In this document: positions 1 through 64,000 of the stretch, one piece after another
Layout of the letters: each line of letters opens with the position of its first letter
Numbering within the stretch: the stretch's first letter is position 1
Source: Cyanidioschyzon merolae
Lineage: Eukaryota
DNA length: 64,000 nucleotides
Assembly: GCA_000091205.1 (NCBI GenBank)
Contig: AP006491.2
Strand: one strand, 5' to 3'
Program-made: the position numbers and the translations under genes
Notes under the pieces: generated by a model
The model's database searches: none
What the model saw: only the letters and a program-made list of their open reading frames with translations
What the model was told of the DNA's origin: nothing

Positions 1-170
1 TAAGAAGGTCTCGGATGGATGTTTTTCATGGAGAAAACGTTTCCTAAGGCCAGCGTTCTCCGATTATGCGCATTTTTCTTTTCTTTTTGGGTTTGTTTTC
101 AGTGCGCGGTGAGGTATCCACCGAATGCTCTACCTCCAAGTAACATTATCTAAGAAGGTCTCGGATGGAT
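1..170 (-). repeat. Partial copy of the SINE-like dispersed repeat family (A-rich-tail end at left). Bases 1-20 are repeated perfectly at 151-170.
   Basis: Bases 21-170 are homologous to the tail-proximal parts of 49335-49500 and 16020-16170 (revcomp). Shared segments include ttttcatgga..acgtt, gtgcgcggtgaggtatcca and ctacctccaagt.acatta. The 20-mer taagaaggtctcggatggat occurs twice. Confidence 0.55.
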
Positions 171-1094
171 GATGGATTCTGCATTGCGCGATGGATACCG
201 GTAAACAAGTTCCATGACCTATGCTTCCACACGGATGTCCTGATCGTATTACATGGAACGGGTCCAGGTTCGTGACTCGGACGTACTCGCGGAGGTGTGG
301 CTCTGTTTCGACGTTCATCGGCACGAGTCTCTCTGTGGGATTTTTATGTGTGAATGCCTCCTCTTCGGTTCGATCATCTGCAGCCTGAAGTATTCCGGTC
401 GATCCATTTCGTCTGGTGCTATTATCAGACGCCAAATGATCGTGATGGCAGCGTTCAAGTCCCGTTGTCTCTGTTCTTTGTTGTTGTGCACGCATTACCT
501 GGACGGGCGGTGGTCGCGATCTGCGCTTTCCGTGCCATGTTCATCTTCTTTGTCTGAAACTTCGGTGTGCCTTTCGACGCGGTGATGCTTTGCAATACCA
601 GGGTTTTCCCGTAAACGCACCAAAACATTCTTCTTCGAGGAATGAAATATGGAGCGTGAACGCTTCTTTTAGCGATCGGTGCACGCTCTTGACGAGTGCA
701 CACGGCTAACCTGAGTAGGTCCCTCGGGTTCCGCGCCCGGTGCTGTGCCCCGAGATCCAGGAACTCCTCAGGGGAATGCCCTCGGCGAGTACGCTACCTG
801 CTGCATACGCAAGCGAACGCTGTTTGATTCAATAAGGTATTTGTAAAATGCAAGTTTGTCAACGATGAAACATGCAGCAGATGGAAACTCCATACTGGAG
901 AACAAGCCGAGAAATAAACCTCGATAAGTGTATGCTCCACTCGTGCGAAGCAGAGACGCATGCTCCATCAGAGGCGATCGCTGGGATGACGAAGATCCGA
1001 CTCCAAAACCTCGCTCGATGTAAACGTAAGAGAGGGAATGCCCTGGCAGATGTCATGCTGCTGTTGAATTCCGGGTCCTCGATGGCCACAACGA

Positions 1095-1190
1095 GTGGAC
1101 GATTTGTCTTTCAAAGATAATTCACTTTGTGACGGAACAAGTTCAGTGAGCTTTTGGTAAGAACTTGTGAACAAGTCGTGAAGGCATGAC
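1095..1190. repeat. Short dispersed repeat, family 2 (~90 bp), also at 29485-29590
   Basis: Shared core gtctttc.aa..a..ttat..gaca.ga..agctcagtg.gcttttggta.gaacttgtgaacaagtcgt.aa.g, seen directly. The ORFs 968..1525(-) and 29314..29592(-) share the peptide DLFTSSYQK.TEL as an artefact of this repeat. Confidence 0.6.
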
Positions 1191-2680
1191 TTCAAGTTGC
1201 ATACGTCGTCCATCCGGCGCCGGCGATGACTTTTCGACGGCATGCTTTGAAACAGAGGGTTCGAAAATTTTGAAGAATCCGTGATCTGAGCATGCCATAC
1301 GTAAGGCAAGGACAAGGCCGAGGGGTCGTACCCATGCATGGGATTATGATATCGATTCCCTGATGAACCCGTGCTCGTGTTCGTCGTGAACCATCTTGAT
1401 CCCGGTGACCTAAAGAATTCCAACGGCGTCGAAGAAGCCTCTCCAAAACGAATGCCGAAAATCCTGAAACGACGTATCAATTCATTAGCCCTTATTGCTG
1501 GACTTCGAGGTTCGATGCGCAACATCTATACAAGCTCGGAAAGTGATCGAAATGCTCGAACAGAGCGAGCTTCTCATTGTTCCATTTTCATTTGATACAA
1601 GTGTCAGCAGCAATGTTCTCATCCGAGGCGATCAGTGCATCGGGGATGTCCACCGCGGCGCTTGGCGATCCGCTGGGATTTATCCGTACATCGGGCGAGC
1701 AATCTTTTACCCAGAGACTTAGGATCCAAGGTTACAGACACATCTGGGATGCGCCCGGTAGCATCGTCTACTCACGTATGCCCAATCGTACATGTAATTC
1801 GATTTTCATACAGCGACGTTGTCACCCAAGGCGCTATGTACATCTCAAATGTCCTTGCTGGGTTTTCAAGTCTCGGTGCACTCCGCTGATGACACTGCTC
1901 AACGCGTTCAGTTCAGGCTCTACCAGAGACCAACACGACAATCGCAAGATCAGGTCAGACGCAAGCAATACCAAATGGATACCGTCGAGCTGGCACGCGC
2001 CGTCGCGTGTTCCCGTCGGCTCCAGCACATGCTGCAACAGTAAGTCGCATCGTACAGGGGCGCCATTCGGGCTGCGTTTCGATCGTCTGAGCTATCATTA
2101 CATGACCAGTGCGAGAAACACGAGATTCGCACGATGGCTATGCGTGCTGGTTCCAGCCAGCTCTCAGCGTGGCTGTCGATCTATGTACACGGAACCGGAA
2201 ATGCACATGCGCTCCTTGCGTTGAATACCGAAGCGGTGAGTGAATCCTGCAGTTCACGCTGATACCTCGGTTCTCAATTCCTGATCCATGCGAGCACTCC
2301 AAGACACTATGCACAGCTCCGAGCTTCGCTCATGCCGCGAACCAAGCCCAGTATAACCATCTGCATCCCGAGTCATACGCGGATTCGAAAAAACGAACGA
2401 CGACCTAAGCCGTACCCCCGCATCAGCCTGAACCAGATTCCGAATACAAAGCTTACCATTGTAGAAGGCTGATGCCCTGCACTGAGCGAAACCCAGTAAA
2501 CCCTGACTCAGCATACTCGCGTACACCAGCGAAGGCCTTATGGCGCATGTCCGTGACAAGAGTCGTGTGGCAATGCGCATCCATGCGAACATGCCGTGTG
2601 GAGCTGCGCTGTACCCGCAAGGCTCGATACCGCCGCCATAACCCGGCAGCTACGAAACGTCAGCTCGCCTCGTGTACAAT

Positions 2681-3574
2681 CTACAAATGATTTGTTCCCG
2701 TCCCATGGCAGCGCTTACAGGTCAGCATACCCTTGTGTTGGCAGACGGGGCACGGTCGACACACGGTCGACGGATTTCCAAGACGCTCGCGTGCCTCTGC
2801 GTCACCCGCTTGCGCCCGCTCAACGAGCTGATTCATCTCCTCATAGCTGGGAAACGCGGAAACGTATCGGCAGCCAGCACCGCGACACCACGGGCACTGC
2901 CGCGCGCCCGCGCCGTCGCACCAGATACAGCGATCCATGTAGCTACTGAGCGGCGAGCCGAACCCGTCACTCGGATTCCGCTTTCGCCGGTAATACACAA
3001 CCGAGACTCCCCGCGATGCCGCACTGTCCGCAGCACCCGAGCCGGAACGTCTGCACGTGCAATCGTCAACGTCCTGAGCACAGGAACCGGTCCGTGCCTG
3101 CAGGGTGCTGCCTTCACAAGCACAGTCCGTCACTCCAGCAGCTGAAGCGTCCACAAGCGGTGCACGGTTGCCGGACGGCTGCGGACTCGACTGACTCTCT
3201 GGCGTAGCGGCTCCTGTTTCTGTACCTGTGCTTCTGTTTGGGTTCACCGTACGCGTGCCCGTAAGTACGCTCTGCCGCAGCTCGGACGCGAAGCGTGCCT
3301 GGAAACTAACTTCCGGGTGATACACGCCCGGACGCTCAGCCCACGCCGACAACTCCATCGCCACCGAGACCGCGTCGCGCTCATACGCTCGCTCCAGGCT
3401 GCGCCGCGTCGTCGCCCCGCCCTCGCCCAGCGCTCGTAGCTGCTGCCACCGACTCGAGTATCGACTCCGTTTCTCTACTGTCTGACCATAAATGCGCCAA
3501 CTATGTCTACTCGAAAGAAGTCTATCACCTTTCGTTCCGAGAACAAACATTGTCGTTCCCTCGGAGCTGTGCAC
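2681..3574 (-). CDS. DnaJ-like zinc-finger protein (BSD2/PSA2/LQY1 type). Four CxxCxGxG repeats at the C-terminus and a low-complexity N-terminal region. Start uncertain.
   Basis: C-terminal peptide carries CIWCDGAG, CPWCRGAG, CPVCQHKG and CKRCHGTG, i.e. four CxxCxGxG units in two pairs. The ORF is 297 aa. Confidence 0.5.
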   Translation of the reverse strand: MHSSEGTTMFVLGTKGDRLLSSRHSWRIYGQTVEKRSRYSSRWQQLRALGEGGATTRRSLERAYERDAVSVAMELSAWAERPGVYHPEVSFQARFASELRQSVLTGTRTVNPNRSTGTETGAATPESQSSPQPSGNRAPLVDASAAGVTDCACEGSTLQARTGSCAQDVDDCTCRRSGSGAADSAASRGVSVVYYRRKRNPSDGFGSPLSSYMDRCIWCDGAGARQCPWCRGAGCRYVSAFPSYEEMNQLVERAQAGDAEARERLGNPSTVCRPCPVCQHKGMLTCKRCHGTGTNHL

Positions 3575-3789
3575 AAAACACCGAACACTTTTGAAATGCT
3601 AGCAACTTTAGAAGCAACTGCAGAGGCGTTCACCACAATGTCAACGGAAGCCGCTACCCGCGAACGGTGATGGCGCTCTTGCCGGCAAAGCGCCTCCGTC
3701 AAAACGCCGCCATCACCGCTGACGCGCGTCGCCATCTCCATCGACACGCCATCGATCGCCAAGATCTTACACCACGCAGCGGCCTGCGT

Positions 3790-4007
3790 TACCCCGAGCT
3801 GGGCGCTTGGTATCAGTGCACGGTGTAGCATCCATCGACCGACGCCCAAGCCCCATAACCGATACTTCTGCTCGGATATACTGGTTGCTTTGTAGGTTCT
3901 ATCGTGCGCCAAGTGTGTGTCGTGAGCGTCCGCGGCAGCGCCCATAGCGCCGGTGCGGTCGCTGCACGGAGACAGAACATCGTTTCCGTACCACTGAGGG
4001 CGTCGGA
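3790..4007 (-). repeat. SINE-like dispersed repeat copy, head-proximal two thirds, no A-tail
   Basis: Segment-by-segment homology to 49430-49640: gtgcacggtg.agcatccatc ... ctcggatatactggttgctttgtaggttctatcgtgcgcc ... ccactgagggcgtcgga. Confidence 0.6.
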
Positions 4008-4309
4008 TCAAGGAATGCTACGCCTGACACGGACTCGGGGCTGGTTATCATTCTGGGAGCCTGCAAGCTACACATACAGAAATACTGCCTGGGGAAGCGC
4101 GAAAAATGATATGCTTGGAGTCCACTAGGAACAACGCGACGCCCAAACGCACACGAAACACCTCCAGTCCCAGAATGAAATGCCTTGCGTACGAGTTGCT
4201 CAGATCTCGCTGAAGCGTCCGTCGCTGGGCAAATCATGAAGCACAATCCTGGTAACTCGTCCGGCTCGCAGGAGCTTCCGCCTAGGAGATAAACTTTCGG
4301 CAATGCGGA

Positions 4310-6900
4310 AAGCTTTTCGACTTTTAAAGATAACCGTGGTGGCGGAAAGAAATCCTTTTCTCGTTATTACTAGGTGTCTAGTTTCTGTTCTTTTTTTCTA
4401 AAGTGCGCTCGATACGCGCACCTCTATATCTGGCAGGCATCAGACACGACGCGCATGCCGCCGTTGAAGGAAAACGCTATTCTGATCCTTCGCGTGTTGT
4501 TCTAAACTACAAGATGCATTTGCGTTAGAGCCCCAGCAAAGTATAGATTTTAGTTCTAGTGTGTTTCAACCCTAAGATTAACGTATGCAAGAGTTTTTCG
4601 CGGTTTATAACGGAAGCGTTCAAAATGCGTTCATTTTCAAAAATCAACATATACAGGAATTTTATGGGGATGCAGGTCGAGGACCCTGGGAGCACCGCTG
4701 TCGCCGACTGCCGGAAGAAAACCAAAACCAATGCCGAACCCAGAGGAACAAGACGACACCAAGGAGCAAAAGCGTGAGGCTCGGCGTCAGAAGCTGCGAG
4801 AAAGTCGACACTACCACGAGATAATTGTGAACGCATGTCTACTTGGACATACCAAGAATCCGTACAAGGAAAGGTTGCGGGACGCCATCAGAAACCGTAA
4901 CGAGTCGTACTCCAGGGGCATTATAAAGGCTTCGTCAGGGCTGATGCATTCGGTGGAGACGTATCGCGACGTGACGCACATCAAAACAGTCGAGGTTCCG
5001 GAGGAGGTTTTCGACAGGACCTTCATTAGGCACCTAATGCTTGGCAGAGAAGGAACCTCGATGAGAAATGAGCGAGTGCATGCCCTCCATGAAAACTGCG
5101 GCGAACAGCGCTTCAACGGTACTCGGTACGGCGAGAACTGGAAGATTTGCTGGTACGGGACGATGGAGTACCTCAGGAACCTGAAGAACCATTTGAACGT
5201 GAACCTCGGACGTTTCATGATACGCTCTATTTTTTTCGCTGTATCCGGGTCTCTCTCGCAAAGGGATATGGATCATCATCGATGGCATCTTTAACGATCG
5301 TAAGAATGAAGAGGAGATCGACTTTGGCGACTAGTAGACATCACGCTGGAGAAGGAATGCGGCTTCTGTAATCCGTACGGCTATTCAAGAGCACCGTGCG
5401 GTCTTGGCGCTGGCGAATCCAGTAGAAAAGATATCAGAGTTGAAAAAAGATGAAATGTACGTTATGCCCTCATCCTCCGCAATTTCGTGTTTTTGGACCG
5501 AGAACTCGAACGCAAAGCGGAGCTGAAGCTGAGTGAGTGGACAAATGACGAATCGGAGACACGGAAGGGTGCCCTAATGGGGAAGCGCTTCAACGTCGTT
5601 CCGTTGTGCAACATCAAGTCGCACTTTGTGAGTATCGACTCTGGCGTCCTTTACTGCATCAAGAAGGAGATCTGTCCGGAGTTCGATGTAAGGAAGATAG
5701 AGTTCACCGGCGAGAACCGGGAGACGTGCTGGAAGATCATCTTCGATTTCAAAAGTGTCAGATTGCGCAAGAAAACGGTATGCACTGGGATTATCGAAAG
5801 CGAATGGGTATGCATATGTGTTCACAACAGGCGCTTGAAGGTAAATCATCTTGTTCCGTCTTCGTTGGCGCCCTCGGCGAAGCGTGAAGAAAACAACGAG
5901 ACGCGCTCTGGAACACATGATCCGCAGGAGAGCGACTCTGTCGCTGGCGCGGACCCTGGGAATACGAACATCGTGACCATCGCTGCACCTTTTGTTGGGT
6001 AGATGGCAATGACCGCAACCTACGTCAGAAAGACATGCGTGTTCTAAAGTTCTCAGGAGCGAGGTACTATCGAGAATCGGGAATAATGAATGCGAGGAAG
6101 AAAACAGAGAAATGGAACGCAGAAGTGCAAGAGCACCTGGTAGCGATCAGCCAGGTGACGAAGCGCGGAGCGAACTTTCGAGCTTTTCTGGAGTTCATGA
6201 AAATTCTTGCTGCTGATGACGAGGCGCATTGGAAAGCGTATCCAAAAGCCCAGGTAAGCCCGTCAGCGTTTGAATCTGTACAGAGGGAAGCAGCGTACAT
6301 TCGTCACCTTTTCAATGAGTTGAGCGCCCTCAAAGAGCATGAAAGTCAAAGGCTCGTGGTGGCAAACTGAGCAGGGCGTCGGGTGCCCTGCCCAAAGGGT
6401 GTACACCAGCCCCGTCGACATGAGCGTACAACGAATGCGCACAGCGTTTTCACACCATACCGATGGATGAGTTCCGAGCATCCTATACACACCATGCATT
6501 GGGTTGTACGCTTCAGAGGGTCGATATGGAAAAGTGTCAGCGGAGCCCTGAGGGTGTAAAAAAGTCCGGAGCGCTGACGGTACAGCGAATGGAACCGAGG
6601 GCGCAAGTTCGAGGACTGCTTGCATTCGTAAGTACAAGCAATGATGGCAAGAAACGTATGCAGTTTGTGAACCAAGACTTTCATGCCGCTATCAATACCA
6701 GACGAGGAGTTTTCATGAACATGAGACCCGCAGCGCAGACAGAATCCAACTTTGTGGGGCCACCTCCCAAAGCTGCGTTCTACAAGGAGAAGCTGAAACC
6801 GACAGCGGACGGCGGGTCCATGAAAAACGCTACGAGCCGTCTGTTTGTGGGCGCACCAGTACACCGCACATAGGCGCGAGACATTTTTTGCTCTGCAGGT
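4310..6900 (+). mobile_element. Fanzor/TnpB-like RNA-guided nuclease element, copy 1. Decayed: the reading frame is split over 4 ORFs (4731-5294, 5487-6002, 6035-6370, 6463-6873) by a stop and frameshifts. Preceded by an AT-rich 5' block.
   Basis: K/R-rich N-terminus. RuvC-I-like [15 protein letters not shown] resembles GIDLGxxNxAT. The C-terminus has HHALGC..EKC followed by QDFHAAINT, the D.NAA.NI RuvC-III hallmark. Homologous to copies at 60100-62133 and 57125-57720. The frame breaks differ between copies, so they are lesions and not introns. Confidence 0.75.
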
Positions 6901-7111
6901 CACATATATTGGCGCTCATCAAACGTCGAGGCTGGATATCTACATCAAATTCGCAAAAAATACTCAAGACAGGAACAGAGCGAGCAGATGCATGTTCCAG
7001 TTTAGACAAAAGCGAAAGTAGGGTGCTGCGCGCTCGACCACTCGTCTACCGGTATACGAGTCCGAGGAACGAGCCTGCACCGGGGAAAGCTCGTGCCAAA
7101 ACAACGCACCC

Positions 7112-10100
7112 TTACCGACGAAAACGATAGCGTACAAATGGTACCTCAACTTCCTCACCAGTGGAGGCATCTTCTGCCATGACTTCGAAAACCAGGAAGC
7201 GGTCCTTGTCGGTCAGTTGTATTTTTCCAACGGCTTGCGCAAGCTCAGTAAGCGGCGTCGCGCGGCGTTCCGCGGCCTTTTTCGGTGCTAACCAGCCTGA
7301 AAAGAGGATCGCAACGCCACACGACATCATGCTGATATGGAGACCAAGCTCGCGCTCAAAATGCTCCATGAACTCGGCCAACGTCAGATCGTGTCCATTT
7401 CCATCTACCTCGATACGATCCCACAGCGAGAACGTACGGTTACCGCTGGGTGACATGGGCTGCAACGGGGCCTGGATTGGTTCGCTAAAGTTGAAAAGTG
7501 AAAGTGCCAGGTTCACGTAGCTGTTGCGGAAGCGCTCGAGCACCTTGACGCGATCGACGAGCGGGACGCTCGTTCCGTTCGTCACAGCGGAGCTCGTGCT
7601 GATCGCGGAGAAACTCGAAGCTGAAAGCGCCCGTGGATTCGTCCTCAAGATCGGACGGATCTGAGCGAGCTTGTAGATCTCGAGACACACGAGCCCTGCC
7701 ACCAGCGCGGTACTCGTGGCAATCGCGGGTATGATTCGCCCCGCGATGCCTCGTGACTTGTGCTTGTCCGCCAGCGGTATCCCATAATTCAAAGCGCGCA
7801 AATTGCTCGCAGCGGTGACGAAATCCATGTCCCAGCGATCCTCGTCGTCTTTCTCGAACTCCAACGGATAGAGGGACAAGCTGGCAAATGATTCGGGTGG
7901 CGGCAAGCGCGCCAACAGCTGCTCAATGCGTTGTTGGTCGACATTGGCGGTCACAGCGGCGCCGCTTGCTTGCGCCTCCTCCTCAGAAGCGGCAATCTTG
8001 ACACCAGAACTCGGTTGGAAAGCAGGTACCGAAACATTCGCAACGATCGCTCGTACCTGCTCGCGATCTGTGCAGAGAGGTATTCCGAACGTCTCTGCGC
8101 GCAGGTTTGCCGCCGCTACAATGAACTCAAGGTGCAACGGATCTGCAGGATCGAAACGAAGCGGCGTCGGCGCCCGTTTCGTCCCGCTCCAAAATGGCTG
8201 TCCCGAGCTGTCAACCATATCTGGCGGAAACGCGTGAAGTAGCTGGCGAATATTGTTGACGTAGAGTTCTTCGAACTTGTTGCGCGCCCAAACCACGCAG
8301 TCCTTGAAGTTTTGCGGGCGATACGTCTGCAGGTTCTCAAGTACGTTCTCCAAAGCTCCAGAAAATATGCCGGGTCCCTGTTTCTCTAGCTCTGCGATGT
8401 ACTCAGAGCCTCGCTCCAGGTACTGCTTGGTATCCTCGATGGAGGCCTTGAAGAGGCCCTCAAACAAATCGCGAGCCCATTGAAGCGTATGTTCGATTCT
8501 GTAGGGGAAATTTTTCAGCGTACACATGGGAATGCTTCGCTCCGGCGGGTCGCGCGACGATCCGTATGACTCGGTGAGATAGGGAACCACCACTTGGGTG
8601 CTGCCTTTGGTGCCTAGCGTGCCGGAATCCAGCAGAGGTTTCAGATAGTAAACGCAGCGCTGATCGATATATAAACGAGCGTCAACATTATCCAAGGCCG
8701 TGCAAACCCCATCGAGCGGCTCCCAGAAATCATCGCTGAAGACATGCTCGGTGTCCGGTCCAACGCGCATCTCGAGCGCTCGAACGTTGAGCTCCGGATT
8801 CAGCCGCAGAGCGGCATCGCGTGCCGCCAGGGACTTGCTGCGGCCAATGTCGGTTGCTCGGAAGAGAAACTGCCGATTCAGATTGCTCCGTTCTATCGTG
8901 TCCATATCGGTAATTGCAATCGATCCACCATGACTCGCGAGTCCCAGTCCCATGCACGCCCAACATTTGAGGAGCTCTGCAGCAATCGCTCCGGCCCCAA
9001 CACAAAAGTAGGCCAGATCGTGAATCGTATCCTGCAACGCACGGCCAAAGACTGCAATCTGTCCGTCATAGCGTGTCCCCCGGGGAGCGCACTCCAGCTC
9101 GTTTGGCAACGGCGTCGGTAACGCCTCCATGGCGTTGAACGAAAAGATCTGGTGAATGGGGGTAAACTTGCCGGTGACTGCCTTGAGAACCTCCTGTGCG
9201 GCGATCCCACCAAGAATCGATGCCATCGGAGCGAGCTCCCCGTATACGGTTCTGACAAACGCGTTAAGCAATGCATCGTGCTTTTCTTGAATATCGGCGG
9301 GTAGCATGCGCTTGAACGCCGCAACTTCAGCCTCAGTACCAGGCGCAGGCAACCGTCCGAATTTTGATAGAGCCTGAAACATGGCATGCAATGCAAAGGT
9401 TCGCTCCTCATTCATAAAGTCCAGCGATGCAAACCAATTCGGGTCCACCACGTCTGAGAGCGTGGCGCTCTCTGGATCCCATGTCGACGCTGCCATTCTA
9501 TACAGCAGCTCAACCGGGTGAAAGTGCACCGTGCGGGGTACTTTCACTTCAGTGACGATGCCACCCCGTCGGTAGACGCCGGCCTCACGGGTGTCAGCGT
9601 CAATCACAAAAGTATACGGACTCGTGATCTGAACGACACGAAACATCCGGTTGGGTTCATTGAACATGGGCATTCCGTCCACCTCGGTGAACATGACATA
9701 CATTCCTTCCTCCAGGTCATGCCGCTGATCATCGAGGCAGGTGACGCACGCCTTTTCCTCATTCGAAATATGGCTGATATGCGCGGATCGTGGCTCCTCT
9801 CCGTTGTCATCGATAACTGTATGGGCGTCGCCAAAATCGTTGAGGACGTAGCCGAATACTCCTCGTGACTGAACGATCGTCAGTGGCACCCTAACCGATC
9901 GGCAGACGCGATCGAGCTCGATGTGCCTATCGATGGAGAGCTCGTTCACTAGCACAACTGCTGCAAACCCACGAATACGATCTGGATCAATGAGTTCCGC
10001 CCAGGACGCCGCGTCCTCCGTGTACACGTGACAGTACGGGTTCAGCTCCACTAGGTGCGGTACCACGACCGTATGAAGTGGTGTCCCCAGCAGTGACGCA

Positions 10101-10552
10101 TCGCAAGCGTAAAAATTGGCGGCCATATGCTGCAAAGCTAGTGGTGCTGGATCATAGACGTGGAGCGCATGGAAGCCAGCCAGCGCCAGGTCTTTCGCGA
10201 TCTCCGTTCCCGTCCCTGTGAGTCCAATCACCAGCACTGAAGCTCCTGCGAGGCGACGTTGCGCCTCGTGACCCAGCACGTACAGTTGACGCGAGTACAG
10301 GGACTCGTCTATGGCCCCGCTCTCTGCTTGCGTGCGCGACACGCGTTCCGGTGGGACAGAGTCCCCCAGCCGCAACATGCTTGTCCGGCGGTTTTTCCAA
10401 CTACCCGAAGGCGACTCACCGTCAGGGCCCCGTAACAGACGTTTGCTTCCGGTTCCCGTCTTGACGCTTTTCGCTTTTTCGCACAAACCTGCGCACAAAT
10501 ACAGCTGAAGACGACGCCTGCCGCTGATCGCTTTGTCGACTTTGTTCACCAC
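7112..10552 (-). CDS. UBA1: Ubiquitin-activating enzyme E1 (UBA1-like), single exon. The true start may be the internal Met at ~10378 (MLRLGDSV..).
   Basis: 1146-aa ORF. IDESLYSRQLYVLGHEA and VLVIGLTGTGTEIAKDLALAG form the ThiF/MoeB adenylation fold. A second adenylation domain and the catalytic Cys context PMCTLKNFP are present. The UFD-like C-terminus is present. Confidence 0.95.
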   Translation of the reverse strand: MVNKVDKAISGRRRLQLYLCAGLCEKAKSVKTGTGSKRLLRGPDGESPSGSWKNRRTSMLRLGDSVPPERVSRTQAESGAIDESLYSRQLYVLGHEAQRRLAGASVLVIGLTGTGTEIAKDLALAGFHALHVYDPAPLALQHMAANFYACDASLLGTPLHTVVVPHLVELNPYCHVYTEDAASWAELIDPDRIRGFAAVVLVNELSIDRHIELDRVCRSVRVPLTIVQSRGVFGYVLNDFGDAHTVIDDNGEEPRSAHISHISNEEKACVTCLDDQRHDLEEGMYVMFTEVDGMPMFNEPNRMFRVVQITSPYTFVIDADTREAGVYRRGGIVTEVKVPRTVHFHPVELLYRMAASTWDPESATLSDVVDPNWFASLDFMNEERTFALHAMFQALSKFGRLPAPGTEAEVAAFKRMLPADIQEKHDALLNAFVRTVYGELAPMASILGGIAAQEVLKAVTGKFTPIHQIFSFNAMEALPTPLPNELECAPRGTRYDGQIAVFGRALQDTIHDLAYFCVGAGAIAAELLKCWACMGLGLASHGGSIAITDMDTIERSNLNRQFLFRATDIGRSKSLAARDAALRLNPELNVRALEMRVGPDTEHVFSDDFWEPLDGVCTALDNVDARLYIDQRCVYYLKPLLDSGTLGTKGSTQVVVPYLTESYGSSRDPPERSIPMCTLKNFPYRIEHTLQWARDLFEGLFKASIEDTKQYLERGSEYIAELEKQGPGIFSGALENVLENLQTYRPQNFKDCVVWARNKFEELYVNNIRQLLHAFPPDMVDSSGQPFWSGTKRAPTPLRFDPADPLHLEFIVAAANLRAETFGIPLCTDREQVRAIVANVSVPAFQPSSGVKIAASEEEAQASGAAVTANVDQQRIEQLLARLPPPESFASLSLYPLEFEKDDEDRWDMDFVTAASNLRALNYGIPLADKHKSRGIAGRIIPAIATSTALVAGLVCLEIYKLAQIRPILRTNPRALSASSFSAISTSSAVTNGTSVPLVDRVKVLERFRNSYVNLALSLFNFSEPIQAPLQPMSPSGNRTFSLWDRIEVDGNGHDLTLAEFMEHFERELGLHISMMSCGVAILFSGWLAPKKAAERRATPLTELAQAVGKIQLTDKDRFLVFEVMAEDASTGEEVEVPFVRYRFRR

Positions 10553-12131
10553 CGTTTAGGGCAAGCGAGCAACCTAACCAGCTTATGAGACGTCCCAGAG
10601 CAACTTTTCCGTTCAAACGCTTGTCACCTGAGCACTTCCCCGATGAACTATGGGCACACAGTCAATTTAGACGATCCTGAACACAACGTCAGTCCCGAAC
10701 ATGCACCTGCACTCATTCGGCGCACGCAGGCAACGCACCGACTCCTGTCGTCACGCTGGCAGCGCTGGCGCCGCCTTTCGGGCGCGCGCTGCGGCGATTG
10801 CGTGCGGCTGTCGATGATGCGTGACAGCGCATTCGTGGCGTGGCACGACGCGCGGGAACATTCGCACATTCACCACCACAAACGCACACACGCATATCCC
10901 GTATGCATGCCACACACGTCTTGCTATTTTGGAAGACTGCAGAAGGCAGGCAGCGTGCCTCATATGCCGGCACGAAACCGGTGATCAGCAACGAGACGTC
11001 AACGCTCCCGCAGACGTTTTTCTCGCATGAATACCAGTCCAGTGGCACTCTGGGGACAAAGTGCTTGAGCGATCAGATGGCGTCCCTGGTGCCGAGTCTC
11101 CGGCAGATGCCGCACCGAGCCAGGGCCGCGCTCCTCTGCCTGCGCAGGTGACGGATCGAGGCATGCCGGGCAAGTCCGCCGTCGACGCCGCAGGAACATG
11201 AACAGGCGATGCCGAGCGCGTCCATCAGATTTTTTGTGGCGGATGACTGAAGAACCTGATGAAAACTCCCCGGATGCGCGTGCGCTACAAGCGATCAGGG
11301 CAGAGACCGCATCACCTCAAGGGATGCGATGAGGCGCTATGAGTCCCAGAATGGTGCGCTCCTCAGGCGTATCGGCTTGATGGGTCGTGTGTAATCTCCC
11401 GGATACCGAGGATGCCTCACAGGTATGCTGTGGTGCCCCAACTGTCGCCCTGCAGCGACAGATGGGCATTCCGATTCGTGTCCAGGCGTCGTTTCATGGG
11501 CAGGTGGCCAGGTGCGTATGCAGGAGCACGGCGACTATTACGTGCAGCGGGCACCGAGGACCACTGGAATGATCGCGCTTGCTTGCGTGGCGCGTATCAG
11601 AGGACGGGCGCGAGTCTTCTGGTATAGACCTGATCCAGAGGTAACGATTATTCCACACGAATGAACCTGGACTAGATGCACTGCGTAACAACCGTCCGCT
11701 TACGGGCTCTGTGCACACTTTCGTCCATCGTTGCATACCGGAACAGCAGAACAGTAGTGTCCGAAATCATCCATGTTTCGAAGCCGCTGCACGCAGAACT
11801 GAATGACTCGAGACTGTGCCGCCGGAACGCCCCTTCAAGCGCAGCATTGCCATACGAGTGCACCGGTGTACGTCAAGCGCGCTGTGCCCCCGCGTCTCTC
11901 TCCATTCCATGAGGACAGAACGACAACATCCCGAAATCGTCCTTGCCCTAGTAGAGAGGCCGCGCGAACAAGCGGATCATGCCGCTGCACCTGAGGCGCC
12001 GACACATGCAACCAGCAGCAGGGGCAGCAGTGTGGCGAAGGCAGTACGCGATCACCGGCATGGATCCTCCTCCAGACGCCGACGCCCAAAGCGCTGCCCT
12101 TAAATTAGGGCGGATCCGGCCTCTAAGGCCA

Positions 12132-12914
12132 ATGTGGTTGCGAACGTTTACCGCAGCGCGTTTTCGCAACGCGAACGCACGAGCGACGGGCCTGCTTCAC
12201 CACAGCCGGCTACGAGTCCGACATCGGCTGCATATGTCTGGGGCTGGCCAACCGATACCACTTGTGGCGGTGCTGGCGTTCGACCGCCCGGACGCTCGCG
12301 AGTTGCGTCGCGCGAACCGCACTGCACACTTGGAGTGGGCGACGCAGCAGCCGTGGATACGGCTCGGTGGCCCTTTGAGTGACACTAGCGCCACGGAACG
12401 CGAAAAAGAAAAAGTCATAGGCTCCTTCCTTGGTTTACAGACGGGATTTGTGGAACATCTCAAACAAGATCCATACACACAAGTTGGTCTCTTCGAACGA
12501 AGCGAGCGTTACGTGTGGCGCGTTTCCGTCGGCTCTCTTGCCAGTTTCCCACCAGACGCTGTGGAGCTCTCGCCACGTCATCAGGACAGATTTTATCTTA
12601 TCTGGGGTGTTGATAAGCCCGGTGCCCTCGAACGCCGGCTCGCTCAACGCGAAAAGCATCTAGCTTGGCTCCGAGCCAGCGAAACGCGCTGTGTGATTGC
12701 CGGTGCCGTTTTCGAGGAGGCACCTCCCAGTGGCGACGCGGCAAGTGCAAGTAAGCCACGAGGAACGATTTTAATTGTTCGGGGCTTTAACGATGTGCAT
12801 GAGTTGCGTTCATGGCTCGCAGGGGATCCGTACCAAGAGAGCAACGTCTTCGAGCACATCCATATTTTCGGGTTCCAGCCGATTATTTGTCGCGTTGATT
12901 CAAATTCGCCGTGA
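12132..12914 (+). CDS. Tandem YciI-like (Dabb/DGPF) domain protein with a putative transit peptide. The ORF extends upstream to 11979. The alternative start Met is at 12234.
   Basis: Two repeats of the YciI pattern. The first contains HLEWAT..RLGGPL...DPYTQVGLFE and the second contains HLAWL...GDPYQESNVFEHIHIFGFQP. The N-terminus is MWLRTFTAARFRNANARATG, R-rich with an early Phe. Confidence 0.6.
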   Translation: MWLRTFTAARFRNANARATGLLHHSRLRVRHRLHMSGAGQPIPLVAVLAFDRPDARELRRANRTAHLEWATQQPWIRLGGPLSDTSATEREKEKVIGSFLGLQTGFVEHLKQDPYTQVGLFERSERYVWRVSVGSLASFPPDAVELSPRHQDRFYLIWGVDKPGALERRLAQREKHLAWLRASETRCVIAGAVFEEAPPSGDAASASKPRGTILIVRGFNDVHELRSWLAGDPYQESNVFEHIHIFGFQPIICRVDSNSP

Positions 12915-14020
12915 ATGGAAGCGGATGCCGAAGCACAGGATATACAAGCTGCATGCGTTCTTGCACCAGCACCGGCACCGTTCGAAGGCGGCAGGCGACG
13001 CCGAGGCACGCGCTTCCATGGCAGCTTCGAATGCGTGCCGGACACGCGACGCTCGTGCATGCACCTATGGCGGGCATTCCACGGACCAGGCTCGCTGCGC
13101 TGCACAAGCAGACACCTGGGGGATAGACAGCTGTCGTGGGAACGTCGTATTGGCGCCTTGGTACGTCATGTCGCTTGGATGCACCAGAAAACGCCCACTC
13201 GTACGGTGCGTCACAGCCGAAAATTGCAGGACACGCACGGAGACTTGTTGCTGTTCCCGCTTTGATGAAGTAGCGGGAGGAAGCGCGCATTGCGTTGGAT
13301 TTGAGCTCTGCGTAGGCGGTGCCAAATGGATCTACTGGTTCAGTGGTGACGCGCGCTGTAGTTACGTGCGAGGCGCTCGAATTAAGACTCTAGCGCAACA
13401 TTCGCGGATAGTCGAAACGTATACAAGTCTCTAGGCGGTGTATATAAAGAAGAGCATTCCAGCCGTAAAACACGCGCTCAGATACAGTGCGCAACACGTC
13501 TACTCCAGCTAGTCGACTGCGTTTGCAACTCTCAATGGACGTTATCGCGTGTGCGCGCGTTCCCTAGGGCTGGACTCGAAGCGACGCTCTCTCGCTCTTG
13601 TTCGACGAGGAGAGGTATCGGTATTGATCAAGAAACACGTAAACATAGCGCCGCTCTGCAGTCTGCGGCGTTGTGGTACATCCAACGTTCGTGTGATTCG
13701 CACCCGGTTCTTCCAACGCAGACATAAATAACCCTCGATGCCGCCGTCGTTCTGTACCAGCTTGCTCAAGCATCCATCTGTTGATCAAGGACACGCGTGA
13801 GGCATCGAGGCGATTCTGCAATCCACATACGCAGGTGCCTCGCTCGATAACATCCGGAGCATCGACGGACACTGTGCTATATTCCATGGAGAGCCACTGC
13901 TAGGCAGGACACCTGGAACGCCTCTCCCAGGATCCCAAGTCAGATGCAGCGTGAGCGCTCCACAATGCCCAAGCGCAGCTTCCAATGAAGCATCGGTGAT
14001 CACGCGCTCTAGGCCATGAA

Positions 14021-14677
14021 CTAGATATTAGCCAGCGCCTCGTCACTGGGAGTTGGTCGTTTGAGCATCGGCCTCGTGAGCACAACAGCAGCGCCGACCA
14101 TAGCTCCAAGTGAATTCGCAAGCACATCCGCAAGCTCGAACCGGCGACGCACAAAGGGAATCAACGCTTGCAGTGTTTCAACTGCCAAACCTAGAAGAAC
14201 TGAAACAGCAACACTACGCCAAAATAGTGTCCATAGCGAAAGCTTCGTTCGGGTGGCGCTCGCGGAGACACGGTCAGCCGCTGCGGGCAACCGCTTCCAG
14301 TTGCCGCAAGTGCCGACCGTGCCCGCCTCAAGCTCCAGACCAGGCTCGATGTGAGCCGGCGCGAACCGCTCGCGGCCAACTTGGTAAGACTCACAAAGTT
14401 GTGTCGTCGTCAGCTCGGAACCTCGGGACTCAGAGGTGCTCGAAACGTCGTCCAGGAACACCGGTCGCTGCCAAGACAGCAAAGCTACGAGTGCGGCGAC
14501 CACAGCGTATGCCAGAAAGTGGAGTTGGAGGTCCACACGCCACGGCCAGTGCTGCAACAGTCCCTGCGCTGTAAACGAAGTAGGGCACAACGAGCCACCA
14601 ACCACTAAAAAAGTCCAACACGCGAGGCCAAAGCTCAGCCACCGGAGGCGCCGGGCGTCCATGGCTGCAGCGAGCAC
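14021..14677 (-). CDS. VanZ-like small membrane protein
   Basis: 218-aa ORF with about 4 hydrophobic helices. The C-terminal motif ETLQALIPFVRRRFELADVLANSLGAMVG resembles the VanZ family signature. Assignment is from memory of the family, not a search. Confidence 0.45.
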   Translation of the reverse strand: MLAAAMDARRLRWLSFGLACWTFLVVGGSLCPTSFTAQGLLQHWPWRVDLQLHFLAYAVVAALVALLSWQRPVFLDDVSSTSESRGSELTTTQLCESYQVGRERFAPAHIEPGLELEAGTVGTCGNWKRLPAAADRVSASATRTKLSLWTLFWRSVAVSVLLGLAVETLQALIPFVRRRFELADVLANSLGAMVGAAVVLTRPMLKRPTPSDEALANI

Positions 14678-15870
14678 TGTGGCCCCGCCAGTTCTGGACG
14701 AGATGTTGGCTCTGCGCTTCGTCTACGAAGCACATGAGCCTGACGCTGTGTTGCGCATTCAGAGGGCCGGCTTGCGCGTCTTCAGAGTACTGCTTCCCGG
14801 ACGCCGTTGCTCAGGAGCAGCTGGAACTTTTGCTGCGCTATCGGCGACCTTGTGATAGACGCAGCGTGCAGCCATTGCATCCCGGTTCGGTGTGCTGACG
14901 CTAGGCACTCGACACCCAGAGGATCGCACAAGCGAACCAGTGCTATGATCTCCAGAGGTAAGTTTGTGTGATGGTGAAAGTGATGGTGATGATGGTTTTG
15001 GTTGTTGCCCAAGGACCCTGGAGGTCTGTTGCTGAACGTTGGACGTTCTCTCGGATGCAGGTAACCCGCTTGCAATTGAGAATCCCCGATACCTGTTTAA
15101 ACGATCCGACATCCGAAAAACTATCGTCCGCAGCGCTGCCCCTCTGAGACGGTCATTGATGGATCACGCAGATCTTCCAGTCAGAAGCGCAGCTTCTCGG
15201 TCGGTGCTGAGAGTGAAGCATCTATCGCGTATGTGTCTTCATGGAAAAAGCGACGCACTCCTGTCTCTTCGCACATGCTCACGGTCACGCGTTGCTGCGG
15301 AATATGCACCAGTTGACCGCACCGCCTGATCAGCGCCTGAGGCGAACATGAGAACGTGCTGCGCAGCGCATGTGCGGCCCCGAAACGATTCCTCTCTAGC
15401 GCTCGATCCACTGATGGAATGAAGGTCGCGTCCGAGACTCCGCCACCGCGACGAAGCGATGCTACCAAGATGACGCATCTGATGATGCTGAGCGGTGAAC
15501 GGGTTCTCGCCTGCGTCCATGCGTGCGTGCGTCCTCGTATAGCGCCCCAGTTTTCCATACTGGACGGTAACGTGGCATTTACTGATCGCTTCGCACACAG
15601 GCAGTGTCAATGTGCACACGAACGCGTGTATGAGCATCGACTCTGGGGCGCGCTACTCTTCTGGCTCGCGACCACGTCCAGGCCGGTAACCGGGCACGCA
15701 CACCGGTCTTCCATATAGCGCTTTTCCGAATTCCGTAAACACTTTTCCAGAAGGTTTCCCTTGCCGCTGTTTGTCCCAACGCATGGCTGAAGCTTTGAAG
15801 CGCCCGGAGCTCATCAGATGAGCGCAGGCGTGGAAGCGAGCGCGACTCGATCGCGATGCACGGCGTCTCC

Positions 15871-16170
15871 CTCGAGTCGGCGCCCTCTGTGTGGTATAGA
15901 AAAGCCGTTCTAGCTCTATGAACTATCTGCTCCAGCGGTTCAGGCGCAAAGGCGGAGACGGAACTGCAGGTTCTAGGCACACACGATAGGTCGTATGAAC
16001 CGACCAGAATATCCTAGAAGAAGTATAGGTCGTGTAACTTGGAGGTAGGGTGTTTCATGGATACTTCACCGTGCACTGAAAAAAACACAAAAAGAAAGGA
16101 AAAAGCGCACAATCGGAGAACGCTGGCACAAGTAAACGTCTTGTCCATGAAAAAACAAGAAGAAAAAAAT
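15871..16170 (+). repeat. SINE-like dispersed repeat, near full-length copy in sense orientation. The head is ctcgagtcggcgccctctgtgtggtatag and the A-rich tail is gaaaaaacaagaagaaaaaaa. It is flanked by an imperfect ~12-bp direct repeat.
   Basis: Reverse-complement homology to 49335-49640 along the whole length. Flank cacggcgtctcc (15859-15870) matches catggcgtctgc (16172-16183) at 10 of 12 positions. Confidence 0.65.
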
Positions 16171-16503
16171 GCATGGCGTCTGCGCGAACAGCCGCTGCGG
16201 AGCAGCGTACCCGCCACGTCAACCGATATTGAACGAGGTGTTGGAGTCTCGAATGCCTGGGAGCGTGCCCCTACTCAGGTGCTTATCTATTAAATAAACG
16301 TCGCTGGAGCTATCGAATATTGGAGCGAGGTGCTCGCTATACTTGCTTGTGAATCGAACCGGCGAAGCGGGCGCTTTGCTCGGAGGTTCTCGCGAGGTCG
16401 GGTGGGCCGCTACCTCTGCCACAGGCATCGGCAGGTGCAGCGCACCGTGCACGTGGTGCCTCTTGGAGACGCGGCCCGCGTAGCGCTGGCCTTCTCGTCG
16501 CCG

Positions 16504-16535
16504 GTGTGTGTGTGTGTGTTTGTGTGTGTGTGTGA
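16504..16535. repeat. (GT)n microsatellite
   Basis: gtgtgtgtgtgtgtgtttgtgtgtgtgtgtg, seen directly. Confidence 0.95.
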
Positions 16536-17058
16536 GAGGACTATGGGGCTTTTGCGAGACCTCTACGGGACGCCGTTTCCGCTCTACCTAGCCGCCTTCA
16601 CTGCGGTATTTCTGGTTCAGCTCCGTGCAGCTCGTCTTGATTTGAATCTCGTGCGCCAACGGCTTCGACAAAGGTTTTCGGAAACCGCGCGAAATCTCGG
16701 CTCGGCAACGACCGGAGCCTCCGTATCAACAACGGCTACTCCGACCGAGGCGGGCGCGTCGGTGAGAAACCCTCCACAAGCGTCGCCGGCGTCACAGTCG
16801 AAAAAGTCTGGCTCACGTACAGCGGGACAGTTCGGACGAGTTGAATAGCCTCAGCGCCGAGAAACTCGGCCTATGCGAGATGGAACCATAGGCCGCATAA
16901 CACGCCTCATCGCACATTCTCGTGAACAAGTCGGGTACAGCGCGGCTCATTTGACTGAAAGACGGATGCATTTACTCCGGTTACAGCCGGGTTGACGTAC
17001 GCTCGGAACCAAGGCTCGCATTGGAGGTTGTTTTTTTCAACCTTGCGCCCTGGATGCA

Positions 17059-17937
17059 TCACCGAATAGCTTCGAGAACCTTGCTGAAATAGAAGCGCGT
17101 CGCCGTGAATGCCGACGACTGCACCCGCCAACCGTTGCGTTCTAGGGTCTCGCGAATTTCCTTCTCTGAATGTAAGTAAGCTCGAGTCGCCTTACTGGGA
17201 CCGGGGAAAAAGTCCCCAATGCGTTTCAGCAGCACGTAGTAAAGCGTTCGGGGTGCAAACGAAAGAATCAAGCGCTGCCGGGCGATTTTCGACAAGTGGT
17301 CGATCATGTCCGCAGCCTGCGCTGTAGGATAGTGGATCAGGACGTCTATGCAGCACACAGTATCGAAGCGCTCAGTTTCGGGGATGGACTCGAGGTCTGC
17401 GGTGCGAAACGCACAACGAGCAAACTGGTCAGCGGTGAGCAGCTGCTCTGCCCGCGTACGCGCCTCTGTAGTCATGGCAGTCGAGATGTCGCATGCCAGG
17501 AGATACCTGGGGTTGCGCTGCGCGATAGGAATGGCCAGAGAGCCGACCCCGCAACCAACGTCCAGAACAGTGTGTGTAGCCCAGTCCACGGAGGCTGCAT
17601 CAAGCATACCCAGTACCTTGTGTACGGTTTCCGCGTGCCCTAACCGGATGTCACGCTGAACGCGGTTTACCTGTTCGGAATCGGAGTAAATTCGACGCCA
17701 GCGCTCGAATCCAGTGGTGTTAAAGTAGTCCGTAACAACTTGTTTGTCATCAAGCTTTCGACAAAGCAGCCTAGGACGCGGAGCGCTTCTTGCTACTCGT
17801 CGCCCGTGCACTGAAACTCTCCGAGCGCCAAACGGGGCGCAACCTAGCGGTGAGCAGCGCACTGGGGGTTCGCGTTCACCCGAAGGATTCTGTTTCGCTA
17901 ACGCGCTACGGACAGCAGACGCCTGAATGATGAACAT
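17059..17937 (-). CDS. chlM: Mg-protoporphyrin IX methyltransferase (ChlM) with N-terminal transit-peptide-like extension
   Basis: YFNTTGFERWRRIY motif. SAM motif I is VLDVGCGVGSLAIPIA. The C-terminal Mg-por_mtran_C-like region is present. The N-terminus MFIIQASAVRSALAK is Ser/Arg-rich. Confidence 0.85.
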   Translation of the reverse strand: MFIIQASAVRSALAKQNPSGEREPPVRCSPLGCAPFGARRVSVHGRRVARSAPRPRLLCRKLDDKQVVTDYFNTTGFERWRRIYSDSEQVNRVQRDIRLGHAETVHKVLGMLDAASVDWATHTVLDVGCGVGSLAIPIAQRNPRYLLACDISTAMTTEARTRAEQLLTADQFARCAFRTADLESIPETERFDTVCCIDVLIHYPTAQAADMIDHLSKIARQRLILSFAPRTLYYVLLKRIGDFFPGPSKATRAYLHSEKEIRETLERNGWRVQSSAFTATRFYFSKVLEAIR

Positions 17938-19556
17938 GGAATCCCCAGGCGCTTCTACCGAAGATCGCTTACAACGATAGCAAGAGACGTCTGCGTTGCC
18001 TATATCGTGGAAACCTCGTCCGTGGATACCCCTATGAGTAAGGGATTGGCGACGGAGCTGGGATTGTCTGTCTTACACCAGCGGCGGCATCGCCCGGCGA
18101 GTACCGCTATCGACGCGACGCTGGGATACGGCAAGAGCGCAGCAGATGCTTTCGCTTCTGCAGGGTGCCGCTTCTGGAATGCCGTAGATAGTCACTGGCA
18201 ACGAGACCGGGTAGAGGTAGCGGTGGCGCGATTTCCAGCTGTATACGGGTTGCTTGGAAACTTCCGGGGGAGTCTGGAACGGTTTAGAGATCCTCAAGCC
18301 CGAAACCTATGGACGTGGTGCTCGGCGGCGATCGGTGTCTGCGCTGCTGCCTGACGCTGCAGAGACCGCAAGGGAGCTCGCGTATCCGGTCTTCTTCCGT
18401 TCTCCAGTGCGACCGGGTTTGAAAAGCGTGACACGTGAACTCTCGGGGTTACACTATTGCCCTCGAACGTAAAGTTTTCTCAGGAGAGTGGCCTCGGAAC
18501 CCCATGAGGCTGGATTGTGGCATGATAATCTCGTCATTTATATCGAGTAATAGTACAGTATTCTCGTTCACCCTTTCCCCAGGAAAACCTTTCCAGTTGT
18601 ATCTGAACCCCGCCCGAGTCTCGTTGCATGGCCCAGCCCATACCATTGCAGTATCGTGCTGCGGGACGTCATGCAACTCTGTGGCTCCAGGCCACTGATT
18701 TCTTCATCGCAAGCCTTTTGCGTTGCAGCACACTGCCCATACGGTGTACGGAACGATTCCCGGGGAAGTTCGCTCCACACAGCGCCGCTAGACGCTGCCC
18801 ATGCGCGAGGACTATATCGTAAGATCGATTCTCTTTGCTGTCGATGTCAGGCGCACACATACACACACCAGACCGACTTGCCCACAGCGCCGCACAGTGT
18901 CGCGTCCATAAGCGCGCCGCCGCTGCTACTCGAATACTGGACCAGCACCAGCAGCAAATCAAATGCCTTTACGTTGACTAGGTGAACACATAGGGTCGAT
19001 CCATTTGCACACGCGCAATATCCTTTGCCAGAGATTCGTGCCTATGATACAGGAAGGTTGACGGCTTTGGCCCGAGGAGGTCGCCTGTGGAACATCGGCC
19101 TGGTTCCCGCTTTCTGCTTATCGACGACGTTAGCACGACCGCCTTGCAGGATGCTCTCGAATGCGGCACCGTCCCCGTAGATCCGCATGGTACGAGACGC
19201 ACTCGGCGATATTGAAATGAGTCTGCATGGGGTTGCCCGCGCACACGCAGTGGCAGCACGTCTGATGCCGTGTAGCCAATTGCTGCCGCTGTAGACGAAG
19301 GCGCTGGAGCAGCGCCAAACAGACCCGCAACCCCTTGGCGGCCGAGAGCGGACGGCATGATCAGCTGTGTTGGGGTTGCTCGGCGCGGTTCGGCATCATC
19401 CCCCGAGGCAAGCCTCCGACGTGATTCCCTGTGCAGTGGCGGTCATTACATCATTCGACGCCGACGGGCGGGCGTATGGCAACTCGAAGCAGAAGGCAAC
19501 GAGGCTCCCACCCGTGTCGCTGTGACGTTTGTTAAATGGTGTGCGCATAGGCATCT

Positions 19557-21611
19557 CTACGAAGGTGGCGCTGCCGCAGACTTGAGATTTGGATCCTTCT
19601 TGATAAGCTCTTCTGCCTCGCGTTGCTCCCGTGCCATCGCCTCGGTGAACTGCCGATCCAAGCTACGAGCCGCAGCCAGCCACATGATGATGATGGATGC
19701 GAGAAAGACCGCGAGGAATGGCGTGCTGGCGGCCAAGGATCCAGTAGCGAAAATAAGGGCTTGCTGGATGAATGAGCCTCCCGACTTGCCCAGCGGGTTC
19801 CCGATCACATCGATGGCAGCTTTGCCCTTGCTCTTCGACTCTGCATCCAGTGGGATATACGCCATCTCCTTGCAAGGATCAAACAGGGAATACTTGCTGC
19901 CCTTTGAAGCGATGTTCTGCGCCGCACCGATGAGTACCGCCAGGAAGAGAGGCGTCGTGCCGAGCGCGGCAACGACTGGGCTCAGCTGCTTTGCGAATAG
20001 GGTTAGCGCAAAGAACATCATGCCCGTGATGCCTAGCGTAATCGGAGTGATCATTGCAGCCACGCCCCATCCGAAGCGGCGGAAGATGATACGGCTTGCC
20101 AACATCATGATAATGGTGAACGAGCCCGTGCAAGTCGAGAACCAGCCCATGAAGGTCGAATATGCGTTCGGGTCTGGATACTGCTCACGGAGCTTGCTCT
20201 TCCACGAGACCTCCACAATATTGATGGACATGCCGTACGCGATCACCAGAAGGGCCAAGTTGCGAATATACGGCGACGCGGCCAGAAACTTGGCTGACTC
20301 GACAAGACCCAGCTTGGTTTTCGTCTTGGCTTTCTTCTGACGCGCCGGATCGACCAATGTCGGATCCGTCATTACTTTGCGCTGCATGTAGTAGAAAACT
20401 CCCACGATGATTGATCCGCATACCGCCACTGCCCCCATTAAATAGCGCAAGCTCACGAGCCATCCGTCAACACCGGGCGGCAGATGTTGACGTATATCCG
20501 ATACGAAACGAACGTACTGACCCGAAAAGATCAGCGCAACGTTAGCCATCAGACCAAACACAGGGTACCACTTCTTCGCCTCGTCTACGGTGGTCACCTC
20601 ATTCGCAAATCCCCAGAACAAGAGCGAAACCACCACGGAACCCCAAAGCTCCGCGAGCGTATAGAACACTGCGGATGTCCAGTGCCCGATAATCGCCAGC
20701 GGAGGCGCGAATGTCGGTGGCAAATACTGCAGCGCCCAGCTCACAAACCCGCTAGGGTGCAAAAACGCCCTATTGGGATAAAGAAACCACGCATAGCTCA
20801 AGAAGAAAAGGAGGAAAGGCGCTATGCAGATGTAGAAAACAGTCTCCCGAGAGAACACATTCGTGAGCTTCGAGTACAAAATCGTAAACAGCACTGCACC
20901 GGGCAAGTTCGCATAGGTCTTCAAAAAGGGAATAATCTCTGCACCGGCCGCAGTTACAACCAGCACGTCCTTTGTATCACGCAGGATAGTGTAGTTGAAG
21001 AGAATGAGGAAGAACATAAGACCAAGGGGTATGATTTTGCGCAGCTCCCGGCTCGGCGGTGCAGGCGAGCTACTCCCGTTCGTACCGACCATGCCGTCAC
21101 CGTTCGTGCCGTACGCACTCGAGCCTGCTGCGGAAGCATCGGCCTTCAGAACGAGGCCCTCTTTTGCCTGGTCCTCTGGCTTCTGCAACCCATCCTTCTT
21201 TTGGGAACCCTTCTGCCACGAAGCCAGCAGCGCCGCTACCCCACCAAGCGCCAAGCCTACCAGTGCGCCAAGCGGCGTACCCCAGAGACGTGATGCCGGC
21301 GCCGCCGCTGCCGCCGCTGTCGCAAGTTGCGGCTGCTGAATAGACTTTTCAACTTTGGCCTCGCGATTCTGGACGATGCCAGTGCGTGGCACCACAACAA
21401 TCTGCGTCGATGTCGAGGCGGCGTTCTCTGCACCCGTGCCTGTACCTGCGCCAACACCCTCAGAGACTGCCACCAGTACGTGCCCAACGCGGGTTTTGGA
21501 ACGGTTGCGGGTACAGCTTCCGCGCTGCACACCAAGAAACCCCCTGTTCCGATAAGTCCCTCGAGGAAGAGACTGAAACGCTCTGAATGTCGTTGTGAAA
21601 CCAAGCATCAT
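19557..21611 (-). CDS. NTT: Plastid-type ATP/ADP (nucleotide) translocase, TLC/NTT family, with ~190-aa N-terminal presequence/linker
   Basis: IIPLGLMFFLILFNYTILRDTKDVLVVTAAGAEIIPFLKTY and 11-12 predicted TM helices, typical of the TLC family. The N-terminus MMLGFTTTFRAF has no signal peptide and contains Phe. The antisense ORFs 19357-20340 and 20484-21293 are treated as spurious. Confidence 0.9.
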   Translation of the reverse strand: MMLGFTTTFRAFQSLPRGTYRNRGFLGVQRGSCTRNRSKTRVGHVLVAVSEGVGAGTGTGAENAASTSTQIVVVPRTGIVQNREAKVEKSIQQPQLATAAAAAAPASRLWGTPLGALVGLALGGVAALLASWQKGSQKKDGLQKPEDQAKEGLVLKADASAAGSSAYGTNGDGMVGTNGSSSPAPPSRELRKIIPLGLMFFLILFNYTILRDTKDVLVVTAAGAEIIPFLKTYANLPGAVLFTILYSKLTNVFSRETVFYICIAPFLLFFLSYAWFLYPNRAFLHPSGFVSWALQYLPPTFAPPLAIIGHWTSAVFYTLAELWGSVVVSLLFWGFANEVTTVDEAKKWYPVFGLMANVALIFSGQYVRFVSDIRQHLPPGVDGWLVSLRYLMGAVAVCGSIIVGVFYYMQRKVMTDPTLVDPARQKKAKTKTKLGLVESAKFLAASPYIRNLALLVIAYGMSINIVEVSWKSKLREQYPDPNAYSTFMGWFSTCTGSFTIIMMLASRIIFRRFGWGVAAMITPITLGITGMMFFALTLFAKQLSPVVAALGTTPLFLAVLIGAAQNIASKGSKYSLFDPCKEMAYIPLDAESKSKGKAAIDVIGNPLGKSGGSFIQQALIFATGSLAASTPFLAVFLASIIIMWLAAARSLDRQFTEAMAREQREAEELIKKDPNLKSAAAPPS

Positions 21612-22094
21612 AGCGACCTCTATAACGATTGAACTTGTTCGACGTGCGTGTATGTCCTACAACAACCCGACACGCATTCGAATTCGCATACGCACGCATC
21701 CGGCGCACGCATGCACCGACGGTGATGAAACGCCATCGCGATGCGTGCGCAGCATGCGGCGGTGGTGGCGGTGGCGGTGCCGGTGGCGATGCCGGTGGCC
21801 AACTCCCGTACGTTGGGTCTGTAGGCGGCATCGCGATCGCCCTGCGATGCGGCTACGGCGGCGTCGGTACGCTTCCGCCGCGGCCCGATGCGCTACGAAA
21901 TCCGTTGACAGCGCGGTGACGTCGCGCGCGTCGAGCCTCGGATGCGGCGTTCTATCGCGTGTAGCGATGCTGCTGATTTTTTTCATTGACAAAACGCTTA
22001 ATTTGACCACGGGTCCTCGAATGAACGATGATCATTGACGACTAGGGTGATCGGCCATCGTAAAGCACCCTGCATCCGGGTTCCATCACCTGTT

Positions 22095-22200
22095 CTCTGA
22101 TGTAATGATCGTTTTTACGTTCTATCGTGCGCCGAGTACCTGCTTTTGAGCGCCTGATAGAACGCCTGTAGCGTCACGCATGGAGTAGCGGGAGCACCGA
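22095..22200 (-). repeat. Short fragment of the SINE-like repeat family
   Basis: gatcgtttttacgttctatcgtgcgccgagtacctgc..gagcgcctgatagaacgcc aligns to ggtcgtttcatacgttctatcgggtgcgcttagtacc of the 49335 copy. Confidence 0.45.
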
Positions 22201-22779
22201 CGCGTCCTGCATGCTATCCTGCGGAATCCTGGTGATGCAGCTCTGAAAAGCGGTATCTATGGCGGTCGCGCTGAAATATGTGCTTTCGACGGATTCGCTG
22301 CAACCGTTGAAGGTTCGGTTCCAGATGGTGTCGGTGTTCTGCGTGCTCGAGCGAGCAGGCTCTGGTGTATGATGCGGGCTGCCTGGTGCTTAGCGTCTGG
22401 ATGCAACGGATGCGCTTTCGCAAACAGTTCGTTATGTGCCGTTTGCGTTCGAAACTTGTTACCTTTCAGGAGCGAATGAAGCTTTCCACAGTACCCGTTT
22501 GAAAGGGTCTTTTAGAATGTAAAATCGGGGAATCTGAACAGAATACACGGGATTTGCGGTTGCTGTGCGCAAGCGAGGAAGAGCGCTTGATCAGCGCTGC
22601 TTCGTGGCATGTCGGGCTGGTCAGCATCGATTGTGCTCGTCCCAGCGAATCCAACCGCGCTTCTACACAGGATCACGCCCGGTCAGCGGCTCTGAATCGA
22701 ACTTTTTCTGTCGACTGCTCCGAGTCGCATGTCGTTTTCTGTTTCGCACATGCACATCAACCATGGTTTTCAGTGGATT

Positions 22780-23409
22780 TTAGCATAAACCATTATCTGA
22801 TCTGTAGCAGCGAAGTGCCCAGACTGCAGCCTCCAGGGACAAACCGAAGGCCACACCGACAGCCGCGCCTACCCAAGAGAGTGGCACTGCCCGCAAGCCA
22901 GTTGCACCGTCCACAACCTGTTCATGGATGAGATCCGTGAGCACAGCTCCGAGCCACCAGCCGAACGCGCCGAGGGCCAGACTGCCGAAAAGGAGCTGGC
23001 TAAGGAGGAGGGCGTCTCGGTTCCCGGAACCCGTGTGCAACGGGGCAGTCGCCTGTTTCCTCAGAGACTGCGTACACTGCTCATACTCGAGTCGTGCGAG
23101 GAACGCTCGGAACCTTTGCCGCGCTTCATCGTCAGCGCTTAACGAAGTGTCATCCTGCGGCAACTGCCAGCGCACGAGCGTGCTCTGAACGAGTTCACGC
23201 ACCGCATCCTGGGTGTATCCCGAACCGAGCGCGACGTCCAGCAGCTCTCTGTGCGATATCCAGCACTTCTCGAAGGTCGCTGTGTCGTCAAGCACTGAAC
23301 CAGGCCCGGAAATGACATCGCGCTGGCTGCGCCCCTGAGTCGCTGCTCTCAGAAAGGCGCGAACTTTGGGGTCTGTGGCGTCGAGCCACGGCATAGAGCC
23401 GACCAGCAA
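22780..23409 (-). CDS. Hypothetical protein with two C-terminal transmembrane helices. No recognisable domain.
   Basis: 209-aa ORF. The C-terminus LLFGSLALGAFGWWLGAVLT...WVGAAVGVAFGLSLEAAVWAL is hydrophobic. Divergently oriented to the guanylate kinase gene, 457 bp away. Confidence 0.35.
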   Translation of the reverse strand: MLVGSMPWLDATDPKVRAFLRAATQGRSQRDVISGPGSVLDDTATFEKCWISHRELLDVALGSGYTQDAVRELVQSTLVRWQLPQDDTSLSADDEARQRFRAFLARLEYEQCTQSLRKQATAPLHTGSGNRDALLLSQLLFGSLALGAFGWWLGAVLTDLIHEQVVDGATGLRAVPLSWVGAAVGVAFGLSLEAAVWALRCYRSDNGLC

Positions 23410-23866
23410 ACCTCTCCACGAACTGACGACGATTCGCTGCTCGTGTACTCCTGGCTCGCGCAGCCGGTGTCCGTGTCACGCTTCACAGGGCAGACACAAC
23501 GCAGTGTTCGTGTCCTACGGAACGGTAACGGTCGAGTCAGACGTCGCGTACGACAGCAGGCAGCGCGCAAGCTTGTCTGCTGAAGCAACACCACCGCTTA
23601 ACGCACACTAGTTCGACTCGAGTGACACGCTCGAGTACGTCTCTTTGTTGTGTGTGCGTACGCATCGAGGTTTCGTGAACGTTTATAGTGCATGTTTGCA
23701 GCACCGACACTCACGGCACCCGCTCGACCGTAGCATCTAGCCAACTCGCTACGTTGCACCAGTGTCGTGCGTCACGGAACGCCACGTTGCGGAGCGCACC
23801 TGGACCCTAACGACGACTGCTGCCTGCTCATCACCGTTGCTTTATTGGAAGCACACCAATAGTTTT

Positions 23867-24508
23867 ATGGGTGCAGCGGCAGCAGCGCCTCGTTGCCTTG
23901 TGCTTGCCGGCCCTTCGGGTGTCGGCAAGGGAACCGTGCTTGCGCGTCTCAGTCAAGTGCTCCCGGACGTCTTCGGCTTCTCCGTATCGCATACGACGCG
24001 GGCACCGCGTCCTGGTGAGTGCGACGGGCGCGAATATCACTTTGTCACGGAGGAGGAGTTTCAGCGAGCCCGCGCTGAAGGCCGCTTCCTCGAAACTGCA
24101 TCCGTGCATGGTCAGTGGTACGGAACGAGCTGGGAGGCCATTGAACGTGTACGTCGCACTGGACGAATCTGCGTACTGGACATTGATGTGCAGGGCGTGC
24201 GCAGCATCCGAGCTGCAAAGCTTCCAGCGCTCGTCGTTTTCTTGCGACCGCCGAGCATGGCGGAGCTGGAGCGACGTCTCCGTGGTCGCGGGACGGAGGA
24301 CGAGGCCAAAATCCAACGCCGCCTCGAGACTGCTGCCGAAGAGCTGCGGATAGCACATGAAGAACCCTCGCTCTTCGATGCTATTATCGAGAACCAGGAT
24401 CTCGAAGAGACCTGCGCACAGATACGAAAACTGCTTGACGAGGACGTGCAGGCGCTTCGCGGTGTGCGCGAGGCTGGAGCAGCATCCGCTGCACAGCGAA
24501 CGAGTTGA
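23867..24508 (+). CDS. GUK1: Guanylate kinase. The ORF extends upstream to 23762. The Met at 23867 precedes the P-loop.
   Basis: P-loop LVLAGPSGVGKGT. FSVSHTTRAPRPGECDGREYHFV. LDIDVQGVRSIR. The LID/NMP-binding arrangement is typical of GMP kinase. Confidence 0.9.
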   Translation: MGAAAAAPRCLVLAGPSGVGKGTVLARLSQVLPDVFGFSVSHTTRAPRPGECDGREYHFVTEEEFQRARAEGRFLETASVHGQWYGTSWEAIERVRRTGRICVLDIDVQGVRSIRAAKLPALVVFLRPPSMAELERRLRGRGTEDEAKIQRRLETAAEELRIAHEEPSLFDAIIENQDLEETCAQIRKLLDEDVQALRGVREAGAASAAQRTS

Positions 24509-25632
24509 AAGCATTAGTGTGTGCTATGCAGCTGGATCAGGTTTGAGCACTGAACTGGAATCTGGAAAGGCACCGTTGGAGCTGGTGTTGGATCATGAGT
24601 TCGCGTGGATGGAGCGGTAAGCGCAGACGCGTCCGGCGGTACGACAATGGGCCTTTGCACCTCATTTTCTGGATGCGAGCAGGGATCCCCTGGACTGTCG
24701 ATCGTGCAGTGGCATCAGAGAGCCTGCTGAGGCACTTGCTCTGGTCGCTTTGCTTTCATTTGTGCGCGCCAGGCCTATGCTATAGAGCTGGATGCACACG
24801 AACTCGTGCGTCATCGCGCAGGCTGATGACCTGAATCGACAGCGTGCTTATCACTTCGCTTATCATCGCGGGAGCGCATGGAATGCCTCTGGTTCAGTGC
24901 TCGATGGACCATACGGAGGCGTTGCGCTCGCCACGAGTGATTGCTCGCTTTCCTGTTATGGTGGCAACAGGATACCATGCTCTCAAACGACTGCATTAAG
25001 TAAGGGTGCTTTTTGGTATACGTGGTGTGATCCGGGAGCTGCAGGGCGCTGCGAACGCATGAGCGACAAGCGTTTGTGCTTTTTCATATAGGATAAGGAC
25101 GTACCGCTCGAATGGAGATTGCCCGAATACATCGACAATCTGATACTGACAGTACTTGTATTCGTCAAAGTCATTTATCTAGCGAACGACCTGGCGTTTT
25201 GAATAGAGCTTGACGGAATGCATAAACGAGCTGACACCTTTGGCATTCCATCTATTCGACTTCTCTTTACGACGAATAACAACGCATCCTTCAAAAAGGG
25301 ATTCCTCGAATGCGTAGACGAACTGATACCGTCCACCACTGCCAGATCCAATCTAACGCATACGAACCTACACCACGACGCGGAAACGCTGATTTACGCT
25401 ACAGAAAATGGCGGCCACACCTGCACCTTAACGCTGCACCAAACCAAGTCGCTTGGACAAACCCTATATCATAAGCGGATGAGGACGAGGCACCAGGCAC
25501 TGACGGAATCGGAAGCTTCCGCGTCCCCGAGCGCAGCGATACCCAGACTGGTCTGTTCACGGGCTCGCAAACAACACAGCCTGCTACTCGGACGTTACCC
25601 CATCGCTGGGCAACCCGCAGCACACCTGGCGT

Positions 25633-27429
25633 TCAGCGAATCGTGCCTCCTTGAATGGTGGCGGCTCGACACGGTCCTTTATCCGTCGTAAACGGAATGT
25701 CACCGTAACGAGCCTCACAAGACGGATCCGTGCTCGTGCGGAAATGTTCTGCAACTTTCTCGAATATTTTCTTCTTCGGATTCAGCTGCGCATCCGGCTG
25801 GTTATCGCGGTCTGCATCTGTACCGGGAAAGTAGACGCGGTCTCCGGGCTTGGCTCCAGGAGGCGGCTTGACGAGTTCCACTTGTGTCCCGTCGGCTGAG
25901 GTGGCGCAGAGCACCATCGCCTCGGAAACAATACCGCGCATTTTCACGGGTTTGAGGTTTGCCACCACGATACACGGCCCGAGTAGCTCTGCTGCATCGG
26001 GGATGTACTTGCGGAGGCCACTGCACACCGTAACGGGACCGCTGTCTCGACCAATATCGATTTCCTCGACATAGAGTGCGTCGGCATCGGGGTGCGGCTT
26101 TGCAGTGAGAATCTCCCCGACCCGAATATCGACGCGAGCGAGCGGAGACCGGTCCTCTTTTGTGGATGTGGGCGATGGACCAGCAGCTTTCGGTGGTGGT
26201 GCTTCAGGAGTCTTGGTTTTTGAGAGTTTCATTGCGGGAGCTGCGTTCTCCATAGACGCAGGAGGCGTCTCGTGATCGACTTGTTCAGAGCGCGTCTCTG
26301 TATCCTCTGAGGCAGCCTTTGTGGTCGACATGGTATCGGCGGCGTTTGCCTGCGCAGGTCGAGGCGATACGCTATTGTATTCCGAGTCGTTACCACTGGC
26401 ATCATCAGTGGCGCGCTTCCGCTCTCCAAGCGATGCCGTATCCGCCGCCTGTGCTTGTCCAGAACCGCCAGTCGCTGATGCCTGGCTACGGCGCTGCTTC
26501 GTGGTTGCCTTACCCCAAGCGCTTACTTGTTTTGCCCCATTTGCACTTTCGTTTGCGGTACCGATGCCGCCGCTGACGTCAACGGCATTGGCAACGGCCT
26601 CGAATGCTGCCTCTTCGTCGTCCACGTTGCTCACTGCTCGACTGCTAGCATCAGCTGATGCCTGGCGGCCCCGAGTGCCCTTGGTTTTGCGCCTCGTTCC
26701 TGAACCAGCACCCACACCTGCGCCGCTATCGCGCTCGCTGTCCTTCACCGCAGAGGTGATTCCCGCTGTGGCATCTGATGCTGCCTCGTCTGGGATGGAA
26801 CTAAACACGAGCCGTATTTCACCCGCATTCTGGTTGTCGCTGTCCGGAGACCACAGCTTATCGATCAGCGCCTCATCCTGCAAATCCAGGATCTCGTAGT
26901 CGAAGAGCGCGTGTGCCACCGGCGGAAGCACGATATGGAACGTCTCCTGGTCGCCGAATTCATGCACAGCGTGCTGTGTGAAATCAAACCAATCCCAGAG
27001 ATTCAGCATCTCCTCCGAATCGTACCTGGTTTCCGATGAACGATTCCACCGTGCAATTACCGGCCGAACGGCAAAGAGGGCGACGACGTCTGCAACGGTT
27101 AATTTGGTACCCATGAGGAAACGTTTCCTCTCCCGGTTTATCATGGACGGCAGGATCTCTTTGGCCAATCGTTCCGGATCCTCGCGCCGCAGCCTGTGCA
27201 GAAACTGTTGCACTGCTTGGCCGCGCTCCGTCACGTCAGACTTGCTTCCCCAGAGTTCAGAGTTCTCCGGGATAGCGCTTCTGCAGGTCTCAATGATCGC
27301 GTCGAGGTCAGTGTAGTCTGGTAGCGCAGTAACTTGGGAGCAGAGAGCGCGCCAGTGGGTGCGCGCTAGTGGCGGTACGCCATAGAAGGTCGTAATCGCG
27401 CCTGTATCGTACCGGTCCGTGAACATCAT
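25633..27429 (-). CDS. Arc1p/AIMP1(p43)-like tRNA-binding protein. It has an N-terminal GST-C-like domain, a long Ala/Ser/Asp-rich disordered linker and a C-terminal EMAP-II/Trbp111-type tRNA-binding domain. The ORF extends upstream to 27729.
   Basis: The C-terminus RVDIRVGEILTAKPHPDADALYVEEIDIG...VCSGL...ANLKPVKMRGIVSEAMVLCA is an OB-fold tRNA-binding domain. The N-terminus LMGTKLTVADVVALFAV is GST-C-like. No synthetase catalytic core is present. Confidence 0.8.
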   Translation of the reverse strand: MMFTDRYDTGAITTFYGVPPLARTHWRALCSQVTALPDYTDLDAIIETCRSAIPENSELWGSKSDVTERGQAVQQFLHRLRREDPERLAKEILPSMINRERKRFLMGTKLTVADVVALFAVRPVIARWNRSSETRYDSEEMLNLWDWFDFTQHAVHEFGDQETFHIVLPPVAHALFDYEILDLQDEALIDKLWSPDSDNQNAGEIRLVFSSIPDEAASDATAGITSAVKDSERDSGAGVGAGSGTRRKTKGTRGRQASADASSRAVSNVDDEEAAFEAVANAVDVSGGIGTANESANGAKQVSAWGKATTKQRRSQASATGGSGQAQAADTASLGERKRATDDASGNDSEYNSVSPRPAQANAADTMSTTKAASEDTETRSEQVDHETPPASMENAAPAMKLSKTKTPEAPPPKAAGPSPTSTKEDRSPLARVDIRVGEILTAKPHPDADALYVEEIDIGRDSGPVTVCSGLRKYIPDAAELLGPCIVVANLKPVKMRGIVSEAMVLCATSADGTQVELVKPPPGAKPGDRVYFPGTDADRDNQPDAQLNPKKKIFEKVAEHFRTSTDPSCEARYGDIPFTTDKGPCRAATIQGGTIR

Positions 27430-28575
27430 TCGAAGTCGCAAGCAGTCACCGGGATCTGTGTTAGAGTACCTCGCTTTATTGGCGTGTTTCCGTGCGCGCA
27501 CAGTAGTACCGGGGAGCCAGCATATCTGCAGACCAGCTGCGTTCACCCTGTGGTGTACGAACGCACTCGCACAACGCATCTTGAATCGGACGCGGGCAGA
27601 AGCAGTTGCAGAGGCAGGCGCTAGCGCCGCGCCCGACCGGGCCACAATGCAGCCGCGCCAGCTTACCTCGACACCAGTCCAGTGGCAGTATCCTAGCCCG
27701 TGGCAACCCCGGAATCGACCCGCTTCCATCCTGTGTACGTCCAGCCACGCAAATGGCTTTTTTGCTCGACGCTCGAATCGGTTTCACAAGTCGTCTGTGA
27801 ACGCTCACACACCAACGGGCAAGATTCGATGCTGCGTACGCGCTCGATCAGCGCCGGAGCGGCCACGCTGAAAGGCGTCGAGCGCCCAGCACGGCCAGCG
27901 ATCTTCCGAATAAGATGAGACATAACTTCCATATACGGACCGTACCTGTTGCGGGGCATCGCGAGGCCCGCAGCAATGCTCCCCCACTAGACCGACGTTG
28001 ACGAAGGGGATCACAAAAATGCACCACCCAAGAGGTTGTGGTGCAGAATCCAAGCACCCGTTTCATTTGATGGCTTGTCAGCGCGGAGAGTGCTGCTTTC
28101 CGGCGTGCACACGGGCCCGTGTTTCACCGCTGAGCCTCTAAACGATCCGCTCGCGCGCGCACACACATACACACCCCAGGGCTGGGAGCGTGCCGGCATT
28201 GCTGCATGCATGGGTGCATGCCTGTCAGTGCCGCTTTGGATGCACGCATGAAAGATTTTGGTGTTACATCGGAATTGCCGACTATAGCTACCGGGAGGAC
28301 GCTCCGGTGTGTGCTCCAGTCTAGCGGTATCTTGCGCTTTACCGCCAGTGTAACTAACCTGTTCTGTCTGGTTCGTCGCGAAGGTGCAAAACCAGTCATG
28401 AGAGCGAGCGAGCGAGCGCATTGGAAGCGACTCGGACACCGGCGCCGCACGCCCGTTTCACTTGCAGCCCATGCATCCTGCACCGAGGAACAGCGGCTGT
28501 CATCTCAGCAGCGAGCACCGTCTCGATCACGCAGCGCAGCCATGCATCGGTTGATGCGGCTTGTAACTCTGCCCA

Positions 28576-28630
28576 CATATACACACACACACACACAGAC
28601 ACAGACACAGACACAGACACAGACACACAG
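28576..28630. repeat. Compound (CA)n/(CAGACA)n microsatellite
   Basis: cacacacacacacagacacagacacagacacagacacagacacacag, seen directly. Confidence 0.95.
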
Positions 28631-29484
28631 ACCGATGTCAGAGCCATATGGAACAGTTGCTGTAACCTGCATCGGTCCTATGCACCAAAGCTTGAGCACC
28701 TGTTGACTGTCTACGACAACAGCTTTTGCGGGCGTTTAAGCGACGACTCCAATTCCTCTATCCAGTGTTCGGCTGTTAGATACGCAGATGTGTTCTGTCG
28801 TTCCAGCTCCATTGTCAGCAGTCGAGGGATGTTCAAATAAGCGTTCACGTCTGGATTTCGCTGCTTGCGGCCATGGTCGACGCAATCATGCGCAGACGGA
28901 TGTTGCGATCTACGTTTTGCATGCCATTTTCATCTTCTTTGTATAAAGCCTCGGTGCGCCTTTCACAATGGCGACGCCTAACTGTGGTCAGGTTTCTGTG
29001 CATCTCCAACACACCTCGTCCTCCAAAGTATGCTCGGCGACGCGTCAGCGCTTGTTTCATCGCTTAGTCCATGGCCCCTAATGGGCCCAGATGCCTCCCC
29101 TCTGATATCCTCCCCCATTTCCACTCCCAGCGCAGTACCCAACGATCATGTGCTTCTTCCGGGCGATCGCTTTGGGGATGACGCTGTCTGCTGCACGCGC
29201 ATGCGTATGCTGTCGCATCCGCTGGAGGATTTGAGGATCGCGATATTGTTTTTGATGAAAAAAAAACTGAAAAGACGAACCGGTCTTGCGAACGAGTCAA
29301 GAGACCTCGACCCCTATACGCTGCCCTCGTAGAAAGCGGTGCCGCACGCTCCACCGACAGCCATCCCTCTCATCATTGAATCCCAAGTCCAAGATCCTTT
29401 TCTATGCAAACAGAATATACTAAAGCCTCTCAGAGCATTTACGTGACAGGTATCATGGTCGTGCGGAATGCGCTTTCGTCCACG

Positions 29485-29590
29485 GCAGCATGGAGTGTGG
29501 GGTTTGTCTTTCGAATGGAACCCATTATATGACATGAGAAGCTCAGTGGACTTTTGGTATGAGCTTGTGAACAAGTCGTCAACGGAGAGC
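29485..29590. repeat. Short dispersed repeat, family 2 (second copy, see 1095-1190)
   Basis: ~85-bp alignment with 1095-1190, including cttttggta.ga.cttgtgaacaagtcgt. Confidence 0.6.
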
Positions 29591-29755
29591 ATATATGTCT
29601 ATCTTCGACAATCCAGTAGCTTGCAAAGCTGCCTTGAGGAAAGGCAAAACATGGAGGCCTATACCTGCGAGCTAAATAGGGGTATCGATTCGTTCACAAA
29701 GTCCTGTTCGAGAGCGTCGCGAATGAACTCGTTTCCGATGACGTAGGGAATTCAA

Positions 29756-30330
29756 GTTCCAAAGAGTCAGCGAACCGAATCCGAGAAGACCACCAAACAT
29801 CCTCGAACGACTTGCAGGTCAGGAAACCCTCATTGCCGGACTTGGAATGTCGAGGCCGCACGCTTAGAATGTGCCCTGGAAAGATGCTCAAGGCCAGGAG
29901 CAGTGCGATAAGTCCAGGGCAGCAACTTCAGGTAGAACAGGTTCACAAGTTCCAAAGAGTCAGCGAACCGCATCCGAGAAGACCACCAAACATCCTCAAA
30001 CGACTTGCAGGTCAGGAAACCCTCATTGCCGGACTTGGAATGTCGAGGCCGCACGCTTAGAATGTGCCCTGGAAAGATGCTCAAGGCCAGGAGCAGTGCG
30101 ATAAGTCCAGGGCAGCAACTTCAGGTAGAACAGGTTCACAAGTTCCAAAGAGTCAGCGAACCGAATCCGAGAAGACCACCAAACATCCTCGAACGACTTG
30201 CAGGTCAGGAAACCCTCATTGCCGGACTTGGAATGTCGAGGCCGCACGCTTAGAATGTGCCCTGGAAAGATGCTCAAGGCCAGGAGCAGTGCGATAAGTC
30301 CAGGGCAGCAACTTCATGTAGAACAGGTTC
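29756..30330. repeat. Tandem array, 193-bp unit x ~3, satellite-like and intergenic
   Basis: The unit gttccaaagagtcagcgaaccgaatccgagaagaccacc starts at 29756, 29949 and 30142, period exactly 193. Near-identical ORFs tile both strands (MQVRKPSLPDLECRGRTLRM.. x3) because the unit lacks stops. Confidence 0.9.
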
Positions 30331-30768
30331 AAATGTGTACAATGGAATCCCGCGTCGATCGCGGCGCTGGCGAGTGGCTTGTCGTTTTTTTCGAACATAG
30401 GGTTCGGTTCTCGCTGATCCCTCACGCCGTAGGCAGGCGTCTCGCGTTGCGCTGCTCGTTTCCAGGCCGCTGCTGAGCCACTTTCGGGGCACGGGCCGGT
30501 GCTATGTTTTTCAAGTCACCACGCGCACCGCTGGCTTCCGCTGTGCTTTTTCTAGGCTGGAACTTGGTGTTGTGTTTGTCGGCGGTCCCGGTGGCGCGCT
30601 TCGTCTACGAACTCCCTGTCTGGGACCTCCGGGCGGAGCGCTTAGTGGCCAGAGAAACGCGCGCTGCGCTGCTTGCGCAGCTCCAGGAGTCGGCAGCGAC
30701 GACTTCGCCGAGCTCTAGCAAGTAGCCGTGACGAGACTTGAAGCACAGGCGGCGGCCGCAACAGCTCC

Positions 30769-32667
30769 ATGCCGCCTGCTGACAACGACTCGCTCGCGGG
30801 TTTCCTGCGTCAGCGTGCCGCGATCGCTCGCGCTCGCGGTTCATCTAGAGAGGCGCAAATACTCGAGCGCTCCGCCAAGTCGCTTGAGTGCTTCCCGGTA
30901 GTTGTCGGAGACCTTCGCTCAGCCCGTCAAGTGCCCGGGGTTGGCGCGACGGCTCTGAGGCACTTGCGGGACTTGTCTGCGGAGTTCGCAGCAAGCGAAG
31001 AAGTGACGCGAAGCGCTGCGCCACCAACGGCTTGCTCGGGAGCGAGCAACACATTCCAGCAACCACAAAAGGCACTGCATGATGCTCTGCAACCCTGCAC
31101 ACGATCATCGAGCAGTACCAGCGATACCGTACATGGAAAGAATAGCTACTCGGATGCTCAGCGAGCAGAGCATTCAGCAAAGAAACATACACAAAGCGTT
31201 GATCTAAACACGCCGAGTGCCGCCACAGACAAGAGCTTGCGGCGCTATTGCCCACGCGTCGGCACTGCAGCTGCGGCACTGCTACTTGGCCTGTGGGATC
31301 TGGACGGAGGGCCAGCTACCAAGTCGGAAATCGTCAACGCAGCGCAACGCTATACCATGGTGCCGCTGGTGCGCCTTCATCGCGGCTGGAGGAATTACCA
31401 CCGGCGCGAGGCTGAGGATCACGCTTCGACGGCGCCTTTCACGTGGTATGACGGCTGGTCGTCTATGAACAGCGCCCTCATTCGACGAGGTTTGGTGGTG
31501 GTCAGCCAGTCAACGCGGCCCCGAAGCTATATGCTCACGGAGACCGGCGCTACGGTTGCGACATCCCTAATACAACGCAGGCCCGCAGTGGACGACGATA
31601 CGCAAACATCAGTGGATGATCCGGCTACGAGCCGAGTCGATGGCGCGGGAGCCGTTCCTCCGCTGGTAACGCTACGCGGTACCGCAGAGCAGCGAGTGCC
31701 GGGTCGCGATCCGCTTCGTGCTGCAACCGGCGTGCGCGAGCGCGTCCCTGCACAGTACCCAGCCTGCGGCACAGGGCATGCACACTGCCCAGCAGAGGTC
31801 CCGAGTCGGCTGCGGGTTCACCTAGTACTGGACTCGCGGGAGAAACCAGAATTCCAAGCGCTTCTGCGGCAACTGGGTATCGTGTTCTGGGTGCGTTCGT
31901 TACCAGCCGGTGACGCGCTCTGGGTTGCAAGCAAGGACGCATCCATGGAGCAGACGACCACTGCGACGCCAGGAACGACGCCTCCCGAACAAGCCCACGT
32001 GTGCCAGGTGCTCGTGGAGCGCAAACCCCTCCCTGATCTGGTTGCTTCTATTCGAGATCAGCGATATCGCCTGCAGAAAGCGCGGATGCGGACATCAGGT
32101 TTCAGACGCCTCGTGTACCTTATCGAGGGCACTGCTCGAGCGGAAAGCGCGGGTGCCACCGCTGAACACGAGCGATTATGGCGCACGATCGAGAAAGCAG
32201 CACTGCATACCAAAGTGCGAGACGGCTTTCATATCGTCCGGGTTCCGAATGCCGTCGTCACTGCCCACTGGTACCAGCAGATGACGCGACACCTTCAGCA
32301 GCGACTCGATGCTGGCGATGCATCAGTTTTGGTGAGGGCGTCCGCTTGTCCGGACGCTCCAGTAGCGCCGCTCACGCTGGACCAGTGGCGATACACCATG
32401 CAACAACGGGAACAAGTGGTCTCTCTGCAGGCGATGCTGTGTCGACAATTGCAGGCTTTACCCGGTATACGAGAGCGGATCGCGCAGGAGGTCCTCCGTT
32501 GCACAGGAGCGACCTGTGCGCACGAGCTTTACGACTGGTTCAAGCTGCATGCCCGGCACCAAGACGGGCCCGCGAAACTCGTCCAGGCATCCAGAAGCGA
32601 TGGTAACCGTGGGTCGCGTCCCGTGCCCGCGACAGTGGCAGCGCTACTCTGGCAGCTGTTCACGTGA
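30769..32667 (+). CDS. MUS81: MUS81-like structure-specific endonuclease (ERCC4/XPF nuclease family)
   Basis: N-terminal HhH-like region. ERCC4 nuclease core LVLDSREKPEF ... GDALWVASK ... VLVERKPLPDLVASIRDQRYRLQKARMRTSGFRRLVYLIEG with the ERK motif. C-terminal winged-helix-like region. Confidence 0.85.
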   Translation: MPPADNDSLAGFLRQRAAIARARGSSREAQILERSAKSLECFPVVVGDLRSARQVPGVGATALRHLRDLSAEFAASEEVTRSAAPPTACSGASNTFQQPQKALHDALQPCTRSSSSTSDTVHGKNSYSDAQRAEHSAKKHTQSVDLNTPSAATDKSLRRYCPRVGTAAAALLLGLWDLDGGPATKSEIVNAAQRYTMVPLVRLHRGWRNYHRREAEDHASTAPFTWYDGWSSMNSALIRRGLVVVSQSTRPRSYMLTETGATVATSLIQRRPAVDDDTQTSVDDPATSRVDGAGAVPPLVTLRGTAEQRVPGRDPLRAATGVRERVPAQYPACGTGHAHCPAEVPSRLRVHLVLDSREKPEFQALLRQLGIVFWVRSLPAGDALWVASKDASMEQTTTATPGTTPPEQAHVCQVLVERKPLPDLVASIRDQRYRLQKARMRTSGFRRLVYLIEGTARAESAGATAEHERLWRTIEKAALHTKVRDGFHIVRVPNAVVTAHWYQQMTRHLQQRLDAGDASVLVRASACPDAPVAPLTLDQWRYTMQQREQVVSLQAMLCRQLQALPGIRERIAQEVLRCTGATCAHELYDWFKLHARHQDGPAKLVQASRSDGNRGSRPVPATVAALLWQLFT

Positions 32668-32763
32668 GGCGCCCCATTTTCGTATTCGTACGCGATCGGA
32701 TGGTGCTGCTGTAAAAGTTTGATGCCCCGTTCCCATGGGCTACCTCCAAAATGACACATACGT

Positions 32764-32792
32764 ACACACACACACACACACAGAGACAGAGA
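32764..32792. repeat. (CA)n(GA)n microsatellite in the 137-bp spacer between convergent MUS81 and SNF7 stops
   Basis: cacacacacacacacacagagacagagag, seen directly. Confidence 0.9.
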
Positions 32793-32804
32793 GCGTACGC
32801 TCTT

Positions 32805-33752
32805 TCAAATGCGTGGCTCCGCGATAGCTGCCAGTTCTTCCAACTCGCGGTCGACGGTCGTGTCAACAGGGCTGCAGGATGCCGCAGTAGCACCCAGTGA
32901 CGTGGCCCGTGTACCCCTATCGGCAGACTGGATCGACTGGGGAGGCTCCGGCAGCCGTGCCGCAATACGGTCCGTGCGTCTCGTGAGGGTGCCGGCTTCG
33001 CTGCGCACCTCGACCGCAGCTCGCTCCATACGACCGTTCTGAGCGACCGCAGCACGCGACCGCCCAGGAGCTTGAGCAGCAGCCAACTGGGCCCCCTGGA
33101 TTGGTATTTCGTGGAGAAGGCGGTCCTCATCGACCTCGAACTGGAGTTCCACCATTTGTCGCTCAATCTCACCTTCATCGACAATGTCCGTGGTGATCGG
33201 TTGCTGCAGCGCCATAGTTATCTCGTCGACTCTACCGGTGTGTTCCTGCAAGTCCAACATGGTGCGATCGACTTGTTCCAGAGTCAAGCCCTGATTCATG
33301 CGCTGCAGCACTCCGTTGCCCATTCGTAGCGCCTCGTAGGTTTCCTGGTTATTTCGGGCTGTCTCTATGGCCAGGATTTGCTCTTCGATGCGTTCACGGG
33401 CAGCCATGGTCGTGCGAATCTGCGCCTCCAGTCGCGTTCGTCGCCGCAGACACATCACTGCTCCATCGCGGTTATTCCGTCGAACTTCCTGTCGCGCAGC
33501 CTCCTGTGCTTCCTCTACTCGTCCCCGGAGCAACTGTTCGCGCATATTCAACAAGTTGATGCGCTCACGCATCTGGATGATGGTCTGGCGAACGTCGTCG
33601 CCGGTGACGGCGCCCCGAACACCACCTCTGCCCGCAGGTGACCGTTCCTGGGTGGTACCATTCGTGAGACCTCTCGTCGTTAGCGGGGCTACGGCGCCGC
33701 TGGTCTCCGTGCGCCGCCCACGACGGTTCAACCAGGAAAATAGGTGAGCCAT
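32805..33752 (-). CDS. SNF7: ESCRT-III Snf7/CHMP-family protein (Vps32/CHMP4-like)
   Basis: N-terminal MAHLFSWLNRRGRR. A basic helical region is followed by an acidic region. LEAQIRTTMAARERIEEQILAIETARNNQETYEALRMGNGVLQRMNQGLTLEQVDRTMLDLQEH shows the Snf7-family pattern. Confidence 0.8.
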   Translation of the reverse strand: MAHLFSWLNRRGRRTETSGAVAPLTTRGLTNGTTQERSPAGRGGVRGAVTGDDVRQTIIQMRERINLLNMREQLLRGRVEEAQEAARQEVRRNNRDGAVMCLRRRTRLEAQIRTTMAARERIEEQILAIETARNNQETYEALRMGNGVLQRMNQGLTLEQVDRTMLDLQEHTGRVDEITMALQQPITTDIVDEGEIERQMVELQFEVDEDRLLHEIPIQGAQLAAAQAPGRSRAAVAQNGRMERAAVEVRSEAGTLTRRTDRIAARLPEPPQSIQSADRGTRATSLGATAASCSPVDTTVDRELEELAAIAEPRI

Positions 33753-34264
33753 AGCGCCTTGTCGGTAACGCTACGTTCTTGTGTGAAAATAACCTCTCTC
33801 CTGGAAAACGCTGTACTCGTTGGAAAACCCGGGGTCTCGAGTCACAGACTCGACTGAAGGCCAAGAGACACACTGGCACAAAAAAACGTGTCTTCGTTAC
33901 GCCTGGTCACGTACACGACCGCAGCGGTTCAAGGCGCCCGTGCGAAATGATCCCAGCGGCGCTACACCCCGTAGCGTCCCTGATGCGACAGCAGCAACCA
34001 CAGAAACACACACCTTGGACTCAAGAGCTCACAATGAACAAGTACGCAGGTCGAAAGTCCACGATACCACAGTCTGGCAACGAGACAGCACACACAAGCG
34101 GCAGCGCGAACAAAACGCACACGCTGTCCCTAGAGCTCGGCAGCGCCGGTTACAATTTTTTTTAATTTCATAAAGCGTTGACGAAGGCCGGCATTTCCCG
34201 ATTGACTGCTGGGGCGCTTGATACCAGCGTGCGGAGCAGCATTCATGATTCCACGTCCGACTTC

Positions 34265-34425
34265 TAAGCTCCATAAGCCATACCGTGTCGTGGGTATACT
34301 GGTTGCTTCGTATATTCTATCGTTTGCTGAGTGCGTGTCCTGATCATCCGCGACACCGCCTATAGCGCCGGTGCGGGCGTAGCACGGCGACAAAACGGCG
34401 TTGCCGTACCTCGGAGGGCGTCTGC
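34265..34425 (-). repeat. SINE-like dispersed repeat, head-proximal fragment
   Basis: gtatactggttgcttcgtatattctatcgtttgctgagtg...cgcctatagcgccggtgcgggcg...ccgtacctcggagggcgtc aligns to 3860-4000 and to 50560-50700 (revcomp). Confidence 0.6.
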
Positions 34426-37400
34426 TCGAGACGGTAGACAGGTACGCTAGCGCAGCCAGTTGCCCGCCTTTTCTGGCCGGCAGACTGCAGTAGGTTTCAG
34501 CTTGTGCTTGCATACTTCGAGCCTGAGAAGCTGTCCGACAAATCTAGATGGCGGCAGCTCCTTGGGTCCCGTCTTCAGCGCGGCAAAACTCCTGATATAG
34601 ATAGCAGCGTTAAAGTCTCATTTCACAAACTCCATGCGTTTATTGCCGCTGCTCGAGCTGACCAATGGAAGGAGGCATCGGACTCGTGCCCGCTGTGCCA
34701 CTTGGTTCGCTGTCAGCAACTCGTACTTTTCTGTGGCCGAAGGTCTCCGCTGTCTTCTCTCCGTATCGACCCTCTGGCGTGTACATCTGTGCTGATTCCT
34801 TAGATTTTACTTGCTTCATATGAACGCACTTTTTTATGCTCTTAGGTGAAGACCTTCCCCCGGCGAGAGGGACTTGCGGAAGAAAGAAGGCATATGTCCA
34901 AACGTCAGCGTGTGCTAGAAGCCGCAGCGATTCTGTCTGAAGAGCGATCATTACGTTTCAGGACTGAAAACGCTCTTTCGATGGAGTTGAGCCACGGAGA
35001 GTACGAAGGAATGAAAAGCAGCTCTACTCCCGGATAGAATCAGCGAAAAGCTCGAACGCGAAGGGCAATGGTGAAATGCTATGTTGTCCAGTAGAAGGAC
35101 GTCGCCAGACCTGCGGGGAAAAGTCTTCGATCATTCGACGAAAGGGTTGCTGTTGTATGAGCGTTCCCTACGAGCGAAACTCAGGCCGTCAAATGAATCC
35201 ATTCTAGCTAGAACAGATGATGATGTCCTCGTTCTCCTCGAGTTCTACCGAACATTGCACGGGCTCCGTCTCCGCAAATACCCATCTACGCTTCAACCGC
35301 TTCATCCGAAGCAAGTCTCATCGACTGAAACAAACCGACATGACTCCGCTTCATGCTCATCGCGACGTTCCAGCAACGCTATCCTTGCGATTTCGGTGCA
35401 AGATGGTCGCGCGTGAACTACGACTCTTTTTGCGACTATATCCCAGTGTTTTCAGGACGACACGAACAAGCCGTTCAGAAACAGAGACGCCCGTGGTGGC
35501 TGTTACCGTCGCTTTTGCTTTCCATTACATGATCAACGGCTCGTTTTCTATCATTGGCCGAAAGCAGTCTTTCACAGTACCAGTTTCTGGCGCGTGACGC
35601 GTATACTTCTTTCTTTCAGTTTCCCCAACCATCTGAGTGCTGTGGTACATCTGACCTGAATGCGGAATGCAGTCCTCGTTCCACTATTCAGTAAAGAATC
35701 TTTCCTAAAGAAAGTTCGTCGTCAATCTACAATATACATTGCGTAGTGTTTCCGATCTCCTGCAACACACCACGAAAAGCATTCAATTAAATGCAGCGAA
35801 GTTTGAACAATGTTGAGTGGAAACACTATGAACAGGTGGATCTCCTCTGGTCTGGATGCAGCAAGTCGCAGATATGTCGCAGGATGTAACATTTGGTTTC
35901 AGGGAACTGTTATCGAGCTTTGGGACGATTCCAGATCTCCTGAACGCTCTCGATTTGGCATTGTTCTGAATTGTCCATTGCTGCAGCGTATGGACGTGGA
36001 GCCGTTCTCTGAGGAATTCCGATAAAACGCTTTCGAGTGCGTCTCAATTCGACCTAGGCATGAACAGCCGGGGCGTTGGAAGCGCCTCGGAAACGTCAGG
36101 CTGTGTGCAGCATATTAGCATTTGCTTGGGCAGGAAGCAAGGATTCCGCCTCGCATCACCTACATCGAAAGTGATCAAAGCATACAAGCAACGCATTCGC
36201 CAGCTCAAATTCCAAAGTGCCAGCGAATGGACGGCCCAGTCGCGCTGGCGAACCTTGTGCGCAAGCCTCATGAGGAATCCCCAAACCTCTGGCGTATCCT
36301 GGCATCTGCACTTACCGATTCGCTTCACGAACATTCACCCATGCGCCCGCAAGCAAACGCATTCCTGGCAGCAATGCTTTGTATGCGGATATTTCGTTAA
36401 TATCGCAGCTTACAGGTTATCTTTCGCTGCAGCGACAGAACAGGGCATGCCGTGCAGCTCCGGCTGTCGCAAGCTTATTTGCAACCCTTCTCCTGAATCA
36501 CGTATAGGCGACTGCGAACCGGCAACTACAGATTGCAGCTTCCGAGACGCGAACCAGCTTCTAATCGATGCCGGCGACGTTGCTCGCTATCGCACGCTGG
36601 CGGCAGCGCGTACCAGTCTCCCGTCGACGCATGGGGAACGAGCATACGCAATCCAAATGCTCGTGTTTCTGTGCGTCATTTCCAAAATATATAGCTTTGT
36701 CTCTATCATTTGTCTGCCGATCCATGCACGCCAGTGCTGCTCGCATCGCACCGTTTTCTCGACTGCACCATCAATCGATCATTCGAGCCGAATTCCCTGC
36801 ATGCACTGCGATTGCCGTTCGCAACCAGGGAAGCGCGAAGACACCTCCATGCCTTTCGGGGGCGCATGCAGCTCGCATAAGACCCCGATCACTCGTCACG
36901 TTGCGTAGAACGCATGAACCCAGCGAATGCGCCATTGTTCAGCGCCATTTGAACCCCCCGCTGCGTCGCCGAAAGCGCCATCCACGCGATACCCGCCCAG
37001 CAACAGCGCAGCAGCGTCGACTCGAGACACGCCTCCGGTTGCCGTGTGATCGACGAGCTCCCGCAGCGCGTGCAGATCACCGGCGAAGGCAACGAAGAAG
37101 CCGCAAGGGGCATTGCGCTCCGGATTCGAGCTGCCAACGGACGCGCGCGCCCAGCGATGCGATGCGACGCCCTGGGGATCACGACGGCACGCATCGCCTT
37201 CGATTTTCTCCCAAACGCGTTCATTTCTACCACAAGTTTCGCGGGCTCCAACGGCGAAATCCATTTTTGGTGGGGACACGTGTCCGTCGTGATGGTGCGT
37301 TCCTGGCCAATGATATATCGAACGAAAACAGTGCTTGAGACCTTTCCTCTGTATTCTTCTGCGGCGCGGCTGTTATGGATGGACACCGTCGGCTACGTGG

Positions 37401-37540
37401 CATCACGTGGTGACGCGAACTTGTGAAGTACACCAAAATTTTGCATTTGATTGGCGTTGTCATCGTTCGGAAAGAAGACGTGACATATCCCATTACGATT
37501 TAGAGTATACTACGCAAGTATTCGACGAGAAGGATAATAC

Positions 37541-38410
37541 ATGATGCAGTACAAACTCCAAGTGCGCAACTTTATCTTCGTAGTGCTCAGTCTGGCGTTG
37601 CTGGTGGGCCTTGCCTCGAGCGTGGCCGCTGAAACCCTGGACACTGAGGGTCGCTGGTATCAACAGCAAGTGACGGTGACTCCACAGGTGCAGTGCACAC
37701 CTGTGACGTACACGGCAACTTGTGTGCCGAAGCAGGCGTGCGTTCAGTACACGACACAACAGGTTTGCGAGAAAAAGCAGACCGTATGCCAGCAGGTGCA
37801 GCAGGTGCAACAAGTGCAGAAGACGGTGGTTCCGGTGAAGAAGACCGTCATGCCCATGAAGAAACAGCCCTTATATCGCTGGTACCAGTATGAGCAGGTT
37901 CAAGCAACGGCTACGCCAACGCCGATTTGCACTCAGGTGTGTCAGTACGCGAACGTGCAGGTCTGTGCTGCCTATGAGCAATACGAGGTTTGCAAGGTTT
38001 GCACGCAACAGTACGAGGAAGTTCAGAAATGTCAGCAGCAGTACCAGCAGCAGTACCAGCAGATGTATCGGTGGTATCAGCAGGTGCAGGTGACCCAGTG
38101 CCCGGTTGAATGCCAGGCGGGTCAGGTGCAGTGCCAGTACGTGAAGCAGGTGATCTCGACACCGAAGGTACCGTTGACGAAATTGCCGCCACCACCACCA
38201 CCAAGTGTGACGCCAGTGCCAACGGTAATCCCTACGGTCATCCCGACGACCGTCATTCCTACGGTCATCCCGACGACAGTTATTCCTACGGTCATCCCGA
38301 CGACAGTTATTCCAACGATCGTGCCAACGACCGTCATTCCGACAGTCGTCTCGACGACGATCACTACGGCGCCTACAACGTCAGTGCTGCCGTCTGCATC
38401 ACCACTGTAA
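37541..38410 (+). CDS. Secreted Cys/Gln-rich repetitive protein. It has a signal peptide, a C/Q/V/Y-rich domain, a PPPPPP hinge and a (T)VIPTVIPT 9-aa tandem repeat x ~5 (27-bp coding repeat). Novel, no family assignable.
   Basis: N-terminal signal MMQYKLQVRNFIFVVLSLALLVGLASSVAAE. About 20 Cys in QQ/YQQ context. The DNA tandem unit acggtcatcccgacgacagttattcct is repeated at 38230-38340. Confidence 0.6.
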   Translation: MMQYKLQVRNFIFVVLSLALLVGLASSVAAETLDTEGRWYQQQVTVTPQVQCTPVTYTATCVPKQACVQYTTQQVCEKKQTVCQQVQQVQQVQKTVVPVKKTVMPMKKQPLYRWYQYEQVQATATPTPICTQVCQYANVQVCAAYEQYEVCKVCTQQYEEVQKCQQQYQQQYQQMYRWYQQVQVTQCPVECQAGQVQCQYVKQVISTPKVPLTKLPPPPPPSVTPVPTVIPTVIPTTVIPTVIPTTVIPTVIPTTVIPTIVPTTVIPTVVSTTITTAPTTSVLPSASPL

Positions 38411-40284
38411 GTTACGTAGCCGACGAGCGTACATTGAAGTACATCAGGAGTGCCGGGTTGAGCCCAGATGGAGGCAGAGGGGTACGAGGCCAAGATTGGC
38501 CTTTCGTATGGAGAGAACGAATTAGAGAAATTGGAATCGGGGTAGAATTTCAGGCGATGGAGCTGGTCAATGAATACATTACTTCTCTGAAACGGAAAGA
38601 ATGTCTCTCGGTCGCAGTGCCGAGGCGAGAACGTGTGACGAAAAGCACCAAAGTGAACAACCAGCAGCGAGGGAGACGTGTGCTCCAGTCTCTGGCTTTC
38701 TGCACAGCACTCATTTGCGCCTTTCTGGATTTCCATTATAGTCTTTCACCTTAATTGTATTCCATCATCAGGTGCGTATACTCAAATGCCTTTTCGCATT
38801 TCATAGCCAGAAGTGTTCGGATTGCGTTCATTTTGAAAAAATAAAGAGCCCGATGGAAAGTTACGGACACGAAAGTCGAGGATCCTACAGGGCCATCCTC
38901 GCCAGGTTCCGCTAAAAACCCGAAAAGAATGTTGTTTTTGCCTGTGAACGAGGGAAGAAGAGCAAGTGACAAAGAAGACGAAGATGGAGATGTTGATGGG
39001 TGATAGGCGGGACCAGGTGTTCGCGAGACTCGGCGATAACGAGACTGGAATCGCACTGAGGGCTCGAGCTTTGGCAATTCCTGCATTGATGAGTTCAGCC
39101 ACGGGCAATAAACACAAGGAATTTGTGAATTGAGACTTCAACGCCACCATCATTAGCAGACGCTCTACAGTGCTGAAGACGACGAGACCCGAGGAGCTAC
39201 GGCGATCCGAATACGTGTGGTATCCTCCCAGGCTCGTAGTGAACTGGTAGAAACGGATGCCGATACCAGACTGCCGGTCAAAAATGCAAGGAGTCGTCGG
39301 TGCATGGGTAGATCTATTTATTCACCGTTCTTGTAGAACGTTTTCTGTTTTATTGAGAGCAACGATTATCTTCTGCTGCTGCATCCTCAGCACTTTTCTG
39401 CAGTCACGACAGCAGGCAAGTTTCGGCAGCCGAAAGCGCCCCTGCTGCCGCGTTCTCGATCCGCCATGAAAAAGCGTACGCAGATCATGCGATCCGGACG
39501 AGTGTGCATCTCCGGATGCTTGACTCTAGGTATGCCTATGTATTTGTATGAGTATGTGTGCCAAGAGCTGCAGCGATCTGATCACGAGAGTTACCGCTCC
39601 TCGAAGCTGCATGCGGTACAGCGACGGCTGGTCAAGGCGACAAGCAACCTGCGTACCAGAGGCATACGCTCGTGTACCAGCAGAGAAATTGCGGATGCAG
39701 CCGGGTGTGTACGTTTCAAGCGTTCGTGCACGCTACCAGTGAGCTTGTCGCTTTTGCACCCGACTGAATACAATTGGGGTAACGGACTTACAGGCCTCAT
39801 ACGGGCACTCCAAGTCGCAGATGCCAGCGCACAGGGCCTGCTGGTCGCCGGCCCGTCACACCGCTCGCTGCCTGGAATCGCTTCGTACGCCTTTGCACAC
39901 AGGCAGTGTCGAGGCGAGATCTCCACTAAATTCATGCACTCTACATGGAAACATCAAATGATGCTGCCTGTATGGATCCGAATATCATTTGATGCATCCA
40001 GACATGCTGTCGAATGCGGTGGAAGCACGACGTGTCCGATTTATCTTCCTGGAATGTGCACCAGTGCAGCAAGTACCCGAACGCTTGTTATACGGACGCA
40101 CGCCCTCGCCCGTTTCGTGGCGATGATTCCGTTTCCAGTGGCTAGCAGCGTCATGAGACTGGTATCCTCCCCGAGCGCCGGTTTGCTGAGGTCACTACAT
40201 CCCTTCCGTTCTGCCTGCATCCAGGCAAAACGCGGGCGCACAGCGCCCCCATTTCCACATCCGATACCGACACATCCATCTGGA

Positions 40285-42762
40285 TCAGGGTGCTTCTGCG
40301 GTCGATGCGTTCGCGCCACCCGGTACATTCGAAGATGGAATACGGTTGTGCAGCAGCAGCATGTCGAGATAGTCCAACGCTCTGCTCAAGATCAAGTCCT
40401 GGTCCTGGGTAGCGTGGCACATTCCTTCGATCAGGCGATGGAGCGTCGCGAGTTGGGCCAGACGGATGCTATCCGATGTGCGGGCCTGCAGAGATCCAAT
40501 GTACAGAAGCAGGGATCGAACCTGTTCTTGCAGCGATCCGCTGGCGAGATCGTCGGGAGCGGCTTCGTCCTGCTCGGCGCTTCGGAGGGGTCGCGTTTCA
40601 TTGGGACGCGCTGGGAACCTGCGAGCAACACTGTCGGAAGGCAGCGCTGTCATCGATGACGCGGTGCGCCCGATGGACCACAACGAGCGGGGTAACGCGT
40701 CCGAGCGCCCAGAGACATGCCAACGCCCGCCGTCGTCACCCTGTGCTTCGTGGCTCGGGGTGTGCACGCCTGCATTCGACGACCGGGTAGCGCTCGGTGC
40801 TGGTGGTCTTTCGCTGCCATCAGACGCCAACTGCGGCGCCATCGGAGCGACCCCTGCGGCTCCAGCAGCCTGCGCATGCGTCCGTGGCATACCCTCGCGT
40901 TGTTGCGGTGCGGAAATGCGCTGCGTTCGCGAATGCGTAGGATCCGCTAGCCCCAGCGCTCGGTCATGATTCGCATCTGCTGGCGGCATGCTGTCGAATG
41001 CGTCGTACGCTTCTGGTTCCCATGGGTCCACGGTCGTGCCCCAGCGGTCTGCAGATGTCACGGGAAACCCGCGTGCTTTCCGATAATCGACCGCGGAATC
41101 GGGTATCGCTGGAGCGAGACGTGGCGCATCTTCAAACCCGCTCAGATTGGAGCGAGCTTGGATCAAACGAATGTCGGGCGTGGAGCGTTTGTCAGCAGTA
41201 CCTGTCTGCGAGTGATGCGCGGTGCAAGCAGAGACGTGCGCTGTGCGCTTCCGCGTCTGCTCAGCGAGCTGTTGTCGCAGTCCAGCAAGCTCCTGCTGCA
41301 ACCACGCAAAGCGCCGTAACCAGCATTGCTCGGCAGTGGGTTGATCAGGCGTTGCTGTGCAAAAACAAAGCCGAGCATCGAGCGCTGTCCCGTGCTCGAT
41401 GCCGTCGTCGGGAGTCGTACCTGCTGAAGCCCAACGCGCTGCAGTCGAGGGGTTTTCCAGTCGCGCTGGATCCGTCTGCTTGTTCTGATGCGGTGACGTT
41501 GCTGCATGCTCGTTGCGCTGCTTCGAGGCGATGCCCACTTTGTTGTTAGTTCGTTCAGATTCTGCGATCTGCTGGTACTGCATGCCCATACAGTCCTGAA
41601 ACCGATCTTCGATACGTTGCAAGAGTCGGACTGCTTGTCGCTGCAGATTTGTCGTGAACTCGCGGAATATTTGGACATCTCGCGCGAGGTCTGCACGCGA
41701 CTCCGCCAGCGCCTGGGTTTCCTTCTCGAGCTGCTGCCACCAATGGCGACAACCAGCGAGTACGGTGAGTACATCACGTGCAAGTCGCTCGCGGTCAGTG
41801 CGCAAGCCCTCGAAGGCTCGGCTGAGCGCAGTGAACTCGTGCTGGGCGCGCTCAAAGAGACCACGCCACTCCAGGTCGACGCTGGCCGGCTCTCGTGCTG
41901 GGGACAATAGGCTCGCGGGCCGGTTCCGCTGAGCATCGCGGTATCGCATGTGCTCTGTTGCCATGTGTTTGCCCTCGCAACGGTCAGGTGTGAACAACCA
42001 GCATTCGGTACCTGCATCGTTCGGCGAAGGTACAGCGGCCAGTGTCGAGGGTTCGGTCGGCTCGATTGTGAGCAAAGGCATGGAGCTCTTCGATTTTGCT
42101 TCTGGAGCGATGACTTGCTCACGAGGCACCTGACTGTTAGCGTCATCTGCAGTGTATCTTGCGCGATACACGCCGCGAAGCTCCTGCAATGAAGTCAGCG
42201 GTTGGTCTCTGTTTCGAGACGAAAGCGGTTGAAAGCGTACGCCAGCCGGATTATTTCGTATTGGCCTGGAGGTAAGCGCTTCCGCGAGACCTGGCAGAGT
42301 ATCCGCGTTTTCCTTGCAGGCAACATCGAGCGCAGCCGGCACGCTCTCGCATGGTTCACCCTCGGTGATGGTAACGGCCGCAGCAACGCTTGCTCTTGGC
42401 GGGCTCTCGGAGCAGACCGGGCCCTGATGATAATGAGCATGTCCCCGAGCACCTCCTGACACGCCCTGAAGAGCGGTTTCACAGCGCTTGGCTCCAGCTC
42501 TCCCGCGCATAGGCTCGGTGTGCGCTATTTCACGGGAAGAAGCGTGATCTTCCGAGCGCTGCAACTCTTGTAAACCTGGTTCGCTACCGTCTACTTCATT
42601 AGAATTCTGGGCTGTTCGAGAGCTCGTTTCACTTCGGGCCGGGTGCTTCTTTGGCCCTAGTTCGATGTCTCGTCGCCGGAGAAAGGTCTCTCGGCGCCTG
42701 CGCAACTCGTTTTCCCAACGAGCACATGCGTCAAGAACTTGCGTTTCCATAGCGTACATCAA
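40285..42762 (-). CDS. Hypothetical large protein (825 aa) with a central coiled-coil and low-complexity regions. No recognised domain.
   Basis: Longest ORF in the 39.4-42.8 kb interval. Coiled-coil-like stretch RDVLTVLAGCRHWWQQLEKETQALAESRADLARDVQIF. The overlapping + strand ORF 39466-40659 has junk-like R/S/C composition. Confidence 0.35.
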   Translation of the reverse strand: MMYAMETQVLDACARWENELRRRRETFLRRRDIELGPKKHPARSETSSRTAQNSNEVDGSEPGLQELQRSEDHASSREIAHTEPMRGRAGAKRCETALQGVSGGARGHAHYHQGPVCSESPPRASVAAAVTITEGEPCESVPAALDVACKENADTLPGLAEALTSRPIRNNPAGVRFQPLSSRNRDQPLTSLQELRGVYRARYTADDANSQVPREQVIAPEAKSKSSMPLLTIEPTEPSTLAAVPSPNDAGTECWLFTPDRCEGKHMATEHMRYRDAQRNRPASLLSPAREPASVDLEWRGLFERAQHEFTALSRAFEGLRTDRERLARDVLTVLAGCRHWWQQLEKETQALAESRADLARDVQIFREFTTNLQRQAVRLLQRIEDRFQDCMGMQYQQIAESERTNNKVGIASKQRNEHAATSPHQNKQTDPARLENPSTAARWASAGTTPDDGIEHGTALDARLCFCTATPDQPTAEQCWLRRFAWLQQELAGLRQQLAEQTRKRTAHVSACTAHHSQTGTADKRSTPDIRLIQARSNLSGFEDAPRLAPAIPDSAVDYRKARGFPVTSADRWGTTVDPWEPEAYDAFDSMPPADANHDRALGLADPTHSRTQRISAPQQREGMPRTHAQAAGAAGVAPMAPQLASDGSERPPAPSATRSSNAGVHTPSHEAQGDDGGRWHVSGRSDALPRSLWSIGRTASSMTALPSDSVARRFPARPNETRPLRSAEQDEAAPDDLASGSLQEQVRSLLLYIGSLQARTSDSIRLAQLATLHRLIEGMCHATQDQDLILSRALDYLDMLLLHNRIPSSNVPGGANASTAEAP

Positions 42763-42944
42763 GTCGACGACTTGTCACTTGCAATGACCAGCATCGAAAA
42801 CCTGTCTTGCAGTCGAATCAATCGAATCGACTGCTTGTTCCTGGCAAATGGAAGCGTTTCTCAGTTTACGCGTCGGTAACGTAACGCGCCTCGCCTCGCG
42901 TCAGCGTTGGCGCCAACGCTGCTTACCTAACGGTTTCGCTGAGA

Positions 42945-44591
42945 ATGCGCTTTCGACGGGAGCAGTCACCAAGGACCCAGCCTCTGCTCCTGTTTGGGCT
43001 TGTGATCGGTGCTCTAGTCCTTTGGGACTGCTGGTGGCAGCTATACTGGAAAGCTCCGCTCACAAATGACGCCAGCGCTCGACCACAACTACTTCCGCAG
43101 CAATGGTTCACCCGAACACGGACAGGTCAGTTGCGATCGCTTGCCCAGGAGTACTTGTCGCCCTGGTTGCTTTTGGGTATTCCACGAACCATGTTGGATG
43201 CTGCTGAGGTTCCTTTTCACGGTGCTGGTGTACATATTCGGGTGCCGGTAAACCTGAGCGCCTCAAAGCGTGAGCCGTATATCCTCTACAGAGTTCTTGA
43301 TCATTTTCCGCAGACGTATCGAGACCAGCGCCTGCGCTGGATCCTGCAGCTGACGTTGGACGCTTTGCCGCTTCCACCAGGTACAGAGTTCTACGTTAAT
43401 CTCGGTGATTGTCCGCGCTCGACAGCAGACTCCTCCGGGCGAGCAGCATTCGCCGGGATGCCGATTTTCTCGTTTCGTACAGGCGCAGCGTACATCGATA
43501 TCCCTATTCCAGATCCGGCAGAATACGGCGCTTACGGTAACTACCAGCTGGTCGATCGTAGCAGTCGTGAAACACGACACGACGACTTGAACGGCTCCGA
43601 TGAGGATGCTGGCGGCGCGAGTATCCGCAGCGACGAGGCGATGCGCGGTACTGCAGCCTCGACTAGCGCAGACTGGAAGCACCGCGATGCACGGGCATTC
43701 TTTCGCGGAGTCACATCTGCATTCGAGCACCACGATGGCAATGAAGTTGCCGATGTACGTATCCAGCTGCACGTTCTCGCTTCGCGTCACCCGGATCTGT
43801 TCGACGCTGGCGTGGTGGCGTTCACCAAGTTCGAAAACAGCTCGCTGGCGCTATCACCAGCAGCATACAACACCGCACGTGTTCCTGAGACGCCGATGGA
43901 GCAGCGGTACCCTCCATTGCTGCCACGAACACCGTTATCCAGCATGCAACGCTATCGCTATGTGCTTGATGTGGATGGCGGACTAGGTTCCTCACGCAAG
44001 AGATCTATACTTCTGTCGAGCGGGGCCGTGCCCCTCTTTCAGCAATCGCCCTGGAAACAATGGTACGAGCCGCTGCTGGTGCCAAATGTGCATTACCTGC
44101 CGGTGGACCGCTGGCTCCGCAACCTGACGAAAATCGTGCGCTTGTTGCATCACCAGGATCGCGAAGCGCAGCGGATAGCGATTCGAGCCAGCACTTTCGC
44201 TCGCCACTACCTCAGCTACGAGGTAGCCGTGTCGTACTATCGTATTCTGCTACTTCAGTATGCGCAGCTGCTCCAACCTCGCCGTGAAACAAACGGCGAG
44301 CTCAGGGATGCTCAAGTGCCGTGGCACCATTGTGCGCAGCGTCCGGGTCTGCGTAACGGCCCCATGGGGTGCTGGCGCGGCTGGTTCGTCTACCGCTCGG
44401 GCGATGCGTTACCCTTCGGGTGCTCGTATCGACGAGACCGTACGCCGACGCATCAGTGCTGGCGAACACTACCTCGTGACCCGAGCATGATAACGCTTTT
44501 TTCGCCATGGAACGCCTCAGGATCGCCCTGGTTGCGACAGGAGAAGCGTGGAATCCACGAATCGTACCCGACGGAAGCAAGCGCTGGCTAG
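42945..44591 (+). CDS. CAP10-domain (GT90) glycosyltransferase with N-terminal signal anchor. The C-terminal ~100 aa are low confidence.
   Basis: TM anchor PLLLFGLVIGALVLW. The motif YVNLGDCP. DVDGGLGSSRKRSILLSSGAVPLFQQSPWKQWYEPLLVPNVHYLPVDRWLRNL matches the CAP10/KDELC/POGLUT family core. Confidence 0.8.
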   Translation: MRFRREQSPRTQPLLLFGLVIGALVLWDCWWQLYWKAPLTNDASARPQLLPQQWFTRTRTGQLRSLAQEYLSPWLLLGIPRTMLDAAEVPFHGAGVHIRVPVNLSASKREPYILYRVLDHFPQTYRDQRLRWILQLTLDALPLPPGTEFYVNLGDCPRSTADSSGRAAFAGMPIFSFRTGAAYIDIPIPDPAEYGAYGNYQLVDRSSRETRHDDLNGSDEDAGGASIRSDEAMRGTAASTSADWKHRDARAFFRGVTSAFEHHDGNEVADVRIQLHVLASRHPDLFDAGVVAFTKFENSSLALSPAAYNTARVPETPMEQRYPPLLPRTPLSSMQRYRYVLDVDGGLGSSRKRSILLSSGAVPLFQQSPWKQWYEPLLVPNVHYLPVDRWLRNLTKIVRLLHHQDREAQRIAIRASTFARHYLSYEVAVSYYRILLLQYAQLLQPRRETNGELRDAQVPWHHCAQRPGLRNGPMGCWRGWFVYRSGDALPFGCSYRRDRTPTHQCWRTLPRDPSMITLFSPWNASGSPWLRQEKRGIHESYPTEASAG

Positions 44592-45059
44592 TTCTCAGGG
44601 ATGCCGTGGCCGGCAGCTGATGCACAAGGGATCTCACCTGATTTGCATCCTAGTCTTACCCGGAATGCAGTGGTTAATGCACCAGCATCTTTAGGCGTGT
44701 AATGTGCCGCTGGTTCGTTTTAAGGGACGCACTGGCCGGTAGTGGATGCCCATCGATCTCGGCTGCTTCGCGTCTTCGGTGGACCGAAAATTCACTCAGA
44801 TATACGCCGAAATGTTTCGGTCTCTTTCGCTTTTCAAAGCATGCAATGCTCGTATGGAGCCAAATTCAGGCACTAGGACTTGCGGAATACTCTGAGGTGT
44901 CCCTTGGGCCAACCCTGCTTTGCAGTGTTTCGTGGAGACTGCTTACAGGCAGCGGCTAGTCTTGCTGATGCCGCTCGACACGGGTCTCGAAAAGGCGCTC
45001 GCGGTTCCGTGCGCGTCTGCGTCTGGAATGCCTTGGAGGTTTTCGTCTTTCCAAATATG

Positions 45060-45450
45060 CTGCACGAACCGGAATGCCTCAAGAGTTTCTTGGTCTGCAG
45101 CCTCTACATTCACATTAGAGCAATACGGGTCAACGGTTTCTTACATAGTTCTGGGATTCTTGAACCCGGCAAGCTTCTAGAGTATCTTGGTCTGCAGCCT
45201 CTACATTCACATTAGAGCAATACGGGCCAACGGTTTCTTACATAGTTCTGGGATTCTTGAACCCGGCAAGCTTCTAGAGTTTCTTGGTCTGCAGCCTCTA
45301 CATTCACATTAGAGCAATACGGGCCAACGGTTTCTTACATAGTTCTGGGATTCTTGAACCCGGCAAGCTTCTAGAGTTTCTTGGTCTGCAGCCTCTACAT
45401 TCACATTAGAGCAATACGGGCCAACGGTTGCTTACATAGTTCTGGGATTC
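45060..45450. repeat. Tandem array, 97-bp unit x ~3.7, intergenic
   Basis: cttggtctgcagcctctacattcacattagagcaatacgggccaacggtttcttacatagttctgggattcttgaacccggcaagcttctagagtttc starts at 45089, 45186, 45283 and 45380, period 97. Confidence 0.9.
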
Positions 45451-47820
45451 TCAGCGGCGTTTCGAAATGACTTGTTAGGCTTTTTGCCGCAGCAACACGT
45501 TACGTCACTGCGTTCAAGATCATTCGCGAGACTCTCAAGCAGGCATTTGGTGTAATGACCGATATCGCCATCCAATTCCCGTATATAAGACTCCACTCTT
45601 CTTCTTTCCGTCTGCGCACCATGCTCAAATCACGCGTTTCTTTCAATTTTTCGATCTCTGTTTTTCAGGGAAACAGGCTGGAACAGCGATTCGCGGCGCT
45701 GGACTGATGAAGAAACATACCCGACCTTGTCCCTGGACGACCTGTCCACAAACTCATGCTGAAAGCGCACTGGACATGCCGCGCCGAATGATCGATTCCG
45801 TTTCAAGAGAAAGTCTTTCTCTATTTGTGGCTATCGACGATACAGTACTCGACAGCATCAGCACGGTACTTTACACGGGAACTGCTTCAAGAGGATCCCG
45901 GCTCTTCGGTTTCCATGGAAAAGCGTCTTTCTTGGGTTTGAGTCGTCGAAGCAATTGCTGTTTCGGGAGATTTTGTCACCGCTTGCACGACGGGAAGGCA
46001 GACGGATCGAGATTTATGGAGTTGTTCTCCATTATGGGCTTTCCATCCGGTATTTAATGCATCATGGACAACCTCGCGTTCAGCAAAATTCTTTCTCTAA
46101 TGGGACCGCATGCGCTGGCATGTGCAGTGGACACAGTACTCGACGCCGGACTCGCCTAGAAGACGCCCGTGAACATAGCATATGGCACTGGGCACAGAAA
46201 CGGAGGAGGGCATTTCTGGAAGCCTTCTGCCCGTGTCGATGGCCATCTATCGGGCGATCTAGCAAGCCTGTATGGACTGTAGAGCGGCGCTCCGGGCATG
46301 CGGTCTAGTCGACACATGAGAACCCCTAACCACGGTTACGTTTCATTGTTGCAACGGGCAAGCCGACGTTGTCCCCGAACAAGATGAATTTGGTCATCGA
46401 AGCGAAGCTCGCAGATTCTTCCCCTGCATGAAATGCATAGACACCAGCCGGAAGCGGTGAAATCTCAACAAGCACGCCGCGATCATTACCTATCGACCGC
46501 AGACAACGGAACTGCAATGAAACGAGAGACCTTCGTATTTAAAGCCAGAGAAATACGAGCGGAATCGCGGCCAACAGCACAAAAAAATCCGCAAAGGTCT
46601 GTGTTGATGACCAATGGAAGCGGTGTAGACTTTAGGGTGTACACTCGAGCTACAGGACGCGTTCCACTGCATCCTAATACGGTTGCAGTGCCGGCGACTC
46701 GGACCTCTACACCTGCACATCTTTCGCGAGAGTCGTCGGCCTCAAACCCGCAGAAAGGTTGGAACGAAACCGTTGAGTGTGCACGGTATATGCCGCAATG
46801 CATCTGGTTCCACAGCAAGTGTCTGCTATCGCCTCAACGCCTTTGAAGTCACCAGATCAGACACCCACTTTCGCAGCATCACACCGGTTGTGGACGAGAT
46901 AGATCCTGGAAGCGTCTGCGGAAGCAGTGAACACGACGCATCGGGAAGCGGCAGGGTTCGTACATTCGGACTAACCTGGGACGATCCACTGATTCTCTGG
47001 GTGATCCAGGACAGGTATCATCGAAAGTGAGGATACATGCACACGTGCTAGAACGCGGTGTTGCGTTGCGCTCTGGTACAGGACTGAAGCATGGAACCCG
47101 GGTTTGCTCTGAATGTGCAGTTGCTGCTGAGCGTCAGAGAGGAGATGCTGGCCACTTTACAAGCGCTTCTGCATACAGCAACTCTGCAGCAGTGCTTCTC
47201 TTGAGACTGGAAGCTGGATTGATCCAGCGAGCCGTCCGCTGCAGTGCCGGAGCTGCCGACGTTTCTGTATTCGTGGTTGAGGTTGCCGCTGATCAACGAC
47301 TTGTTGCCTTGGCACAGCTCGCGTACTGGCGATCGCTTCAACCGAGCAGGCGCTCAACACTGTACCCTGCATTTTGATCAAAAAACCTTGATACTGACTA
47401 GAGAGTCCCGATGACGATATCATTGTCGGTAACCGAGAAAACTTCCCGGGAAAGGCGACGCAGTCATTGCCTCGGACGCCGGTGCGCCGCGTTGTGTCAA
47501 GTGGGGTGACGTCCACGCGCGCACCACCGTGCAGCACGTGCGACTCGGGTCTGCGGTACTCATGTGGATGTCTGTGGTGGATGAACGCACGGGCAAAGCG
47601 ACCGAGTTGGGCAACGCGGAAACGCAAGCGTGGGATAGAGATGGAAATAGGTGACGGAGAGTGCGCGACGATAAGGACTCGTTGGCGTTGGCGTTGCCAC
47701 AGGGTTTCCAGCAACGTACCCAAGTATTCGAATGTGGATGATTAAGCATGCTTTTACCGATGACGCAGTGTTCTGTGTGTACCCTCACCAACCCATTACT
47801 CAAGATCTGAACGCATCCAT

Positions 47821-49044
47821 TTAGTATTTGTAGCCAGCCTCAAACGTACCAGTTACATCCAGTGTCGGCTCTGAACCCGGAACGTATTTGCCCAGACTCG
47901 CCTTGCTGTTGGCTCGCGCCCGTGCAAGAAGCGCCTCCTGAGCCGCCCGCACATTCTCATCCTTACCCATCCACGATTTGAGGCACGACTGCTGCAGCGC
48001 GCGCCCATATGAGAAGGACAGCGCCCACGGTCCCTTGCGTGGACGGCTGTTCAGGGCGTTCAGGTTGATCGTGGCCTCTTCCTCCGTCATGCCACCAGAC
48101 AAGAACATGATACCAGGCACCGCTGCAGGGATCGTCCGCTCCAGCGTGCGAACCGTCATCTCAGCAATCACATCCGGCTTGACCTGCTGCTTGCTATCGG
48201 CACCAGGGAGCGTCATGGATGGTTTGAGAAGCGAGCCCTCCAGGAAGACTCCCTGTTGTTGGCACAAGTTATAAAGAATGGAGTAGACCTCCTCCTGGAC
48301 CTCAGCACACCTCTCGATGGTGTGGTCGCCATCCAGCAGAACCTCGGGCTCGATGATCGGCACCAGGCCCTGATCCTGCACAGTTCGGGCGTACCGCGCG
48401 AGACCGTAGCAGTTCTCGAAAATTGCCTGGCGAGTCGGACCGCCTGGTGCAATCTGGATAACCGCACGCCATTTGGCAAAGCGCGCACCCTGAGCGTAAT
48501 ACGCGGCTGCTCGCTCCGACAACCCGTCCAGGCCGGTGCACCAGGTCTCGTGCGCGAGCGCTGCGCCATGGAGCGGCGCCAAACCCTTGTCCACCTTGAT
48601 GCCTGGAATCACGCCAATGTTCCGCAGGCAGTCCACAAATGGACGACCATCCCGAGTGCTCTGATACAATGTCTCTTCGTACAGGATAGCACCGCTGATG
48701 TACTCACCGAGCCCCTGGCACGTGAAGAGGAGCTCGCGGTACCCACGCCGGTGCGTCTCCGTGTTCTCCACACCAATCGTTGCCAAGCGCTTTCCGATGG
48801 TTTTCGTGCTCTCGTCCACTGCAAGAATACCACGACCAGGCGATGCTATCTTGTTTGCAGTCTCCACCAGCTCGTCTGCGAATTTCTCCACCCCGCCCGG
48901 GCGCACGCCCCATGAGCGCATGCGCAGCGTCACAGAACGCGCCACTCGCGCACGAGGAGCGCCAAGAGACTTTTGACGCAAGTTAAGCTTCACATTCTGT
49001 TGGAAGAAAGAGGAATTAACTGGAATCTGAACGAATGCCTCCAT
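47821..49044 (-). CDS. FBA: Class I fructose-1,6-bisphosphate aldolase with N-terminal transit-peptide-like extension. The ORF extends upstream to 49314.
   Basis: [24 protein letters not shown]. Schiff-base Lys context [13 protein letters not shown]-terminal [10 protein letters not shown]...Y. The presequence [14 protein letters not shown] precedes it. Confidence 0.92.
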
Positions 49045-49334
49045 ATTGCCAGGTCTCAGCTCGCGCTCGCTGCGTGTCTTCGTGCCGCGCACACACCACA
49101 ACACCAACACGCAGTCAACGTCGCGTGTGGCAGGCATCGCTCGTCGACGCCTACCGTCACGACGCCGCCGGCGATGCGTCGCCGACGCCGCACGCATCGC
49201 GTTTTTGGTGCGTGCATGCGTGCGTGCTGGACGCCCGGCGCTGCGGCATCGAGCATCGTCGACGGTGCAGCGATCGGGGCAGCGAGATGCGGTGCGCGCA
49301 GACCTGGACATCATCGCCTCGGATGCGTCGCGAA

Positions 49335-49640
49335 CGTTCGATTTTTTTCATAGACAAGACGTTTACTTGTGCCAGCTTTCTCCGATTATGCGCATTTATG
49401 TTTTCTTACCTCTTTTGTGTGTTATTTTTTGTGCGCGGTGAGGTATCCATCAAACGTCCTACCTCCAAGTTACATTACCTATACTGATTCTCGGATATTC
49501 TGGTCGTTTCATACGTTCTATCGGGTGCGCTTAGTACCTAACCTAATCATACGCCTTTGGAACTTAACCGCTGGAGCAGATAGTTCATAGAGTTAGGAGG
49601 GCTTTTCCATACCACAGAGGGCGTCGGTTCGAGGCGTGGT
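49335..49640 (-). repeat. SINE-like dispersed repeat, near full-length copy. The A-tail complement ttttttt is at 49336 and the head complement ..gagggcgtcggttcgagg is at ~49640. It lies immediately upstream of the aldolase gene.
   Basis: Reference copy for the family alignments. Reverse-complement homology to 15871-16170. Internal segments are shared with the 1-170, 3790-4007, 22095-22200, 34265-34425 and 50545-50720 copies. Confidence 0.65.
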
Positions 49641-50544
49641 TCACCCGACGTAGAACTGGGATTCGTCGTCAGTGTGTGCTCGGACAGTCTGCGGATGCAG
49701 GCTTGCCTTCGCTGCACGACACGCTGGAGAAACTTCACTGTTAGGATATATCGTGGGGGCCGCCTCTCTCCTTCGTGATCATGCATGGAATGCGTTGTTG
49801 TCGGTTGGCAATGCGGGTTTGTGCTCGACACTCATACAGAAGGTAGGCGCAGAAAGCGCACTAAACCCGTGTGCGCATCCGATTCGCTGGACCATCCGCC
49901 TAGAAGGTAGCATGTGAGTTTGTTCGCCACTAGTGAGCGCTGAGGCTCTGTTAGCGGACCATCAGTTGCCAGTGCTGCACTCAAAGTGAGTGTCCGGCCG
50001 TCGACTATCACGGTGATGCCCAGCTGCTGCTGTCCTTCAAGGAGATCGCTGCGCTCCTGCTTTCAGCGCGGCCACTGTAACAGTAAATATGTCAGCGTCT
50101 CGGGGATCTCGTCTCGACAGCAGGGACAGTGTGATTCCCAGTGCGATTCCAGTGCTCCTATCCGGCTTAGAGCCGGTGCTGCTAGTCAGAAACCACCAAC
50201 GTGGATTTTGGCGAGCCACTGGGTACCGCGAGCAAGTCCCGGGAATTCCAGCGCCTCCCACCAGTACTTGCATGTGTATGCTAGGTTGTAGTTCCGGTAT
50301 AGAGTCAAGCCGGCGTTACGGGCGCGACTGGTTCCGTGTCTACGTTCCCATATTGGTGTTCGGACCGTTCGCTTGAGGCGTCTGAAGTCTTCTACATTCC
50401 TGGGGAACGATTGGAGCGGACAGCCTGCTTCTGGGCGTCGCGCTGGTCCGAGTGGACTCCGAGTACGTCGCTTCGTGCTGCTGCAAGCATTAGGTCTGTC
50501 TGCGCAGCTTACTGGCTCCCAGCATGATTATGTAGTCCGAACCC

Positions 50545-50720
50545 GTATCCAATGAACCACAACTTGAGGCGACGCCCTCACTGGCATGGCAAAGCCGTTC
50601 TGTCTCCGTGCCGCATCTGCTCCAGGGGTGTAAGCGCGATTGCGAATGCTCAAGGAAGGTTACGTGCACAGTGGAATGCACGAAATAACCAGTACATCCG
50701 AAAGGAAGTACAAGTAATGG
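50545..50720 (+). repeat. SINE-like dispersed repeat, head-proximal fragment in sense orientation
   Basis: cttgaggcgacgccctcactggcatggcaaagccgttctgtctccgtgc... is the revcomp homolog of 3900-4007. The CTCAGTGGTA-like stretch resembles a Pol III box A. Confidence 0.55.
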
Positions 50721-51071
50721 AACCTGAAGGTAGGGTCCAGCAGCATGATGGGCGCTTTCCCGAATGTCAATACCGATCTATCGCGCAATCTGGCCTCCAT
50801 GGTCCATAGAAGCGCTTTGGCATCGGCGGGAGAACCGGGCGTCGCCCCGCGCTGCGCTCCATGGAACAATGCTCAAATCACGAATAAATTGTACTTTATT
50901 AAATCTGTATGTACTATGATGTACAAAATAGCATTCCAGGAATCCCGAGATCACACACGCGCTCGAGACGTGAACTGTCTCGTCACTCTCGGCTACGGCT
51001 TCATCTTCCTCGTATTTCTTCGCCATTAGATACGAGTGCGGTAAGATTCTGGGCTGAAGTTTTCAATATTA

Positions 51072-52565
51072 GTGATGGACCCAACCAAGTATACACCACG
51101 CGATACTTTTGACGTGAACGTGCTTACCACGAACGCTGGGCAGCCGGTGACGAACAACCAGTCTTCACGCACTGTGGGGCCGCGTGGACCGGTGCTGCTT
51201 GAGGACTACCACCTCTTGGAGAAGCTGGCTAACTTTGACCGTGAACGGCAACCGGAGCGTGTTGTACACGCGCGCGGTGTGACTGCCAAGGGTTACTTTG
51301 AGGTGACACACGATATCACAGACTTAACCTGCGCGGACATGTTCGCGGAGGTTGGTCGCCGTACGCCGGTGGCTGTCCGGTTTTCGACGGTCATTCACTC
51401 GCGTCATTCACCGGAAACCTTGCGTGATCCGCGCGGTTTTGCTGTCAAGTTCTACACTCGTGAAGGAATCTGGGACCTCGTCGGAAATAATCTGCCGGTC
51501 TTCTTTATCAGGGATGCGATCAAGTTCCCGGACTTAATTCACGCGTTCAAACCAAACCCGCGGACAGAGGCGCAGGAATCCTGGAGGATTCTCGACTTTT
51601 TAAGCAACCAACACGAAAGCCTGAATATGCTCACGTTCCTTTTCGACGACGAGGGTATCCCGAAGGACTATCGGCATATGCGCGGCAGCGGAGTGCACTC
51701 GTTCCGCCTTGTAACCAGGGACGGACGCTCGACGTACGTGCGCTTCCACTGGCGCCCCAAGTGCGGTATGGAAAACTTGTTGGACGAAGAGGCTGCCGTT
51801 GTGTGTGGTCAGGATTTTTCTCACGCAACGCATGACTTGATCCGGGCAATTGACCGAGGCGACTATCCCGAATGGGCGCTCTATATCCAAACCATGGACC
51901 CGGCAATGGTTGAGAACCACGTGTTCCCGTGGGGCGATCCACTCGACGCGACGAGAGAGTGGCCTGAGAAGGACTTTCCGCTTCGCCCTGTGGGTCGCAT
52001 GGTGCTGAATCAGAACTGCGATAACCAGTTCTTGGAGAATGAGCAAATTGCCTTCTCGCCGGCACTCGTTGTCCCAGGTATCTACTATTCAGACGATAAG
52101 CTGTTGCAGGGTCGCCTTTTCAGTTACGCCGACACGCAGCGATACCGTATTGGTGCCAATTATCTGCAGCTGCCGATCAACGCACCAAAGAATCCGTTCC
52201 ATAATAACCATTATGATGGCCAGCAGAACTGGATGCTGCGTCAGGGCGAAGTGAACTACTACCCCAGCCGCGTAGACCCGGTGCCGGAGGCGCCCCCGGC
52301 CGCATTCCCAACGCCTCGCGATGAACTACGTGGTCAGCGGGTGAAGCAGCTGGTTCCAAATCAGTGCGACTTTGTGCAGCCTGGAGAACGTTACCGCTCT
52401 TTCGATCCGGCGCGCAAGGAGCGGTTCGTGAACCGGATCGCGAAACTGCTAACAGATGAGCGCGTGACCCCAGAGCTGCGAGCCATCTGGCTGGAGCTCT
52501 GGAGCAAATGCGATGCTGAACTGGGCGCAGCGCTGGCGACCAGAGTGAAGCAGTGTACAATGTGA
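51072..52565 (+). CDS. CAT: Catalase (monofunctional, small-subunit clade-3-like), single exon
   Basis: [15 protein letters not shown] (distal His signature). [14 protein letters not shown] (proximal Tyr heme-ligand signature). 497 aa. A (GTC)n microsatellite follows the stop at 52567-52600. Confidence 0.97.
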
Positions 52566-52995
52566 ATGTCGTTGTCGTCGTCGTTGTCGTCGTCGTCGCT
52601 GTGCGCTTGAACGGTCGCTCCAAGCTCAAATAAAGACTGACAAACCAGATGCAGTGCCGATGCGTATATAGCCGCTGCAACCATATGACGGGGCTGGGTG
52701 CGCATCTCCGGCAAAGCGTGTTGACGGCATGTGCGTCTGTCTGAACGCGATCGGACGTAGACGCTTCTTTGCAACCCGCGAGGAAGTCATGATTGGTCGA
52801 TTGAACAGTTGGTATGGTTCAATTTGCGTTAGATCGAAGGAATGGGTGTTTTTCGGTTTGTTTAAACAGAACGCTGATCGGTTTCCACGTGTCGCGCCCT
52901 AGCATGATCCGAAACGACCGCCGCCGCCACCGCCACCGCCACCACCACCACCACGGTGACGGCCATAACCACCATCGTAAACACAAGTCACCCTT

Positions 52996-55950
52996 TCACC
53001 AGTCTGCATTTGGATAGAGAAGGCTGTCCCCTTGACTGATATCGCGATCCCTGTACGCGTCCACGGTCTCAAGCGGCTCCGAGTACGCATCCGAGGCGAC
53101 CGGATCAATGACGTCACTGTCGAGCGCGTCCGAGTCCGACAGCAGCGCCTCTGCCGCAGCCAGGCGTGATCGAGCGGGCGCTGCCGACGCACGTCTCGCA
53201 GCTCGCAGGGCTTGTCGCGGACTGGTGACCTCGACAACGGCGGCCGGATTCCCCGTCCGACGCATGGACTGGCGCTTCGCCGCGGCCGGCGACATCGGCC
53301 GCCGCATTGGTCGACTAACACCGCGGATGCCGCTGTGCACGTGAGGATTCCGTCGGCGTATCACGAACGGCCCATCCGCGGAAACAGCATCGATAGGCGC
53401 TGCAGCACGAGCGGCTGTCGGTTTTGGCTCGGCTGCGAGCTTTCCCGATGCCACAGACGCTGCAAGGTCAGCGCGTCCGCGATCGCCTGCCAGCTGTGCA
53501 TCATCTTCGGTCACCAGAACGGTATCCATAGCTTCCAACCGATGCACCAAAGAGCGCAGCTGCTGCTCTAACTCCAATAACGCGGATTTCGGAGGCTGCT
53601 CATAGGCATCGTGCTCCTCATCGGCGCTAGACGCGTTCATTTGCTCGGAATCGTCTTCGGCATCCGTCGCGACGGTGCCGGGTGGCGCAGCGCGCGCCCG
53701 CCGTGCGTGCAATCCGCCGCTCGCGCGTTGCCATGCGTGTCGCCGCTGCAGCGCCATCACGCGTCCGTGCGCCGCTGCCGCCTCCGTGTCATCGAGCGCC
53801 GTGCCGCGTGCTGCAACCGCTGATTCCGAGCGTAGCGCGCGACGTTGCCGCCGCTGGCGATCACGTGGCGGGAAATCGGGGACAGCACGCGACGCGCGCT
53901 GCTGCTGCTGCTGCTGCTGTCGATGACGCCGCTGGTGGCGGCCGATGCGTGCGCCGCTGCACGCATCATCGGCGGACACGTATGCTGCGGATGCATCCGA
54001 GTCGTCGTATCGCGATGCTGCTGAAGCATCGCTGTCGAGCGTTCGGGGCGCAATGAACAGCTTACGCCACCAGCGACCGAAGCGGACACCTACCTCCCAA
54101 AGGCTGTCGTTCAGGGCACGTCGGCGCCGCCGCTCACGACGGTGTCGCTCGGGAGCGCGGCGACTGCGAGCGCGTGAGCGCTCCTCATCGGAGCAGGCAT
54201 TGCGCGCCAGCGGATCGCGATAGCGCCCGGCGCCGTGGCGCACGCTCCCGGTATGGCGCGGGACGTTCTCCGCCAGCGCCGCCTCACGTCGAATGAGCTG
54301 ACGGAGTCGCATGACGCGCGCTATAAGCGCATCGCGATCTCGAGCCAGGGCTGAGCGCTCGCTATGGAGCTGGGCACGCTCCGCGCGTACCGAGTCACGC
54401 TCTTTCTCGATACCACTCAGTTTCTTGAGCAGCAGACGGTGTTCACGACGAGCCTCTTCGAGCTCGGCGCGTATCTGGGCGACATGCAGTGGCGTGCGTC
54501 CGTCGGCGCTCGCGTGCGAGGTATCGCGAGTGCGCGTCGCCGCCTCCTGCCGCGCCTCGTCCATGCGTTCAGGTTTGGCGTCGGCGGTGCGCCCAGGGTC
54601 GTGCGCTTCCTGCTGGACGCCGTTCGCTCCCGCTCCGGTATCGGATGCGGACAGCGGCGGTGGCGGCACCGTGCGCTCACCAGCTGCGGCATTCGATGCA
54701 TCCGGATTCGCTGGCGTCGAAACAGGCCGCCCAGTGTCGTCCGTGGAGAGCGCTGCCGCCGGTGCCGCTGCTGCCACTGCCTCCGTTCCAAGACGCTGCA
54801 GCTCAGGTGCAGCGTTTCCAGCGGCCAGCGCCGGTGCCGGACGTGCCACGCTCGGTGCGCGCGGCGGTGGACCAGCGGGCGATTCTGTCGATGCTGCGGC
54901 TCTGAGTTCCCCGGGCCGCATCGGTGCAGCAGATGCGGTCTGCAGTGCAGTGCCACCAAGCTCATTGTCCGTGGCGAATGCTTGGAATTTTCGGATGAAC
55001 GTGGTGCCAGCAGGAAGCGGCTGCTCTTCTGTCACTCGATCTCTGGCTGCATCCTGAGTTGGACCCGGATTCACTGGCGGTTTGCGCACGCTCGGTCGCG
55101 GGCCAGGCTCGGGTCCCGTCGACGCTTCAATCGTTTGAAAACGTCGACGGAACATCTCTTCGCCCTTGCCTCCGCCGAAAACTGCGCCAGCACCCGCATC
55201 ATTCAGTACCGGTGCCGTACTGGCGGCAGTCTCGACCGCGGCACTCGTCGTTGACGGCGGTCTGTCGTCGGTGCCGGGCGGCCAACGAGCACGCGCACCG
55301 CGCTGCGCCTGCCCGGGGAGCGGTCGTACAGCCGCCGGGGGCGCTCGTGAGCGCTCCCGCTGCGATACGGTGCTGAGCTCGTTCGCAGGCTCGGCTTCGG
55401 TAGGCGCTATACCGAGTTTCTGGTTATGGCGCTCGACTGCACGTTTCCACCTCTGCATCGGGTTGAGATTCTCCTGCTCGAAGGAGTCGTCGGCTTTGCC
55501 GATATTCGTCGCAGTTGCTGCAGCGAGAACTTCCGCTGTAGGTCGTATAACGGATATATTCCCCGCATTAAAAGGACGTAAAGGAGCTGCATTCGGTGCC
55601 CCTGTTGACGCTTCAGATCTGCCAGCGGCGAGCGCCGGTTTGCGAAACACCGATGGCGCACCTGCAGCTGTACCCAGCCGGCTCGTAGGGACGCTTTTCC
55701 CACTAGTCGTGTTCGTCCCATCCCCTTTTGGTGCCGGGGGTTTATTGGCTATGTTCGATGTAGAGAGTGTGCTGTATATCGGTCTCATCCTGTGAGCGAA
55801 GTAAAAGAGAGACGGTGAGAACGCCAAAGCACAACCGGGATCGGTTTGAAAATTTGAATCGGAGGGAAAACGCTGCGGACACCTGCATGCCGATCGATCG
55901 CGCACGCGCGCACCCGTCCGGCGCACGGTGTCGCCGCTGGCAGCGGACAT
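52996..55950 (-). CDS. Hypothetical large (984 aa) Ala/Pro/Arg/Ser-rich, mostly disordered protein with a central coiled-coil. A polyQ tract is encoded by (CAG)n.
   Basis: By far the longest ORF across 53-56 kb. Coiled-coil AELEEARREHRLLLKKLSGIEKERDSVRAERAQLHSERSALARDRDAL. The repeat (GCT)n at 53898-53919 encodes QQQQQQQ. Several overlapping opposite-strand ORFs are typical GC-rich artefacts. Confidence 0.4.
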   Translation of the reverse strand: MSAASGDTVRRTGARVRDRSACRCPQRFPSDSNFQTDPGCALAFSPSLFYFAHRMRPIYSTLSTSNIANKPPAPKGDGTNTTSGKSVPTSRLGTAAGAPSVFRKPALAAGRSEASTGAPNAAPLRPFNAGNISVIRPTAEVLAAATATNIGKADDSFEQENLNPMQRWKRAVERHNQKLGIAPTEAEPANELSTVSQRERSRAPPAAVRPLPGQAQRGARARWPPGTDDRPPSTTSAAVETAASTAPVLNDAGAGAVFGGGKGEEMFRRRFQTIEASTGPEPGPRPSVRKPPVNPGPTQDAARDRVTEEQPLPAGTTFIRKFQAFATDNELGGTALQTASAAPMRPGELRAAASTESPAGPPPRAPSVARPAPALAAGNAAPELQRLGTEAVAAAAPAAALSTDDTGRPVSTPANPDASNAAAGERTVPPPPLSASDTGAGANGVQQEAHDPGRTADAKPERMDEARQEAATRTRDTSHASADGRTPLHVAQIRAELEEARREHRLLLKKLSGIEKERDSVRAERAQLHSERSALARDRDALIARVMRLRQLIRREAALAENVPRHTGSVRHGAGRYRDPLARNACSDEERSRARSRRAPERHRRERRRRRALNDSLWEVGVRFGRWWRKLFIAPRTLDSDASAASRYDDSDASAAYVSADDACSGARIGRHQRRHRQQQQQQQRASRAVPDFPPRDRQRRQRRALRSESAVAARGTALDDTEAAAAHGRVMALQRRHAWQRASGGLHARRARAAPPGTVATDAEDDSEQMNASSADEEHDAYEQPPKSALLELEQQLRSLVHRLEAMDTVLVTEDDAQLAGDRGRADLAASVASGKLAAEPKPTAARAAAPIDAVSADGPFVIRRRNPHVHSGIRGVSRPMRRPMSPAAAKRQSMRRTGNPAAVVEVTSPRQALRAARRASAAPARSRLAAAEALLSDSDALDSDVIDPVASDAYSEPLETVDAYRDRDISQGDSLLYPNADW

Positions 55951-56181
55951 GTGCGTCGGTTCATCGCGGGCAGTGGTGTCTATATTGTGCCAGAAATGGA
56001 AACAAGGTACAGTGTTTCATGATGCGCCGTCCCGCAGATGACGTCGCTGGGGGCGTGTCCGTGAAAAGCCGCCTGCGAAGCGGTGTCCGTATTGTTCATC
56101 TAAAAGCAGGTATGTCTAGACGCTGATCGTTGCCCGCGCGCGCCGAGGATCGGGCTCCGCGCGGGACTCGCGCAGTGCCGA

Positions 56182-56880
56182 CTAGGGCTCCATTGGTGCG
56201 CCCGCATCAGGTAGAATGCGATGACGCACGAGCGCTCTGTAATGCTCGGGACGAAAGCGTCTAATGTACTCCGCTAATTTTCCCCGCACGATTGTCTCTG
56301 TCGATGCAATGCCTATCTCATCCGCGAATGACTGAATCAGCGTTTTCGCTGACGCAACGGCCTCCTGCATGATTGGACTGGTTCCGCTAAGCAATCGATC
56401 GTTATCGCGATATAGAACCAGTACTTCAATTTCGCCAACGGTGTAACCGTAATCCGTCCGATCCAGATCGATGTTCAAGGTCTGCCCGCGATAAACGACT
56501 TGTAAAGTTTCGCGCTCTGTCACGATCCGGGCAAACGGTGCTATGCGGCCTTCCCGAAGAGCCGTGTCCGGGCTCCACCCGAGCGCAGCCTCCACGTCTG
56601 CGAACTCGTCCAACTCTCGGTAAGTGTCCAGCGTAGCTGTGCGTGGCGTTTTTCCCCAAGGTATTTTGAGCTGCCACTGCAGCTCACGTTGCCGTAGCCA
56701 CCAGTCGCGCAGTGTTAGCGCCCAGGCATCTGGTACGTCAAAATAGGTATCCGTAAAGCAGGCAGTACGCAGCCGACGTTTCTCTGACACGATCGACGTC
56801 GACTCGAGCCTCTCCAGCAACCGTTGGGTCAGTTCTGGAGACAGCACAAACTTGCGCTCTACTTCAATGCTAGCCGTCAT
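56182..56880 (-). CDS. CYTH-domain protein (thiamine-triphosphatase/CyaB-like triphosphate tunnel metalloenzyme). The ORF extends upstream to 57111.
   Basis: MTASIEVERKFVLSP carries the ExExK hallmark. Downstream acidic/basic tunnel residues are present. ~230 aa from the Met at 56880. Confidence 0.75.
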   Translation of the reverse strand: MTASIEVERKFVLSPELTQRLLERLESTSIVSEKRRLRTACFTDTYFDVPDAWALTLRDWWLRQRELQWQLKIPWGKTPRTATLDTYRELDEFADVEAALGWSPDTALREGRIAPFARIVTERETLQVVYRGQTLNIDLDRTDYGYTVGEIEVLVLYRDNDRLLSGTSPIMQEAVASAKTLIQSFADEIGIASTETIVRGKLAEYIRRFRPEHYRALVRHRILPDAGAPMEP

Positions 56881-57124
56881 GGAGCAGGCGAGCGGACCAA
56901 CTCCAACCGGCCTGCGCAGTTTCGCGTACCCCCAGCAGACACTTCGGAAACGCCCGACAAACAGCCGCTCCTGGCGTCCCGGGTGCGAAACGCCTCGCGC
57001 ACACAGACGCGTTCGTGCTGCACACCCGTGTCGACTTGAGCTCGCGGGCGCAACGAAGCCAGCCAGACTCGGTCTCGAATCAGCAAAGAGGTACCCCTCG
57101 CCAAACGCCATTCTTAAGTCGAAC

Positions 57125-57720
57125 GACGCCAGCGGTGTACAGTAGTGGCGACCGGGCCGCCCTAGAAGAAATGTCTCCGACTGATGTGCAGAAGCCTGCC
57201 CGTCTTTTTGGACCGGCCACCTACTACTGCTTCAAACTTTTTCTCATATAGTTTAACTTTGAGCGGTTTTCCAACCAAATTCTCTATCGTCGACCCGAGA
57301 GGTCTTTCCTCTCTCACCGCACATTTCCTTATATTGATTGCGGCGTTAAAGTCTCGGTTCACAAACTCCATACGTTTCTTGCCATTGATTGTACTTACTA
57401 ACGCAAGCAATCCTCGAACTTTCGCTATCCTTTCCATTTGCTCTTCTGTCAGCGGTCCGTACTTTTTTTATATCCTCAGGTCCCCGCTGGCACTTTTCCA
57501 TCTCGACCCTCTGAAGTGTACAGCCCAGTTCATGGTGTGTATACAATGCTCGAAATCCATCTACCGGTATTATAACAAAACGCCGTGCGCACTCCTTATA
57601 CGTTCTCGTCGTGGGATCTGGTGTACACCCTTGTTGGGTCGTCCAGCGCCTTGCTTCGTACGCTACTACGAGCCTTTGACTTTCATCCTCCTTCAAGGCA
57701 CTCAACTCACTGAAAAAAAA
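57125..57720 (-). mobile_element. Fanzor/TnpB-like element, copy 3. This is a 3' fragment: the C-terminal RuvC-III region plus the conserved 3' non-coding tail. It is inserted between divergent CYTH and SulP genes.
   Basis: ORFs 57346-57705(-) and 57162-57437(-) encode ...YTHHELGCTLQRVEMEKCQRGPEDIKK and ..KKRMEFVNRDFNAAINIRKCAV. The tail ..ccactactgtacaccgctggcg matches the copy-2 tail. Confidence 0.7.
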
Positions 57721-59904
57721 ATGCGAATGCCCGATACTCCCTACATTATAGATTCATGCGGAGATCAAACTGCCCGCCATCCGAGATTGCATGTACGGAT
57801 CTCAGCGCTCGCGTCGGAAGCATCGGCAGTGGACGAGCGCCTTGTTGTGCACTGCCTGTCCACTGGACACGCAAGGTACTTTCGTCGGAACATGGGCGTT
57901 GAGAATGCTTTAGGCGGTTTCATAGTAACGAATACCTTCAGCGGTAGCGGTGTACGTTTCGTCGTACGGAACCGGAGCCAGTGCAACTCGCTGGTGGTGC
58001 CTGGGTTCCGCGCGAGGCGGCGTACGCGCTGCGGAGCACTTGCTCGCGTACGGGGGACAGATTCGGCGCCAGAGGGTACCCCCGACGCCGAAGCGAGGCA
58101 CCGTCCCAAGCCTGGTGAGCGAGGGCTCTTCCCGCTCGTTGCACCGCGTGAGGATATCGGGCGCTATTTCGTTGGAGAGCGTCGGATTTTGGACGAACGC
58201 ACAGCGCGCTATCCGCTACGCTCGACGGTAGAGGAAGTGCTGGCGGGCATTACGGTGGCGATGGCGCTGCTGCCTGCGGCGGTGTCTTGCGCGTTGGCCA
58301 CGGGCGTGCCGCCGCTCGCTGGAATCGTCTCGACTGGTCTCCTGTGTGCGATAACTGCCGCACTGGGAGGACGCCCTGGCATGATCTCAGGAACATCTGC
58401 AGCGCTCATTATTCTGCAAGCGCCTCTCTATCAACAGTACGGCGCAGCAGCGGTCGCTGCCGCCGTGGTGCTCAGCGGTATACTCCAGCTTTTCTTCGGG
58501 ATCTATCGTTTGGGAAAGTTTGTGCGGCTGATATCGTACCCTACCTTTCTGGGATTCATCAGCGGCATCGCCATCTTGACGGCGACAAGTCAGGTCTATG
58601 CGTTTCAGCTTCCAGCGGGAACCGGGCTGAGCCCGGGCGCACCCTGGCTCCAGGGTAACATGTTGCGTGCAGCGTTGATCGTCGCAGCGCTCGCCGCTGG
58701 AGTCGCCCATGTATGGCCCTTGATCATTCAGCGACTACAGCGCCGGCGCCCCGATAGTACCCATCGGTGGCAGCACCGCCTCGCTGAGCTGTTGCGTTGG
58801 CTCCCAAGCCCACTAGCGGGCATCCTCGTGGCATCCATTTATGCGGAGGTGACGCAAGCGCCTGTGCGGCGGCTTGGCGACTTTTTGCGCGACACGCTGG
58901 CACAGTCAGGGGCCATTGGCGTATCCTGGGCAGCCCTGCCGTCAACACCGCTGGCATGGATGGCCATTCTGAGCACCGCGCTTGGTCTCGCATTCATCGG
59001 TCTTTTGGAATCTCTGTTAACCATGACTTTGGTAGACGAAGTCACGGAATCGAGGGGTAGCACGCGTCGGGAGTGTCTAGCGCTTGGGGCAGGGAATATC
59101 GCCGCGGGCTTATTCGGTGGCGTGGGCGGCTGCGGCCTCCTGGGCCAGTCGCTCCTGAACACGAAATCAGGGGGACGCGGGCGTCTCTCTGGACTGACTG
59201 CGGCGCTGTGTCTTCTCGTGTTGGCGAGAAATCCGAGCGGACTGATGATTCGGATTCCCGTCCCAGCCATTGCAAGCCTTATGGTGCTGGTGGCGCTGGG
59301 CTCGTTCGAATGGGCATCGCTGCGCTTGTTTCGTGCCATACCTCTCGCTGATTCGCTGACCATTGTGAGCGTTGCCCTGATGACTGTAGCAACGCGCAAC
59401 GTCGCCCTGGCGGTCCTGTTTGGTGTGGTATTCTCGGCGCTGGTCTTTGCCTATAAAGCGTCGCGACGCATTACCGCCCAGAGCTTTATTTCGGAGGACG
59501 AGCAAACGCGCGGATGGCGGGGATACCGGATTGACGGTCCGCTGTTCTTTGGCACGGCGGAGCGCTTCAGTCGTCTGTTCGACCCAGCACGGGATCGTGC
59601 CGAAGGCCATGAGCACGTGATCATCGACTTCTCTGGTAGCCGCATCTGGGACGCGACAGCGCTAGAGGCGCTAGACTCCCTAGCCCGTCAGTATAGGAGC
59701 TATGGTATTCGGCTGCATCTGTGGGGTCTGTCTCGAGATAGCGCACGTCTGCTGCGCGAGGCACGCGCCTACATCGACGAGAGTGTCACGAACGAGAAAG
59801 CGCTCTACTTGTACGAGCGGGTTGTAGCCGACTATCCCACAAACGATAGTCTAGAGGTTGAGTACGAGCTTTTCGCGAAAAGAGAATCGGGGAATGCAGC
59901 GTAA
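57721..59904 (+). CDS. SulP-family sulfate/anion transporter with C-terminal STAS domain. The start is taken at the Met at 57721 (alternative 57886). The longer ORF from 57184 overlaps the Fanzor fragment and is rejected.
   Basis: Sulfate_transp-like N-terminus LAGITVAMALLPAAVSCALATGVPPLAGIVSTGLL. Multiple TM helices. The STAS domain is HVIIDFSGSRIWDATALEALDSLARQYRSYGIRLHLWGL. Confidence 0.88.
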   Translation: MRMPDTPYIIDSCGDQTARHPRLHVRISALASEASAVDERLVVHCLSTGHARYFRRNMGVENALGGFIVTNTFSGSGVRFVVRNRSQCNSLVVPGFRARRRTRCGALARVRGTDSAPEGTPDAEARHRPKPGERGLFPLVAPREDIGRYFVGERRILDERTARYPLRSTVEEVLAGITVAMALLPAAVSCALATGVPPLAGIVSTGLLCAITAALGGRPGMISGTSAALIILQAPLYQQYGAAAVAAAVVLSGILQLFFGIYRLGKFVRLISYPTFLGFISGIAILTATSQVYAFQLPAGTGLSPGAPWLQGNMLRAALIVAALAAGVAHVWPLIIQRLQRRRPDSTHRWQHRLAELLRWLPSPLAGILVASIYAEVTQAPVRRLGDFLRDTLAQSGAIGVSWAALPSTPLAWMAILSTALGLAFIGLLESLLTMTLVDEVTESRGSTRRECLALGAGNIAAGLFGGVGGCGLLGQSLLNTKSGGRGRLSGLTAALCLLVLARNPSGLMIRIPVPAIASLMVLVALGSFEWASLRLFRAIPLADSLTIVSVALMTVATRNVALAVLFGVVFSALVFAYKASRRITAQSFISEDEQTRGWRGYRIDGPLFFGTAERFSRLFDPARDRAEGHEHVIIDFSGSRIWDATALEALDSLARQYRSYGIRLHLWGLSRDSARLLREARAYIDESVTNEKALYLYERVVADYPTNDSLEVEYELFAKRESGNAA

Positions 59905-60099
59905 AGACAACGGGCATCGCTAGAGGGCATCGCAGAGGAGCAACGGACCCCCGCAGGGCGCGAGCGGGTCGTGCGCTCGCTCCTGTATCATTTTCGGTGC
60001 CGTTTGGTTACATCCGCTTACGCAGATCGATAAGTCGAAACAGACAGCGGTGATTGCCAAGCATCGCGTCGTTCCTGTGCGCCCGAACGGAGATGTTGT

Positions 60100-62133
60100 C
60101 AGCGTTCCGCTCCGCAACGTTCCATCCATTGCACCGAAGTGCGCCCCGTCGACAACACATTCCAGCGTGGGATCAGGCGCACGAAGTTTCCCTGGCACAG
60201 CAGCAGTGACGGACATCAAAACAGTCGAGGTTTCGGAAGCGTTTTCGACAGGACCTTGATTTGTCGCCTGATGCTTGGCACAGGGGAAACGCGGAGGGGA
60301 AATGAGCGGGTTCATGCCCTCCACGAGAATCACGCCGAGTACCGCCCTGAGGGTACTCGATTCAGGGGTGATTCGGATCTTTAAACCTACGGGACGATCA
60401 AGTACCATACGGACCTGAAGAACCATTTGACGATGAACCTCGAACGCTTCATGAAACGCTCCGTCTATGCACTCTACCCGGGCATCGCTCGCAAAGGAAT
60501 ATGGGCGATTATCAATGGCATCACGAAGGATTGCCAGAATGAACAGGAGATCGAATTCTTCGACAAGAAGACATCACGCAGGAGAAAGAATGAAGCTCCT
60601 GTAATCCATTGGGTTATACAAGAGCATCGTGCCGTACTGGGGCTGGCGAACCCAACAGAAAAGTTATCAGAGATGAAAAAAAGATAAGAAAAGATACGAT
60701 CGCCTCATCCTGCGCTATTTCGTGTTCCTGGACCAAGGACTGGAACGCGAGGCATAGATGAAGCTGAGTGAGGAGAAAAATGATGCGTCGGAGAAACGAA
60801 AGGCTTTCCTAATGGGGAAGCACCCTAACGTCGTTCCGTTGAACAACATCGAGTCACACTGTGTGACTATCGACTCCAGAGTCCTTCAAGGCATCATGAA
60901 GGAGATCAGTCCCGAGTTCGATGTTAGCAGGGAGGAGTTCTCCGGTGAAAATCGGGAGATGTACGGGAAGAACATCTTCGATGTCAATCGTCTCAAAGTG
61001 AGCAAATAAAAGGTATTCGCTGGGATGATCGAAACCGATGGAGTAGCCATGTGTGTACAGTATCGGAGGTTGAAGGTGGATCGTCCCATCGCGCCTTGGG
61101 CTTCGCCCGTGACGAAGCATGAAGATAAGATGGAGATGGGCCCTGAAACGTGTAATCCCCAGGATAACGACCTTGTCGTTGGCGCGGACCCCGGGAACAC
61201 GAATATCGTAACCATCGCAGTACCCAAGCGTGCGGAAGATGGCATTGACGGTAACTTGCCTCAGAAAGACATGCGTCTGTTGAGATTCTCGAGAGCGAGA
61301 TACCATCGAGAATCGGGAATCATGAATGCAAGCAAGAAAATCGAGACGTAGAATGCAGGAATGAAAGAGCACCTGGAAGCTATGACCAAGTTGACTAGCC
61401 GAGGAGCGGACTCGGAAGCTTTTCGGAAATTCATGGAAGTTCGTGTTGCTCACTGGAAGGCGCTGTGGAAAGAGTATACAAAGTCCCGGTAGGCTTGTCT
61501 GCGTATGAGTCTATTCCGTGGGATGCAGCGGGCGTTCGCAAACTTTTTCAATGGGTTGAGCGCCTTGAAGGAGGACGCAAGTCAGAGGCTCCTGGTAGCA
61601 CACGGAGCAGGGCGCTGGAAGACCCGAAAAGGATGTACACCAGCTCCAACGACAAGAACGTACATGGAGTGCGCAAGGCGTTTCGTTACGATACCGGTAG
61701 ATGAGTTTCGAGCGTCCTATACGTACCATGAACTGGGGTGTACGCTCCAGAGAGTCGAGATAGAAGAGTGCCAGCGGAGCCCTGAAGATATAAAAAAGTA
61801 CGGACGGCTGGCGGAAGAGCAAATGGAAAGGAGGGCGAATGTTCGAGGACTACTTGCATCAGTAAGAACAACCAATGGCAAGAAACGTATGGATTTTGTG
61901 AACCGAGACTTTAACGCAGCCGTCAATATAAGGAGATGTGCGGTGATGGAAAGAAGACCTCCAGGATGAACAAGAGTGAACTTTGTTGGACAATCATCTA
62001 AAGTGGAACTATATGAGAAAAAGTTGAAACGAGTAGTAGGTGGCCGGTCGAAAAACCTGGGAGGCGTCTGCACATCAGTTGGGGACGTCTTGTCTAGGGC
62101 GGGTTTCCCGCCACTACTGTGCACCGCTGGCGG
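60100..62133 (+). mobile_element. Fanzor/TnpB-like element, copy 2. It is decayed, with in-frame stops and frameshifts across ORFs 60139-60384, 60427-60687, 60758-61009, 61025-61351 and 61505-61969. Its conserved 3' tail ends ~90 bp before the RCC1 gene start.
   Basis: [15 protein letters not shown] (RuvC-I-like). YTYHELGCTLQRVEIEECQRSPED. MDFVNRDFNAAVNIRRCAV (RuvC-III). ~75-80% nucleotide identity to copy 1 over ~2 kb. Confidence 0.75.
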
Positions 62134-62222
62134 CAGCGTTTTTCTTTGAAAGGCGTGCGGTGTGCGCAGCATATCGACATAGTTCGTTATCGTGCACCAT
62201 AGTCTCTGTTCACTGCACCGGC

Positions 62223-63821
62223 ATGGTACACCCAAACGCTGGCGCGCAGGGCGCCGAGCTCCTGTTCTGTGGCTCCTGCAAATGGGACACACAGGGGCGC
62301 GACCGCAAAGGCGCCATCGAGTACGGGGAAGAGGTACTAGCGCCACATCGTCTCACGGGCTCGGTCACACTGGGAGGTCTCACGACACCAGCTGACCGAG
62401 CACAGATGCTGCGGATCGTTAGCGGACCGGTGGCAGCGCACGCCGTGCTCATTTTAACTGACGGACGTGCGCTGGCAATAGGGCGAAACACGCACGGTGA
62501 GCTCGGTATAGGTACAGCGCGGCGCTTTGCTCCAGTGTTTATGCCTGTCGTCTTCATCAAGGGCGGGCGCTGCACCGGCGCCGCCTGTGGTCGCACACAC
62601 ACGCTCTTCCTCATGGACGACGGCGTGGTGTACGCGACCGGGGCGAACGATGCAGGTCAGCTTGGTGTCGGTGCGCGGGGCATCAGCGCCAGCGGGGCCA
62701 ATGTACCGGCAGCTGTGACCCCGATCCGCCTGACGTACCTCGCAGAACATATGGGCGTGCGAGCAGCCCAGGTAGGATGTGGAGAACAGTTCTCCGTCGT
62801 GCTCGCTGATGACGGCTCGCTCTACACTTTTGGAACACATCGGGACGGTGTCCTGGGACTGGGCACCACCGGCGAAGTCATTGGCAAACAACGCATGGAG
62901 GTGGAGAGCGAACCCCTGCCGCGACGGGTCACGCGCTTCGTGCGCTCGGACGGCATCGTCGTTGCTCTCGATGAGTCCAAAAGCATGGACGAACAAAGCG
63001 AGGATATACCCCGCTTCACACAGGTAGTTTGTGGTCAGCGGCATGTGGTTGCTCTAGACTCCCGCCACCGCGTCTGGTCGTGGGGATTCGGTGGTTATGG
63101 TCGTTTAGGTCATCGAACGCCGAACGATGAGCTGCGTCCCCGATGCATGGAGTTTTTCGAGCGTTTGCGCGACGACCGCCGGCGATGTGTCAAGCTATAC
63201 GCTGGCGCCTCCTGCTGCTATGCGCTGACCGAAATGGGCACCGTGTACTTTTGGGGCATCACAAAAATGACCGGTGAAGCGACGACATCGCCGCAGATGC
63301 TCTACGATTTGCACGGCTGGAAAATTCGAGATATCGCCGTGGGCATCTCATCGACGATGATCGCTTGTGAGGAGTGCACGACGATCGCCTGGGGTCCGTC
63401 ACCCGCCTACGGCGAGATGGGTTTCGGTGAGACCGTCGTTGGAAGGAGTTTTGCAGGCAGGACAGGCGTACTCAAAAGCAGTACCCAACCACGGATTGTC
63501 GATCCGCTGAAAGGCGTCCAAGTGAGTCAGCTTGCGATGGGGGCTTTTTTCACGTTCCTCCTGCTTCGACCCGAGGAGGTGCAAGCGTCAGACGACCAAG
63601 GCACGAAGGTGCAAGCACTCCCGACGCTCTCGTGGGATGCGCATGCCAATATCGGCGCGCAGCCTGTACGCGGTTTGACGATCCTCGACGCAAGCTCGTT
63701 GGGGTCCCGGCGCGGTCGGAAACCCGGCAAGGTCGCTGCTCGAGCGACCAGCAGCGCGACTAAAACCCGCGTAACCTCAGTGTCCGCGGTCGTTGTTCCG
63801 GAAAAGAGGCGCCGCACCTAG
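62223..63821 (+). CDS. RCC1-repeat (RLD) protein. The ORF extends upstream to 62040.
   Basis: Repeated beta-propeller blade motifs GELGIGT, GQLGVGA, GVLGLGTTG, GRLGHRT and GEMGFGE at ~50-aa spacing. Confidence 0.8.
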   Translation: MVHPNAGAQGAELLFCGSCKWDTQGRDRKGAIEYGEEVLAPHRLTGSVTLGGLTTPADRAQMLRIVSGPVAAHAVLILTDGRALAIGRNTHGELGIGTARRFAPVFMPVVFIKGGRCTGAACGRTHTLFLMDDGVVYATGANDAGQLGVGARGISASGANVPAAVTPIRLTYLAEHMGVRAAQVGCGEQFSVVLADDGSLYTFGTHRDGVLGLGTTGEVIGKQRMEVESEPLPRRVTRFVRSDGIVVALDESKSMDEQSEDIPRFTQVVCGQRHVVALDSRHRVWSWGFGGYGRLGHRTPNDELRPRCMEFFERLRDDRRRCVKLYAGASCCYALTEMGTVYFWGITKMTGEATTSPQMLYDLHGWKIRDIAVGISSTMIACEECTTIAWGPSPAYGEMGFGETVVGRSFAGRTGVLKSSTQPRIVDPLKGVQVSQLAMGAFFTFLLLRPEEVQASDDQGTKVQALPTLSWDAHANIGAQPVRGLTILDASSLGSRRGRKPGKVAARATSSATKTRVTSVSAVVVPEKRRRT

Positions 63822-64000
63822 TGCGGTGTACGCTCGCGATACAGAGGCCTCGCGAACACCGTTGAGGCTAGCCTGATCCGCTGCTGCGCTGAGAGATGCG
63901 CATGCCTCCATTCTGTAACCGCTGTGTAAATCTACCGCTCACGTGTGCATCCTTGCACCGATGAAGTATGATTCGTGACTTGGCCGGCGCGACACAGGCG

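Follow-up and report, generated by a model that had tools for sequence, protein, structure and literature searches.

A locus on chromosome 9 of Cyanidioschyzon merolae best explained as an inactive, mutation-eroded copy of the Fanzor1 element CMe-1A

Background

Bao & Jurka (2013, Mob DNA 4:12; PMC3627910) include Cyanidioschyzon merolae in their founding account of the Fanzors, and describe CMe-1A as an element with about 150 copies in this alga, every one of them matching a 3169-bp consensus at about 80% identity. According to the same paper, the consensus gene (CMe-1) comprises a single exon for a protein of 734 amino acids, the 5' 635 bp of the element match TE-N2_CMe, there are no terminal inverted repeats (TIRs), and an intact protein is still encoded by some of the copies (PMC3627910). 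Fanzor1 proteins are eukaryotic relatives of TnpB and Cas12, the RNA-guided nucleases of bacteria. [quoted passage not shown]

How does a single locus compare with this picture? The window considered here is a 64-kb stretch of C. merolae DNA (64,000 nucleotides, to which all coordinates refer), and the best explanation of the locus listed first in Table 1 (copy 1), which we hold to be almost certain, is that it is an inactive copy of CMe-1A, eroded by mutation, whose sole gene is a Fanzor1. Because the family is already published, together with its consensus, its number of copies and its nature as a Fanzor1, and copy 1 is dead, the discovery value of the locus is low: the novelty attached to it in a preliminary description does not survive the presence of both C. 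merolae and CMe-1A in the published account (PMC3627910).

Identity and extent of the element

Eight ORFs in the window match proteins of C. merolae 10D exactly (BAM79944-79956, on an 810-kb contig), and these matches place the host of the copies as C. merolae 10D, nuclear chromosome 9, bearing out the earlier view of a eukaryotic nuclear locus. All copies were aligned with the published CMe-1A consensus (3169 bp) as reference. Window positions 3838-6772 aligned by blastn with consensus 83-3015, at 80.3% identity over 2.9 kb. Because consensus position 83 falls at window 3838, the start of copy 1 is projected to about 3756 and not, as had been proposed, 4310; this 5' end is a projection from the alignment, and the degenerate 3' tail includes a deletion of about 40 nt. 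No inverted repeat joining both ends was found in copy 1 or in copy 2 (see below), and the element contains neither a TnpA-like gene nor any other transposase gene, Fanzor1 being its only gene.

The 5' part of copy 1 (window 3838-4405, aligned to consensus 83 to about 645) corresponds to TE-N2_CMe, and also stands alone at six other places within the window. Of the related copies, only about one in four has this module. Because most copies in related environmental genomes are without it, sequence comparison suggests a composite make-up for CMe-1A, with TE-N2_CMe joined to a core of about 2.5 kb, a point that is absent from the part of PMC3627910 drawn on here. The end of the module and the untranslated 5' leader of the core together make up the segment 4310-4720, which the preliminary description had singled out as unusually AT-rich; the difference is real but modest (GC 40-47%, compared with about 50% in the remaining element, and with 55-60% in the flanking genes).

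A short motif, (C/A)ATCG, recurs at the 5' junction of the core in several different upstream contexts. ATCG was considered as a possible 5' target motif resembling a TAM (transposon-adjacent motif); its G, however, pairs inside the terminal hairpin GCGCTC-GGT-GAGCGC, and the motif may instead mark where the element truly ends.

Table 1. Copy 1, its parts, and other CMe-1A-related features and neighbours in the window
Feature	Position	Strand	Basis or remark
Copy 1, CMe-1A long form (5' module and Fanzor1 core)	3756..6890	+	blastn to consensus; both ends approximate
5' module, TE-N2_CMe equivalent (consensus ~1-645)	3756..4405	+	consensus alignment
Small GC hairpin gcgctcgatacgcgc at module/core boundary	~4405-4419	+	sequence
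Core start and 5' leader, relatively AT-rich	4406..4663	+	start of homology common to all related copies
Fanzor1 (CMe-1) coding remnant, pseudogene	4664..6859	+	global alignment to 734-codon consensus CDS, 81% nt identity
RuvC-I motif including GADPG (DPG signature)	5946..5978	+	ORF 5487-6002
MDEFRAS, shifted RuvC-II glutamate	6463..6483	+	ORF 6463-6873
RuvC-III motif FVNQDFHAAIN	6664..6696	+	consensus FVNRDFNAAIN; invariant R replaced by Q
Degenerate 3' tail, family terminal hairpin mostly lost	6860..6890	+	3' end alignment
Ubiquitin-activating E1 gene	7112-10552	-	convergent with copy 1
Copy 4, short 3' fragment (consensus 2748-3024)	34512..34785	-	71% identical to consensus
Internally deleted remnant (consensus 786-968 and 2864-2967)	38737..39182	+	consensus alignment
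Copy 3, 3' fragment only (consensus 2507-3145)	57127..57764	-	84.6% identical to consensus
Copy 2, 5'-truncated (consensus 1215-3169)	60206..62155	+	86.8% identical to consensus

The coding remnant

When copy 1 was compared codon by codon with the consensus CDS, about six to nine frameshifting indels and four or five premature stops were found, dividing the gene into at least six frame segments; the coding sequence is therefore broken, as had been noticed, but the four ORFs then counted were too few. With these frameshifts and stops, copy 1 is unable to make the protein, and it is a genomic fossil. In addition, the RuvC-III arginine that is invariant in the family has been mutated and the 3' terminal hairpin is degraded. 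The K/R-rich N-terminus described earlier is there to be seen, K/R/E-rich and readable from 4731 (MPNPEEQDDTKEQKREARRQKLRE), the true start (Table 1) lying in a different frame. Across the RuvC region, conservation is lower at third codon positions than at the first two (e.g. 0.80 vs. 0.94), evidence that purifying selection once acted on the protein. Third-position conservation goes up only slightly in the last 200 nt of the CDS, a suggestive but not decisive sign of an extra nucleotide-level constraint there.

Conceptual repair yielded proteins that share 65% (copy 1, over 714 aa) and 78% (copy 2) identity with the published CMe-1 protein. Against a family profile made only from relatives no more than 42% identical to P0001 (an intact protein closely related to the window copies), the repaired proteins scored E of about 1e-107 to 4e-107 for copy 1 and about 1e-122 to 7e-122 for copy 2, so that at the level of sequence their membership of the family is far above chance.

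Assignment to Fanzor1

Direct searches of domain collections gave little. Nothing reached threshold when eight ORF fragments of the elements and, alongside them, ten intact relatives were scanned with Pfam, or in an NCBIfam scan of five relatives; the only direct matches were weak ones to a Cas12f1-like TNB domain (E=0.0018-0.26) and guided_TnpB (E=0.0067), PF07282 matches were sub-threshold, and the only precomputed Pfam label on the relatives was a weak DUF8286. Because these scans were without a significant match, the assignment rests on profile and fold comparison, and the Pfam blank, considered as evidence against Fanzor1, was set aside in favour of the decisive profile and fold searches. 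A profile of ten intact relatives matched the Parasitella Fanzor1 PpFz1 (PDB 9cf0) with E=6.7e-13, and the Guillardia Fanzor1 GtFz1 (PDB 9cer) with E=0.065.

A structure was predicted for P0001, which took the place of the broken window sequence (its best alignment with copy 2 shows 73% identity and takes in 47% of the repaired copy-2 query). The AF2 model (pLDDT 83.9, pTM 0.82) had SpuFz, PpFz and GtFz as its top seven Foldseek matches, with E from 2e-16 to 9e-14, and Cas12 and TnpB came far behind. With Spizellomyces SpuFz (9ceu, 8gkh) the match extended over the full length, at E of about 1e-16 and a target-normalised TM of 0.71-0.73.

The expected motifs are also in place. Among 102 relatives, D484, E656, R724 and D725 are invariant, and N727 is conserved in the family. 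GADPG occupies window 5946-5960 in copy 1, and in the 102 relatives its D and G are conserved and its P is nearly invariant. All 102 sequences have the shifted glutamate (family motif VDEFRTS), while the canonical upstream RuvC-II position reads AYG(A/S)(A/G), with no acidic residue. The RuvC-III motif of copy 1 keeps its aspartate (NQDFHAAIN); copy 2 reads NRDFNAAVN. Both the RuvC-I-like motif and FVNQDFHAAIN had been correctly picked out in the preliminary description. The same is not true of a putative H..C...C zinc site: the sequence reads HH-x3-C-x10-C, and the family does not conserve these H/C residues of the CMe sequences, most relatives having T, S, Y or gaps at the columns concerned. 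The canonical form of the CxxC...CxxC finger between RuvC-II and RuvC-III is absent from the CMe clade. Overall, the identity of the CMe family protein as a Fanzor1 is supported by the sequence profiles and by the predicted fold and, with the signature motifs and the lesions relative to the consensus CDS, the original suggestion of a decayed Fanzor/TnpB-like copy holds good.

The 3' end

In more than 50 related copies, conservation continues for about 60 nt beyond the stop codon and stops sharply after the terminal hairpin. The CMe-1A 3' end carries GAAAGGCG, and flanking DNA lies beyond. Such a conserved 3' end with a hairpin is as would be expected, by analogy with known systems, of an omegaRNA or of a cis-acting end. 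Over its 3' 252 nt the consensus folds with z=-2.9, a level that none of 200 shuffles reached. A covariation test on 39 copies, for which the structure came from a narrower fold, found 88.0% of cells paired, the same as in shuffles; RNAalifold gave no structure for the full 273 columns, and the 3' end had no match in Rfam. Because covariation equalled that of shuffles, we do not claim the candidate omegaRNA as proven.

Other copies in the window and their neighbours

About a dozen CMe-1A/TE-N2 fragments are scattered across the window. Copy 2 is a pseudogene (at least three frameshifts and six stops) with an intact 3' terminus and hairpin (GCGTTTTTCTTTGAAAGGCG); its nucleotide identity to copy 1 is 76%. 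Copy 1 itself is flanked by a gene of unknown function and by the E1 gene, with which it lies tail-to-tail, as originally described. The intact 3' terminus of copy 2 adjoins the region in which an RCC1-like gene starts, and 16 bp separate the 3' end of copy 3 from the start codon of a thiamine triphosphatase gene.

Two long ORFs start within TE remnants. For annotation, it matters that CMe-1A/TE-N2 fragments distort naive ORF calls. The environmental relatives (71 loci) are a resource for studying the termini, target site and omegaRNA of an unclassified Fanzor1 carrier. A literature search found no report testing a C. merolae Fanzor; as a zinc-finger-less clade of Fanzor1 from a thermo-acidophilic alga, the family could provide an engineering candidate if an intact copy proved to be active.

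Mechanism and alternative explanations

If the characterised Fanzor1 enzymes are a guide, the protein of an intact element would bind an omegaRNA transcribed from the element's 3' end, the last part of which would be a guide taken from the DNA immediately next to the element, and the complex would cut matching double-stranded DNA at a split RuvC site; in the CMe family GADPG and RDFNAA would each contribute their D, and VDEF its E, to the active site.

Might copy 1 nevertheless be a live gene, its frame breaks being introns? The spread of the coding signal over three frames does resemble split exons. However, the frame is broken by stops and by indels of 1-7 nt within otherwise colinear homology to the consensus CDS, with no insert able to be an intron; the stops stand in frame in place of conserved codons (e.g. 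at 5332, 5335, 6368 and 6421); and the codon-level maps confirm that copies 1 and 2 carry different lesions, as the preliminary description had stated in arguing for decay. Introns are very few in C. merolae. The consensus gene is itself a single exon in the published account (PMC3627910). The alignment to the consensus CDS thus rules out the intron reading, to which we give next to no credence. Scarcely more plausible is a bacterial or organellar TnpB of the IS200/IS605 or IS607 kind, present as a contaminant or through recent horizontal transfer. The weak TNB (TnpB/Cas12f) and guided_TnpB matches, and an element that has hairpins near both ends and is without TIRs, as in IS200/IS605, would fit such an origin, but the copies sit between single-copy nuclear genes of chromosome 9, the protein of about 734 aa has a large N-terminal REC region as in Fanzor1, eukaryotic Fanzor1 structures match it best in both fold and profile (TnpB reaching only E=0.01), and the element has no TnpA-like gene.

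A further alternative, very improbable in our estimation though less so than the preceding two, accepts that the protein gene is dead and has copy 1 or its better-kept neighbours, such as copy 2, in use as a source of omegaRNA for Fanzor1 protein from intact copies elsewhere, or as regulatory DNA for the genes beside them. The 3' terminus and hairpin kept by copy 2 next to the start region of the RCC1-like gene, the closeness of copy 3 to the thiamine triphosphatase start codon, and the published existence of CMe-1A copies that still encode an intact protein (PMC3627910) all lend themselves to this idea. Against it, copy 1 has a deleted 3' tail and a degraded terminal hairpin, the RNA structure lacks statistical support, and in a compact genome chance alone would be expected to leave TE fragments beside genes. 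By the inactive CMe-1A reading, which we prefer, copy 1 is simply one of the decayed members of the family. The observations can also be joined into a wider proposal. The core of about 2.5 kb, with hairpins at both ends, no TIRs/TSDs and (C/A)ATCG at its 5' junction, may be IS200/IS605-like by analogy, and its 3' terminal hairpin would then be the last stem of an omegaRNA with a guide read from the flank. The combined reading, in which the core (from 4406 on) is a eukaryotic counterpart of IS200/IS605 with a terminal-hairpin omegaRNA and RNA-guided homing, and decayed copies program Fanzor1, is unlikely as a whole, if a little less so than any of the alternatives above. If it were true, decayed copies with intact 3' ends (copies 2 and 3) could program Fanzor1 from the few intact copies, and the family might persist through RNA-guided homing without a transposase.

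Comparison with known systems

Copy 1 and the CMe-1A of Bao & Jurka (2013) are the same element, the identity of copy 1 to the consensus agreeing with the published value of about 80%. They have in common the TE-N2_CMe-like 5' module, the single-exon 734-aa gene and the absence of TIRs, and differ in that copy 1 is a pseudogene; individual loci are not treated in PMC3627910.

Among Fanzor1 nucleases characterised in both structure and biochemistry, SpuFz1 (8gkh, 9ceu), PpFz1 (9cf0) and GtFz1 (9cer) have the same full-length fold as that predicted for the CMe protein (REC lobe, WED and RuvC), and all share with it DPG in RuvC-I, the shifted glutamate of RuvC-II and the aspartate of RuvC-III. 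At the sequence level, however, identity is only 13-15%, and unlike the solved proteins the CMe clade has no conserved zinc-finger cysteines; its transposon context (unclassified, without transposase and without TIRs) is also different.

The resemblance to ISDra2 TnpB (IS200/IS605, PDB 8h1j) lies in the split RuvC core and, for IS200/IS605 TnpB more generally, in an element that is without TIRs/TSDs, has hairpin-forming ends and carries the gene on its 3' side, together with conservation from beyond the stop codon to the element end, which is the site of the TnpB omegaRNA. The fold match to ISDra2 TnpB is weaker (E=0.01, query-normalised TM 0.16), and the CMe protein differs in being nearly twice the length of TnpB, in its shifted glutamate, in having no TnpA partner, and in belonging to the nuclear genome of a eukaryote.

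A decayed CMe-1A copy beside an E1 gene

Of ten long ORFs in the window, eight are identical to annotated C. merolae 10D proteins (BAM79944 to BAM79956, with CMI locus tags) encoded on a contig of 810,151 bp, and the locus lies on chromosome 9 of the nuclear genome of the red alga. Between 4310 and 6900, ORF fragments on the plus strand follow one another in three reading frames and together give a single protein of c. 720 aa (copy 1). The preliminary description had placed this element tail-to-tail with an E1 gene, correctly, because the downstream minus-strand gene (7112-10552) encodes a ubiquitin-activating E1 with UBA_E1_SCCH, ThiF, E1_UFD and E1_FCCH domains. On the other side, a minus-strand ORF of 297 aa (2681-3574) starts c. 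180 bp from the 5' end of the element; its cysteine motifs are CxxCxGxG-like, and Pfam gave it no match at E<=1e-5.

Fanzors were defined by Bao & Jurka (2013; Mob DNA 4:12, PMC3627910), who give one Fanzor1 family for C. merolae. That source describes this family, CMe-1A, as having c. 150 copies, each c. 80% identical to a consensus of c. 3 kb (3169 bp in its Additional file 1), with terminal inverted repeats absent and target-site duplications not determinable; the 5' 635 bp are said to share 95% identity with TE-N2_CMe, an element in its own right, and some copies still to encode an intact single-exon protein (CMe-1) of 734 aa. The repaired proteins of copy 1 and of a second copy in the window (copy 2) show 65% and 78% identity, respectively, to CMe-1, and the element therefore very probably belongs to CMe-1A.

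The second copy, already noticed in the preliminary description, emerged from self-comparison of the window (60206-61928, 76% nucleotide identity to copy 1), as did two short minus-strand 3' fragments (~57.3-57.7 kb and 34.6-34.8 kb). With the published consensus (Additional file 2 of PMC3627910) as reference for the alignments listed in the table, copy 1 starts near 3756, some 550 bp upstream of the 4310 originally proposed. An internally deleted remnant, in which a RuvC-III region was detected (tblastn, E=2.6e-4), sits just upstream of an ORF at 39466-40659. Counting six fragments of the 5' module along with the Fanzor copies, the 64 kb contain roughly twelve remnants of the repeat system.

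Remnants of CMe-1A and of its TE-N2_CMe-like 5' module in the window
Feature	Position	Strand	Match to CMe-1A consensus	Identity
Copy 1	3838-6772	+	83-3015	80.3%
Copy 2	60206-62155	+	1215-3169	86.8%
Copy 3	57764-57127	-	2507-3145	84.6%
Copy 4	34785-34512	-	2748-3024	71%
Internally deleted remnant	38737-38926 + 39082-39182	+	786-968 + 2864-2967	~72%
5'-module fragment	206-247	+	within 1 to ~640	
5'-module fragment	16049-15870	-	within 1 to ~640	
5'-module fragment	21987-22154	+	within 1 to ~640	
5'-module fragment	34257-34430	+	within 1 to ~640	
5'-module fragment	49458-49649 and 49878-49909	+	within 1 to ~640	
5'-module fragment	50825-50413	-	within 1 to ~640	

Independent decay of the copies

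Lesions were mapped by codon-by-codon alignment of each copy to the 734-codon consensus CDS. The CDS remnant of copy 1 (4664-6859; 81% identity) contains, as aligned, nine indels that shift the frame (two possibly artefacts of alignment, at least six clear from frame switches), three in-frame indels, premature stops at 5332, 5335, 6368 and 6421 (and one more that is alignment-dependent), and a change of the invariant RuvC-III arginine to glutamine. Copy 2 has lost its first c. 1200 bp; a minimum of three frameshifts and six stops interrupt what is left, and their positions differ from those in copy 1. A split, intron-containing gene, which had been rejected from the outset, is ruled out, as the frame is broken by small indels and by point mutations inside an unbroken stretch of homology. 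Copies 1 and 2 are pseudogenes that decayed independently, and the view that copy 1 is inert is supported.

A Fanzor1 clade lacking the canonical zinc finger

The RuvC-I and RuvC-III motifs that had suggested a Fanzor-like nuclease are present in copy 1, at 5946-5978 (an 11-residue motif containing GADPG) and 6664-6696 (FVNQDFHAAIN), as is MDEFRAS at 6463-6483. Scanning directly against Pfam and NCBIfam gave no information on the Fanzor1 assignment, which is borne out by a profile match, by invariant motifs and by the fold of a relative. Homology search with the repaired copy 2 protein found 78 proteins, nearly all from JGI metagenomes, including intact relatives with 26-38% identity to the query. 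A profile of ten relatives matched the solved Fanzor1 of Parasitella parasitica (9cf0; E=6.7e-13) and that of Guillardia theta (E=0.065), and recovered 5426 cluster representatives at E<=1e-3 among 1.84 billion proteins; thus the family is large. [quoted passage not shown] The AlphaFold2 model of P0001, a close intact relative (mean pLDDT 83.9, pTM 0.82), matched the Fanzor of Spizellomyces punctatus along its entire length (E ~2e-16, target-normalised TM 0.71-0.73); next came those of Parasitella and Guillardia, and Cas12/TnpB structures appeared only at E>=3e-4.

The putative zinc site of the preliminary description did not survive this comparison. Its histidines and cysteines are not conserved, being replaced by T, S, Y or gaps in most relatives, so the CMe-1 clade lacks the canonical zinc finger. 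Some intact relatives have two to four tandem repeats of c. 25 aa (ATQKVQDNDLVVDA.KHEE.KEA) directly before the RuvC-I strand (P0001, residues 388-469, and two others, P0006 and P0009), for which disorder is predicted (pLDDT below 50); in the C. merolae consensus the unit occurs once.

An apparently composite element

Metagenome contigs supplied 71 related loci for a comparison of anatomy. The homology that every copy shares starts at a small hairpin (GCGCTC-GGT-GAGCGC, at c. 4405 in the window), replaced by GCGCG-GTCGATA-CGCGC in copies joined to the TE-N2 module. CMe-1A seems to combine TE-N2_CMe with a Fanzor1 core of c. 2.5 kb, because few of the related copies (about a quarter) have the 600-650-bp module upstream of the core, which also occurs independently, and inverted, elsewhere. 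The AT-rich block reported upstream of the coding sequence (GC content 40-47%) comprises the junction region together with the core's 5' leader. A search for terminal inverted repeats found that none exist.

In the metagenome contigs, the core repeatedly faces, head to head, either the 5' end of an inverted TE-N2 or another whole copy (c. 90 bp upstream of the core 5' end in loci L015, L017, L018, L021, L024 and L032; in L054/L057, 87-984 on the minus strand is beside 1100-1484 on the plus strand). The same core boundary is abutted by two or more further upstream modules that recur (one ending ...GCACGCATCG, another ...TTTGCATCA). Such arrangements may point to a favoured site of insertion or to insertions nested in one another.

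At the other end, conservation among the related loci runs c. 60 nt past the stop codon and stops sharply after a terminal hairpin (CGTCGTTCGA-CTT-TCGAACGGCG, or the variant GCGTTTTTC-TTTT-GAAAGGCG) followed by TT, beyond which the flanks are unrelated. This boundary agrees exactly with the end of the published consensus (...GAAAGGCG). Copy 2 retains the terminus and hairpin, ending at 62155; copy 1 has a deletion of c. 40 nt there, and its hairpin is degraded.

Possible function of the 3' end

By analogy with characterised Fanzor1 enzymes and solved complexes with omegaRNA and target DNA, an intact CMe-1A would produce a Fanzor1 protein and, from its 3' end, an omegaRNA whose guide would derive from DNA flanking the element; the complex would cut matching DNA by means of the D/E/D RuvC site. 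The analogy also draws on Jiang et al. (2023), who deal with guide RNAs that overlap the right end of the transposon. The last 252 nt of the consensus gave a fold more stable than all 200 shuffles (z=-2.9), in support of a putative omegaRNA or a cis-acting end. Covariation at the 3' end was not significant, RNAalifold found no structure for the full 3' block, Rfam had no match for the 3' end, and codon-position conservation shifts only slightly near it. In the RuvC region, third codon positions are less conserved than first and second positions, and the CMe-1 protein was therefore under purifying selection while the family spread, echoing the long-lasting coding capacity remarked on in PMC3627910.

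Copies 2 and 3 have intact 3' termini that adjoin the 5' ends of host genes: that of copy 2 (62155) lies next to an RCC1-like gene, and that of copy 3 (57127) is 16 bp from the start codon of a thiamine triphosphatase gene (57111, minus strand). This could be chance in so compact a genome, and would matter if the 3' end yields guide RNA from flanking DNA.

Annotation, and relation to known Fanzors

Two long mechanical ORFs start inside remnants: one of '906 aa' (57184-59904, plus strand) in copy 3 antisense, ahead of a sulfate permease/STAS gene, and one of '593 aa' (62040-63821, plus strand) within copy 2, in its 3' tail, upstream of the RCC1-like gene. The true starts of both genes are further downstream.

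What is added here is incremental and in part tentative: CMe-1A as a composite, a core with a hairpin at either end, a clade without the zinc finger and many metagenome relatives. The structural interpretation first offered was right; the accompanying view that Fanzors are barely catalogued in such algae was not, as PMC3627910, in which Fanzors were first defined, already includes this very family, and later surveys have Rhodophyta among the hosts.

Follow-up and report, generated by a model that had tools for sequence, protein, structure and literature searches.

The locus raised three linked questions: what is encoded by the long open reading frame (ORF) at positions 19557-21611 of the window (the whole 64-kb stretch of DNA that was analyzed), which host it belongs to, and whether a simple red-algal transit peptide accounts for the N-terminus of its product. 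With near certainty, the ORF was the single-exon gene of the plastid nucleotide transporter (NTT) of Cyanidioschyzon merolae, a protein of the 12-helix TLC/NTT family, and this explanation included its proposed targeting. A conserved hydrophobic helix in the 187-aa N-terminal extension of NTT was left unexplained by the simple transit-peptide model.

Host and genomic context of the window

All 14 window ORFs tested were identical, residue for residue, to annotated C. merolae 10D proteins, with accession numbers running in ascending order from BAM79941.1 to BAM79958.1, and each of them was an uninterrupted ORF; the window was assigned to C. merolae 10D nuclear chromosome 9. Hot-spring metagenome contigs were collinear with the window and 99.2-99.5% identical to it (blastn). 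There were ~19-20 genes in the 64 kb, including those for the eukaryotic proteins ubiquitin E1, Snf7, ERCC4, RCC1, and catalase, and tRNA and Rfam scans of the whole window gave no matches. For the C. merolae genome, 55% G+C, a total of 4,775 genes over 16.5 Mb (about 3.5 kb per gene), and introns in 0.5% of the genes have been published (PMC1955436). A sequence-only reading of the window had proposed an intron-poor red alga as the source: the 14 exact protein matches and the genome-wide share of 0.5% intron-containing genes bore this out, and the single-exon genes at 2-5-kb spacing that it described agreed with the 14 uninterrupted ORFs and the published genome values (PMC1955436). Its GC content of ~58-60% had to be corrected to a measured 56.4%, uniform across the window.

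CMI 3xx locus tags were apparently interspersed among low-numbered tags, since CMI032C, CMI046C, and CMI308C occurred in one window. The placement of the import factor CMI311C (PTF1) in the window beside CMI308C was considered and dropped: no Sey1/RHD3-like GTPase domain was detected by Pfam in any scanned ORF.

Identification of NTT and its transporter core

The gene and its core were delimited as follows:

19557..21611, minus strand: NTT gene, one exon of 684 codons plus stop, encoding the precursor of the plastid ATP/ADP (NTP/NDP) exchange transporter
19647..21050, minus strand: TLC core of NTT, aa 188-655 (Pfam/TIGR coordinates, AF2 model, invariant columns, and 9j3j alignment)

The NTT ORF started at the first start codon past the upstream stop, and the translated protein read MMLGFTTTFRAF. 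Exact-sequence look-up showed that all 684 residues were those of C. merolae 10D BAM79945.1 (XP_005536231.1; UniProt M1V528), which was annotated as 'chloroplast ADP,ATP carrier protein'. NTT and two further plastid genes, ChlM and class I FBA (see below), were all located on the minus strand, a detail absent from the sequence-only reading. Two long plus-strand ORFs antisense to NTT (19357-20340 and 20484-21293) were set aside as GC-rich artefacts.

The assignment of the ORF to the TLC-family translocases, already made from the sequence alone, was upheld over the full length of the family profiles: (i) PF03219 (TLC) matched aa 188-655 with 623 bits against a cut-off of 21 (E 3.7e-187; profile positions 21-491 of 491) and (ii) TIGR00769 (NCBIfam 'NTP/NDP exchange transporter') matched with 631 bits against a cut-off of 387 (profile positions 4-472 of 472). 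In the AF2 model, aa 187-672 folded into twelve long helices, and pLDDT there was mostly 83-97. Two structures gave strong sequence matches: PDB 9j3j ('ADP,ATP carrier protein 1, chloroplastic'), aligned to aa 189-667 with E 4.3e-177, and PDB 9j3n ('ADP,ATP carrier protein 1'), with E 1.9e-147. NTT belonged to the TLC/NTT nucleotide transporter family, and ATP/ADP counter-exchange was predicted for it from this membership. K231, E321, E467, and K609 were invariant across 32 homologues and identical in the 9j3j alignment. Four charged intramembrane residues (Lys/Glu/Glu/Lys) were reportedly found by Trentmann et al. in 2000 to be important for transport by Arabidopsis NTT1 (AtNTT1); mapped via their spacing in the 9j3j alignment, they are presumably the counterparts of K231/E321/E467/K609.

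Arabidopsis thaliana NTT1 (9j3j/9j3l/9j3m) resembled C. merolae NTT, and their alignment across aa 189-667 showed no large gaps. The 12-helix type was also found in chlamydial Npt1, and the chlamydial and rickettsial TLC translocases (Protochlamydia NTT1; PDB 9j3n) shared the family, the 12-helix core, and the counter-exchange mechanism; these bacterial proteins differed in that they carried no N-terminal targeting extension, resided in the bacterial inner membrane, and imported host ATP.

The NTT gene and its plastid annotation were already known. The C. merolae NTT of PMC11632070 was the product of the same gene without sequence difference; in the part of that 2024 paper available, it was expressed in Synechococcus elongatus as a putative plastid ADP/ATP translocase, and its N-terminal extension and conserved Phe were already marked.

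Proposed function of NTT

In the proposed scheme, (i) the NTT precursor would be synthesised in the cytosol; (ii) its basic, acid-poor N-terminus with a near-start Phe would serve as a red-algal transit peptide, directing it to the plastid, which has two membranes, with no passage through the ER; and (iii) its 12-helix core would reside in the inner envelope and exchange ATP against ADP (plus phosphate) between cytosol and stroma, as predicted from homology.

The same gene in the same organism might have another role, namely, exporting mainly photosynthetic ATP to the cytosol, or handling a broader nucleotide range, as opposed to import by land-plant NTT1. Export behaviour different from that of AtNTT1 was reported for red-algal NTTs in the available part of PMC11632070, but the strong ATP exporters singled out there were the Cyanidiococcus and Gracilariopsis proteins, and the C. 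merolae construct was not highlighted. Moreover, the assays were heterologous whole-cell ones in which the extension had apparently been left on the precursor (available part of PMC11632070), and NTTs are exchangers whose direction is set by gradients. We considered such a role rather unlikely and retained ATP/ADP exchange across the inner envelope as the predicted function.

Presequences of NTT, ChlM, and FBA

The presequence comparison was applied to NTT together with the two other plastid genes of the window:

17059..17937, minus strand: ChlM, precursor (292 aa) of Mg-protoporphyrin IX O-methyltransferase, with the same sequence as BAM79944.1
17749-17937, minus strand: ChlM presequence, ~aa 1-63 (starting MFIIQASAVRS, Phe at 2)
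47821..49044, minus strand: precursor (407 aa) of the chloroplast class I fructose-bisphosphate aldolase (FBA), with the same sequence as BAM79953.1
48874-49044, minus strand: FBA presequence, ~aa 1-57 (starting MEAFVQIP, Phe at 4, 13, and 14)

The positions and N-termini given for ChlM and FBA by the sequence-only reading were reproduced by the ORF check. TIGR02021 (BchM-ChlM) matched ChlM from aa 64 with 214 bits (above cut-off), and NF033379 matched FBA with 447 bits, its aldolase domain match beginning at aa 58. An upstream in-frame FBA start (the ORF being open to 49314) was rejected on the basis of the annotated start at 49044 and the strain-variant pattern: in close strains, substitutions or complete divergence were confined to the region upstream of MEAFVQ. 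ChlM and class I FBA were further nuclear-encoded plastid proteins with presequences of the same kind as that of NTT.

All three presequences were basic and acid-poor, with R+K of 13-21% and D+E of 3-4% (13% and 4%, respectively, in NTT itself). S+T reached 19% in the NTT presequence and only 10-11% in those of ChlM and FBA, no higher than in their own mature parts. The description of these presequences as 'Ser/Arg-rich' thus held for all three in its Arg part and for NTT alone in its Ser/Thr part.

A Phe-based motif of rhodophyte and glaucophyte transit peptides has been documented (PMC7038456, PMC2222254, and PMC9407449), and with the definition of PMC7038456 the rhodophyte-type motif was found in all three proteins: F5/F9/F12 in NTT, F2 in ChlM, and F4/F13/F14 in FBA. 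The plant transit peptide of Arabidopsis NTT1, unlike that of C. merolae NTT, has no obligatory N-proximal Phe (PMC7038456). Taken as a sign of a red alga, as it had been in the sequence-only reading, the N-proximal Phe was indeed present in NTT, ChlM, and FBA but weak on its own: Phe at positions 2-6 occurred in 3/3 plastid proteins and also in 4/11 other start-confirmed annotated N-termini of the window (CMI032C, a CYTH protein, Snf7, and 'TyrRS'), some of which were possibly plastid proteins as well. The hypergeometric probability of this enrichment was about 0.1, which was consistent with the motif and, on three cases, not significant. The Phe residues might therefore be coincidental and carry no targeting information, given that cytosolic ESCRT-III Snf7 is among the four; this was judged improbable, because Phe-based targeting is documented in rhodophytes, including a binding test with import factors on a C. 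merolae transit peptide that lacked residues 2-13 (PMC7038456, PMC9407449, and PMC2222254), and because nearly all red-algal NTT homologues began with M-x(1-7)-F, a pattern that the MEAFVQIP of FBA resembled. A red-algal transit peptide with a putative targeting Phe was retained as the preferred reading of the three N-termini.

The presence of a signal peptide was called by hydropathy, using Kyte-Doolittle (KD) 11-mer windows starting within the first 35 residues. The maximum was 0.81-1.16 in NTT, ChlM, and FBA compared with 2.7-3.65 in the signal peptides of secondary-plastid homologues (Thalassiosira, Triparma, Heterosigma, and Vitrella); by this measure NTT lacked a signal peptide, as proposed from its sequence, and so did ChlM and FBA. 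Secondary-plastid NTTs, by comparison, displayed a hydrophobic ER signal peptide first and Phe after its cleavage site.

These values also bore on the host. A host whose plastid is secondary and of red origin (diatom, cryptophyte, or chromerid) could be discounted almost entirely; its NTT would require a bipartite presequence, signal plus transit. NTTs of diatoms and other secondary-plastid algae (Thalassiosira pseudonana and Vitrella) were indeed ~57-59% identical to C. merolae NTT overall and 65-68% over the TLC core, with the Phe motif kept, but the exact identity to C. merolae proteins refuted such a host, NTT, ChlM, and FBA did not reach the hydropathy of a signal peptide (at most 1.16 vs 2.7-3.65), and the closest NTT matches were cyanidiophycean, namely Cyanidiococcus (84%) and Cyanidium (74%). 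Other red algae ranked next, ahead of the red-derived lineages with secondary plastids. The taxonomic check suggested by the sequence-only reading, which held that best hits in a secondary lineage with bipartite presequences would speak against a red alga, accordingly put Cyanidiophyceae first, and secondary-lineage signal peptides were absent from C. merolae NTT. The presence of a class I plastid aldolase was dropped as a discriminator between primary red and secondary lineages, because diatoms have a plastid class I enzyme too (PMC2173943).

A bacterial TLC gene (from an energy parasite of Chlamydiae/Rickettsiales, or a contamination) in place of a nuclear plastid-transporter gene had virtually no probability left: the family does occur in obligate intracellular bacteria and the 9j3n match was strong (see above), but the 187-aa N-terminal extension lay beyond the family profile, the flanking genes were eukaryotic (ubiquitin E1, ESCRT-III Snf7, RCC1, and ERCC4), the window GC was uniform, and the chromosome-scale C. 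merolae record was matched exactly, so that both context and identity refuted it.

N-terminal extension and extra helix of NTT

The extension of NTT, 187 aa long and outside the TLC family profile, was divided into three regions:

21300..21611, minus strand: NTT aa 1-104, transit-peptide-like region (composition, hydropathy, low conservation, and AF2 model)
21192..21299, minus strand: NTT aa 105-140, hydrophobic helix RLWGTPLGALVGLALGGVAALLASW, conserved, with the basic cluster QKGSQKK after it (hydropathy, AF2 model, and conservation)
21051..21191, minus strand: NTT aa 141-187, hydrophilic disordered linker from the extra helix to the core (AF2 model and conservation)

The first region, with its Phe at 5, 9, and 12, was basic, acid-poor, and without a hydrophobic core; it displayed pLDDT <50 over aa 1-111 in the AF2 model and 38/16/15% identity to the other three Cyanidiophyceae-type sequences. 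Amino acids 105-140, by comparison, formed an identity island (87/65/58% to the same three sequences), with a KD 19-mer value of 1.94 for the hydrophobic helix and an AF2 helix at aa 113-140 (pLDDT 57-70). The linker had pLDDT <50 over aa 147-181, and its conservation was low beyond the closest relative.

The extra-helix architecture of C. merolae NTT was found in 33 of the 120 homologues, many red-algal NTTs among them, and in these red-algal NTTs the helix with its Lys/Arg cluster preceded the 12-helix core by ~46-69 residues. None of the examined NTT homologues from Porphyridium, Erythrolobus, and secondary-plastid algae carried it. The Arabidopsis NTT1 precursor is not known to have a hydrophobic helix separating its transit peptide from its core.

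The 'simple' transit peptide proposed by the sequence-only reading therefore did not apply to NTT, because its presequence was 187 aa long and contained an internal hydrophobic helix. Amino acids 105-140 were a candidate 13th transmembrane helix or envelope-sorting element. Tentatively, and at somewhat less than even probability, the extra helix of red-algal NTTs would be either the 13th transmembrane helix of the mature protein or an inner-envelope sorting/stop-transfer signal, and in either case specific to rhodophyte NTTs. It may also be undescribed, because the available part of PMC11632070 counted 12 transmembrane helices for C. merolae NTT and made no mention there of a helix at aa ~105-140.

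Biological significance

In biological terms the locus itself contributed nothing new: completion of the genome dates from 2007, plastid precursors were the annotated products of all three genes, and NTT had already been cloned and assayed. The extra helix upstream of the red-algal NTT core was the only point at this locus that could repay work; it bears on (i) the sorting of polytopic inner-envelope proteins in the red lineage and (ii) the question of whether results obtained heterologously with the full precursor hold for the mature transporter.

Source genome and gene content

The sequence-only reading had taken the source to be an intron-poor red alga, from its plastid genes and Phe-containing presequences. 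Exact-sequence look-up identified 13 ORFs of the window, from first to last residue, as proteins in the annotation of Cyanidioschyzon merolae, strain 10D; these exact matches were the decisive evidence for the source, and the Phe motif was consistent evidence. Sulfate permease was the exception: its full 906-aa ORF matched a MetaClust entry only, and the annotated sulfate permease BAM79957.1 (670 aa) fell into the same 90% cluster. The accessions of all 14 matched proteins rose along the window from BAM79941.1 to BAM79958.1, and their genes were located on a single 810,151-bp record, chromosome 9, for which the complete-genome paper gives the same 810,151 bp (PMC1955436).

Annotated C. merolae 10D proteins matched in the window
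2681-3550, minus: CMI032C, hypothetical; exact match
Ubiquitin-activating enzyme E1; exact match
17059-17937, minus: ChlM; exact match
19557-21611, minus: "chloroplast ADP,ATP carrier protein" (NTT, plastid nucleotide transporter); exact match to BAM79945.1 / XP_005536231.1 / M1V528
23867-24508, plus: guanylate kinase; exact match
25633-27729, minus: "tyrosine--tRNA ligase"; exact match to BAM79947.1
Snf7-like protein; exact match
CMI046C; exact match
47821-49044, minus: "fructose-1,6-biphosphate aldolase, chloroplast precursor" (FBA); exact match
Catalase; exact match
CMI308C; exact match
56182-57111, minus: thiamine-triphosphatase-like CYTH protein; exact match
57184-59904, plus: sulfate permease; BAM79957.1 through the shared 90% cluster
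RCC1-type exchange factor; exact match

The window had 56.4% G+C and a gene density of about 19-20 genes per 64 kb, and all 14 matched proteins were encoded by uninterrupted ORFs, in agreement with the published C. merolae figures of 55% G+C, introns in 0.5% of genes, and a total of 4,775 genes for a genome of 16.55 Mb (PMC1955436). Given the exact matches and the fitting genome figures, the red-alga inference was thus right. The opposed reading, a secondary-plastid host with bipartite presequences, was not borne out: the closest NTT relatives were those of Cyanidiococcus (84%) and Cyanidium (74%), followed by other red algae (e.g., Hildenbrandia, Porphyridium), with Vitrella, diatoms, and other secondary-plastid lineages ranked below.

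Hot-spring metagenome contigs (JGI, ENA) carrying an identical NTT aligned collinearly with up to 13 kb of the window (9548-23014 compared with metagenome loci L001-L006), with 99.2-99.5% of nucleotides identical, so public metagenomes contain natural populations very near strain 10D. Locus tags were non-monotonic along 2681-55950 (CMI032C ... CMI046C ... CMI308C) with monotonic BAM accessions; the 3xx tags, seemingly interspersed among low-numbered ones, were no guide to map position.

Other genes of the window

The sole Pfam/NCBIfam match of BAM79947.1 was a C-terminal tRNA-binding (EMAP/MetRS-beta-like) domain at about aa 470-632, and no synthetase catalytic domain was found by Pfam or NCBIfam in the first ~470 residues; because only the C-terminal domain was recognized, the "TyrRS" name may have been carried over from it. 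CMI032C began with MFVLGTKG (Phe at position 2). Its match to the cysteine-rich domain of BSD2 was weak and sub-threshold (22.7 bits, cut-off 27; E 1.1e-4), and CMI032C could be a further zinc-finger chaperone-like protein with plastid targeting. The protein annotated as "similar to thiamine triphosphatase" had its CYTH domain at aa 82-231 behind an ~81-aa extension; the annotated 309-aa form began with MAFGEGYLF, resembling a red-type transit peptide, versus 232 aa in many metagenome gene calls, leaving start site and compartment uncertain. Guanylate kinase and sulfate permease each shared a 90%-identity cluster with a second C. merolae protein, BAM79155.1 on chromosome 4 (513,455 bp) and BAM79879.1 on chromosome 8 (739,753 bp), respectively, and by this clustering were near-identical paralogues in a low-redundancy genome. 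The 906 aa of the sulfate permease ORF were counted from the first ATG, and Pfam Sulfate_transp started at aa 351; compared with the 670-aa annotated form, ~236 upstream codons were thus open and unannotated.

Presequences and the Phe motif

ChlM (beginning MFIIQASAVRS; TIGR02021 match from aa 64) and FBA (aldolase domain from aa 58) lay where the sequence-only reading had placed them, both on the minus strand. The FBA ORF stayed open farther upstream, to 49314, but a start upstream of 49044 was disfavored: the 407-aa form was the annotated protein, and in close environmental strains FBA was invariant from MEAFVQ on, while the 90 upstream codons carried substitutions or were wholly divergent.

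A signal-peptide-like hydrophobic core was absent from the N-termini of NTT, ChlM, and FBA (maximum Kyte-Doolittle 11-mer 0.81-1.16), whereas the Thalassiosira, Triparma, Heterosigma, and Vitrella homologues reached 2.7-3.65 in their first 20 residues; hydropathy thus bore out the claim that NTT lacks a signal peptide. The presequences had also been called Ser/Arg-rich: all three were basic and acid-poor (R+K 13-21%, D+E 3-4%), but Ser richness held for NTT only (S+T 19%), those of ChlM and FBA having 10-11% S+T, not above their own mature parts. Nor was the transit peptide of NTT "simple", its extension being 187 aa long with an internal hydrophobic segment.

The first Phe was at position 2 (ChlM), 4 (FBA), or 5 (NTT). 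An N-proximal Phe as a rhodophyte/glaucophyte feature, also part of the earlier claim, is backed by the literature: a Phe-based motif is described at the extreme N-terminus of plastid targeting sequences in both groups (PMC7038456), and C. merolae import experiments call Phe residues characteristic of rhodophyte transit peptides (PMC9407449). Within the window, it was not specific to plastid proteins: Phe at positions 2-6 occurred in 3/3 plastid proteins versus 4/11 other N-termini with a confirmed annotated start (CMI032C, MFVLG; CYTH protein, MAFGEG; Snf7, MAHLFS; "TyrRS", MEAGRF; p ~0.1, hypergeometric, window proteins). Some of these four may be organellar themselves; Snf7 is a cytosolic ESCRT-III protein.

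NTT and its proposed mechanism

The NTT ORF (684 aa) began with MMLGFTTTFRAF at the first start codon past an upstream stop. The TLC-family translocase reading of this ORF proved real: aa 188-655 matched Pfam TLC (PF03219; E 3.7e-187; profile positions 21-491 of 491), the NCBIfam model TIGR00769 "NTP/NDP exchange transporter" scored 631 bits (cut-off 387), and the core aligned near-gaplessly with two solved structures, 9j3j (chloroplast "ADP,ATP carrier protein 1" or Arabidopsis NTT1, AtNTT1; E 4.3e-177) and 9j3n (a second NTT; E 1.9e-147). An AlphaFold2 model based on 32 homologues displayed 12 long confident helices across aa 187-672 (mean pLDDT 76, core mostly 83-97). K231, E321, E467, and K609 were invariant in all 32 sequences and identical in the 9j3j alignment; by spacing, they matched four charged intramembrane residues of AtNTT1, with putative roles here. 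Those four residues were reportedly found important for AtNTT1 transport by Trentmann et al. in 2000. By every sequence criterion tested, NTT belonged to the TLC/NTT family. Two antisense ORFs within it, 19357-20340 (plus) and 20484-21293 (plus), encoding Arg-rich, low-complexity-looking products of 327 and 269 aa, were not counted as genes but taken for by-products of GC-rich coding sequence.

The most likely mechanism, judged from sequence for steps (i) and (ii) and from homology for step (iii), would be that (i) the precursor is made in the cytosol, (ii) it is delivered directly, in a Phe-dependent manner, to the two-membrane plastid, and (iii) it inserts in the inner envelope and counter-exchanges ATP against ADP. 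The accessible part of a 2024 study (PMC11632070) reports expression of C. merolae NTT itself in Synechococcus elongatus, with the N-terminal extension and the conserved Phe of this protein already pointed out there. The study argues for a capacity of red-algal NTTs to export ATP, the strong export data in it being those of Cyanidiococcus and Gracilariopsis NTTs. The source organism, the three genes, the plastid-precursor annotation, and the Phe motif were all already known.

An extra hydrophobic helix in red-algal NTTs

At aa ~105-140 (21192-21299, minus), NTT harbored a hydrophobic segment made up of RLWGTPLGALVGLALGGVAALLASW and then the basic cluster QKGSQKK; it lay behind the transit-peptide-like region and ahead of the TLC core with its 12 helices. 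Its Kyte-Doolittle 19-mer (1.94) was on a par with those of the core helices, and AlphaFold2 rendered aa 113-140 helical (pLDDT 57-70) with disordered stretches on either side. In this segment, NTT was 87/65/58% identical to the Cyanidiococcus sequence, the Cyanidium sequence, and a third one of Cyanidiophyceae type, versus 38/16/15% for aa 1-104 and 75/29/33% for the linker after the segment; by alignment, the segment was a conservation island among Cyanidiophyceae. The same architecture (red-type N-terminus, then a hydrophobic 19-mer that precedes the core by 46-69 residues and is directly followed by a Lys/Arg cluster) occurred in 33 of the 120 best NTT homologues, among which it was not found in Porphyridium, Erythrolobus, or secondary-plastid members.

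Since the core already has 12 helices, this one would be the 13th; the 2024 study, in its accessible part, counts 12 only (PMC11632070). The segment may be a kept membrane anchor or a removed envelope-sorting/stop-transfer signal, and its C-terminal side would lie in the stroma by the positive-inside rule, because the basic cluster is on that side. The conserved extra helix of red-algal NTTs is the sole remaining point of modest interest.

Follow-up and report, generated by a model that had tools for sequence, protein, structure and literature searches.

The intronless CMI046C of Cyanidioschyzon merolae is a genuine gene, and its expression is switched more than 500-fold between the wall-less haploid and the walled diploid. 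Its product is probably a secreted glycoprotein with a structural role in the extracellular matrix or wall of diploid cells. This reading rests on a signal peptide, the lack of transmembrane segments and of a GPI signal, a head that is rich in Cys, Tyr and Lys residues, a Pro/Thr stalk, and very high expression that is confined to the walled phase. The protein follows a familiar plan, a Cys-rich head carried on a Pro/Thr stalk, in a lineage-specific version.

Gene identity and genomic setting

CMI046C corresponds to an ATG-to-stop open reading frame of 289 aa that spans exactly positions 37541–38410 of the + strand in the open reading frame listing of the window, i.e., the whole 64-kb stretch of DNA that was analyzed. 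The deduced protein is an exact match for BAM79950.1/XP_005536236.1 which is recorded as ‘hypothetical protein CYME_CMI046C’ of C. merolae 10D. The gene is already annotated, yet is uncharacterized: a full-text literature search with the name ‘CMI046C’ produced no match, and the gene is not mentioned in the running text of the study from which the expression data discussed below were taken (PMC13353863). The preliminary description of the locus had termed the protein novel, which holds for the literature searched by name but not for the annotation. The automatic UniRef name of the entry, ‘Zonadhesin’, looks like a low-complexity artefact.

The neighboring open reading frames are consistent with C. 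merolae chromosome 9, and the gene order CMI040C–CMI048C agrees with the published gene table. The first four neighbors listed, namely a plastid ADP/ATP carrier (CMI040C), a tyrosine-tRNA ligase (CMI042C), an ERCC4-domain protein (CMI043C) and Snf7 (CMI044C), also agree with that table by name. CMI047C is listed between CMI046C and CMI048C, the latter of which encodes a GT90 glycosyltransferase 4.5 kb downstream of CMI046C. The glycosyltransferase was weighed as a functional partner of CMI046C and was not retained. The 64-kb window contains no tRNA genes, Rfam matches or paralogue of CMI046C.

The length of the open reading frame is weak evidence of coding because the window, with a GC content of 55%, is replete with overlapping spurious open reading frames of >200 aa. 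These spurious frames, along with near-silence of the gene in the sequenced strain 10D, are what might be expected if CMI046C were a chance open reading frame in GC-rich DNA. That explanation is refuted by transcript levels of ~3000 TPM in diploid cells, by a frame that is conserved across strains with a low pN/pS in the head-coding region, and by distant relatives with the same framework of 10 Cys residues. Thus, RNA-seq data from diploids, in-frame conservation among strains and the relatives establish CMI046C as a real gene.

Table 1. Features of CMI046C, with positions in the window and residues of the encoded protein.
Feature	Position	Strand	Residues	Evidence or remark
Coding sequence, 289 aa + stop, intronless	37541..38410	+	1-289	Open reading frame, exact database match, RNA-seq, pN/pS
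Signal peptide, predicted cleavage after VAA	37541..37630	+	1-30	Hydropathy, sequence; published SignalP-5.0 call
Cys/Gln/Val/Tyr-rich head, 14 Cys	37631..38155	+	31-205	Composition
Cys module 1, C-x8-C-x5-C-x8-C-x6-C	37694..37789	+	52-83	5 Cys and spacing kept in CMO001C and P0021/P0025
QQV tract, QQVQQVQQVQ, length-polymorphic	37790..37819	+		3 copies here
Lys/Val/Pro-rich linker KTVVPVKKTVMPMKKQP	37820..37870	+		Sequence
Cys module 2, C-x3-C-x7-C-x8-C-x2-C	37928..38002	+	130-154	5 Cys and spacing kept in CMO001C and P0021/P0025
Gln/Tyr tract QQQYQQQYQQMYRWYQQ	38033..38083	+		TRF, sequence; includes 12-bp QQQY-coding tandem repeat at 38033-38062
Partial third Cys module, C-x3-C-x6-C	38099..38134	+	187-198	Internal repeat alignment; preceded by third RWYQ motif
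Hexa-proline hinge PPPPPP	38186..38203	+	216-221	Sequence
Five 27-bp units: TVIPTVIPT x3, TVIPTIVPT, TVIPTVVST	38222..38356	+	228-272	TRF, unit alignment
Thr/Ser-rich C-terminal tail TITTAPTTSVLPSASPL + stop	38357..38410	+	273-289	No hydrophobic GPI or transmembrane signal

Protein organization, strain variation and relatives

The N-terminus of CMI046C (MMQYKLQVRNFIFVVLSLALLVGLASSVAA, preceding Glu-31) comprises a basic n-region and a hydrophobic core of 14 residues, with V-A-A as the cleavage motif immediately before Glu-31; the exact cleavage site after residue 30 was read from the sequence by eye. These characteristics tally with the published SignalP-5.0 assignment as SP(Sec/SPI) and with the absence of transmembrane segments according to Phobius (PMC13353863 Data Set S8), and bear out the signal peptide that had been proposed for the protein. 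The mature polypeptide of 259 residues includes 14 Cys, 15 Tyr and 13 Lys residues, a single Asp, a single Asn and two Gly residues, and is devoid of His and Phe. The head of ~175 aa (residues 31–205) is composed of 26% Gln (45 residues), 16% Val (28), 9% Tyr (15) and 8% Cys (14), together with 19 Thr and 11 Lys residues, and every Cys in the head is located between residues 52 and 198. The Cys-rich, Gln/Tyr/Val-biased composition reported in the preliminary description therefore was confirmed, whereas the size (~190 aa) and Cys content (~20) stated there were too high.

The head contains three internal repeats, each of which begins with an RWYQ motif. Comparison of the first and second units gave z = 4.5, a value that was equalled by one in 500 shuffles, and comparison of the second and third units gave z = 3.1 which was equalled by three in 500. 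AlphaFold2 returned a pLDDT of 42 both with the single CMI046C sequence and with a three-sequence alignment of the head, and so the models provide no fold or disulfide pattern.

The hexa-proline stretch, correctly identified earlier, is embedded in a hinge region that comprises residues 206–227 and is succeeded by the tandem repeats. TRF delineated an array at 38231–38358 with a 27-bp period, 4.7 copies, 85% matches and a score of 165. The five-unit array agrees with the initial account of about five repeats that encode TVIPTVIPT, but the units are not perfect: 24–25 of the 27 bases are shared among the first three and 19–23 among the others, and no two units are identical. At the protein level three of the five units are identical (TVIPTVIPT) and two are degenerate. 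The array leads into the Thr/Ser-rich tail that also had been recognized. The C-terminal Thr/Pro region as a whole is 68 aa in length with 59% Thr, Ser and Pro and five 9-aa units, which is very short for a mucin repeat domain. The brevity of this stalk also is a point against a structural function in the wall.

The C-terminus (…TTSVLPSASPL) does not carry a GPI-attachment signal, as the last hydropathy window (residues 271–289) averages 0.41, nor does it end (…SASPL) in an ER-retention motif. The latter bears on whether CMI046C might reside in the secretory pathway or vacuole of diploid cells and never reach the exterior, as a signal peptide denotes only entry to the ER. Residence within the cell is very unlikely: in addition to the lack of a retention motif and of a transmembrane segment, the combination of a mucin-like tail with a Cys-rich head is typical of extracellular proteins, and expression follows the presence of the wall.

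Variants of the gene were collected from contigs of C. merolae-like strains that derive from metagenomes and other environmental sequence. DNA identity was 96.7–98.7% where the sequences are colinear, and synonymous changes exceeded replacements with pN/pS values of 0.13–0.20 for the whole coding sequence (compared with variants L001 and L002) and ~0.11 for the head. CMI046C is under purifying selection. Among variants of the C. merolae lineage, all 14 Cys residues in the head are invariant, and outside the QQV tract the head varies only at residues 97 and 111, conservatively in both cases. In contrast to the invariant head, the repeat numbers and the end of the tail are variable. The QQV motif is present in three copies in the window, five in L006 and seven in L007; the poly-Pro run is six residues in the window and seven in both L006 and L007; and the TVIPT array is longer by 4 aa or shorter by 9 aa among strains. 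The repeat-number polymorphism that was sought between strains therefore exists and is in frame throughout. Every full-length strain and environmental variant retains an intact frame, with in-frame indels and one alternative C-terminal allele as the only changes. In L003/L004, the contigs of which are scrambled internally, a deletion of 45 bp with a shifted stop codon has generated this allele (...AVPTTSPVSVTEMSSSVY, ending in …SSSVY).

A head borne on a stalk of strain-variable length is reminiscent of fungal adhesins, and with a constant head and variable extremity CMI046C might be viewed as an adhesin or recognition protein on the diploid surface in which a binding head mediates attachment to a substrate, to other cells or within a biofilm. 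This function is improbable, as the protein has neither a GPI nor another anchor, the low-complexity Gln/Val/Tyr head has no recognizable binding fold, and ~3000 TPM in vegetative liquid cultures would more usually be seen for a structural protein made in bulk.

The Pfam scan of CMI046C placed the protein in no family: the sole match, to Mod_r at E = 6, is meaningless. Thus, the trefoil, Hint and kelch-like domains that characterize subtelomeric secreted families of the Cyanidiophyceae were not detected by Pfam in CMI046C, and the gene bears no KTH-variant label in the published table (PMC13353863). Sequence searches of the PDB, with CMI046C itself and with a three-member profile, also produced nothing meaningful. 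When the head was compared exhaustively by phmmer with 1.84 billion representative proteins, seven matches were returned, four of which are the orthologue cluster and three of its fragments. Two further matches are genuine, though distant, relatives, namely the 503-aa CMO001C of C. merolae and the environmental protein P0021/P0025 (484 aa). The remaining candidate, a bacterial-type repeat protein of 2039 aa (P0020; E = 5e-5), was rejected as a compositional match in Thr and Val in which no Cys is aligned.

CMI046C, CMO001C and P0021/P0025 share 10 invariant Cys residues with identical spacing, C-x8-C-x5-C-x8-C-x6-C followed by C-x3-C-x7-C-x8-C-x2-C, and an invariant Trp between the two modules. 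E-values for the distant relatives were 7e-11 and 3e-7 in pairwise comparisons, and 2.5e-4 and 3.1e-4 in the library-wide phmmer search. A hydrophobic leader likewise is present at the start of CMO001C and P0025, and a low-complexity C-terminal tail rich in Ser/Thr/Pro or Ser/Ala/Tyr is common to all three proteins. The relatives differ from CMI046C in that identity in the head is only 23–27%, and the richness in Gln and Val, the third RWYQ module, the PPPPPP hinge and the TVIPT repeats are absent. The partial third Cys module is not preserved in either protein. Their tails are much longer than that of CMI046C, and the tail of CMO001C has additional Cys residues. As judged from this sequence framework, CMI046C, CMO001C and P0025 constitute a small, lineage-specific and uncurated family that is defined here. 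The statement in the preliminary description that no known family is recognizable accordingly is accurate for Pfam and the PDB, but this small family does exist. All three types of protein are encoded on contigs of the metagenome Ga0080006. Negative results from word-indexed protein searches are weak, as these recovered the orthologue cluster, its fragments and P0021 only and missed CMO001C although it was in the collection.

The OrthoFinder group OG0000056 in the published table unites CMI046C with CMK153C, CMK168C, three Cyanidium genes and two Cyanidiococcus genes, and has no Galdieria member (PMC13353863). CMK153C (~2460 vs. 2–3 TPM) and Cyanidium g1256 (~9300 vs. 6 TPM) are predicted to be secreted and are diploid-specific (PMC13353863). 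CMK153C, CMK168C and the members from other species were not recovered with the head by phmmer at E ≤ 1e-3, and their membership is as given in that table. The environmental P0025-type locus was considered as the equivalent of the CMK153C position, which was rejected as there is no phytoene desaturase nearby. Two fusions in the cluster were judged to be assembly chimeras, one in which a 14-3-3 protein is joined to the C-terminal part (P0002) and one with an unrelated membrane protein that is absent from the window (P0015). A transcript in the cluster labeled ‘Euglena mutabilis’ belongs to the membrane-protein partner of the P0015-type chimera and not to CMI046C.

Expression in haploid and diploid cells

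Strain 10D of C. merolae is a wall-less haploid, and a diploid phase with a cell wall was first reported for the species in 2026 (PMC13353863). Expression of CMI046C in the two phases was extracted from the RNA-seq table of that study (Supplementary Data Set 8 (S8), Plant Cell 2026;38:koag148). Transcript levels in the walled diploid MS1 were 2900, 2880 and 3195 TPM, compared to 8.8, 7.6 and 2.8 TPM in the haploid MS1 Ha3 and 0.69, 0.63 and 1.62 TPM in the haploid 10D (PMC13353863 Data Set S8). The corresponding logFC values for diploid vs. haploid are 9.14 and 11.73 with an FDR of 0, whereas CMI044C and CMI047C, on either side, show no change between phases (PMC13353863). CMI046C has the highest diploid TPM among the ~100 rows of Data Set S8 that were listed, and its diploid-to-haploid ratio is among the largest there. 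The existence of a transcript is thereby established.

CMI147C, the single fasciclin gene, shows a profile nearly identical to that of CMI046C: 3132, 3043 and 3064 TPM were recorded in the diploid and 4.2, 3.7 and 2.8, and 1.9, 0.7 and 1.0 TPM in the two haploids (PMC13353863). Fasciclin proteins were treated as wall-building in the same study, and fasciclin and lysyl-oxidase genes were highlighted as wall-related and diploid-specific (PMC13353863). Lysyl oxidase and RBOH are expressed predominantly in the diploid, in the case of RBOH from one of the two C. merolae genes (PMC13353863). More broadly, 35–50% of the genes for secretory proteins differ between the phases (PMC13353863). The >500-fold rise of CMI046C in walled diploids only, in parallel with CMI147C, fits the resemblance to mucins or to cell-wall and adhesin-like proteins that had been noticed. 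The original interpretation thus is supported by independent published data, albeit with overstated Cys numbers and repeat perfection and with a wall location and glycosylation that are inferred.

H3K27me3 was shown to mark most diploid-specific genes in Cyanidiococcus (PMC13353863). By analogy, this modification may silence CMI046C in haploid cells. The supplement of a study of H3K27me3 in strain 10D gives genes under GO terms only (PMC5405695).

Expression does not separate a soluble from a wall-bound protein, and the high diploid-specific levels of CMI046C are equally compatible with a soluble secreted product. CMI046C thus might be a soluble or loosely bound mucin-like glycoprotein of diploid cells instead of a load-bearing component of the wall, an alternative that we regard as possible but distinctly less likely. 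Its function might then be to protect or lubricate, e.g., as a layer that separates daughter cells from the mother wall, or to act at the acid barrier as a partner of diploid-biased trefoil-factor-like (TFF-like) proteins, proposals that we view with similar reserve. The presence of a signal peptide but no anchor and the mucin-type Thr/Pro-rich tail are in accord with a soluble product, as are the 13 TFF-like genes of C. merolae that are mainly diploid-expressed and the co-secretion of TFFs with mucins in animals (PMC13353863). However, a Thr/Pro region of ~68 aa is very short for a gel-forming mucin, the VWD, TIL and cystine-knot domains that support oligomerization were not detected in the Pfam scan, and the abundance of Cys, Tyr and Lys residues in concert with co-regulation with CMI147C better suits a cross-linked matrix protein. 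A structural role therefore is favored over both soluble mucin-like and adhesive functions on the basis of the short stalk, the absence of an anchor and the cross-linkable composition.

Proposed role and comparison with known systems

The wall in which CMI046C would act is unusual. Cellulose synthases are absent from the Cyanidiophyceae, the wall of Cyanidium was 50–55% protein in an early study, and the diploid wall is thought to be proton-impermeable, with structural proteins that are not yet identified (PMC13353863). For the structural role in this wall, we infer the following scheme for localization, glycosylation, disulfide pattern, cross-linking chemistry and silencing. The Sec signal peptide would direct the protein to the ER and be cleaved after residue 30. 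The head of ~175 residues would fold around disulfides among its 14 Cys residues, ten of which lie in the two conserved modules of five Cys each and four outside them. The PPPPPP hinge and the Thr/Val/Ile/Pro repeats would provide an extended and probably O-glycosylated stalk with a length that differs between strains. Lacking a membrane anchor or GPI signal, the protein would be released at the surface and be retained in a largely proteinaceous, cellulose-free wall by covalent cross-links, either through disulfide exchange or Lys and Tyr linkages, or both. As CMI046C has neither a GPI signal nor a recognized motif for anchorage in the wall, its retention there is an assumption. Candidate links are, most obviously, disulfides; cross-linking of Lys by the diploid-specific lysyl oxidase and oxidative cross-linking of Tyr are possible. 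The Lys/Val/Pro-rich linker KTVVPVKKTVMPMKKQP conceivably is a site of such cross-linking. In haploid cells, e.g., those of strain 10D, the gene would be off.

A more ambitious proposal, which we advance tentatively and consider unlikely, is that CMI046C and its few relatives are the principal structural subunits of the cellulose-free, largely proteinaceous and proton-tight diploid wall of the Cyanidiophyceae, and that they share a Cys-stapled, Gln/Val/Tyr-rich domain of a kind not described before, which self-assembles. Assembly of the domain, possibly as long disulfide-laddered β-hairpins or amyloid-like sheets, would generate a lattice that is stable at pH 0.5–3 and 40 °C. The scarcity of the acid-labile residues Asp and Asn, of which the 259-residue mature protein has one each, would reflect adaptation to such conditions. 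CMI046C is a candidate component of an unusual acid-proof protein wall, and can be tagged or deleted in a host in which homologous recombination is efficient. As a wall subunit, it would open a molecular route to the tolerance of pH 0.5–3 by a wall made of protein, and would furnish a clean marker of the haploid-to-diploid switch; otherwise, it is one more lineage-specific secreted protein.

The hydroxyproline-rich glycoproteins (HRGPs) of Chlamydomonas and Volvox walls, and extensins, are chimeric hydroxyproline-rich wall glycoproteins in which a globular Cys-containing head is joined to a Pro-rich shaft. CMI046C is similar in being secreted, in the combination of a compact head with an extended Pro-rich part, in its wall-phase expression, and in the possession of Tyr and Cys residues suitable for cross-links. 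Unlike these proteins, it has no Ser-Pro(3–5) repeats or YXY motifs, but instead a single L-PPPPPP-S run and a stalk without Tyr in which TVIPT is the repeat, and no sequence similarity was found in Pfam or protein searches. Spore-coat proteins of Dictyostelium and oocyst-wall proteins of apicomplexans combine Cys-rich regions with a mucin-like tail in resistant, largely proteinaceous walls that are cross-linked by disulfides or dityrosine. CMI046C parallels these proteins in the periodic Cys residues of a low-complexity head, in a tail rich in Ser and Thr, and in being expressed solely when a wall is present, but there is no detectable homology, the Cys spacing and lineage are different, and cross-linking of CMI046C is putative. 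CMI046C resembles Zonadhesin and gel-forming mucins in that a Cys-rich region is combined with a short stretch of Thr/Pro-rich tandem repeats; in contrast, MAM, VWD, TIL/C8 and cystine-knot domains were not detected by Pfam and the protein, at 289 aa, is many times smaller. CMI046C differs from the fasciclin (FAS1) protein CMI147C in the lack of a fasciclin or any other Pfam domain, and its Cys/Gln-rich head and TVIPT stalk are unrelated to the latter in sequence. Nevertheless, the two proteins each have a predicted Sec signal peptide and no transmembrane segment, and their genes are expressed at near-identical levels with near-identical haploid/diploid ratios from the same chromosome.

Upstream interval and dispersed repeats

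The interval that separates the Snf7 gene (CMI044C) from CMI046C, the gene for the secreted Cys/Gln-rich protein, contains no annotated gene. The gap is of equal length in an environmental strain (contig L006), with an enclosing alignment that is 96.7% identical overall. Neither of the two long ORFs in the interval matched Pfam, and both look spurious. The gap could constitute an extended regulatory region.

Intergenic DNA throughout the window carries a dispersed repeat family, the copies of which are ~70–84% identical to one another, and two copies are located ~3 kb upstream of CMI046C. The same family also is present in L009 and L013, the environmental loci of the two CMI046C relatives. As transposons and repeats are the main targets of H3K27me3 in 10D (PMC13353863, citing Hisanaga et al. 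2023), the repeat copies could contribute to silencing of CMI046C in the haploid.

Coordinates of features in the window and in environmental locus L009
Feature	Sequence	Position	Strand	Remark
Dispersed repeat family	window	18-152, 3801-4151, 4971-6701, 15870-16155		
Dispersed repeat family	window	29753-30331, 34212-34430, 34583-34785, 45069-45451		
Dispersed repeat family	window	49340-49643, 50426-50734, 57127-57764, 60206-62132		
Gap, CMI044C to CMI046C	window	33753-37540		3.8 kb
Long ORFs in gap	window	36060-36908, 36568-37338		
397-aa ORF	window	39466-40659	+	
CMI047C	window	40285-42762	-	825 aa
CMI048C	window	42945-44591	+	4.5 kb downstream of CMI046C
CMO001C-type relative	L009	4854-6365	+	
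ORF with weak Hint-module match	L009	11-568	-	

Downstream flank and breakpoint

Colinearity between L006 and the window ends ~310 bp past the CMI046C stop codon (window position 38724; L006 from ~6085), and the next gene in L006 is Ribophorin I in place of CMI047C, which indicates a rearrangement breakpoint immediately downstream of CMI046C. In the window, a 397-aa ORF overlaps the end of CMI047C on the opposite strand. This ORF has no Pfam match and probably is spurious as the published gene table (PMC13353863) has no entry between CMI046C and CMI047C. The CMI047C product likewise is without a Pfam domain. The following gene, CMI048C, specifies a glycosyltransferase of the GT90 family, some members of which glycosylate Cys-rich repeats.

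Environmental relatives and chimeric assemblies

In L009 the CMO001C-type relative is situated within a few kb of an ORF with a weak match, under the Pfam cut-off, to the Hint module. This setting fits a placement among Hog-type secreted gene families, which are mostly subtelomeric (PMC13353863).

Separately, CMI046C sequence is fused or scrambled in several environmental assemblies (proteins P0002 and P0015; loci L003 and L004): it is fused in frame to 14-3-3 in one assembly, is joined to an unrelated multi-pass membrane protein in another, and appears as shuffled fragments in some contigs. These versions look like assembly chimeras, and the 'Euglena mutabilis' transcript that is tied to CMI046C by a 90%-identity protein cluster therefore is wrongly linked.

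Follow-up and report, generated by a model that had tools for sequence, protein, structure and literature searches.

The question raised by this locus is what lies between two divergent genes of Cyanidioschyzon merolae, one encoding a CYTH protein (minus strand) and one encoding a sulfate permease of the SulP type (plus strand), where these genes begin and how they came to be neighbours. A sequence-only reading of the window (the whole stretch of 64,000 nucleotides that was analysed, from contig AP006491.2 of assembly GCA_000091205.1) had placed a Fanzor/TnpB fragment here. Exact look-up of the proteins encoded from 57892, 57111 (minus strand) and 62223 gave BAM79957.1, BAM79956.1 and BAM79958.1 and assigned the window to strain 10D (chromosome record of 810,151 bp). 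We find that positions 57106-57764 on the minus strand are a dead tail remnant of CMe-1A, an element encoding a Fanzor1 protein, that this remnant forms one arm of a block around SulP, and that translation most likely starts at 57892 for SulP and at 56880 for CYTH, a combined reading that we consider well supported and hold with good, though not full, confidence.

The element family is already known and, apart from having misled the prediction of gene starts on either side, this dead copy is ordinary. Around 150 copies of CMe-1A have been described in C. merolae, each about 80% identical to a 3169-bp consensus (Bao & Jurka 2013, PMC3627910). The element encodes a Fanzor1 protein of 734 amino acids, is devoid of terminal inverted repeats and detectable target-site duplications, and its transposition mechanism is not known (PMC3627910). 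The consensus DNA and protein were taken from the supplementary files of the same paper, which covers neither this locus nor the inverted arms around SulP, and the window was mapped to both. The following copies are needed for the argument:

3838..6772, plus strand: copy A, a CMe-1A element covering consensus nucleotides 83-3015 at 80.3% identity
57106..57764, minus strand: the remnant (fragment F), the 5'-truncated 3' end of a CMe-1A element covering consensus nucleotides 2507-3169, and the left arm of an inverted repeat
60206..62155, plus strand: copy B, a 5'-truncated and frameshifted CMe-1A element covering consensus nucleotides 1215-3169 at 86.8% identity

The earlier assignment to the 3' end of a Fanzor/TnpB-family element was borne out by the match to the published consensus, in which nucleotides 2507-3145 correspond to 57764-57127 with 84.6% identity over 641 bp (BLAST, E 0). 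The alignment continues weakly through the terminal 24 nucleotides to the last consensus base (3169) at 57106, so that the remnant covers approximately amino acids 535-734 of the Fanzor1 protein and the 62-nucleotide 3' end. The limits 57125-57720 given before had to be revised to 57106-57764 on the basis of this mapping, and two ATG codons, at 57721 and 57727, fall within the 44 bp at the inner end of the remnant (57721-57764). The outer end was set by the last consensus base and by the point where the match to a paralogous contig (L005) stops. The natural 3' terminus of CMe-1A reads ...GAAAGGCG and the remnant ends in ...GAATGGCG at 57113-57106, which is also the end point of the paralogous arm and of three other copies. 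The 3' tail that had been noticed is indeed present, but it is mostly coding, as the stop codon of the consensus reading frame lies 62 nucleotides before the element end.

Within the window the remnant behaves as a repeat, with a match of 81% to copy B (61498-62132, plus strand; 638 bp, E 5e-172), one of 79% to copy A (6309-6697, plus strand) and two smaller relatives at 34590-34785 and 39104-39155. Its identity to the consensus fits the value of about 80% reported for the roughly 150 copies, the 3' terminus is shared with CMe-1A, and neither has terminal inverted repeats or target-site duplications. It differs from the full element in that only the last fifth of the 3169 bp is left, in frameshifted form. 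The coding potential that it retains is distributed as follows:

57346..57705, minus strand: piece of the remnant reading frame with ..VDGFRALYTHHELGCTLQRVEMEKC.., for which the family consensus is VDEFRTSYTHHELGC; the Glu and the Thr-Ser are lost
57162..57437, minus strand: piece of the remnant reading frame, in a different frame, with the RuvC-III motif FVNRDFNAAINI
57463..57469, no strand: A/T run with one base more than in the CMe-1A consensus, an insertion that frameshifts the Fanzor reading frame

Both peptides quoted in the sequence-only reading are encoded on the minus strand, ..YTHHELGCTLQRVEMEKCQRGPEDIKK.. in the open reading frame 57346-57705 and ..RMEFVNRDFNAAINIRKCAV.. in that of 57162-57437. 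The RD motif of RuvC-III (NRDxNAAxNI, here NRDFNAAINI, in the latter frame) is the sole surviving motif. The segment with the RuvC-I aspartate (around amino acid 430 of the consensus) is absent from the remnant, which begins at about amino acid 535, and the (V)DE(F)xTS motif has changed from VDEFRTS in the consensus to VDGFRAL, i.e. the Glu has become Gly. No intact reading frame is left, given the 5' truncation, the +1 frameshift at 57463-57469 and the location of the motif pieces in different frames. Judged from its sequence the remnant is dead and non-functional and cannot be a nuclease, because it is 5'-truncated and frameshifted and lacks the catalytic residues of RuvC-I and RuvC-II. The description of the fragment as a 'ZnF/RuvC-III end' holds for the RuvC-III motif; as to the zinc finger, no canonical C4 ribbon is evident in either the remnant or the consensus, both of which have, between the TS and RD motifs, the arrangement HH..C...C (THHELGC..EKC) with no second CxxC.

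Membership of the Fanzor1 group could be supported independently of PMC3627910 at the level of the family. A Pfam search of the two reading frames of the remnant and of the antisense extension discussed below gave no match, and the reading frame of copy B and the 734-residue consensus showed only sub-threshold similarity to PF07282 (E 0.26-0.5), over the NRD motif. Searching the PDB sequences (phmmer) with the latter two as single sequences yielded nothing relevant. A profile made from nine CMe-1 homologues gave a single match in the PDB, SpuFz1, the Fanzor1 of Spizellomyces punctatus and an RNA-guided DNA endonuclease (8GKH, E 3.5e-5), with the DPG (RuvC-I), DE-TS and NRD (RuvC-III) motifs aligned. 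The likeness extends from upstream of RuvC-I through the NRD motif of RuvC-III and is remote, in that single CMe-1 sequences give no match; the homology to a characterised Fanzor1 thus holds for the CMe-1 family profile and not for the remnant alone. SpuFz1 has a zinc ribbon of the CxxC...CxxC type where the CMe-1 consensus has none (its CPRC and CTNPNC align to non-Cys residues in the profile alignment), and the remnant differs from it in addition by the absence of RuvC-I and of the Glu.

The position of the remnant has direct consequences for the start of SulP, the upstream region of which is composed as follows:

57184..57720, plus strand: spurious 5' extension of the SulP reading frame, antisense through the remnant
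57712..57729, plus strand: A-run that ranges from A7 to A9 and may have an extra T, then ATG 57721 and ATG 57727; transposon-derived
57765..57891, plus strand: 127 bp before the SulP start that do not derive from the transposon
57892..59904, plus strand: SulP sulfate permease coding sequence, 670 amino acids, identical to BAM79957.1 / XP_005536243.1

The reference protein (annotated as 'probable sulfate permease', start at 57892) contains the Pfam domains Sulfate_transp (PF00916, E 4e-38) and STAS (PF01740, E 6e-13). That the reading frame of 906 codons from 57184 runs antisense through the remnant was confirmed, and the suspicion that it is spurious proved right: the reference has 670 residues, and the 906-residue form was encountered only as a MetaClust/UniParc entry. 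The sense strand of CMe-1 is purine-rich (A+G 59%) and stop-poor antisense frames are therefore a compositional by-product; the consensus already contains antisense stretches that are open over 116 and 197 codons. In the remnant these are joined by the +1 insertion at 57463-57469, which produces the 179-codon extension on the plus strand. The A-run before 57721 consists of A7, A8, A9 or A9+T in the five closely related sequences compared, and since its length varies among related strains the upstream frame of 179 codons is not conserved.

The Met at 57721, formerly taken to be the real start, did not hold up. This ATG is located inside the remnant and is a TTG in two of the four related-strain contigs (L004 and L006), and exact protein look-up found no 727-residue form of SulP in the databases searched. 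The SulP orthologue of Cyanidiococcus (675 amino acids) begins level with Met 57892, with a GF-containing N-terminus common to both proteins, and nothing upstream of this Met aligns to it. Position 57892 is the best-supported start, and SulP translation most likely begins there. The 127 bp between this codon and the remnant probably represent a 5' UTR or proximal promoter that was carried along with SulP.

Exaptation of a transposon-derived N-terminal extension, with translation of SulP from 57727 (or 57721), would be compatible with the finding that ATG 57727 and the frame 57727-57892 are intact in all five sequences compared and with the annotation of the 10D paralogue BAM79879.1 (725 amino acids) from the equivalent of 57727. 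However, the orthologues of Cyanidiococcus and Cyanidium have nothing that corresponds to the 55 extra residues, and the two 10D paralogues differ at 4 of these 55 positions versus 6 of the 670 in the rest of the protein. Among strains and paralogues, the region 57727-57891 shows a divergence of 1.6-3.1% versus 0.5-0.7% for the coding sequence, i.e. it changes 3-4 times faster, and the changes in that frame are 3-4 non-synonymous to 0-1 synonymous (small counts), while in the SulP coding sequence synonymous changes are at least as numerous as non-synonymous ones. Also the GC3 of the extension (0.54) is lower than that of the coding sequence (0.62-0.65). We consider such an extension quite improbable and retain the start at 57892.

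On the other side of the remnant the annotation of CYTH is affected in a similar way:

56182..56880, minus strand: CYTH / thiamine-triphosphatase-like coding sequence, 232 amino acids, from the orthologue-supported start
56881..57111, minus strand: 77-codon N-terminal extension of BAM79956.1 (309 amino acids), not conserved in the four closest orthologues

The protein BAM79956.1 is annotated as 'similar to thiamine triphosphatase' with a start at 57111 (minus strand); it has the CYTH domain (PF01928, E 1.4e-8 in Pfam) and the characteristic N-terminal motif (I/L)E(V/I)E(R/K)KF. Its annotated ATG (57111-57109) falls within the last 6 nucleotides of the remnant, where GAAAGG in the consensus has become GAATGG. 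Of the five orthologues in the comparison, four begin with the Met that aligns to 56880 (MxxxIEVERKF), and the remaining one (P0151, eukprot) carries an N-terminal extension of its own that does not match. Going by this comparison, CYTH translation most likely starts at 56880.

One dead remnant thus accounts for three conflicting gene models in a reference genome, SulP with 906 and 725/727 versus 670 amino acids and CYTH with 309 versus 232: each of the longer forms owes a start codon or an open frame to the remnant. It also follows that the remnant fills the entire spacer, as had been stated, only when the ends of the naive reading frames are considered. With the orthologue-supported starts of CYTH (56880) and SulP (57892) the spacer is 1011 bp long, 659 bp of which are occupied by the remnant.

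The neighbourhood of the remnant is equally informative with respect to its history. Together with copy B it encloses SulP in a larger structure, next to which the RCC1-like gene is found:

57106..62155, no strand: 5.05-kb block of left arm, SulP and copy B, absent from the CYTH-RCC1 spacer of Cyanidiococcus
62223..63821, plus strand: RCC1-like gene (BAM79958.1, 532 amino acids), the ancestral divergent neighbour of CYTH

The 3' part of copy B (61498-62155) constitutes the right arm of an inverted repeat of about 0.66 kb that brackets SulP (arms at 57127-57717 and 61544-62132, 78-84% complementary), and in both arms the natural 3' terminus of CMe-1A faces outward. The interval between the arms is made up of the 127 bp of non-transposon DNA, the SulP gene, a further stretch of about 0.3 kb and the 5' part of copy B. 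The block ends 225 bp from the CYTH start at 56880, and the outer end of copy B is 67 bp away from the start of RCC1.

In Cyanidiococcus yangmingshanensis, a member of the sister genus, catalase is followed by an 895-residue gene, CYTH, RCC1, ribosomal L24, a 507-residue gene and RLI. This corresponds gene for gene to the order in the window and its extension (L010), except that CYTH and RCC1 are direct neighbours, divergently oriented and separated by a spacer of 1069 bp. The SulP gene of Cyanidiococcus has UQ_con, EF1A and RPL13 as neighbours on a different contig, and CMe-1A sequence is absent at both of these loci. Comparison with the orthologous locus of a relative, which had been suggested before, indeed uncovered an insertion-free site, though one flanked by CYTH and RCC1 and not by CYTH and SulP. 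The SulP locus of Cyanidiococcus was also considered as an empty site and rejected, because UQ_con and not CYTH lies upstream and synteny is not conserved. Gene order alone defines the empty site, the intergenic DNA being unalignable between the two genera: DNA alignment of the Cyanidiococcus CYTH-RCC1 spacer with the flanks in the window gave matches at the coding edges only. None of four metagenome contigs resembling C. merolae showed an empty CYTH-RCC1 site. A metagenome contig of 9.9 kb spans CYTH, the remnant, SulP, copy B and RCC1 at 99.2% identity, and since the same order occurs in the wild the arrangement is not an artefact of the 10D assembly.

The adjacency of CYTH and RCC1 in Cyanidiococcus, with SulP located elsewhere, indicates that SulP and the remnant are both part of one inserted block. 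The sequence-only reading had envisaged a lone Fanzor fragment that inserted into a pre-existing promoter shared by CYTH and SulP, with SulP starting at 57721. The remnant does sit between the two genes and the long reading frame is spurious, as that reading had it. Nevertheless, the ancestral neighbours are RCC1 for CYTH and UQ_con for SulP, so a shared divergent CYTH/SulP promoter finds no counterpart in the outgroup; the same junction of remnant and SulP occurs at a paralogous locus beside a different upstream gene; and the ATG at 57721 belongs to the remnant, is TTG in two related contigs and matches no database protein. A lone insertion is very unlikely for these reasons, and arrival of SulP and the remnant in one block is the reading that we follow.

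The second locus provides further information on this block. The 10D paralogue of SulP, BAM79879.1, is located on another chromosome record (739,753 bp), and the context of the paralogous locus is known from metagenome contigs only. On contig L005 the order is a POT1-like gene (minus strand), an antisense CMe-1A 3' arm, SulP and CMe-1A, and in the right part of contig L004 a CMe-1A 3' arm is followed by UQ_con and further on by EF1A. The UQ_con/EF1A region is the ancestral neighbourhood of SulP, and at the second locus SulP is inverted relative to UQ_con. The join of CYTH to UQ_con on contig L004 is a probable chimeric path through a 3.8-kb repeat: the same sample also yields a contig with the 3' part of copy B and RCC1 that breaks at the repeat edge, and another metagenome spans the region from CYTH to RCC1 intact.

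Comparison of the two loci showed that a core of 3.8 kb (approximately 57655 to 61450) is 98-100% identical. The arms outside it reach only about 80%, as is typical for CMe-1A copies that are unrelated. This difference (arms ~80%, core ~99%) excludes that the whole block was duplicated in a single recent event. We also considered that the left arms are sister copies, as they have 13 derived sites in common, and rejected this, since an unrelated intact copy (L016) shares 8. The sites shared by the two left arms are markers of a 3'-end subfamily; those exclusive to this pair number 5, without excess over other pairs, and an unrelated copy from the same subfamily is as similar to the arms as these are to one another between the two loci.

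With arms that have diverged and a core that is near-identical, recombination or gene conversion must be involved. SulP probably reached the CYTH-RCC1 spacer by a transposon-associated event, for which two courses can be envisaged: an old duplication of the whole block in the active period of the family, followed by gene conversion or homogenisation of the core, or a more recent ectopic conversion that would have been anchored in pre-existing CMe-1A copies.

Whether the 5.05-kb block is or was itself a mobile unit, a composite or foldback-like transposon that carried SulP to a new chromosome, can be judged from its edges. Both of these are natural CMe-1A 3' termini at both loci, the arms are inverted, both loci combine the same subfamilies (type 2 for the left end, type 1 for the right end), and the outgroup lacks the block in its orthologous spacer. 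On the other hand, no target-site duplication was found: the flanks (...CTCGCCAAA before the remnant and TGCGGTGTG after copy B) contain no direct repeat, and the same holds for the second locus. Moreover, CMe-1A has neither terminal inverted repeats nor a known mechanism of transposition (PMC3627910), only two copies of the block are known, and the contrast between arms and core rules out a single recent transposition, so that later conversion would be needed. On balance a mobile block is conceivable but doubtful. The more specific scenario in which the 5.05-kb unit was mobilised whole while the family was active, the core having become near-identical via later gene conversion, we regard as unlikely.

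The arrangement resembles composite transposons and transposon-flanked segmental duplications in that a host gene is bracketed by two inverted element copies, occurs at two loci and is missing from the orthologous site in the outgroup. It is unlike them in the absence of a target-site duplication, in having arms that consist of 3' ends only, and in the divergence of the arms (around 20%) next to a core that is near-identical between the loci. The transposon-associated arrival of SulP in the CYTH-RCC1 spacer, by either of the two courses given above, remains our preferred description.

A role for the remnant in the present genome was also considered, either as an orphan omega-RNA scaffold (a guide into the CYTH upstream region) or as a promoter or silencer of CYTH and SulP. 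In characterised systems it is reportedly the 3' end of the element that encodes the omega-RNA of a Fanzor protein, and the remnant has kept the full 3' end with its natural terminus. But an Rfam search gave no match, a consensus fold of 3' ends (based on five independent ones only) received no supporting covariation, the covariation term being unfavourable, and with 84.6% identity to the consensus the remnant is as diverged as other dead copies. As to silencing, about half of the C. merolae repeats carry the repressive mark H3K27me3, but the genes marked in this way are not near repeats (PMC5405695). We consider a function of this kind very unlikely and continue to regard the remnant as dead. 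A contribution of the arms to the promoters of SulP and RCC1 is possible, because only 127 bp and 67 bp of non-transposon DNA, respectively, precede these genes.

SulP and its upstream region are a recent arrival between CYTH and RCC1. For work on sulfate transport or on promoters in C. merolae it is relevant that the two SulP genes are near-identical copies within blocks bounded by CMe-1A. If the block were mobile, it would offer a rare clue to the movement of, and DNA capture by, elements that encode only a Fanzor1. It would mean that a Fanzor1-only element without a known transposase has placed a duplicate of a host transporter gene on a second chromosome, in a eukaryotic genome that is among the most streamlined. 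The SulP block with inverted arms at two loci is the only feature found here that might repay further work.

A final observation concerns the family as a whole. 'WSV repeats', which resemble a truncated open reading frame of white spot syndrome virus and account for about 5% of the genome of C. merolae, are mentioned in a passage of PMC5405695 that cites Nozaki et al. 2007, and white spot syndrome virus carries a Fanzor1 (PMC3627910). The 'WSV repeats' and CMe-1A are very probably the same family.

The strand antisense to the Fanzor1 ORF of the CMe-1A repeat family is poor in stop codons; in the consensus its open stretches run to 100-200 codons. This scarcity of stops apparently reflects the purine content of the sense strand, which is 59%. 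Sizeable spurious ORFs are therefore found at every CMe-1A copy (57184-57720(+), 61717-62346(-) and 6346-6903(-)), and several such antisense ORFs have been called as genes in metagenome annotations.

The annotation of the CYTH gene is probably affected as well. In the reference model (BAM79956.1, 309 aa) the ATG falls within the final 6 nt of the transposon remnant, and in four of the five orthologues compared the start corresponds to position 56880, 77 codons downstream of the annotated ATG. The N-terminal extension (56881-57111(-)) is probably an annotation artefact. At the other end of the block, only 67 bp (62156-62222) separate the outer end of copy B, the larger degenerate CMe-1A copy, from the start codon of the RCC1-like gene, so that the promoter of this gene in C. 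merolae would be either very compact or partly transposon-derived; the CYTH-RCC1 spacer in the sister genus Cyanidiococcus measures 1069 bp.

CYTH is adjoined by a low-complexity ORF of 984 aa, rich in Ala, Arg and Pro (52996-55950, minus strand). A tblastn match of 46.8% identity was found at the syntenic position in Cyanidiococcus, where a gene of 895 aa has been called. No Pfam domain is on record for that gene or for the C. merolae-like counterpart on the metagenome contig L004.

Other CMe-1A sequences in the window were the following.

3838-6772, plus strand: copy A, nearly full-length (consensus nt 83-3015, 80.3%), frameshifted and without the final ~150 bp
206-247, 15870-16049, 21987-22154, 34257-34430, 49458-49649 and 50413-50825: short matches to the consensus, all within its 5' ~400 bp
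34512-34785 and 38737-38926: one piece from the 3' part and one from the interior of the element

The 5' ~400 bp were equated by Bao & Jurka with a separate element, TE-N2_CMe (PMC3627910). The repeat content of the window is unusually high for the C. merolae genome. A tandem array (97-bp unit, 3.8 copies, 98% identical) is present at 45082-45451.

Outside the Cyanidiophyceae, the closest relatives of SulP (57892-59904) were proteins of ~520 aa (37-41% identity), which, where the source gives a name, are SulP family or BicA transporters of Gammaproteobacteria (Alteromonadales and similar), and none of the hits was a closer eukaryotic relative. The SulP gene may thus be of bacterial origin.

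Two SulP loci are linked on L004 (ENA ERZ27247228 k141_638959; 33.6 kb), one through its CYTH side and the other through its UQ_con side. This contig is most likely an assembly chimera formed through the 3.8-kb near-identical core, or it may represent a real recombinant strain. A 39-bp insertion/deletion difference between strain 10D and L004 lies within copy B (61375-61413), just inside the point where the near-identity of the two SulP loci ends.

Five CMe-1A 3' ends were compared.

62100-62155 and 57106-57160: window
5212-5270: metagenome contig L005
10170-10230: L004
12380-12421: metagenome contig L016

Two forms of the terminus were observed: ...GGCAGCGTTTTTCTTTTGAAAGGCG, in the consensus and both right arms of the inverted repeats around SulP, and ...G(TC)GTTCGACTT(T/A)(C/A)GAA(A/T/C)GGC(G/A), in the two left arms as well as in one intact copy. 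A potential hairpin, GCCGCCA(N14)TGGCGGC, is conserved just upstream of the terminus; Helitron and IS200/605-type ends typically carry subterminal hairpins.

Follow-up and report, generated by a model that had tools for sequence, protein, structure and literature searches.

The spacer between the genes for the sulfate permease SulP and an RCC1-like protein in Cyanidioschyzon merolae 10D almost certainly contains an old, fixed and non-functional insertion of CMe-1A, the Fanzor1 family of this species. The insertion, copy 2, lies at positions 60206–62155 of the window, that is, the whole 64,000-nucleotide stretch of DNA that was analysed. It is an inactive relic of an already known family, and at the level of the family nothing differs.

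CMe-1A was described by Bao & Jurka (2013, Mobile DNA 4:12; PMC3627910). Its consensus is 3,169 bp long (PMC3627910, Additional file 2), and the intact element known from the literature is ~3.2 kb, with a ~900-nt 5′ region and an ORF for a TnpB-like RuvC nuclease. About 150 copies are present genome-wide, each ~80% identical to the consensus (PMC3627910). The original prediction had asked whether a consensus of the copies would read as one intact frame, interruptions at the same places being taken as a sign of introns or sequencing error instead. The literature answers this: the ~150-copy consensus has a single uninterrupted 734-codon ORF (CMe-1, 734 aa; PMC3627910), and shared interruptions were not seen. 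Given that some copies still encode intact proteins according to Bao & Jurka (PMC3627910), the family is not wholly dead.

The insertion and its relatives in the window

Copy 2 covers consensus positions 1215–3169 at 86.8% identity over 1,957 nt (blastn, E = 0) and is 86.5% identical to the consensus in a global alignment. Together with the match of the family profile to SpuFz (8GKH), this bears out the Fanzor/TnpB-like assignment made originally. The boundaries given at that time have shifted. The copy had been said to start at 60100, to be 5′-diverged and to end ~90 bp before the RCC1 start codon; homology begins at 60206, positions 60100–60205 being unrelated sequence, and the 5′ end is truncated at consensus position 1215. 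Copy 2 is without the CMe-1A 5′ region, the start codon and codons 1–103. Its 3′ end is complete, position 62155 being the final base of the consensus, and lies 67 nt upstream of the annotated RCC1 ATG (62223). The CMe-1A copies and the sequence bordering copy 2 are as follows.

60206–62155, plus strand: copy 2, CMe-1A Fanzor1 element, 5′-truncated and decayed, 3′ terminus complete (blastn, global alignment)
59905–60205, no strand: spacer running from the SulP stop codon up to the truncation point, not CMe-1A (matches neither copy 1 nor consensus)
3838–6860, plus strand: copy 1, nearly full-length CMe-1A (consensus 83 to ~3100), ~80% (consensus blastn and alignment)
57104–57764, minus strand: copy 3, 5′-truncated CMe-1A 3′ fragment (consensus 2507–3145 or beyond), ~84% (consensus comparison)
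34512–34785, minus strand: copy 4, old 3′ fragment (consensus 2748–3024), ~71% (blastn against consensus)
38737–39182, plus strand: internally deleted CMe-1A remnant (consensus 786–968 and 2864–2967; blastn against consensus)

Eight ORFs of the window are identical to C. merolae 10D GenBank proteins in the BAM79944 to BAM79958 range. These identities dispose of a kinetoplastid host, considered at first, against which the aldolase already spoke, its nearest matches being enzymes of plants and algae. The SulP ORF, from 57892, is BAM79957 and the RCC1-like protein is BAM79958; that these two accessions are consecutive suggests that no gene is annotated between them. The sequence at 59905–60205, which by blastn matches neither copy 1 nor the CMe-1A consensus, is ~99% conserved in orthologous environmental contigs (L008–L010).

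The five ORF-bearing CMe-1A copies and fragments in the 64-kb window are 71–87% identical to the consensus. A blastn search of the window with 59901–62240 returned 4971–6697 in copy 1 at 75.7% over 1,733 nt (E = 0), in keeping with the ~75–80% identity to copy 1 that had been estimated, as well as an inverted partial copy (57127–57764, 81%) and a degenerate one (34583–34785). Copy 3 is inverted relative to copy 2 and is found on the upstream side of SulP (annotated start 57892). TE-N2_CMe-like 5′ pieces are found elsewhere in the window. A 906-aa 'SulP' ORF is an artefact, reading antisense through another CMe-1A fragment. Copies 2 and 3 have in common a 3-nt deletion at consensus position 2884, which suggests that they may belong to a subfamily.

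Lesions and retained coding motifs

Global alignment of copy 2 with the consensus frame reveals premature stops at six codons and uncompensated frameshifts at three places, interspersed with recognizable RuvC motifs. All lie on the plus strand, and lesions were placed by alignment to the consensus.

60382–60384, plus strand: premature stop, codon 163, TAC>TAA
60755–60757, plus strand: premature stop, codon 287, GAG>TAG
61007–61009, plus strand: premature stop, codon 371, CAA>TAA
61349–61351, plus strand: premature stop, codon 485, TGG>TAG, right after KKIET (also in environmental contig L006)
61490–61492, plus strand: premature stop, codon 532, TGG>TAG, right after YTKSR (also in L006 and L007)
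61967–61969, plus strand: premature stop, codon 692, TTG>TGA; similarity to the consensus ORF goes on past it
60676, plus strand: 1-nt insertion, uncompensated frameshift
~60239 and ~62055, plus strand: 1-nt deletions, uncompensated frameshifts
61994/61999, plus strand: +1/−1 pair six bases apart, self-cancelling
61181–61207, plus strand: RuvC-I motif GADPGNTNI, catalytic Asp codon retained (aligns with SpuFz1 VVVIDPNKRDI)
61697–61717, plus strand: RuvC-II motif VDEFRAS, Glu codon retained, consensus RTS changed to RAS (aligns with SpuFz1)
61901–61930, plus strand: RuvC-III motif NRDFNAAVNI (aligns with SpuFz1)

The lesions listed in the original prediction, TAG stops after KKIET and YTKSR, are both real (61349–61351 and 61490–61492), but the list was incomplete. 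It was also correct that copy 2 is open from 61214, where copy 1 has a stop (6000–6002) and a frameshift after IAAPFVG. The statement that copy 1 reads through where copy 2 stops fails at codon 532: copy 1 is open there only by virtue of a prior frameshift, and in the ancestral frame the TGG codon has been lost in both copies, to TAA in copy 1 and to TAG in copy 2. Copy 1, in which the equivalent of the ORF's ATG is at 4731, carries seven frameshifts and stops at codons 224, 225, 532, 570 and 587. Apart from the coincident loss at codon 532, the lesion sites of copies 1, 2 and 3 all differ, and environmental relatives read through the stops of copy 2, which upholds the proposal that a once-active multicopy family has become pseudogenised.

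With six stops, three uncompensated frameshifts, and the start codon and first 103 codons gone, copy 2 is unable to make a protein; the intact ORF needed for a functional Fanzor1 member is absent. What it does keep is the split RuvC arrangement D…E…RD in its C-terminal half, aligned to the motifs of SpuFz1. The [TS]-[TS] dipeptide that follows the RuvC-II Glu is R-T-S in the consensus and R-A-S in copies 1 and 2, its first residue being mutated. Substitutions in copy 2 amount to 0.134, 0.101 and 0.176 per first, second and third codon position, a mild third-position excess. Since the excess is only mild, subfamily divergence, and not post-insertion decay, accounts for some of the 13% by which copy 2 departs from the consensus, and so that figure is no direct measure of its age.

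The relationship to Fanzor is most evident at the level of the family. Searched against the PDB, a 10-member family profile matched only SpuFz1 (8GKH; also 9CEU–9CEZ), at E = 1.9e-8; the match spans 387 profile positions and aligns the D, E and D motifs. In Pfam-A, no family matched the stitched copy-2 protein, the stitched full-length protein or the relatives, PF07282 included; Cas12f1-like_TNB reached only E = 0.23, in relative P0001 alone. The sole precomputed label is a weak DUF8286. An AlphaFold2 model of relative P0042, built from a 44-sequence alignment, was poor (mean pLDDT 54, RuvC half mostly below 50), and although Fanzor structures made up five of its six best Foldseek matches in the PDB, TM was only ~0.3.

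The four zinc-finger Cys residues are treated as conserved in TnpB and Fanzor by Bao & Jurka (PMC3627910) and Saito et al. (PMC10432273), yet the C4 zinc finger (OrfB_Zn_ribbon/TNB) between RuvC-II and RuvC-III is absent from this family. Positions equivalent to SpuFz1 CPRC and C..NPNC are non-Cys in the family profile and H/L and L/S in the CMe-1 consensus; the second Cys pair is retained only by a distant relative (P0044). Because all four Cys are missing, nuclease activity is unproven even for the intact CMe-1A ancestor. Fanzor endonucleases are guided by an omega-RNA, for which the end of the transposon is the template (PMC10432273). In characterised Fanzors the protein binds this 3′-end omega-RNA and cuts guide-matching DNA; the ancestral CMe-1 protein would likewise have been an RNA-guided nuclease.

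Age of the insertion and competing explanations

The same copy 2 occurs in environmental contigs L006, L007, L003, L008 and L010 at 98.7–99.4% identity, and the stops at 61349, 61490 and 61967 are unchanged in L006 and L007. No empty insertion site was found among L003–L010, each of which carries the insertion unless it breaks off within the element. At each stop of copy 2, environmental relatives P0001–P0006 have a sense codon instead. Between L006/L007 and the window, the element differs by 1.8% (14–16 differences in 765–870 nt) versus 0.25–0.38% for the RCC1 coding sequence, a ~5-fold difference, and five of the element differences in L007 fall in the element's final 66 nt. Environmental Cyanidioschyzon populations ~99% identical to 10D thus have copy 2 at one and the same position, its three distal stops included.

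The 3′-terminal ~135 nt of copy 2 (62020–62155, plus strand) comprise the end of the ORF and a 59-nt tail, and were assessed by folding of the consensus and of copy 2. In the consensus, a long hairpin (GCAGTAGTGGGTGGC...GCCGCCACTACTGT) forms at the 3′ end; downstream of it come a small GC stem and a T-run. The 141-nt consensus 3′ end has a z-score of −2.55 compared with −0.93 for copy 2, in which the outer helix of the hairpin is degraded and does not form; a terminator-like stem is present at 62125–62138. A fold of the five-sequence 3′ alignment, too few sequences for support, gave unfavourable covariation (+6 kcal/mol), with 7 of 61 pairs compensatory. Rfam gave no match in 59800–62400. By analogy with other Fanzors, the structured ~135 nt would be an omega-RNA scaffold at the expected position.

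Could the ORF still function, its interruptions being due to sequencing error, introns, programmed recoding or a non-standard genetic code? The RuvC D, E and D codons are retained, as one would expect of such an ORF, but the probability of this explanation is close to nil. The neighbouring genes are uninterrupted standard-code ORFs with exact GenBank protein matches. TAA, TAG and TGA all occur in frame, and homology crosses them without intron-like gaps. Independently assembled environmental contigs have identical stops, these sites are all sense codons in the consensus and in relatives, and the start codon and first 103 codons are missing altogether. It is also most improbable that SulP was captured and moved by a composite unit whose inverted arms are copies 2 and 3, with their 3′ ends outward. 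The arms do flank SulP and are 83–84% complementary; a SulP paralogue of the same 90% cluster (BAM79879, P0150) is found on another 10D record; and upstream of copy 3 and SulP, L009 has a different sequence context, starting exactly at the element terminus. In L009, however, SulP is ~99% identical to the window but the stretch matching copy 3 only ~80%, so that the junction marks a switch to a different CMe-1A copy, and L008 makes the same switch on the other side. These copy switches point to chimeric metagenome assembly at the repeat. Moreover, copies 2 and 3 are 80% identical to each other and share 29 derived sites compared with 27–28 for unrelated pairs; lacking any excess, they are not a recent duplication.

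Co-option of a dead gene is a further explanation, the 3′ terminus serving as RCC1 promoter or 5′ UTR, or supplying an omega-RNA-like transcript usable in trans by intact CMe-1 proteins from other loci. Copy 2 is complete through the last consensus base, and all related populations sampled retain it at this site; intact CMe-1A proteins are still encoded by some copies (PMC3627910), and the consensus shows structure at its 3′ end (z = −2.55). We nevertheless regard co-option as very unlikely. Keeping an old insertion in ~99%-identical populations requires no selection, the element is ~5-fold more diverged between strains than the RCC1 coding sequence, L007 has five differences in the last 66 nt, and the outer helix of copy 2 is not formed (z = −0.93). 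Only slightly less doubtful is that CMe-1A represents a mechanistically distinct Fanzor element, or that relic 3′ ends such as 62020–62155 still serve as guide-RNA genes or promoters. The loss of the four Cys, ORFs that stay intact through ~20% divergence (from the literature) and the bias towards 3′ fragments in the window motivate the first of these possibilities. The protein could then be a nuclease that works without Zn or an RNA-guided factor that is not a nuclease, and the element could be mobilised by one-ended or rolling-circle-type copying from its 3′ end. An old, fixed and non-functional CMe-1A insertion remains our preferred explanation for 60206–62155.

Significance and comparison with known systems

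As one of ~150 decayed copies of a family catalogued in 2013, copy 2 carries little weight beyond annotation. In C. merolae 10D, the SulP–RCC1 spacer is best masked as CMe-1A and not treated as territory for gene searches, and CMe-1A repeats break or chimerise Cyanidioschyzon metagenome assemblies. Questions at the level of the family, such as the missing zinc-finger Cys or the mode of transposition, are not ones that a pseudogene can answer.

Bacterial TnpB (IS200/IS605, IS607) differs from copy 2 in that there is no direct sequence match, no TnpA partner and a eukaryotic host. The likeness lies in the order of the split RuvC motifs and in the place of the guide-RNA gene, putative here, at the 3′ end of the element (PMC10432273 and established knowledge). 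SpuFz1 of Spizellomyces punctatus (8GKH; PMC10432273) is closer: the RuvC-I D, RuvC-II E and RuvC-III RD align, both proteins are ~630–730 aa, each encoded by a single transposon ORF, and the conserved region lies in the C-terminal half. Identity to the CMe family is ~12%, however, and TIRs, absent from CMe-1A, are present in the SpuFz1 element (33 bp), together with TA target-site duplications. SpuFz1 also has a CCCC zinc finger, all four Cys of which are missing in the C. merolae family, and is experimentally active, whereas copy 2 is a pseudogene.

The Chlamydomonas reinhardtii elements CRe-1/2/3 (Helitron2; Bao & Jurka 2013) are likewise multicopy algal Fanzor1 elements, often 5′-truncated with intact 3′ ends. 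Copies 2 and 3 follow this pattern and copy 4 is similarly a 3′-region fragment, although 5′-only pieces (TE-N2_CMe-like) are also common in the window. CRe elements have recognizable Helitron2 termini, whereas CMe-1A has no assigned superfamily. The closest counterpart of copy 2 is CMe-1A as published (PMC3627910): the genome is the same, the CMe-1 protein of 734 aa is the same and the level of decay is as reported, while the truncation at 1215, the stops and the frameshifts are copy 2's own.

CMe-1A sequence between SulP and RCC1

Copy 2 is inactive, 5'-truncated and unremarkable; it belongs to an already known transposon family, present in the literature and in Repbase since 2013. Blastn of 59901-62240 against the window found a direct repeat at 4971-6697 (75.7% identity over 1,733 nt, E = 0), a partial repeat in inverted orientation at 57127-57764 (81%) and a weaker match at 34583-34785; a repeat finder and a MAFFT alignment gave concordant results. 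The second repeat copy that the original prediction had noticed is confirmed, far beyond chance.

Fanzor elements were defined by Bao & Jurka in 2013, who listed one Fanzor1 family, CMe-1A, for C. merolae (PMC3627910). Its 3,169-bp consensus has a single ORF of 734 aa, and about 150 copies are each ~80% identical to this consensus. The family has no TIRs, is listed with neither a target-site duplication nor a class assigned, and has its 5' 635 bp in common with a separate element, TE-N2_CMe (PMC3627910). We aligned the consensus DNA and protein (PMC3627910, Additional files 2 and 3) to the window; copy 2 aligns to this consensus and is therefore a member of the described family.

CMe-1A pieces in the window, with consensus span and identity
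60206-62155, + strand: copy 2, consensus 1215-3169, 86.8%
3838-6772, + strand: copy 1, consensus 83-3015, 80.3%
57764-57127, - strand: copy 3, consensus 2507-3145, 84.6%
34785-34512, - strand: copy 4, consensus 2748-3024, 71%
38737-39182, + strand: internally deleted remnant, consensus 786-968 and 2864-2967, about 72%

The consensus ORF occupies positions 906-3110. Copy 2 begins at consensus 1215 and so has lost the whole 5' region (905 nt) along with the start codon; codons 1-103 of the ORF are missing. Sequence from 59905 to 60205 had no homology to copy 1 or the consensus by blastn or alignment. The element had been placed at 60100-62133 and described as 5'-diverged; 60100-60205 proves to be unrelated sequence, and the copy is truncated. 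Its 3' end is complete, the last consensus base being 62155. The predicted end before the RCC1 start codon holds, at a distance of 67 nt and not ~90 bp.

TE-N2-like fragments, whose homology is confined to the initial ~400 nt of the consensus, lie at 206-247, 15870-16049 (-), 21987-22154, 34257-34430, 49458-49649 and 50413-50825 (-). Together with the five ORF-bearing pieces they make the window unusually repeat-rich for this genome. It also holds two three-copy tandem arrays, at 29753-30336 (193-nt spacing, 98-99% identical) and 45069-45451 (97-nt spacing, 96%).

Lesions and decay of the reading frame

Lesions were called relative to the consensus reading frame.

Lesions of copy 2 (all + strand)
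60382: TAA stop, codon 163
60755: TAG stop, codon 287
61007: TAA stop, codon 371
61349-61351: TAG stop right after KKIET, codon 485
61490-61492: TAG stop right after YTKSR, codon 532
61967: TGA stop, codon 692
about 60239, 60676 and 62055: uncompensated 1-nt frameshifts

A further +1/-1 pair at 61994/61999, six bases apart, is self-cancelling. In copy 1 the frame is shifted seven times and stopped at codons 224, 225, 532, 570 and 587; for copy 3 the count is three frameshifts and a single stop. The two long copies have one lesion site in common, codon 532 (TGG), where each carries a different mutation. Codons for the RuvC motifs are kept in copy 2 (GADPGNTNI at 61181, VDEFRAS at 61697 and NRDFNAAVNI at 61901).

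Six-frame translation reproduced the predicted TAG codons after KKIET and YTKSR, as well as the stop and frameshift after IAAPFVG in copy 1, where copy 2 reads through a 23-letter peptide. At the copy 2 lesion sites the consensus, a single 734-aa ORF, is uninterrupted and environmental relatives have sense codons, which favours independent pseudogenisation. Since lesions differ between copies except at codon 532, the proposed decay of a once-active multicopy family stands, and both observation and interpretation in the original prediction were essentially right. Introns, recoding and sequencing error are excluded by homology that is colinear across the stops, by the missing N terminus, by standard-code neighbours and by identical stops in independent assemblies.

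Substitutions per site relative to the consensus at codon positions 1, 2 and 3 were 0.134, 0.101 and 0.176 for copy 2, 0.185, 0.156 and 0.225 for copy 1, and 0.129, 0.105 and 0.252 for copy 3, with G>A and C>T predominating. The pattern is mostly one of neutral decay. Their modest third-position excess is consistent with the long-maintained coding capacity and still existing intact copies reported for CMe-1A (PMC3627910).

The same insertion is present in environmental contigs on the RCC1 side (L006, L007 and L003-L005, 99.2-99.4%) and on the SulP side (L008 and L010, 98.7-98.9%). L006 and L007 retain the three distal stops, and all RCC1-side contigs terminate inside the repeat. The divergence of the element part from one population to another is 1.8%, versus 0.25-0.38% for the RCC1 coding sequence, as would be expected if the element were unconstrained.

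Other environmental copies (L002, 7221-7376; L001, 6540-6620) contain 2-4 tandem units of ~76-79 nt, single in the window copies and the published consensus (2117-2195). Each encodes roughly 25 aa ('KHEEKKEA.PATQ.VQDND.VV') shortly before the RuvC-I aspartate; a tandem ~25-aa unit was also noted in the environmental proteins P0001, P0006 and P0010.

Host genes, junctions and the 3' end

The large ORFs of the window are eukaryotic genes without introns (ubiquitin E1, Mus81, class-I aldolase, catalase, SulP and RCC1). In an exact-sequence look-up, seven proved identical to C. merolae strain 10D proteins within BAM79944 to BAM79958, which belong to an 810,151-bp record. One of these is CMI308C, which by naming convention we take to lie on chromosome 9.

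Genes flanking copy 2
start 57892: SulP, 'probable sulfate permease', BAM79957, 670 aa
start 62223: RCC1-like, BAM79958, 532 aa

Their consecutive accessions suggest that no gene is annotated between them. A 906-aa SulP-like ORF is spurious at its start, where ~190 codons (57184-57891) run antisense to copy 3; this version persists as the UniParc-style UPI00024AAC64, and the current GenBank BAM79957 has 670 aa. The aldolase ORF (47821-49314, -) is nearest to plant and algal plastid-type enzymes. Its longest form has about 143 additional N-terminal codons, and the protein collection has no entry for this exact 497-aa sequence, which makes a more internal annotated start probable.

That the inverted copies 3 and 2 form a composite unit around SulP is extremely improbable. 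Homology of contig L009 to the window does start exactly at the copy-3 terminus, with a different upstream context. However, sliding comparison places its copy-3 part at ~80% identity to the window versus ~99% for SulP, L008 shows the same drop beyond 61400, and copies 2 and 3 have 29 derived sites in common, no more than unrelated pairs. These junctions are switches to different CMe-1A copies, for which chimeric assembly at the repeat is the simplest and likely account. L008 beyond ~11500 and L009 before ~9900 pass from the orthologous copy (~99%) to another copy (~80%) and on to unrelated loci (UQ_con/EF1A; a POT1-like gene). A SulP paralogue that shares a 90%-identity cluster with the window's SulP, BAM79879.1, lies on another C. 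merolae record (739,753-bp). At 725 aa, it would begin at the equivalent of 57727, inside copy 3, so part of the element may have been duplicated along with SulP.

Fanzor proteins are DNA-cleaving nucleases guided by an omega-RNA that is transcribed from the end of the transposon (Saito et al. 2023, PMC10432273). In the consensus, the final ~140 nt form a long hairpin (GCAGTAGTGGGTGGC...GCCGCCACTACTGT) with another stem inside it; a small GC stem and a T-run come next. An omega-RNA scaffold would be expected at this position, and the structured end, compared across five sequences, is a putative one. Fold z-scores were -2.55 for the consensus, -3.96 for the L001 copy and only -0.93 for copy 2, and an Rfam search of the copy-2 region gave no match. 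Exaptation of this end as an RCC1 promoter or guide-RNA gene is very unlikely, given the elevated divergence of the element part and an outer helix that is degraded in copy 2. The tail that follows the terminal hairpin is ...GGCAGCGTTTTTCTTTGAAAGGCG in copy 2 (62132-62155) and in the consensus, and ...CGTTCGACTT in copy 3 (57104-57127) and the L002 copy (~8395-8410); the two tails suggest subfamilies with different termini.

Relationship to known Fanzor proteins

Among 5.8 billion proteins, a stitched translation found 44 relatives, all metagenomic. Most are 52-77% identical, and three distant ones are intact (615-698 aa). Neither the stitched protein nor the relatives matched a Pfam-A family, and the sole precomputed label was DUF8286, a weak one. 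A 10-member family profile searched against all PDB sequences found only the Spizellomyces punctatus Fanzor (8GKH, 9CEU-9CEZ), matching SpuFz1 over 387 positions (E 1.9e-8) with RuvC-I D, RuvC-II E and RuvC-III RD aligned. This match to 8GKH and that to the CMe-1A consensus bear out the predicted Fanzor/TnpB-like assignment. For the intact relative P0042, AlphaFold2 gave a model too poor to judge the fold (mean pLDDT 54); with it, five of the six best Foldseek matches in the PDB were Fanzor structures (TM about 0.3).

Whereas SpuFz1 has four zinc-finger cysteines, a defining Fanzor feature, the C. merolae family profile is non-cysteine at all four positions; in the CMe-1 protein the SpuFz1/TnpB cysteines are absent from consensus residues ~620-680 (window 61718-61900). 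The most distant relative, P0044, alone keeps the second pair (WCGLEPC). The basis for placing the family in Fanzor1 is thus the profile match together with the phylogeny in the literature, not a zinc ribbon.
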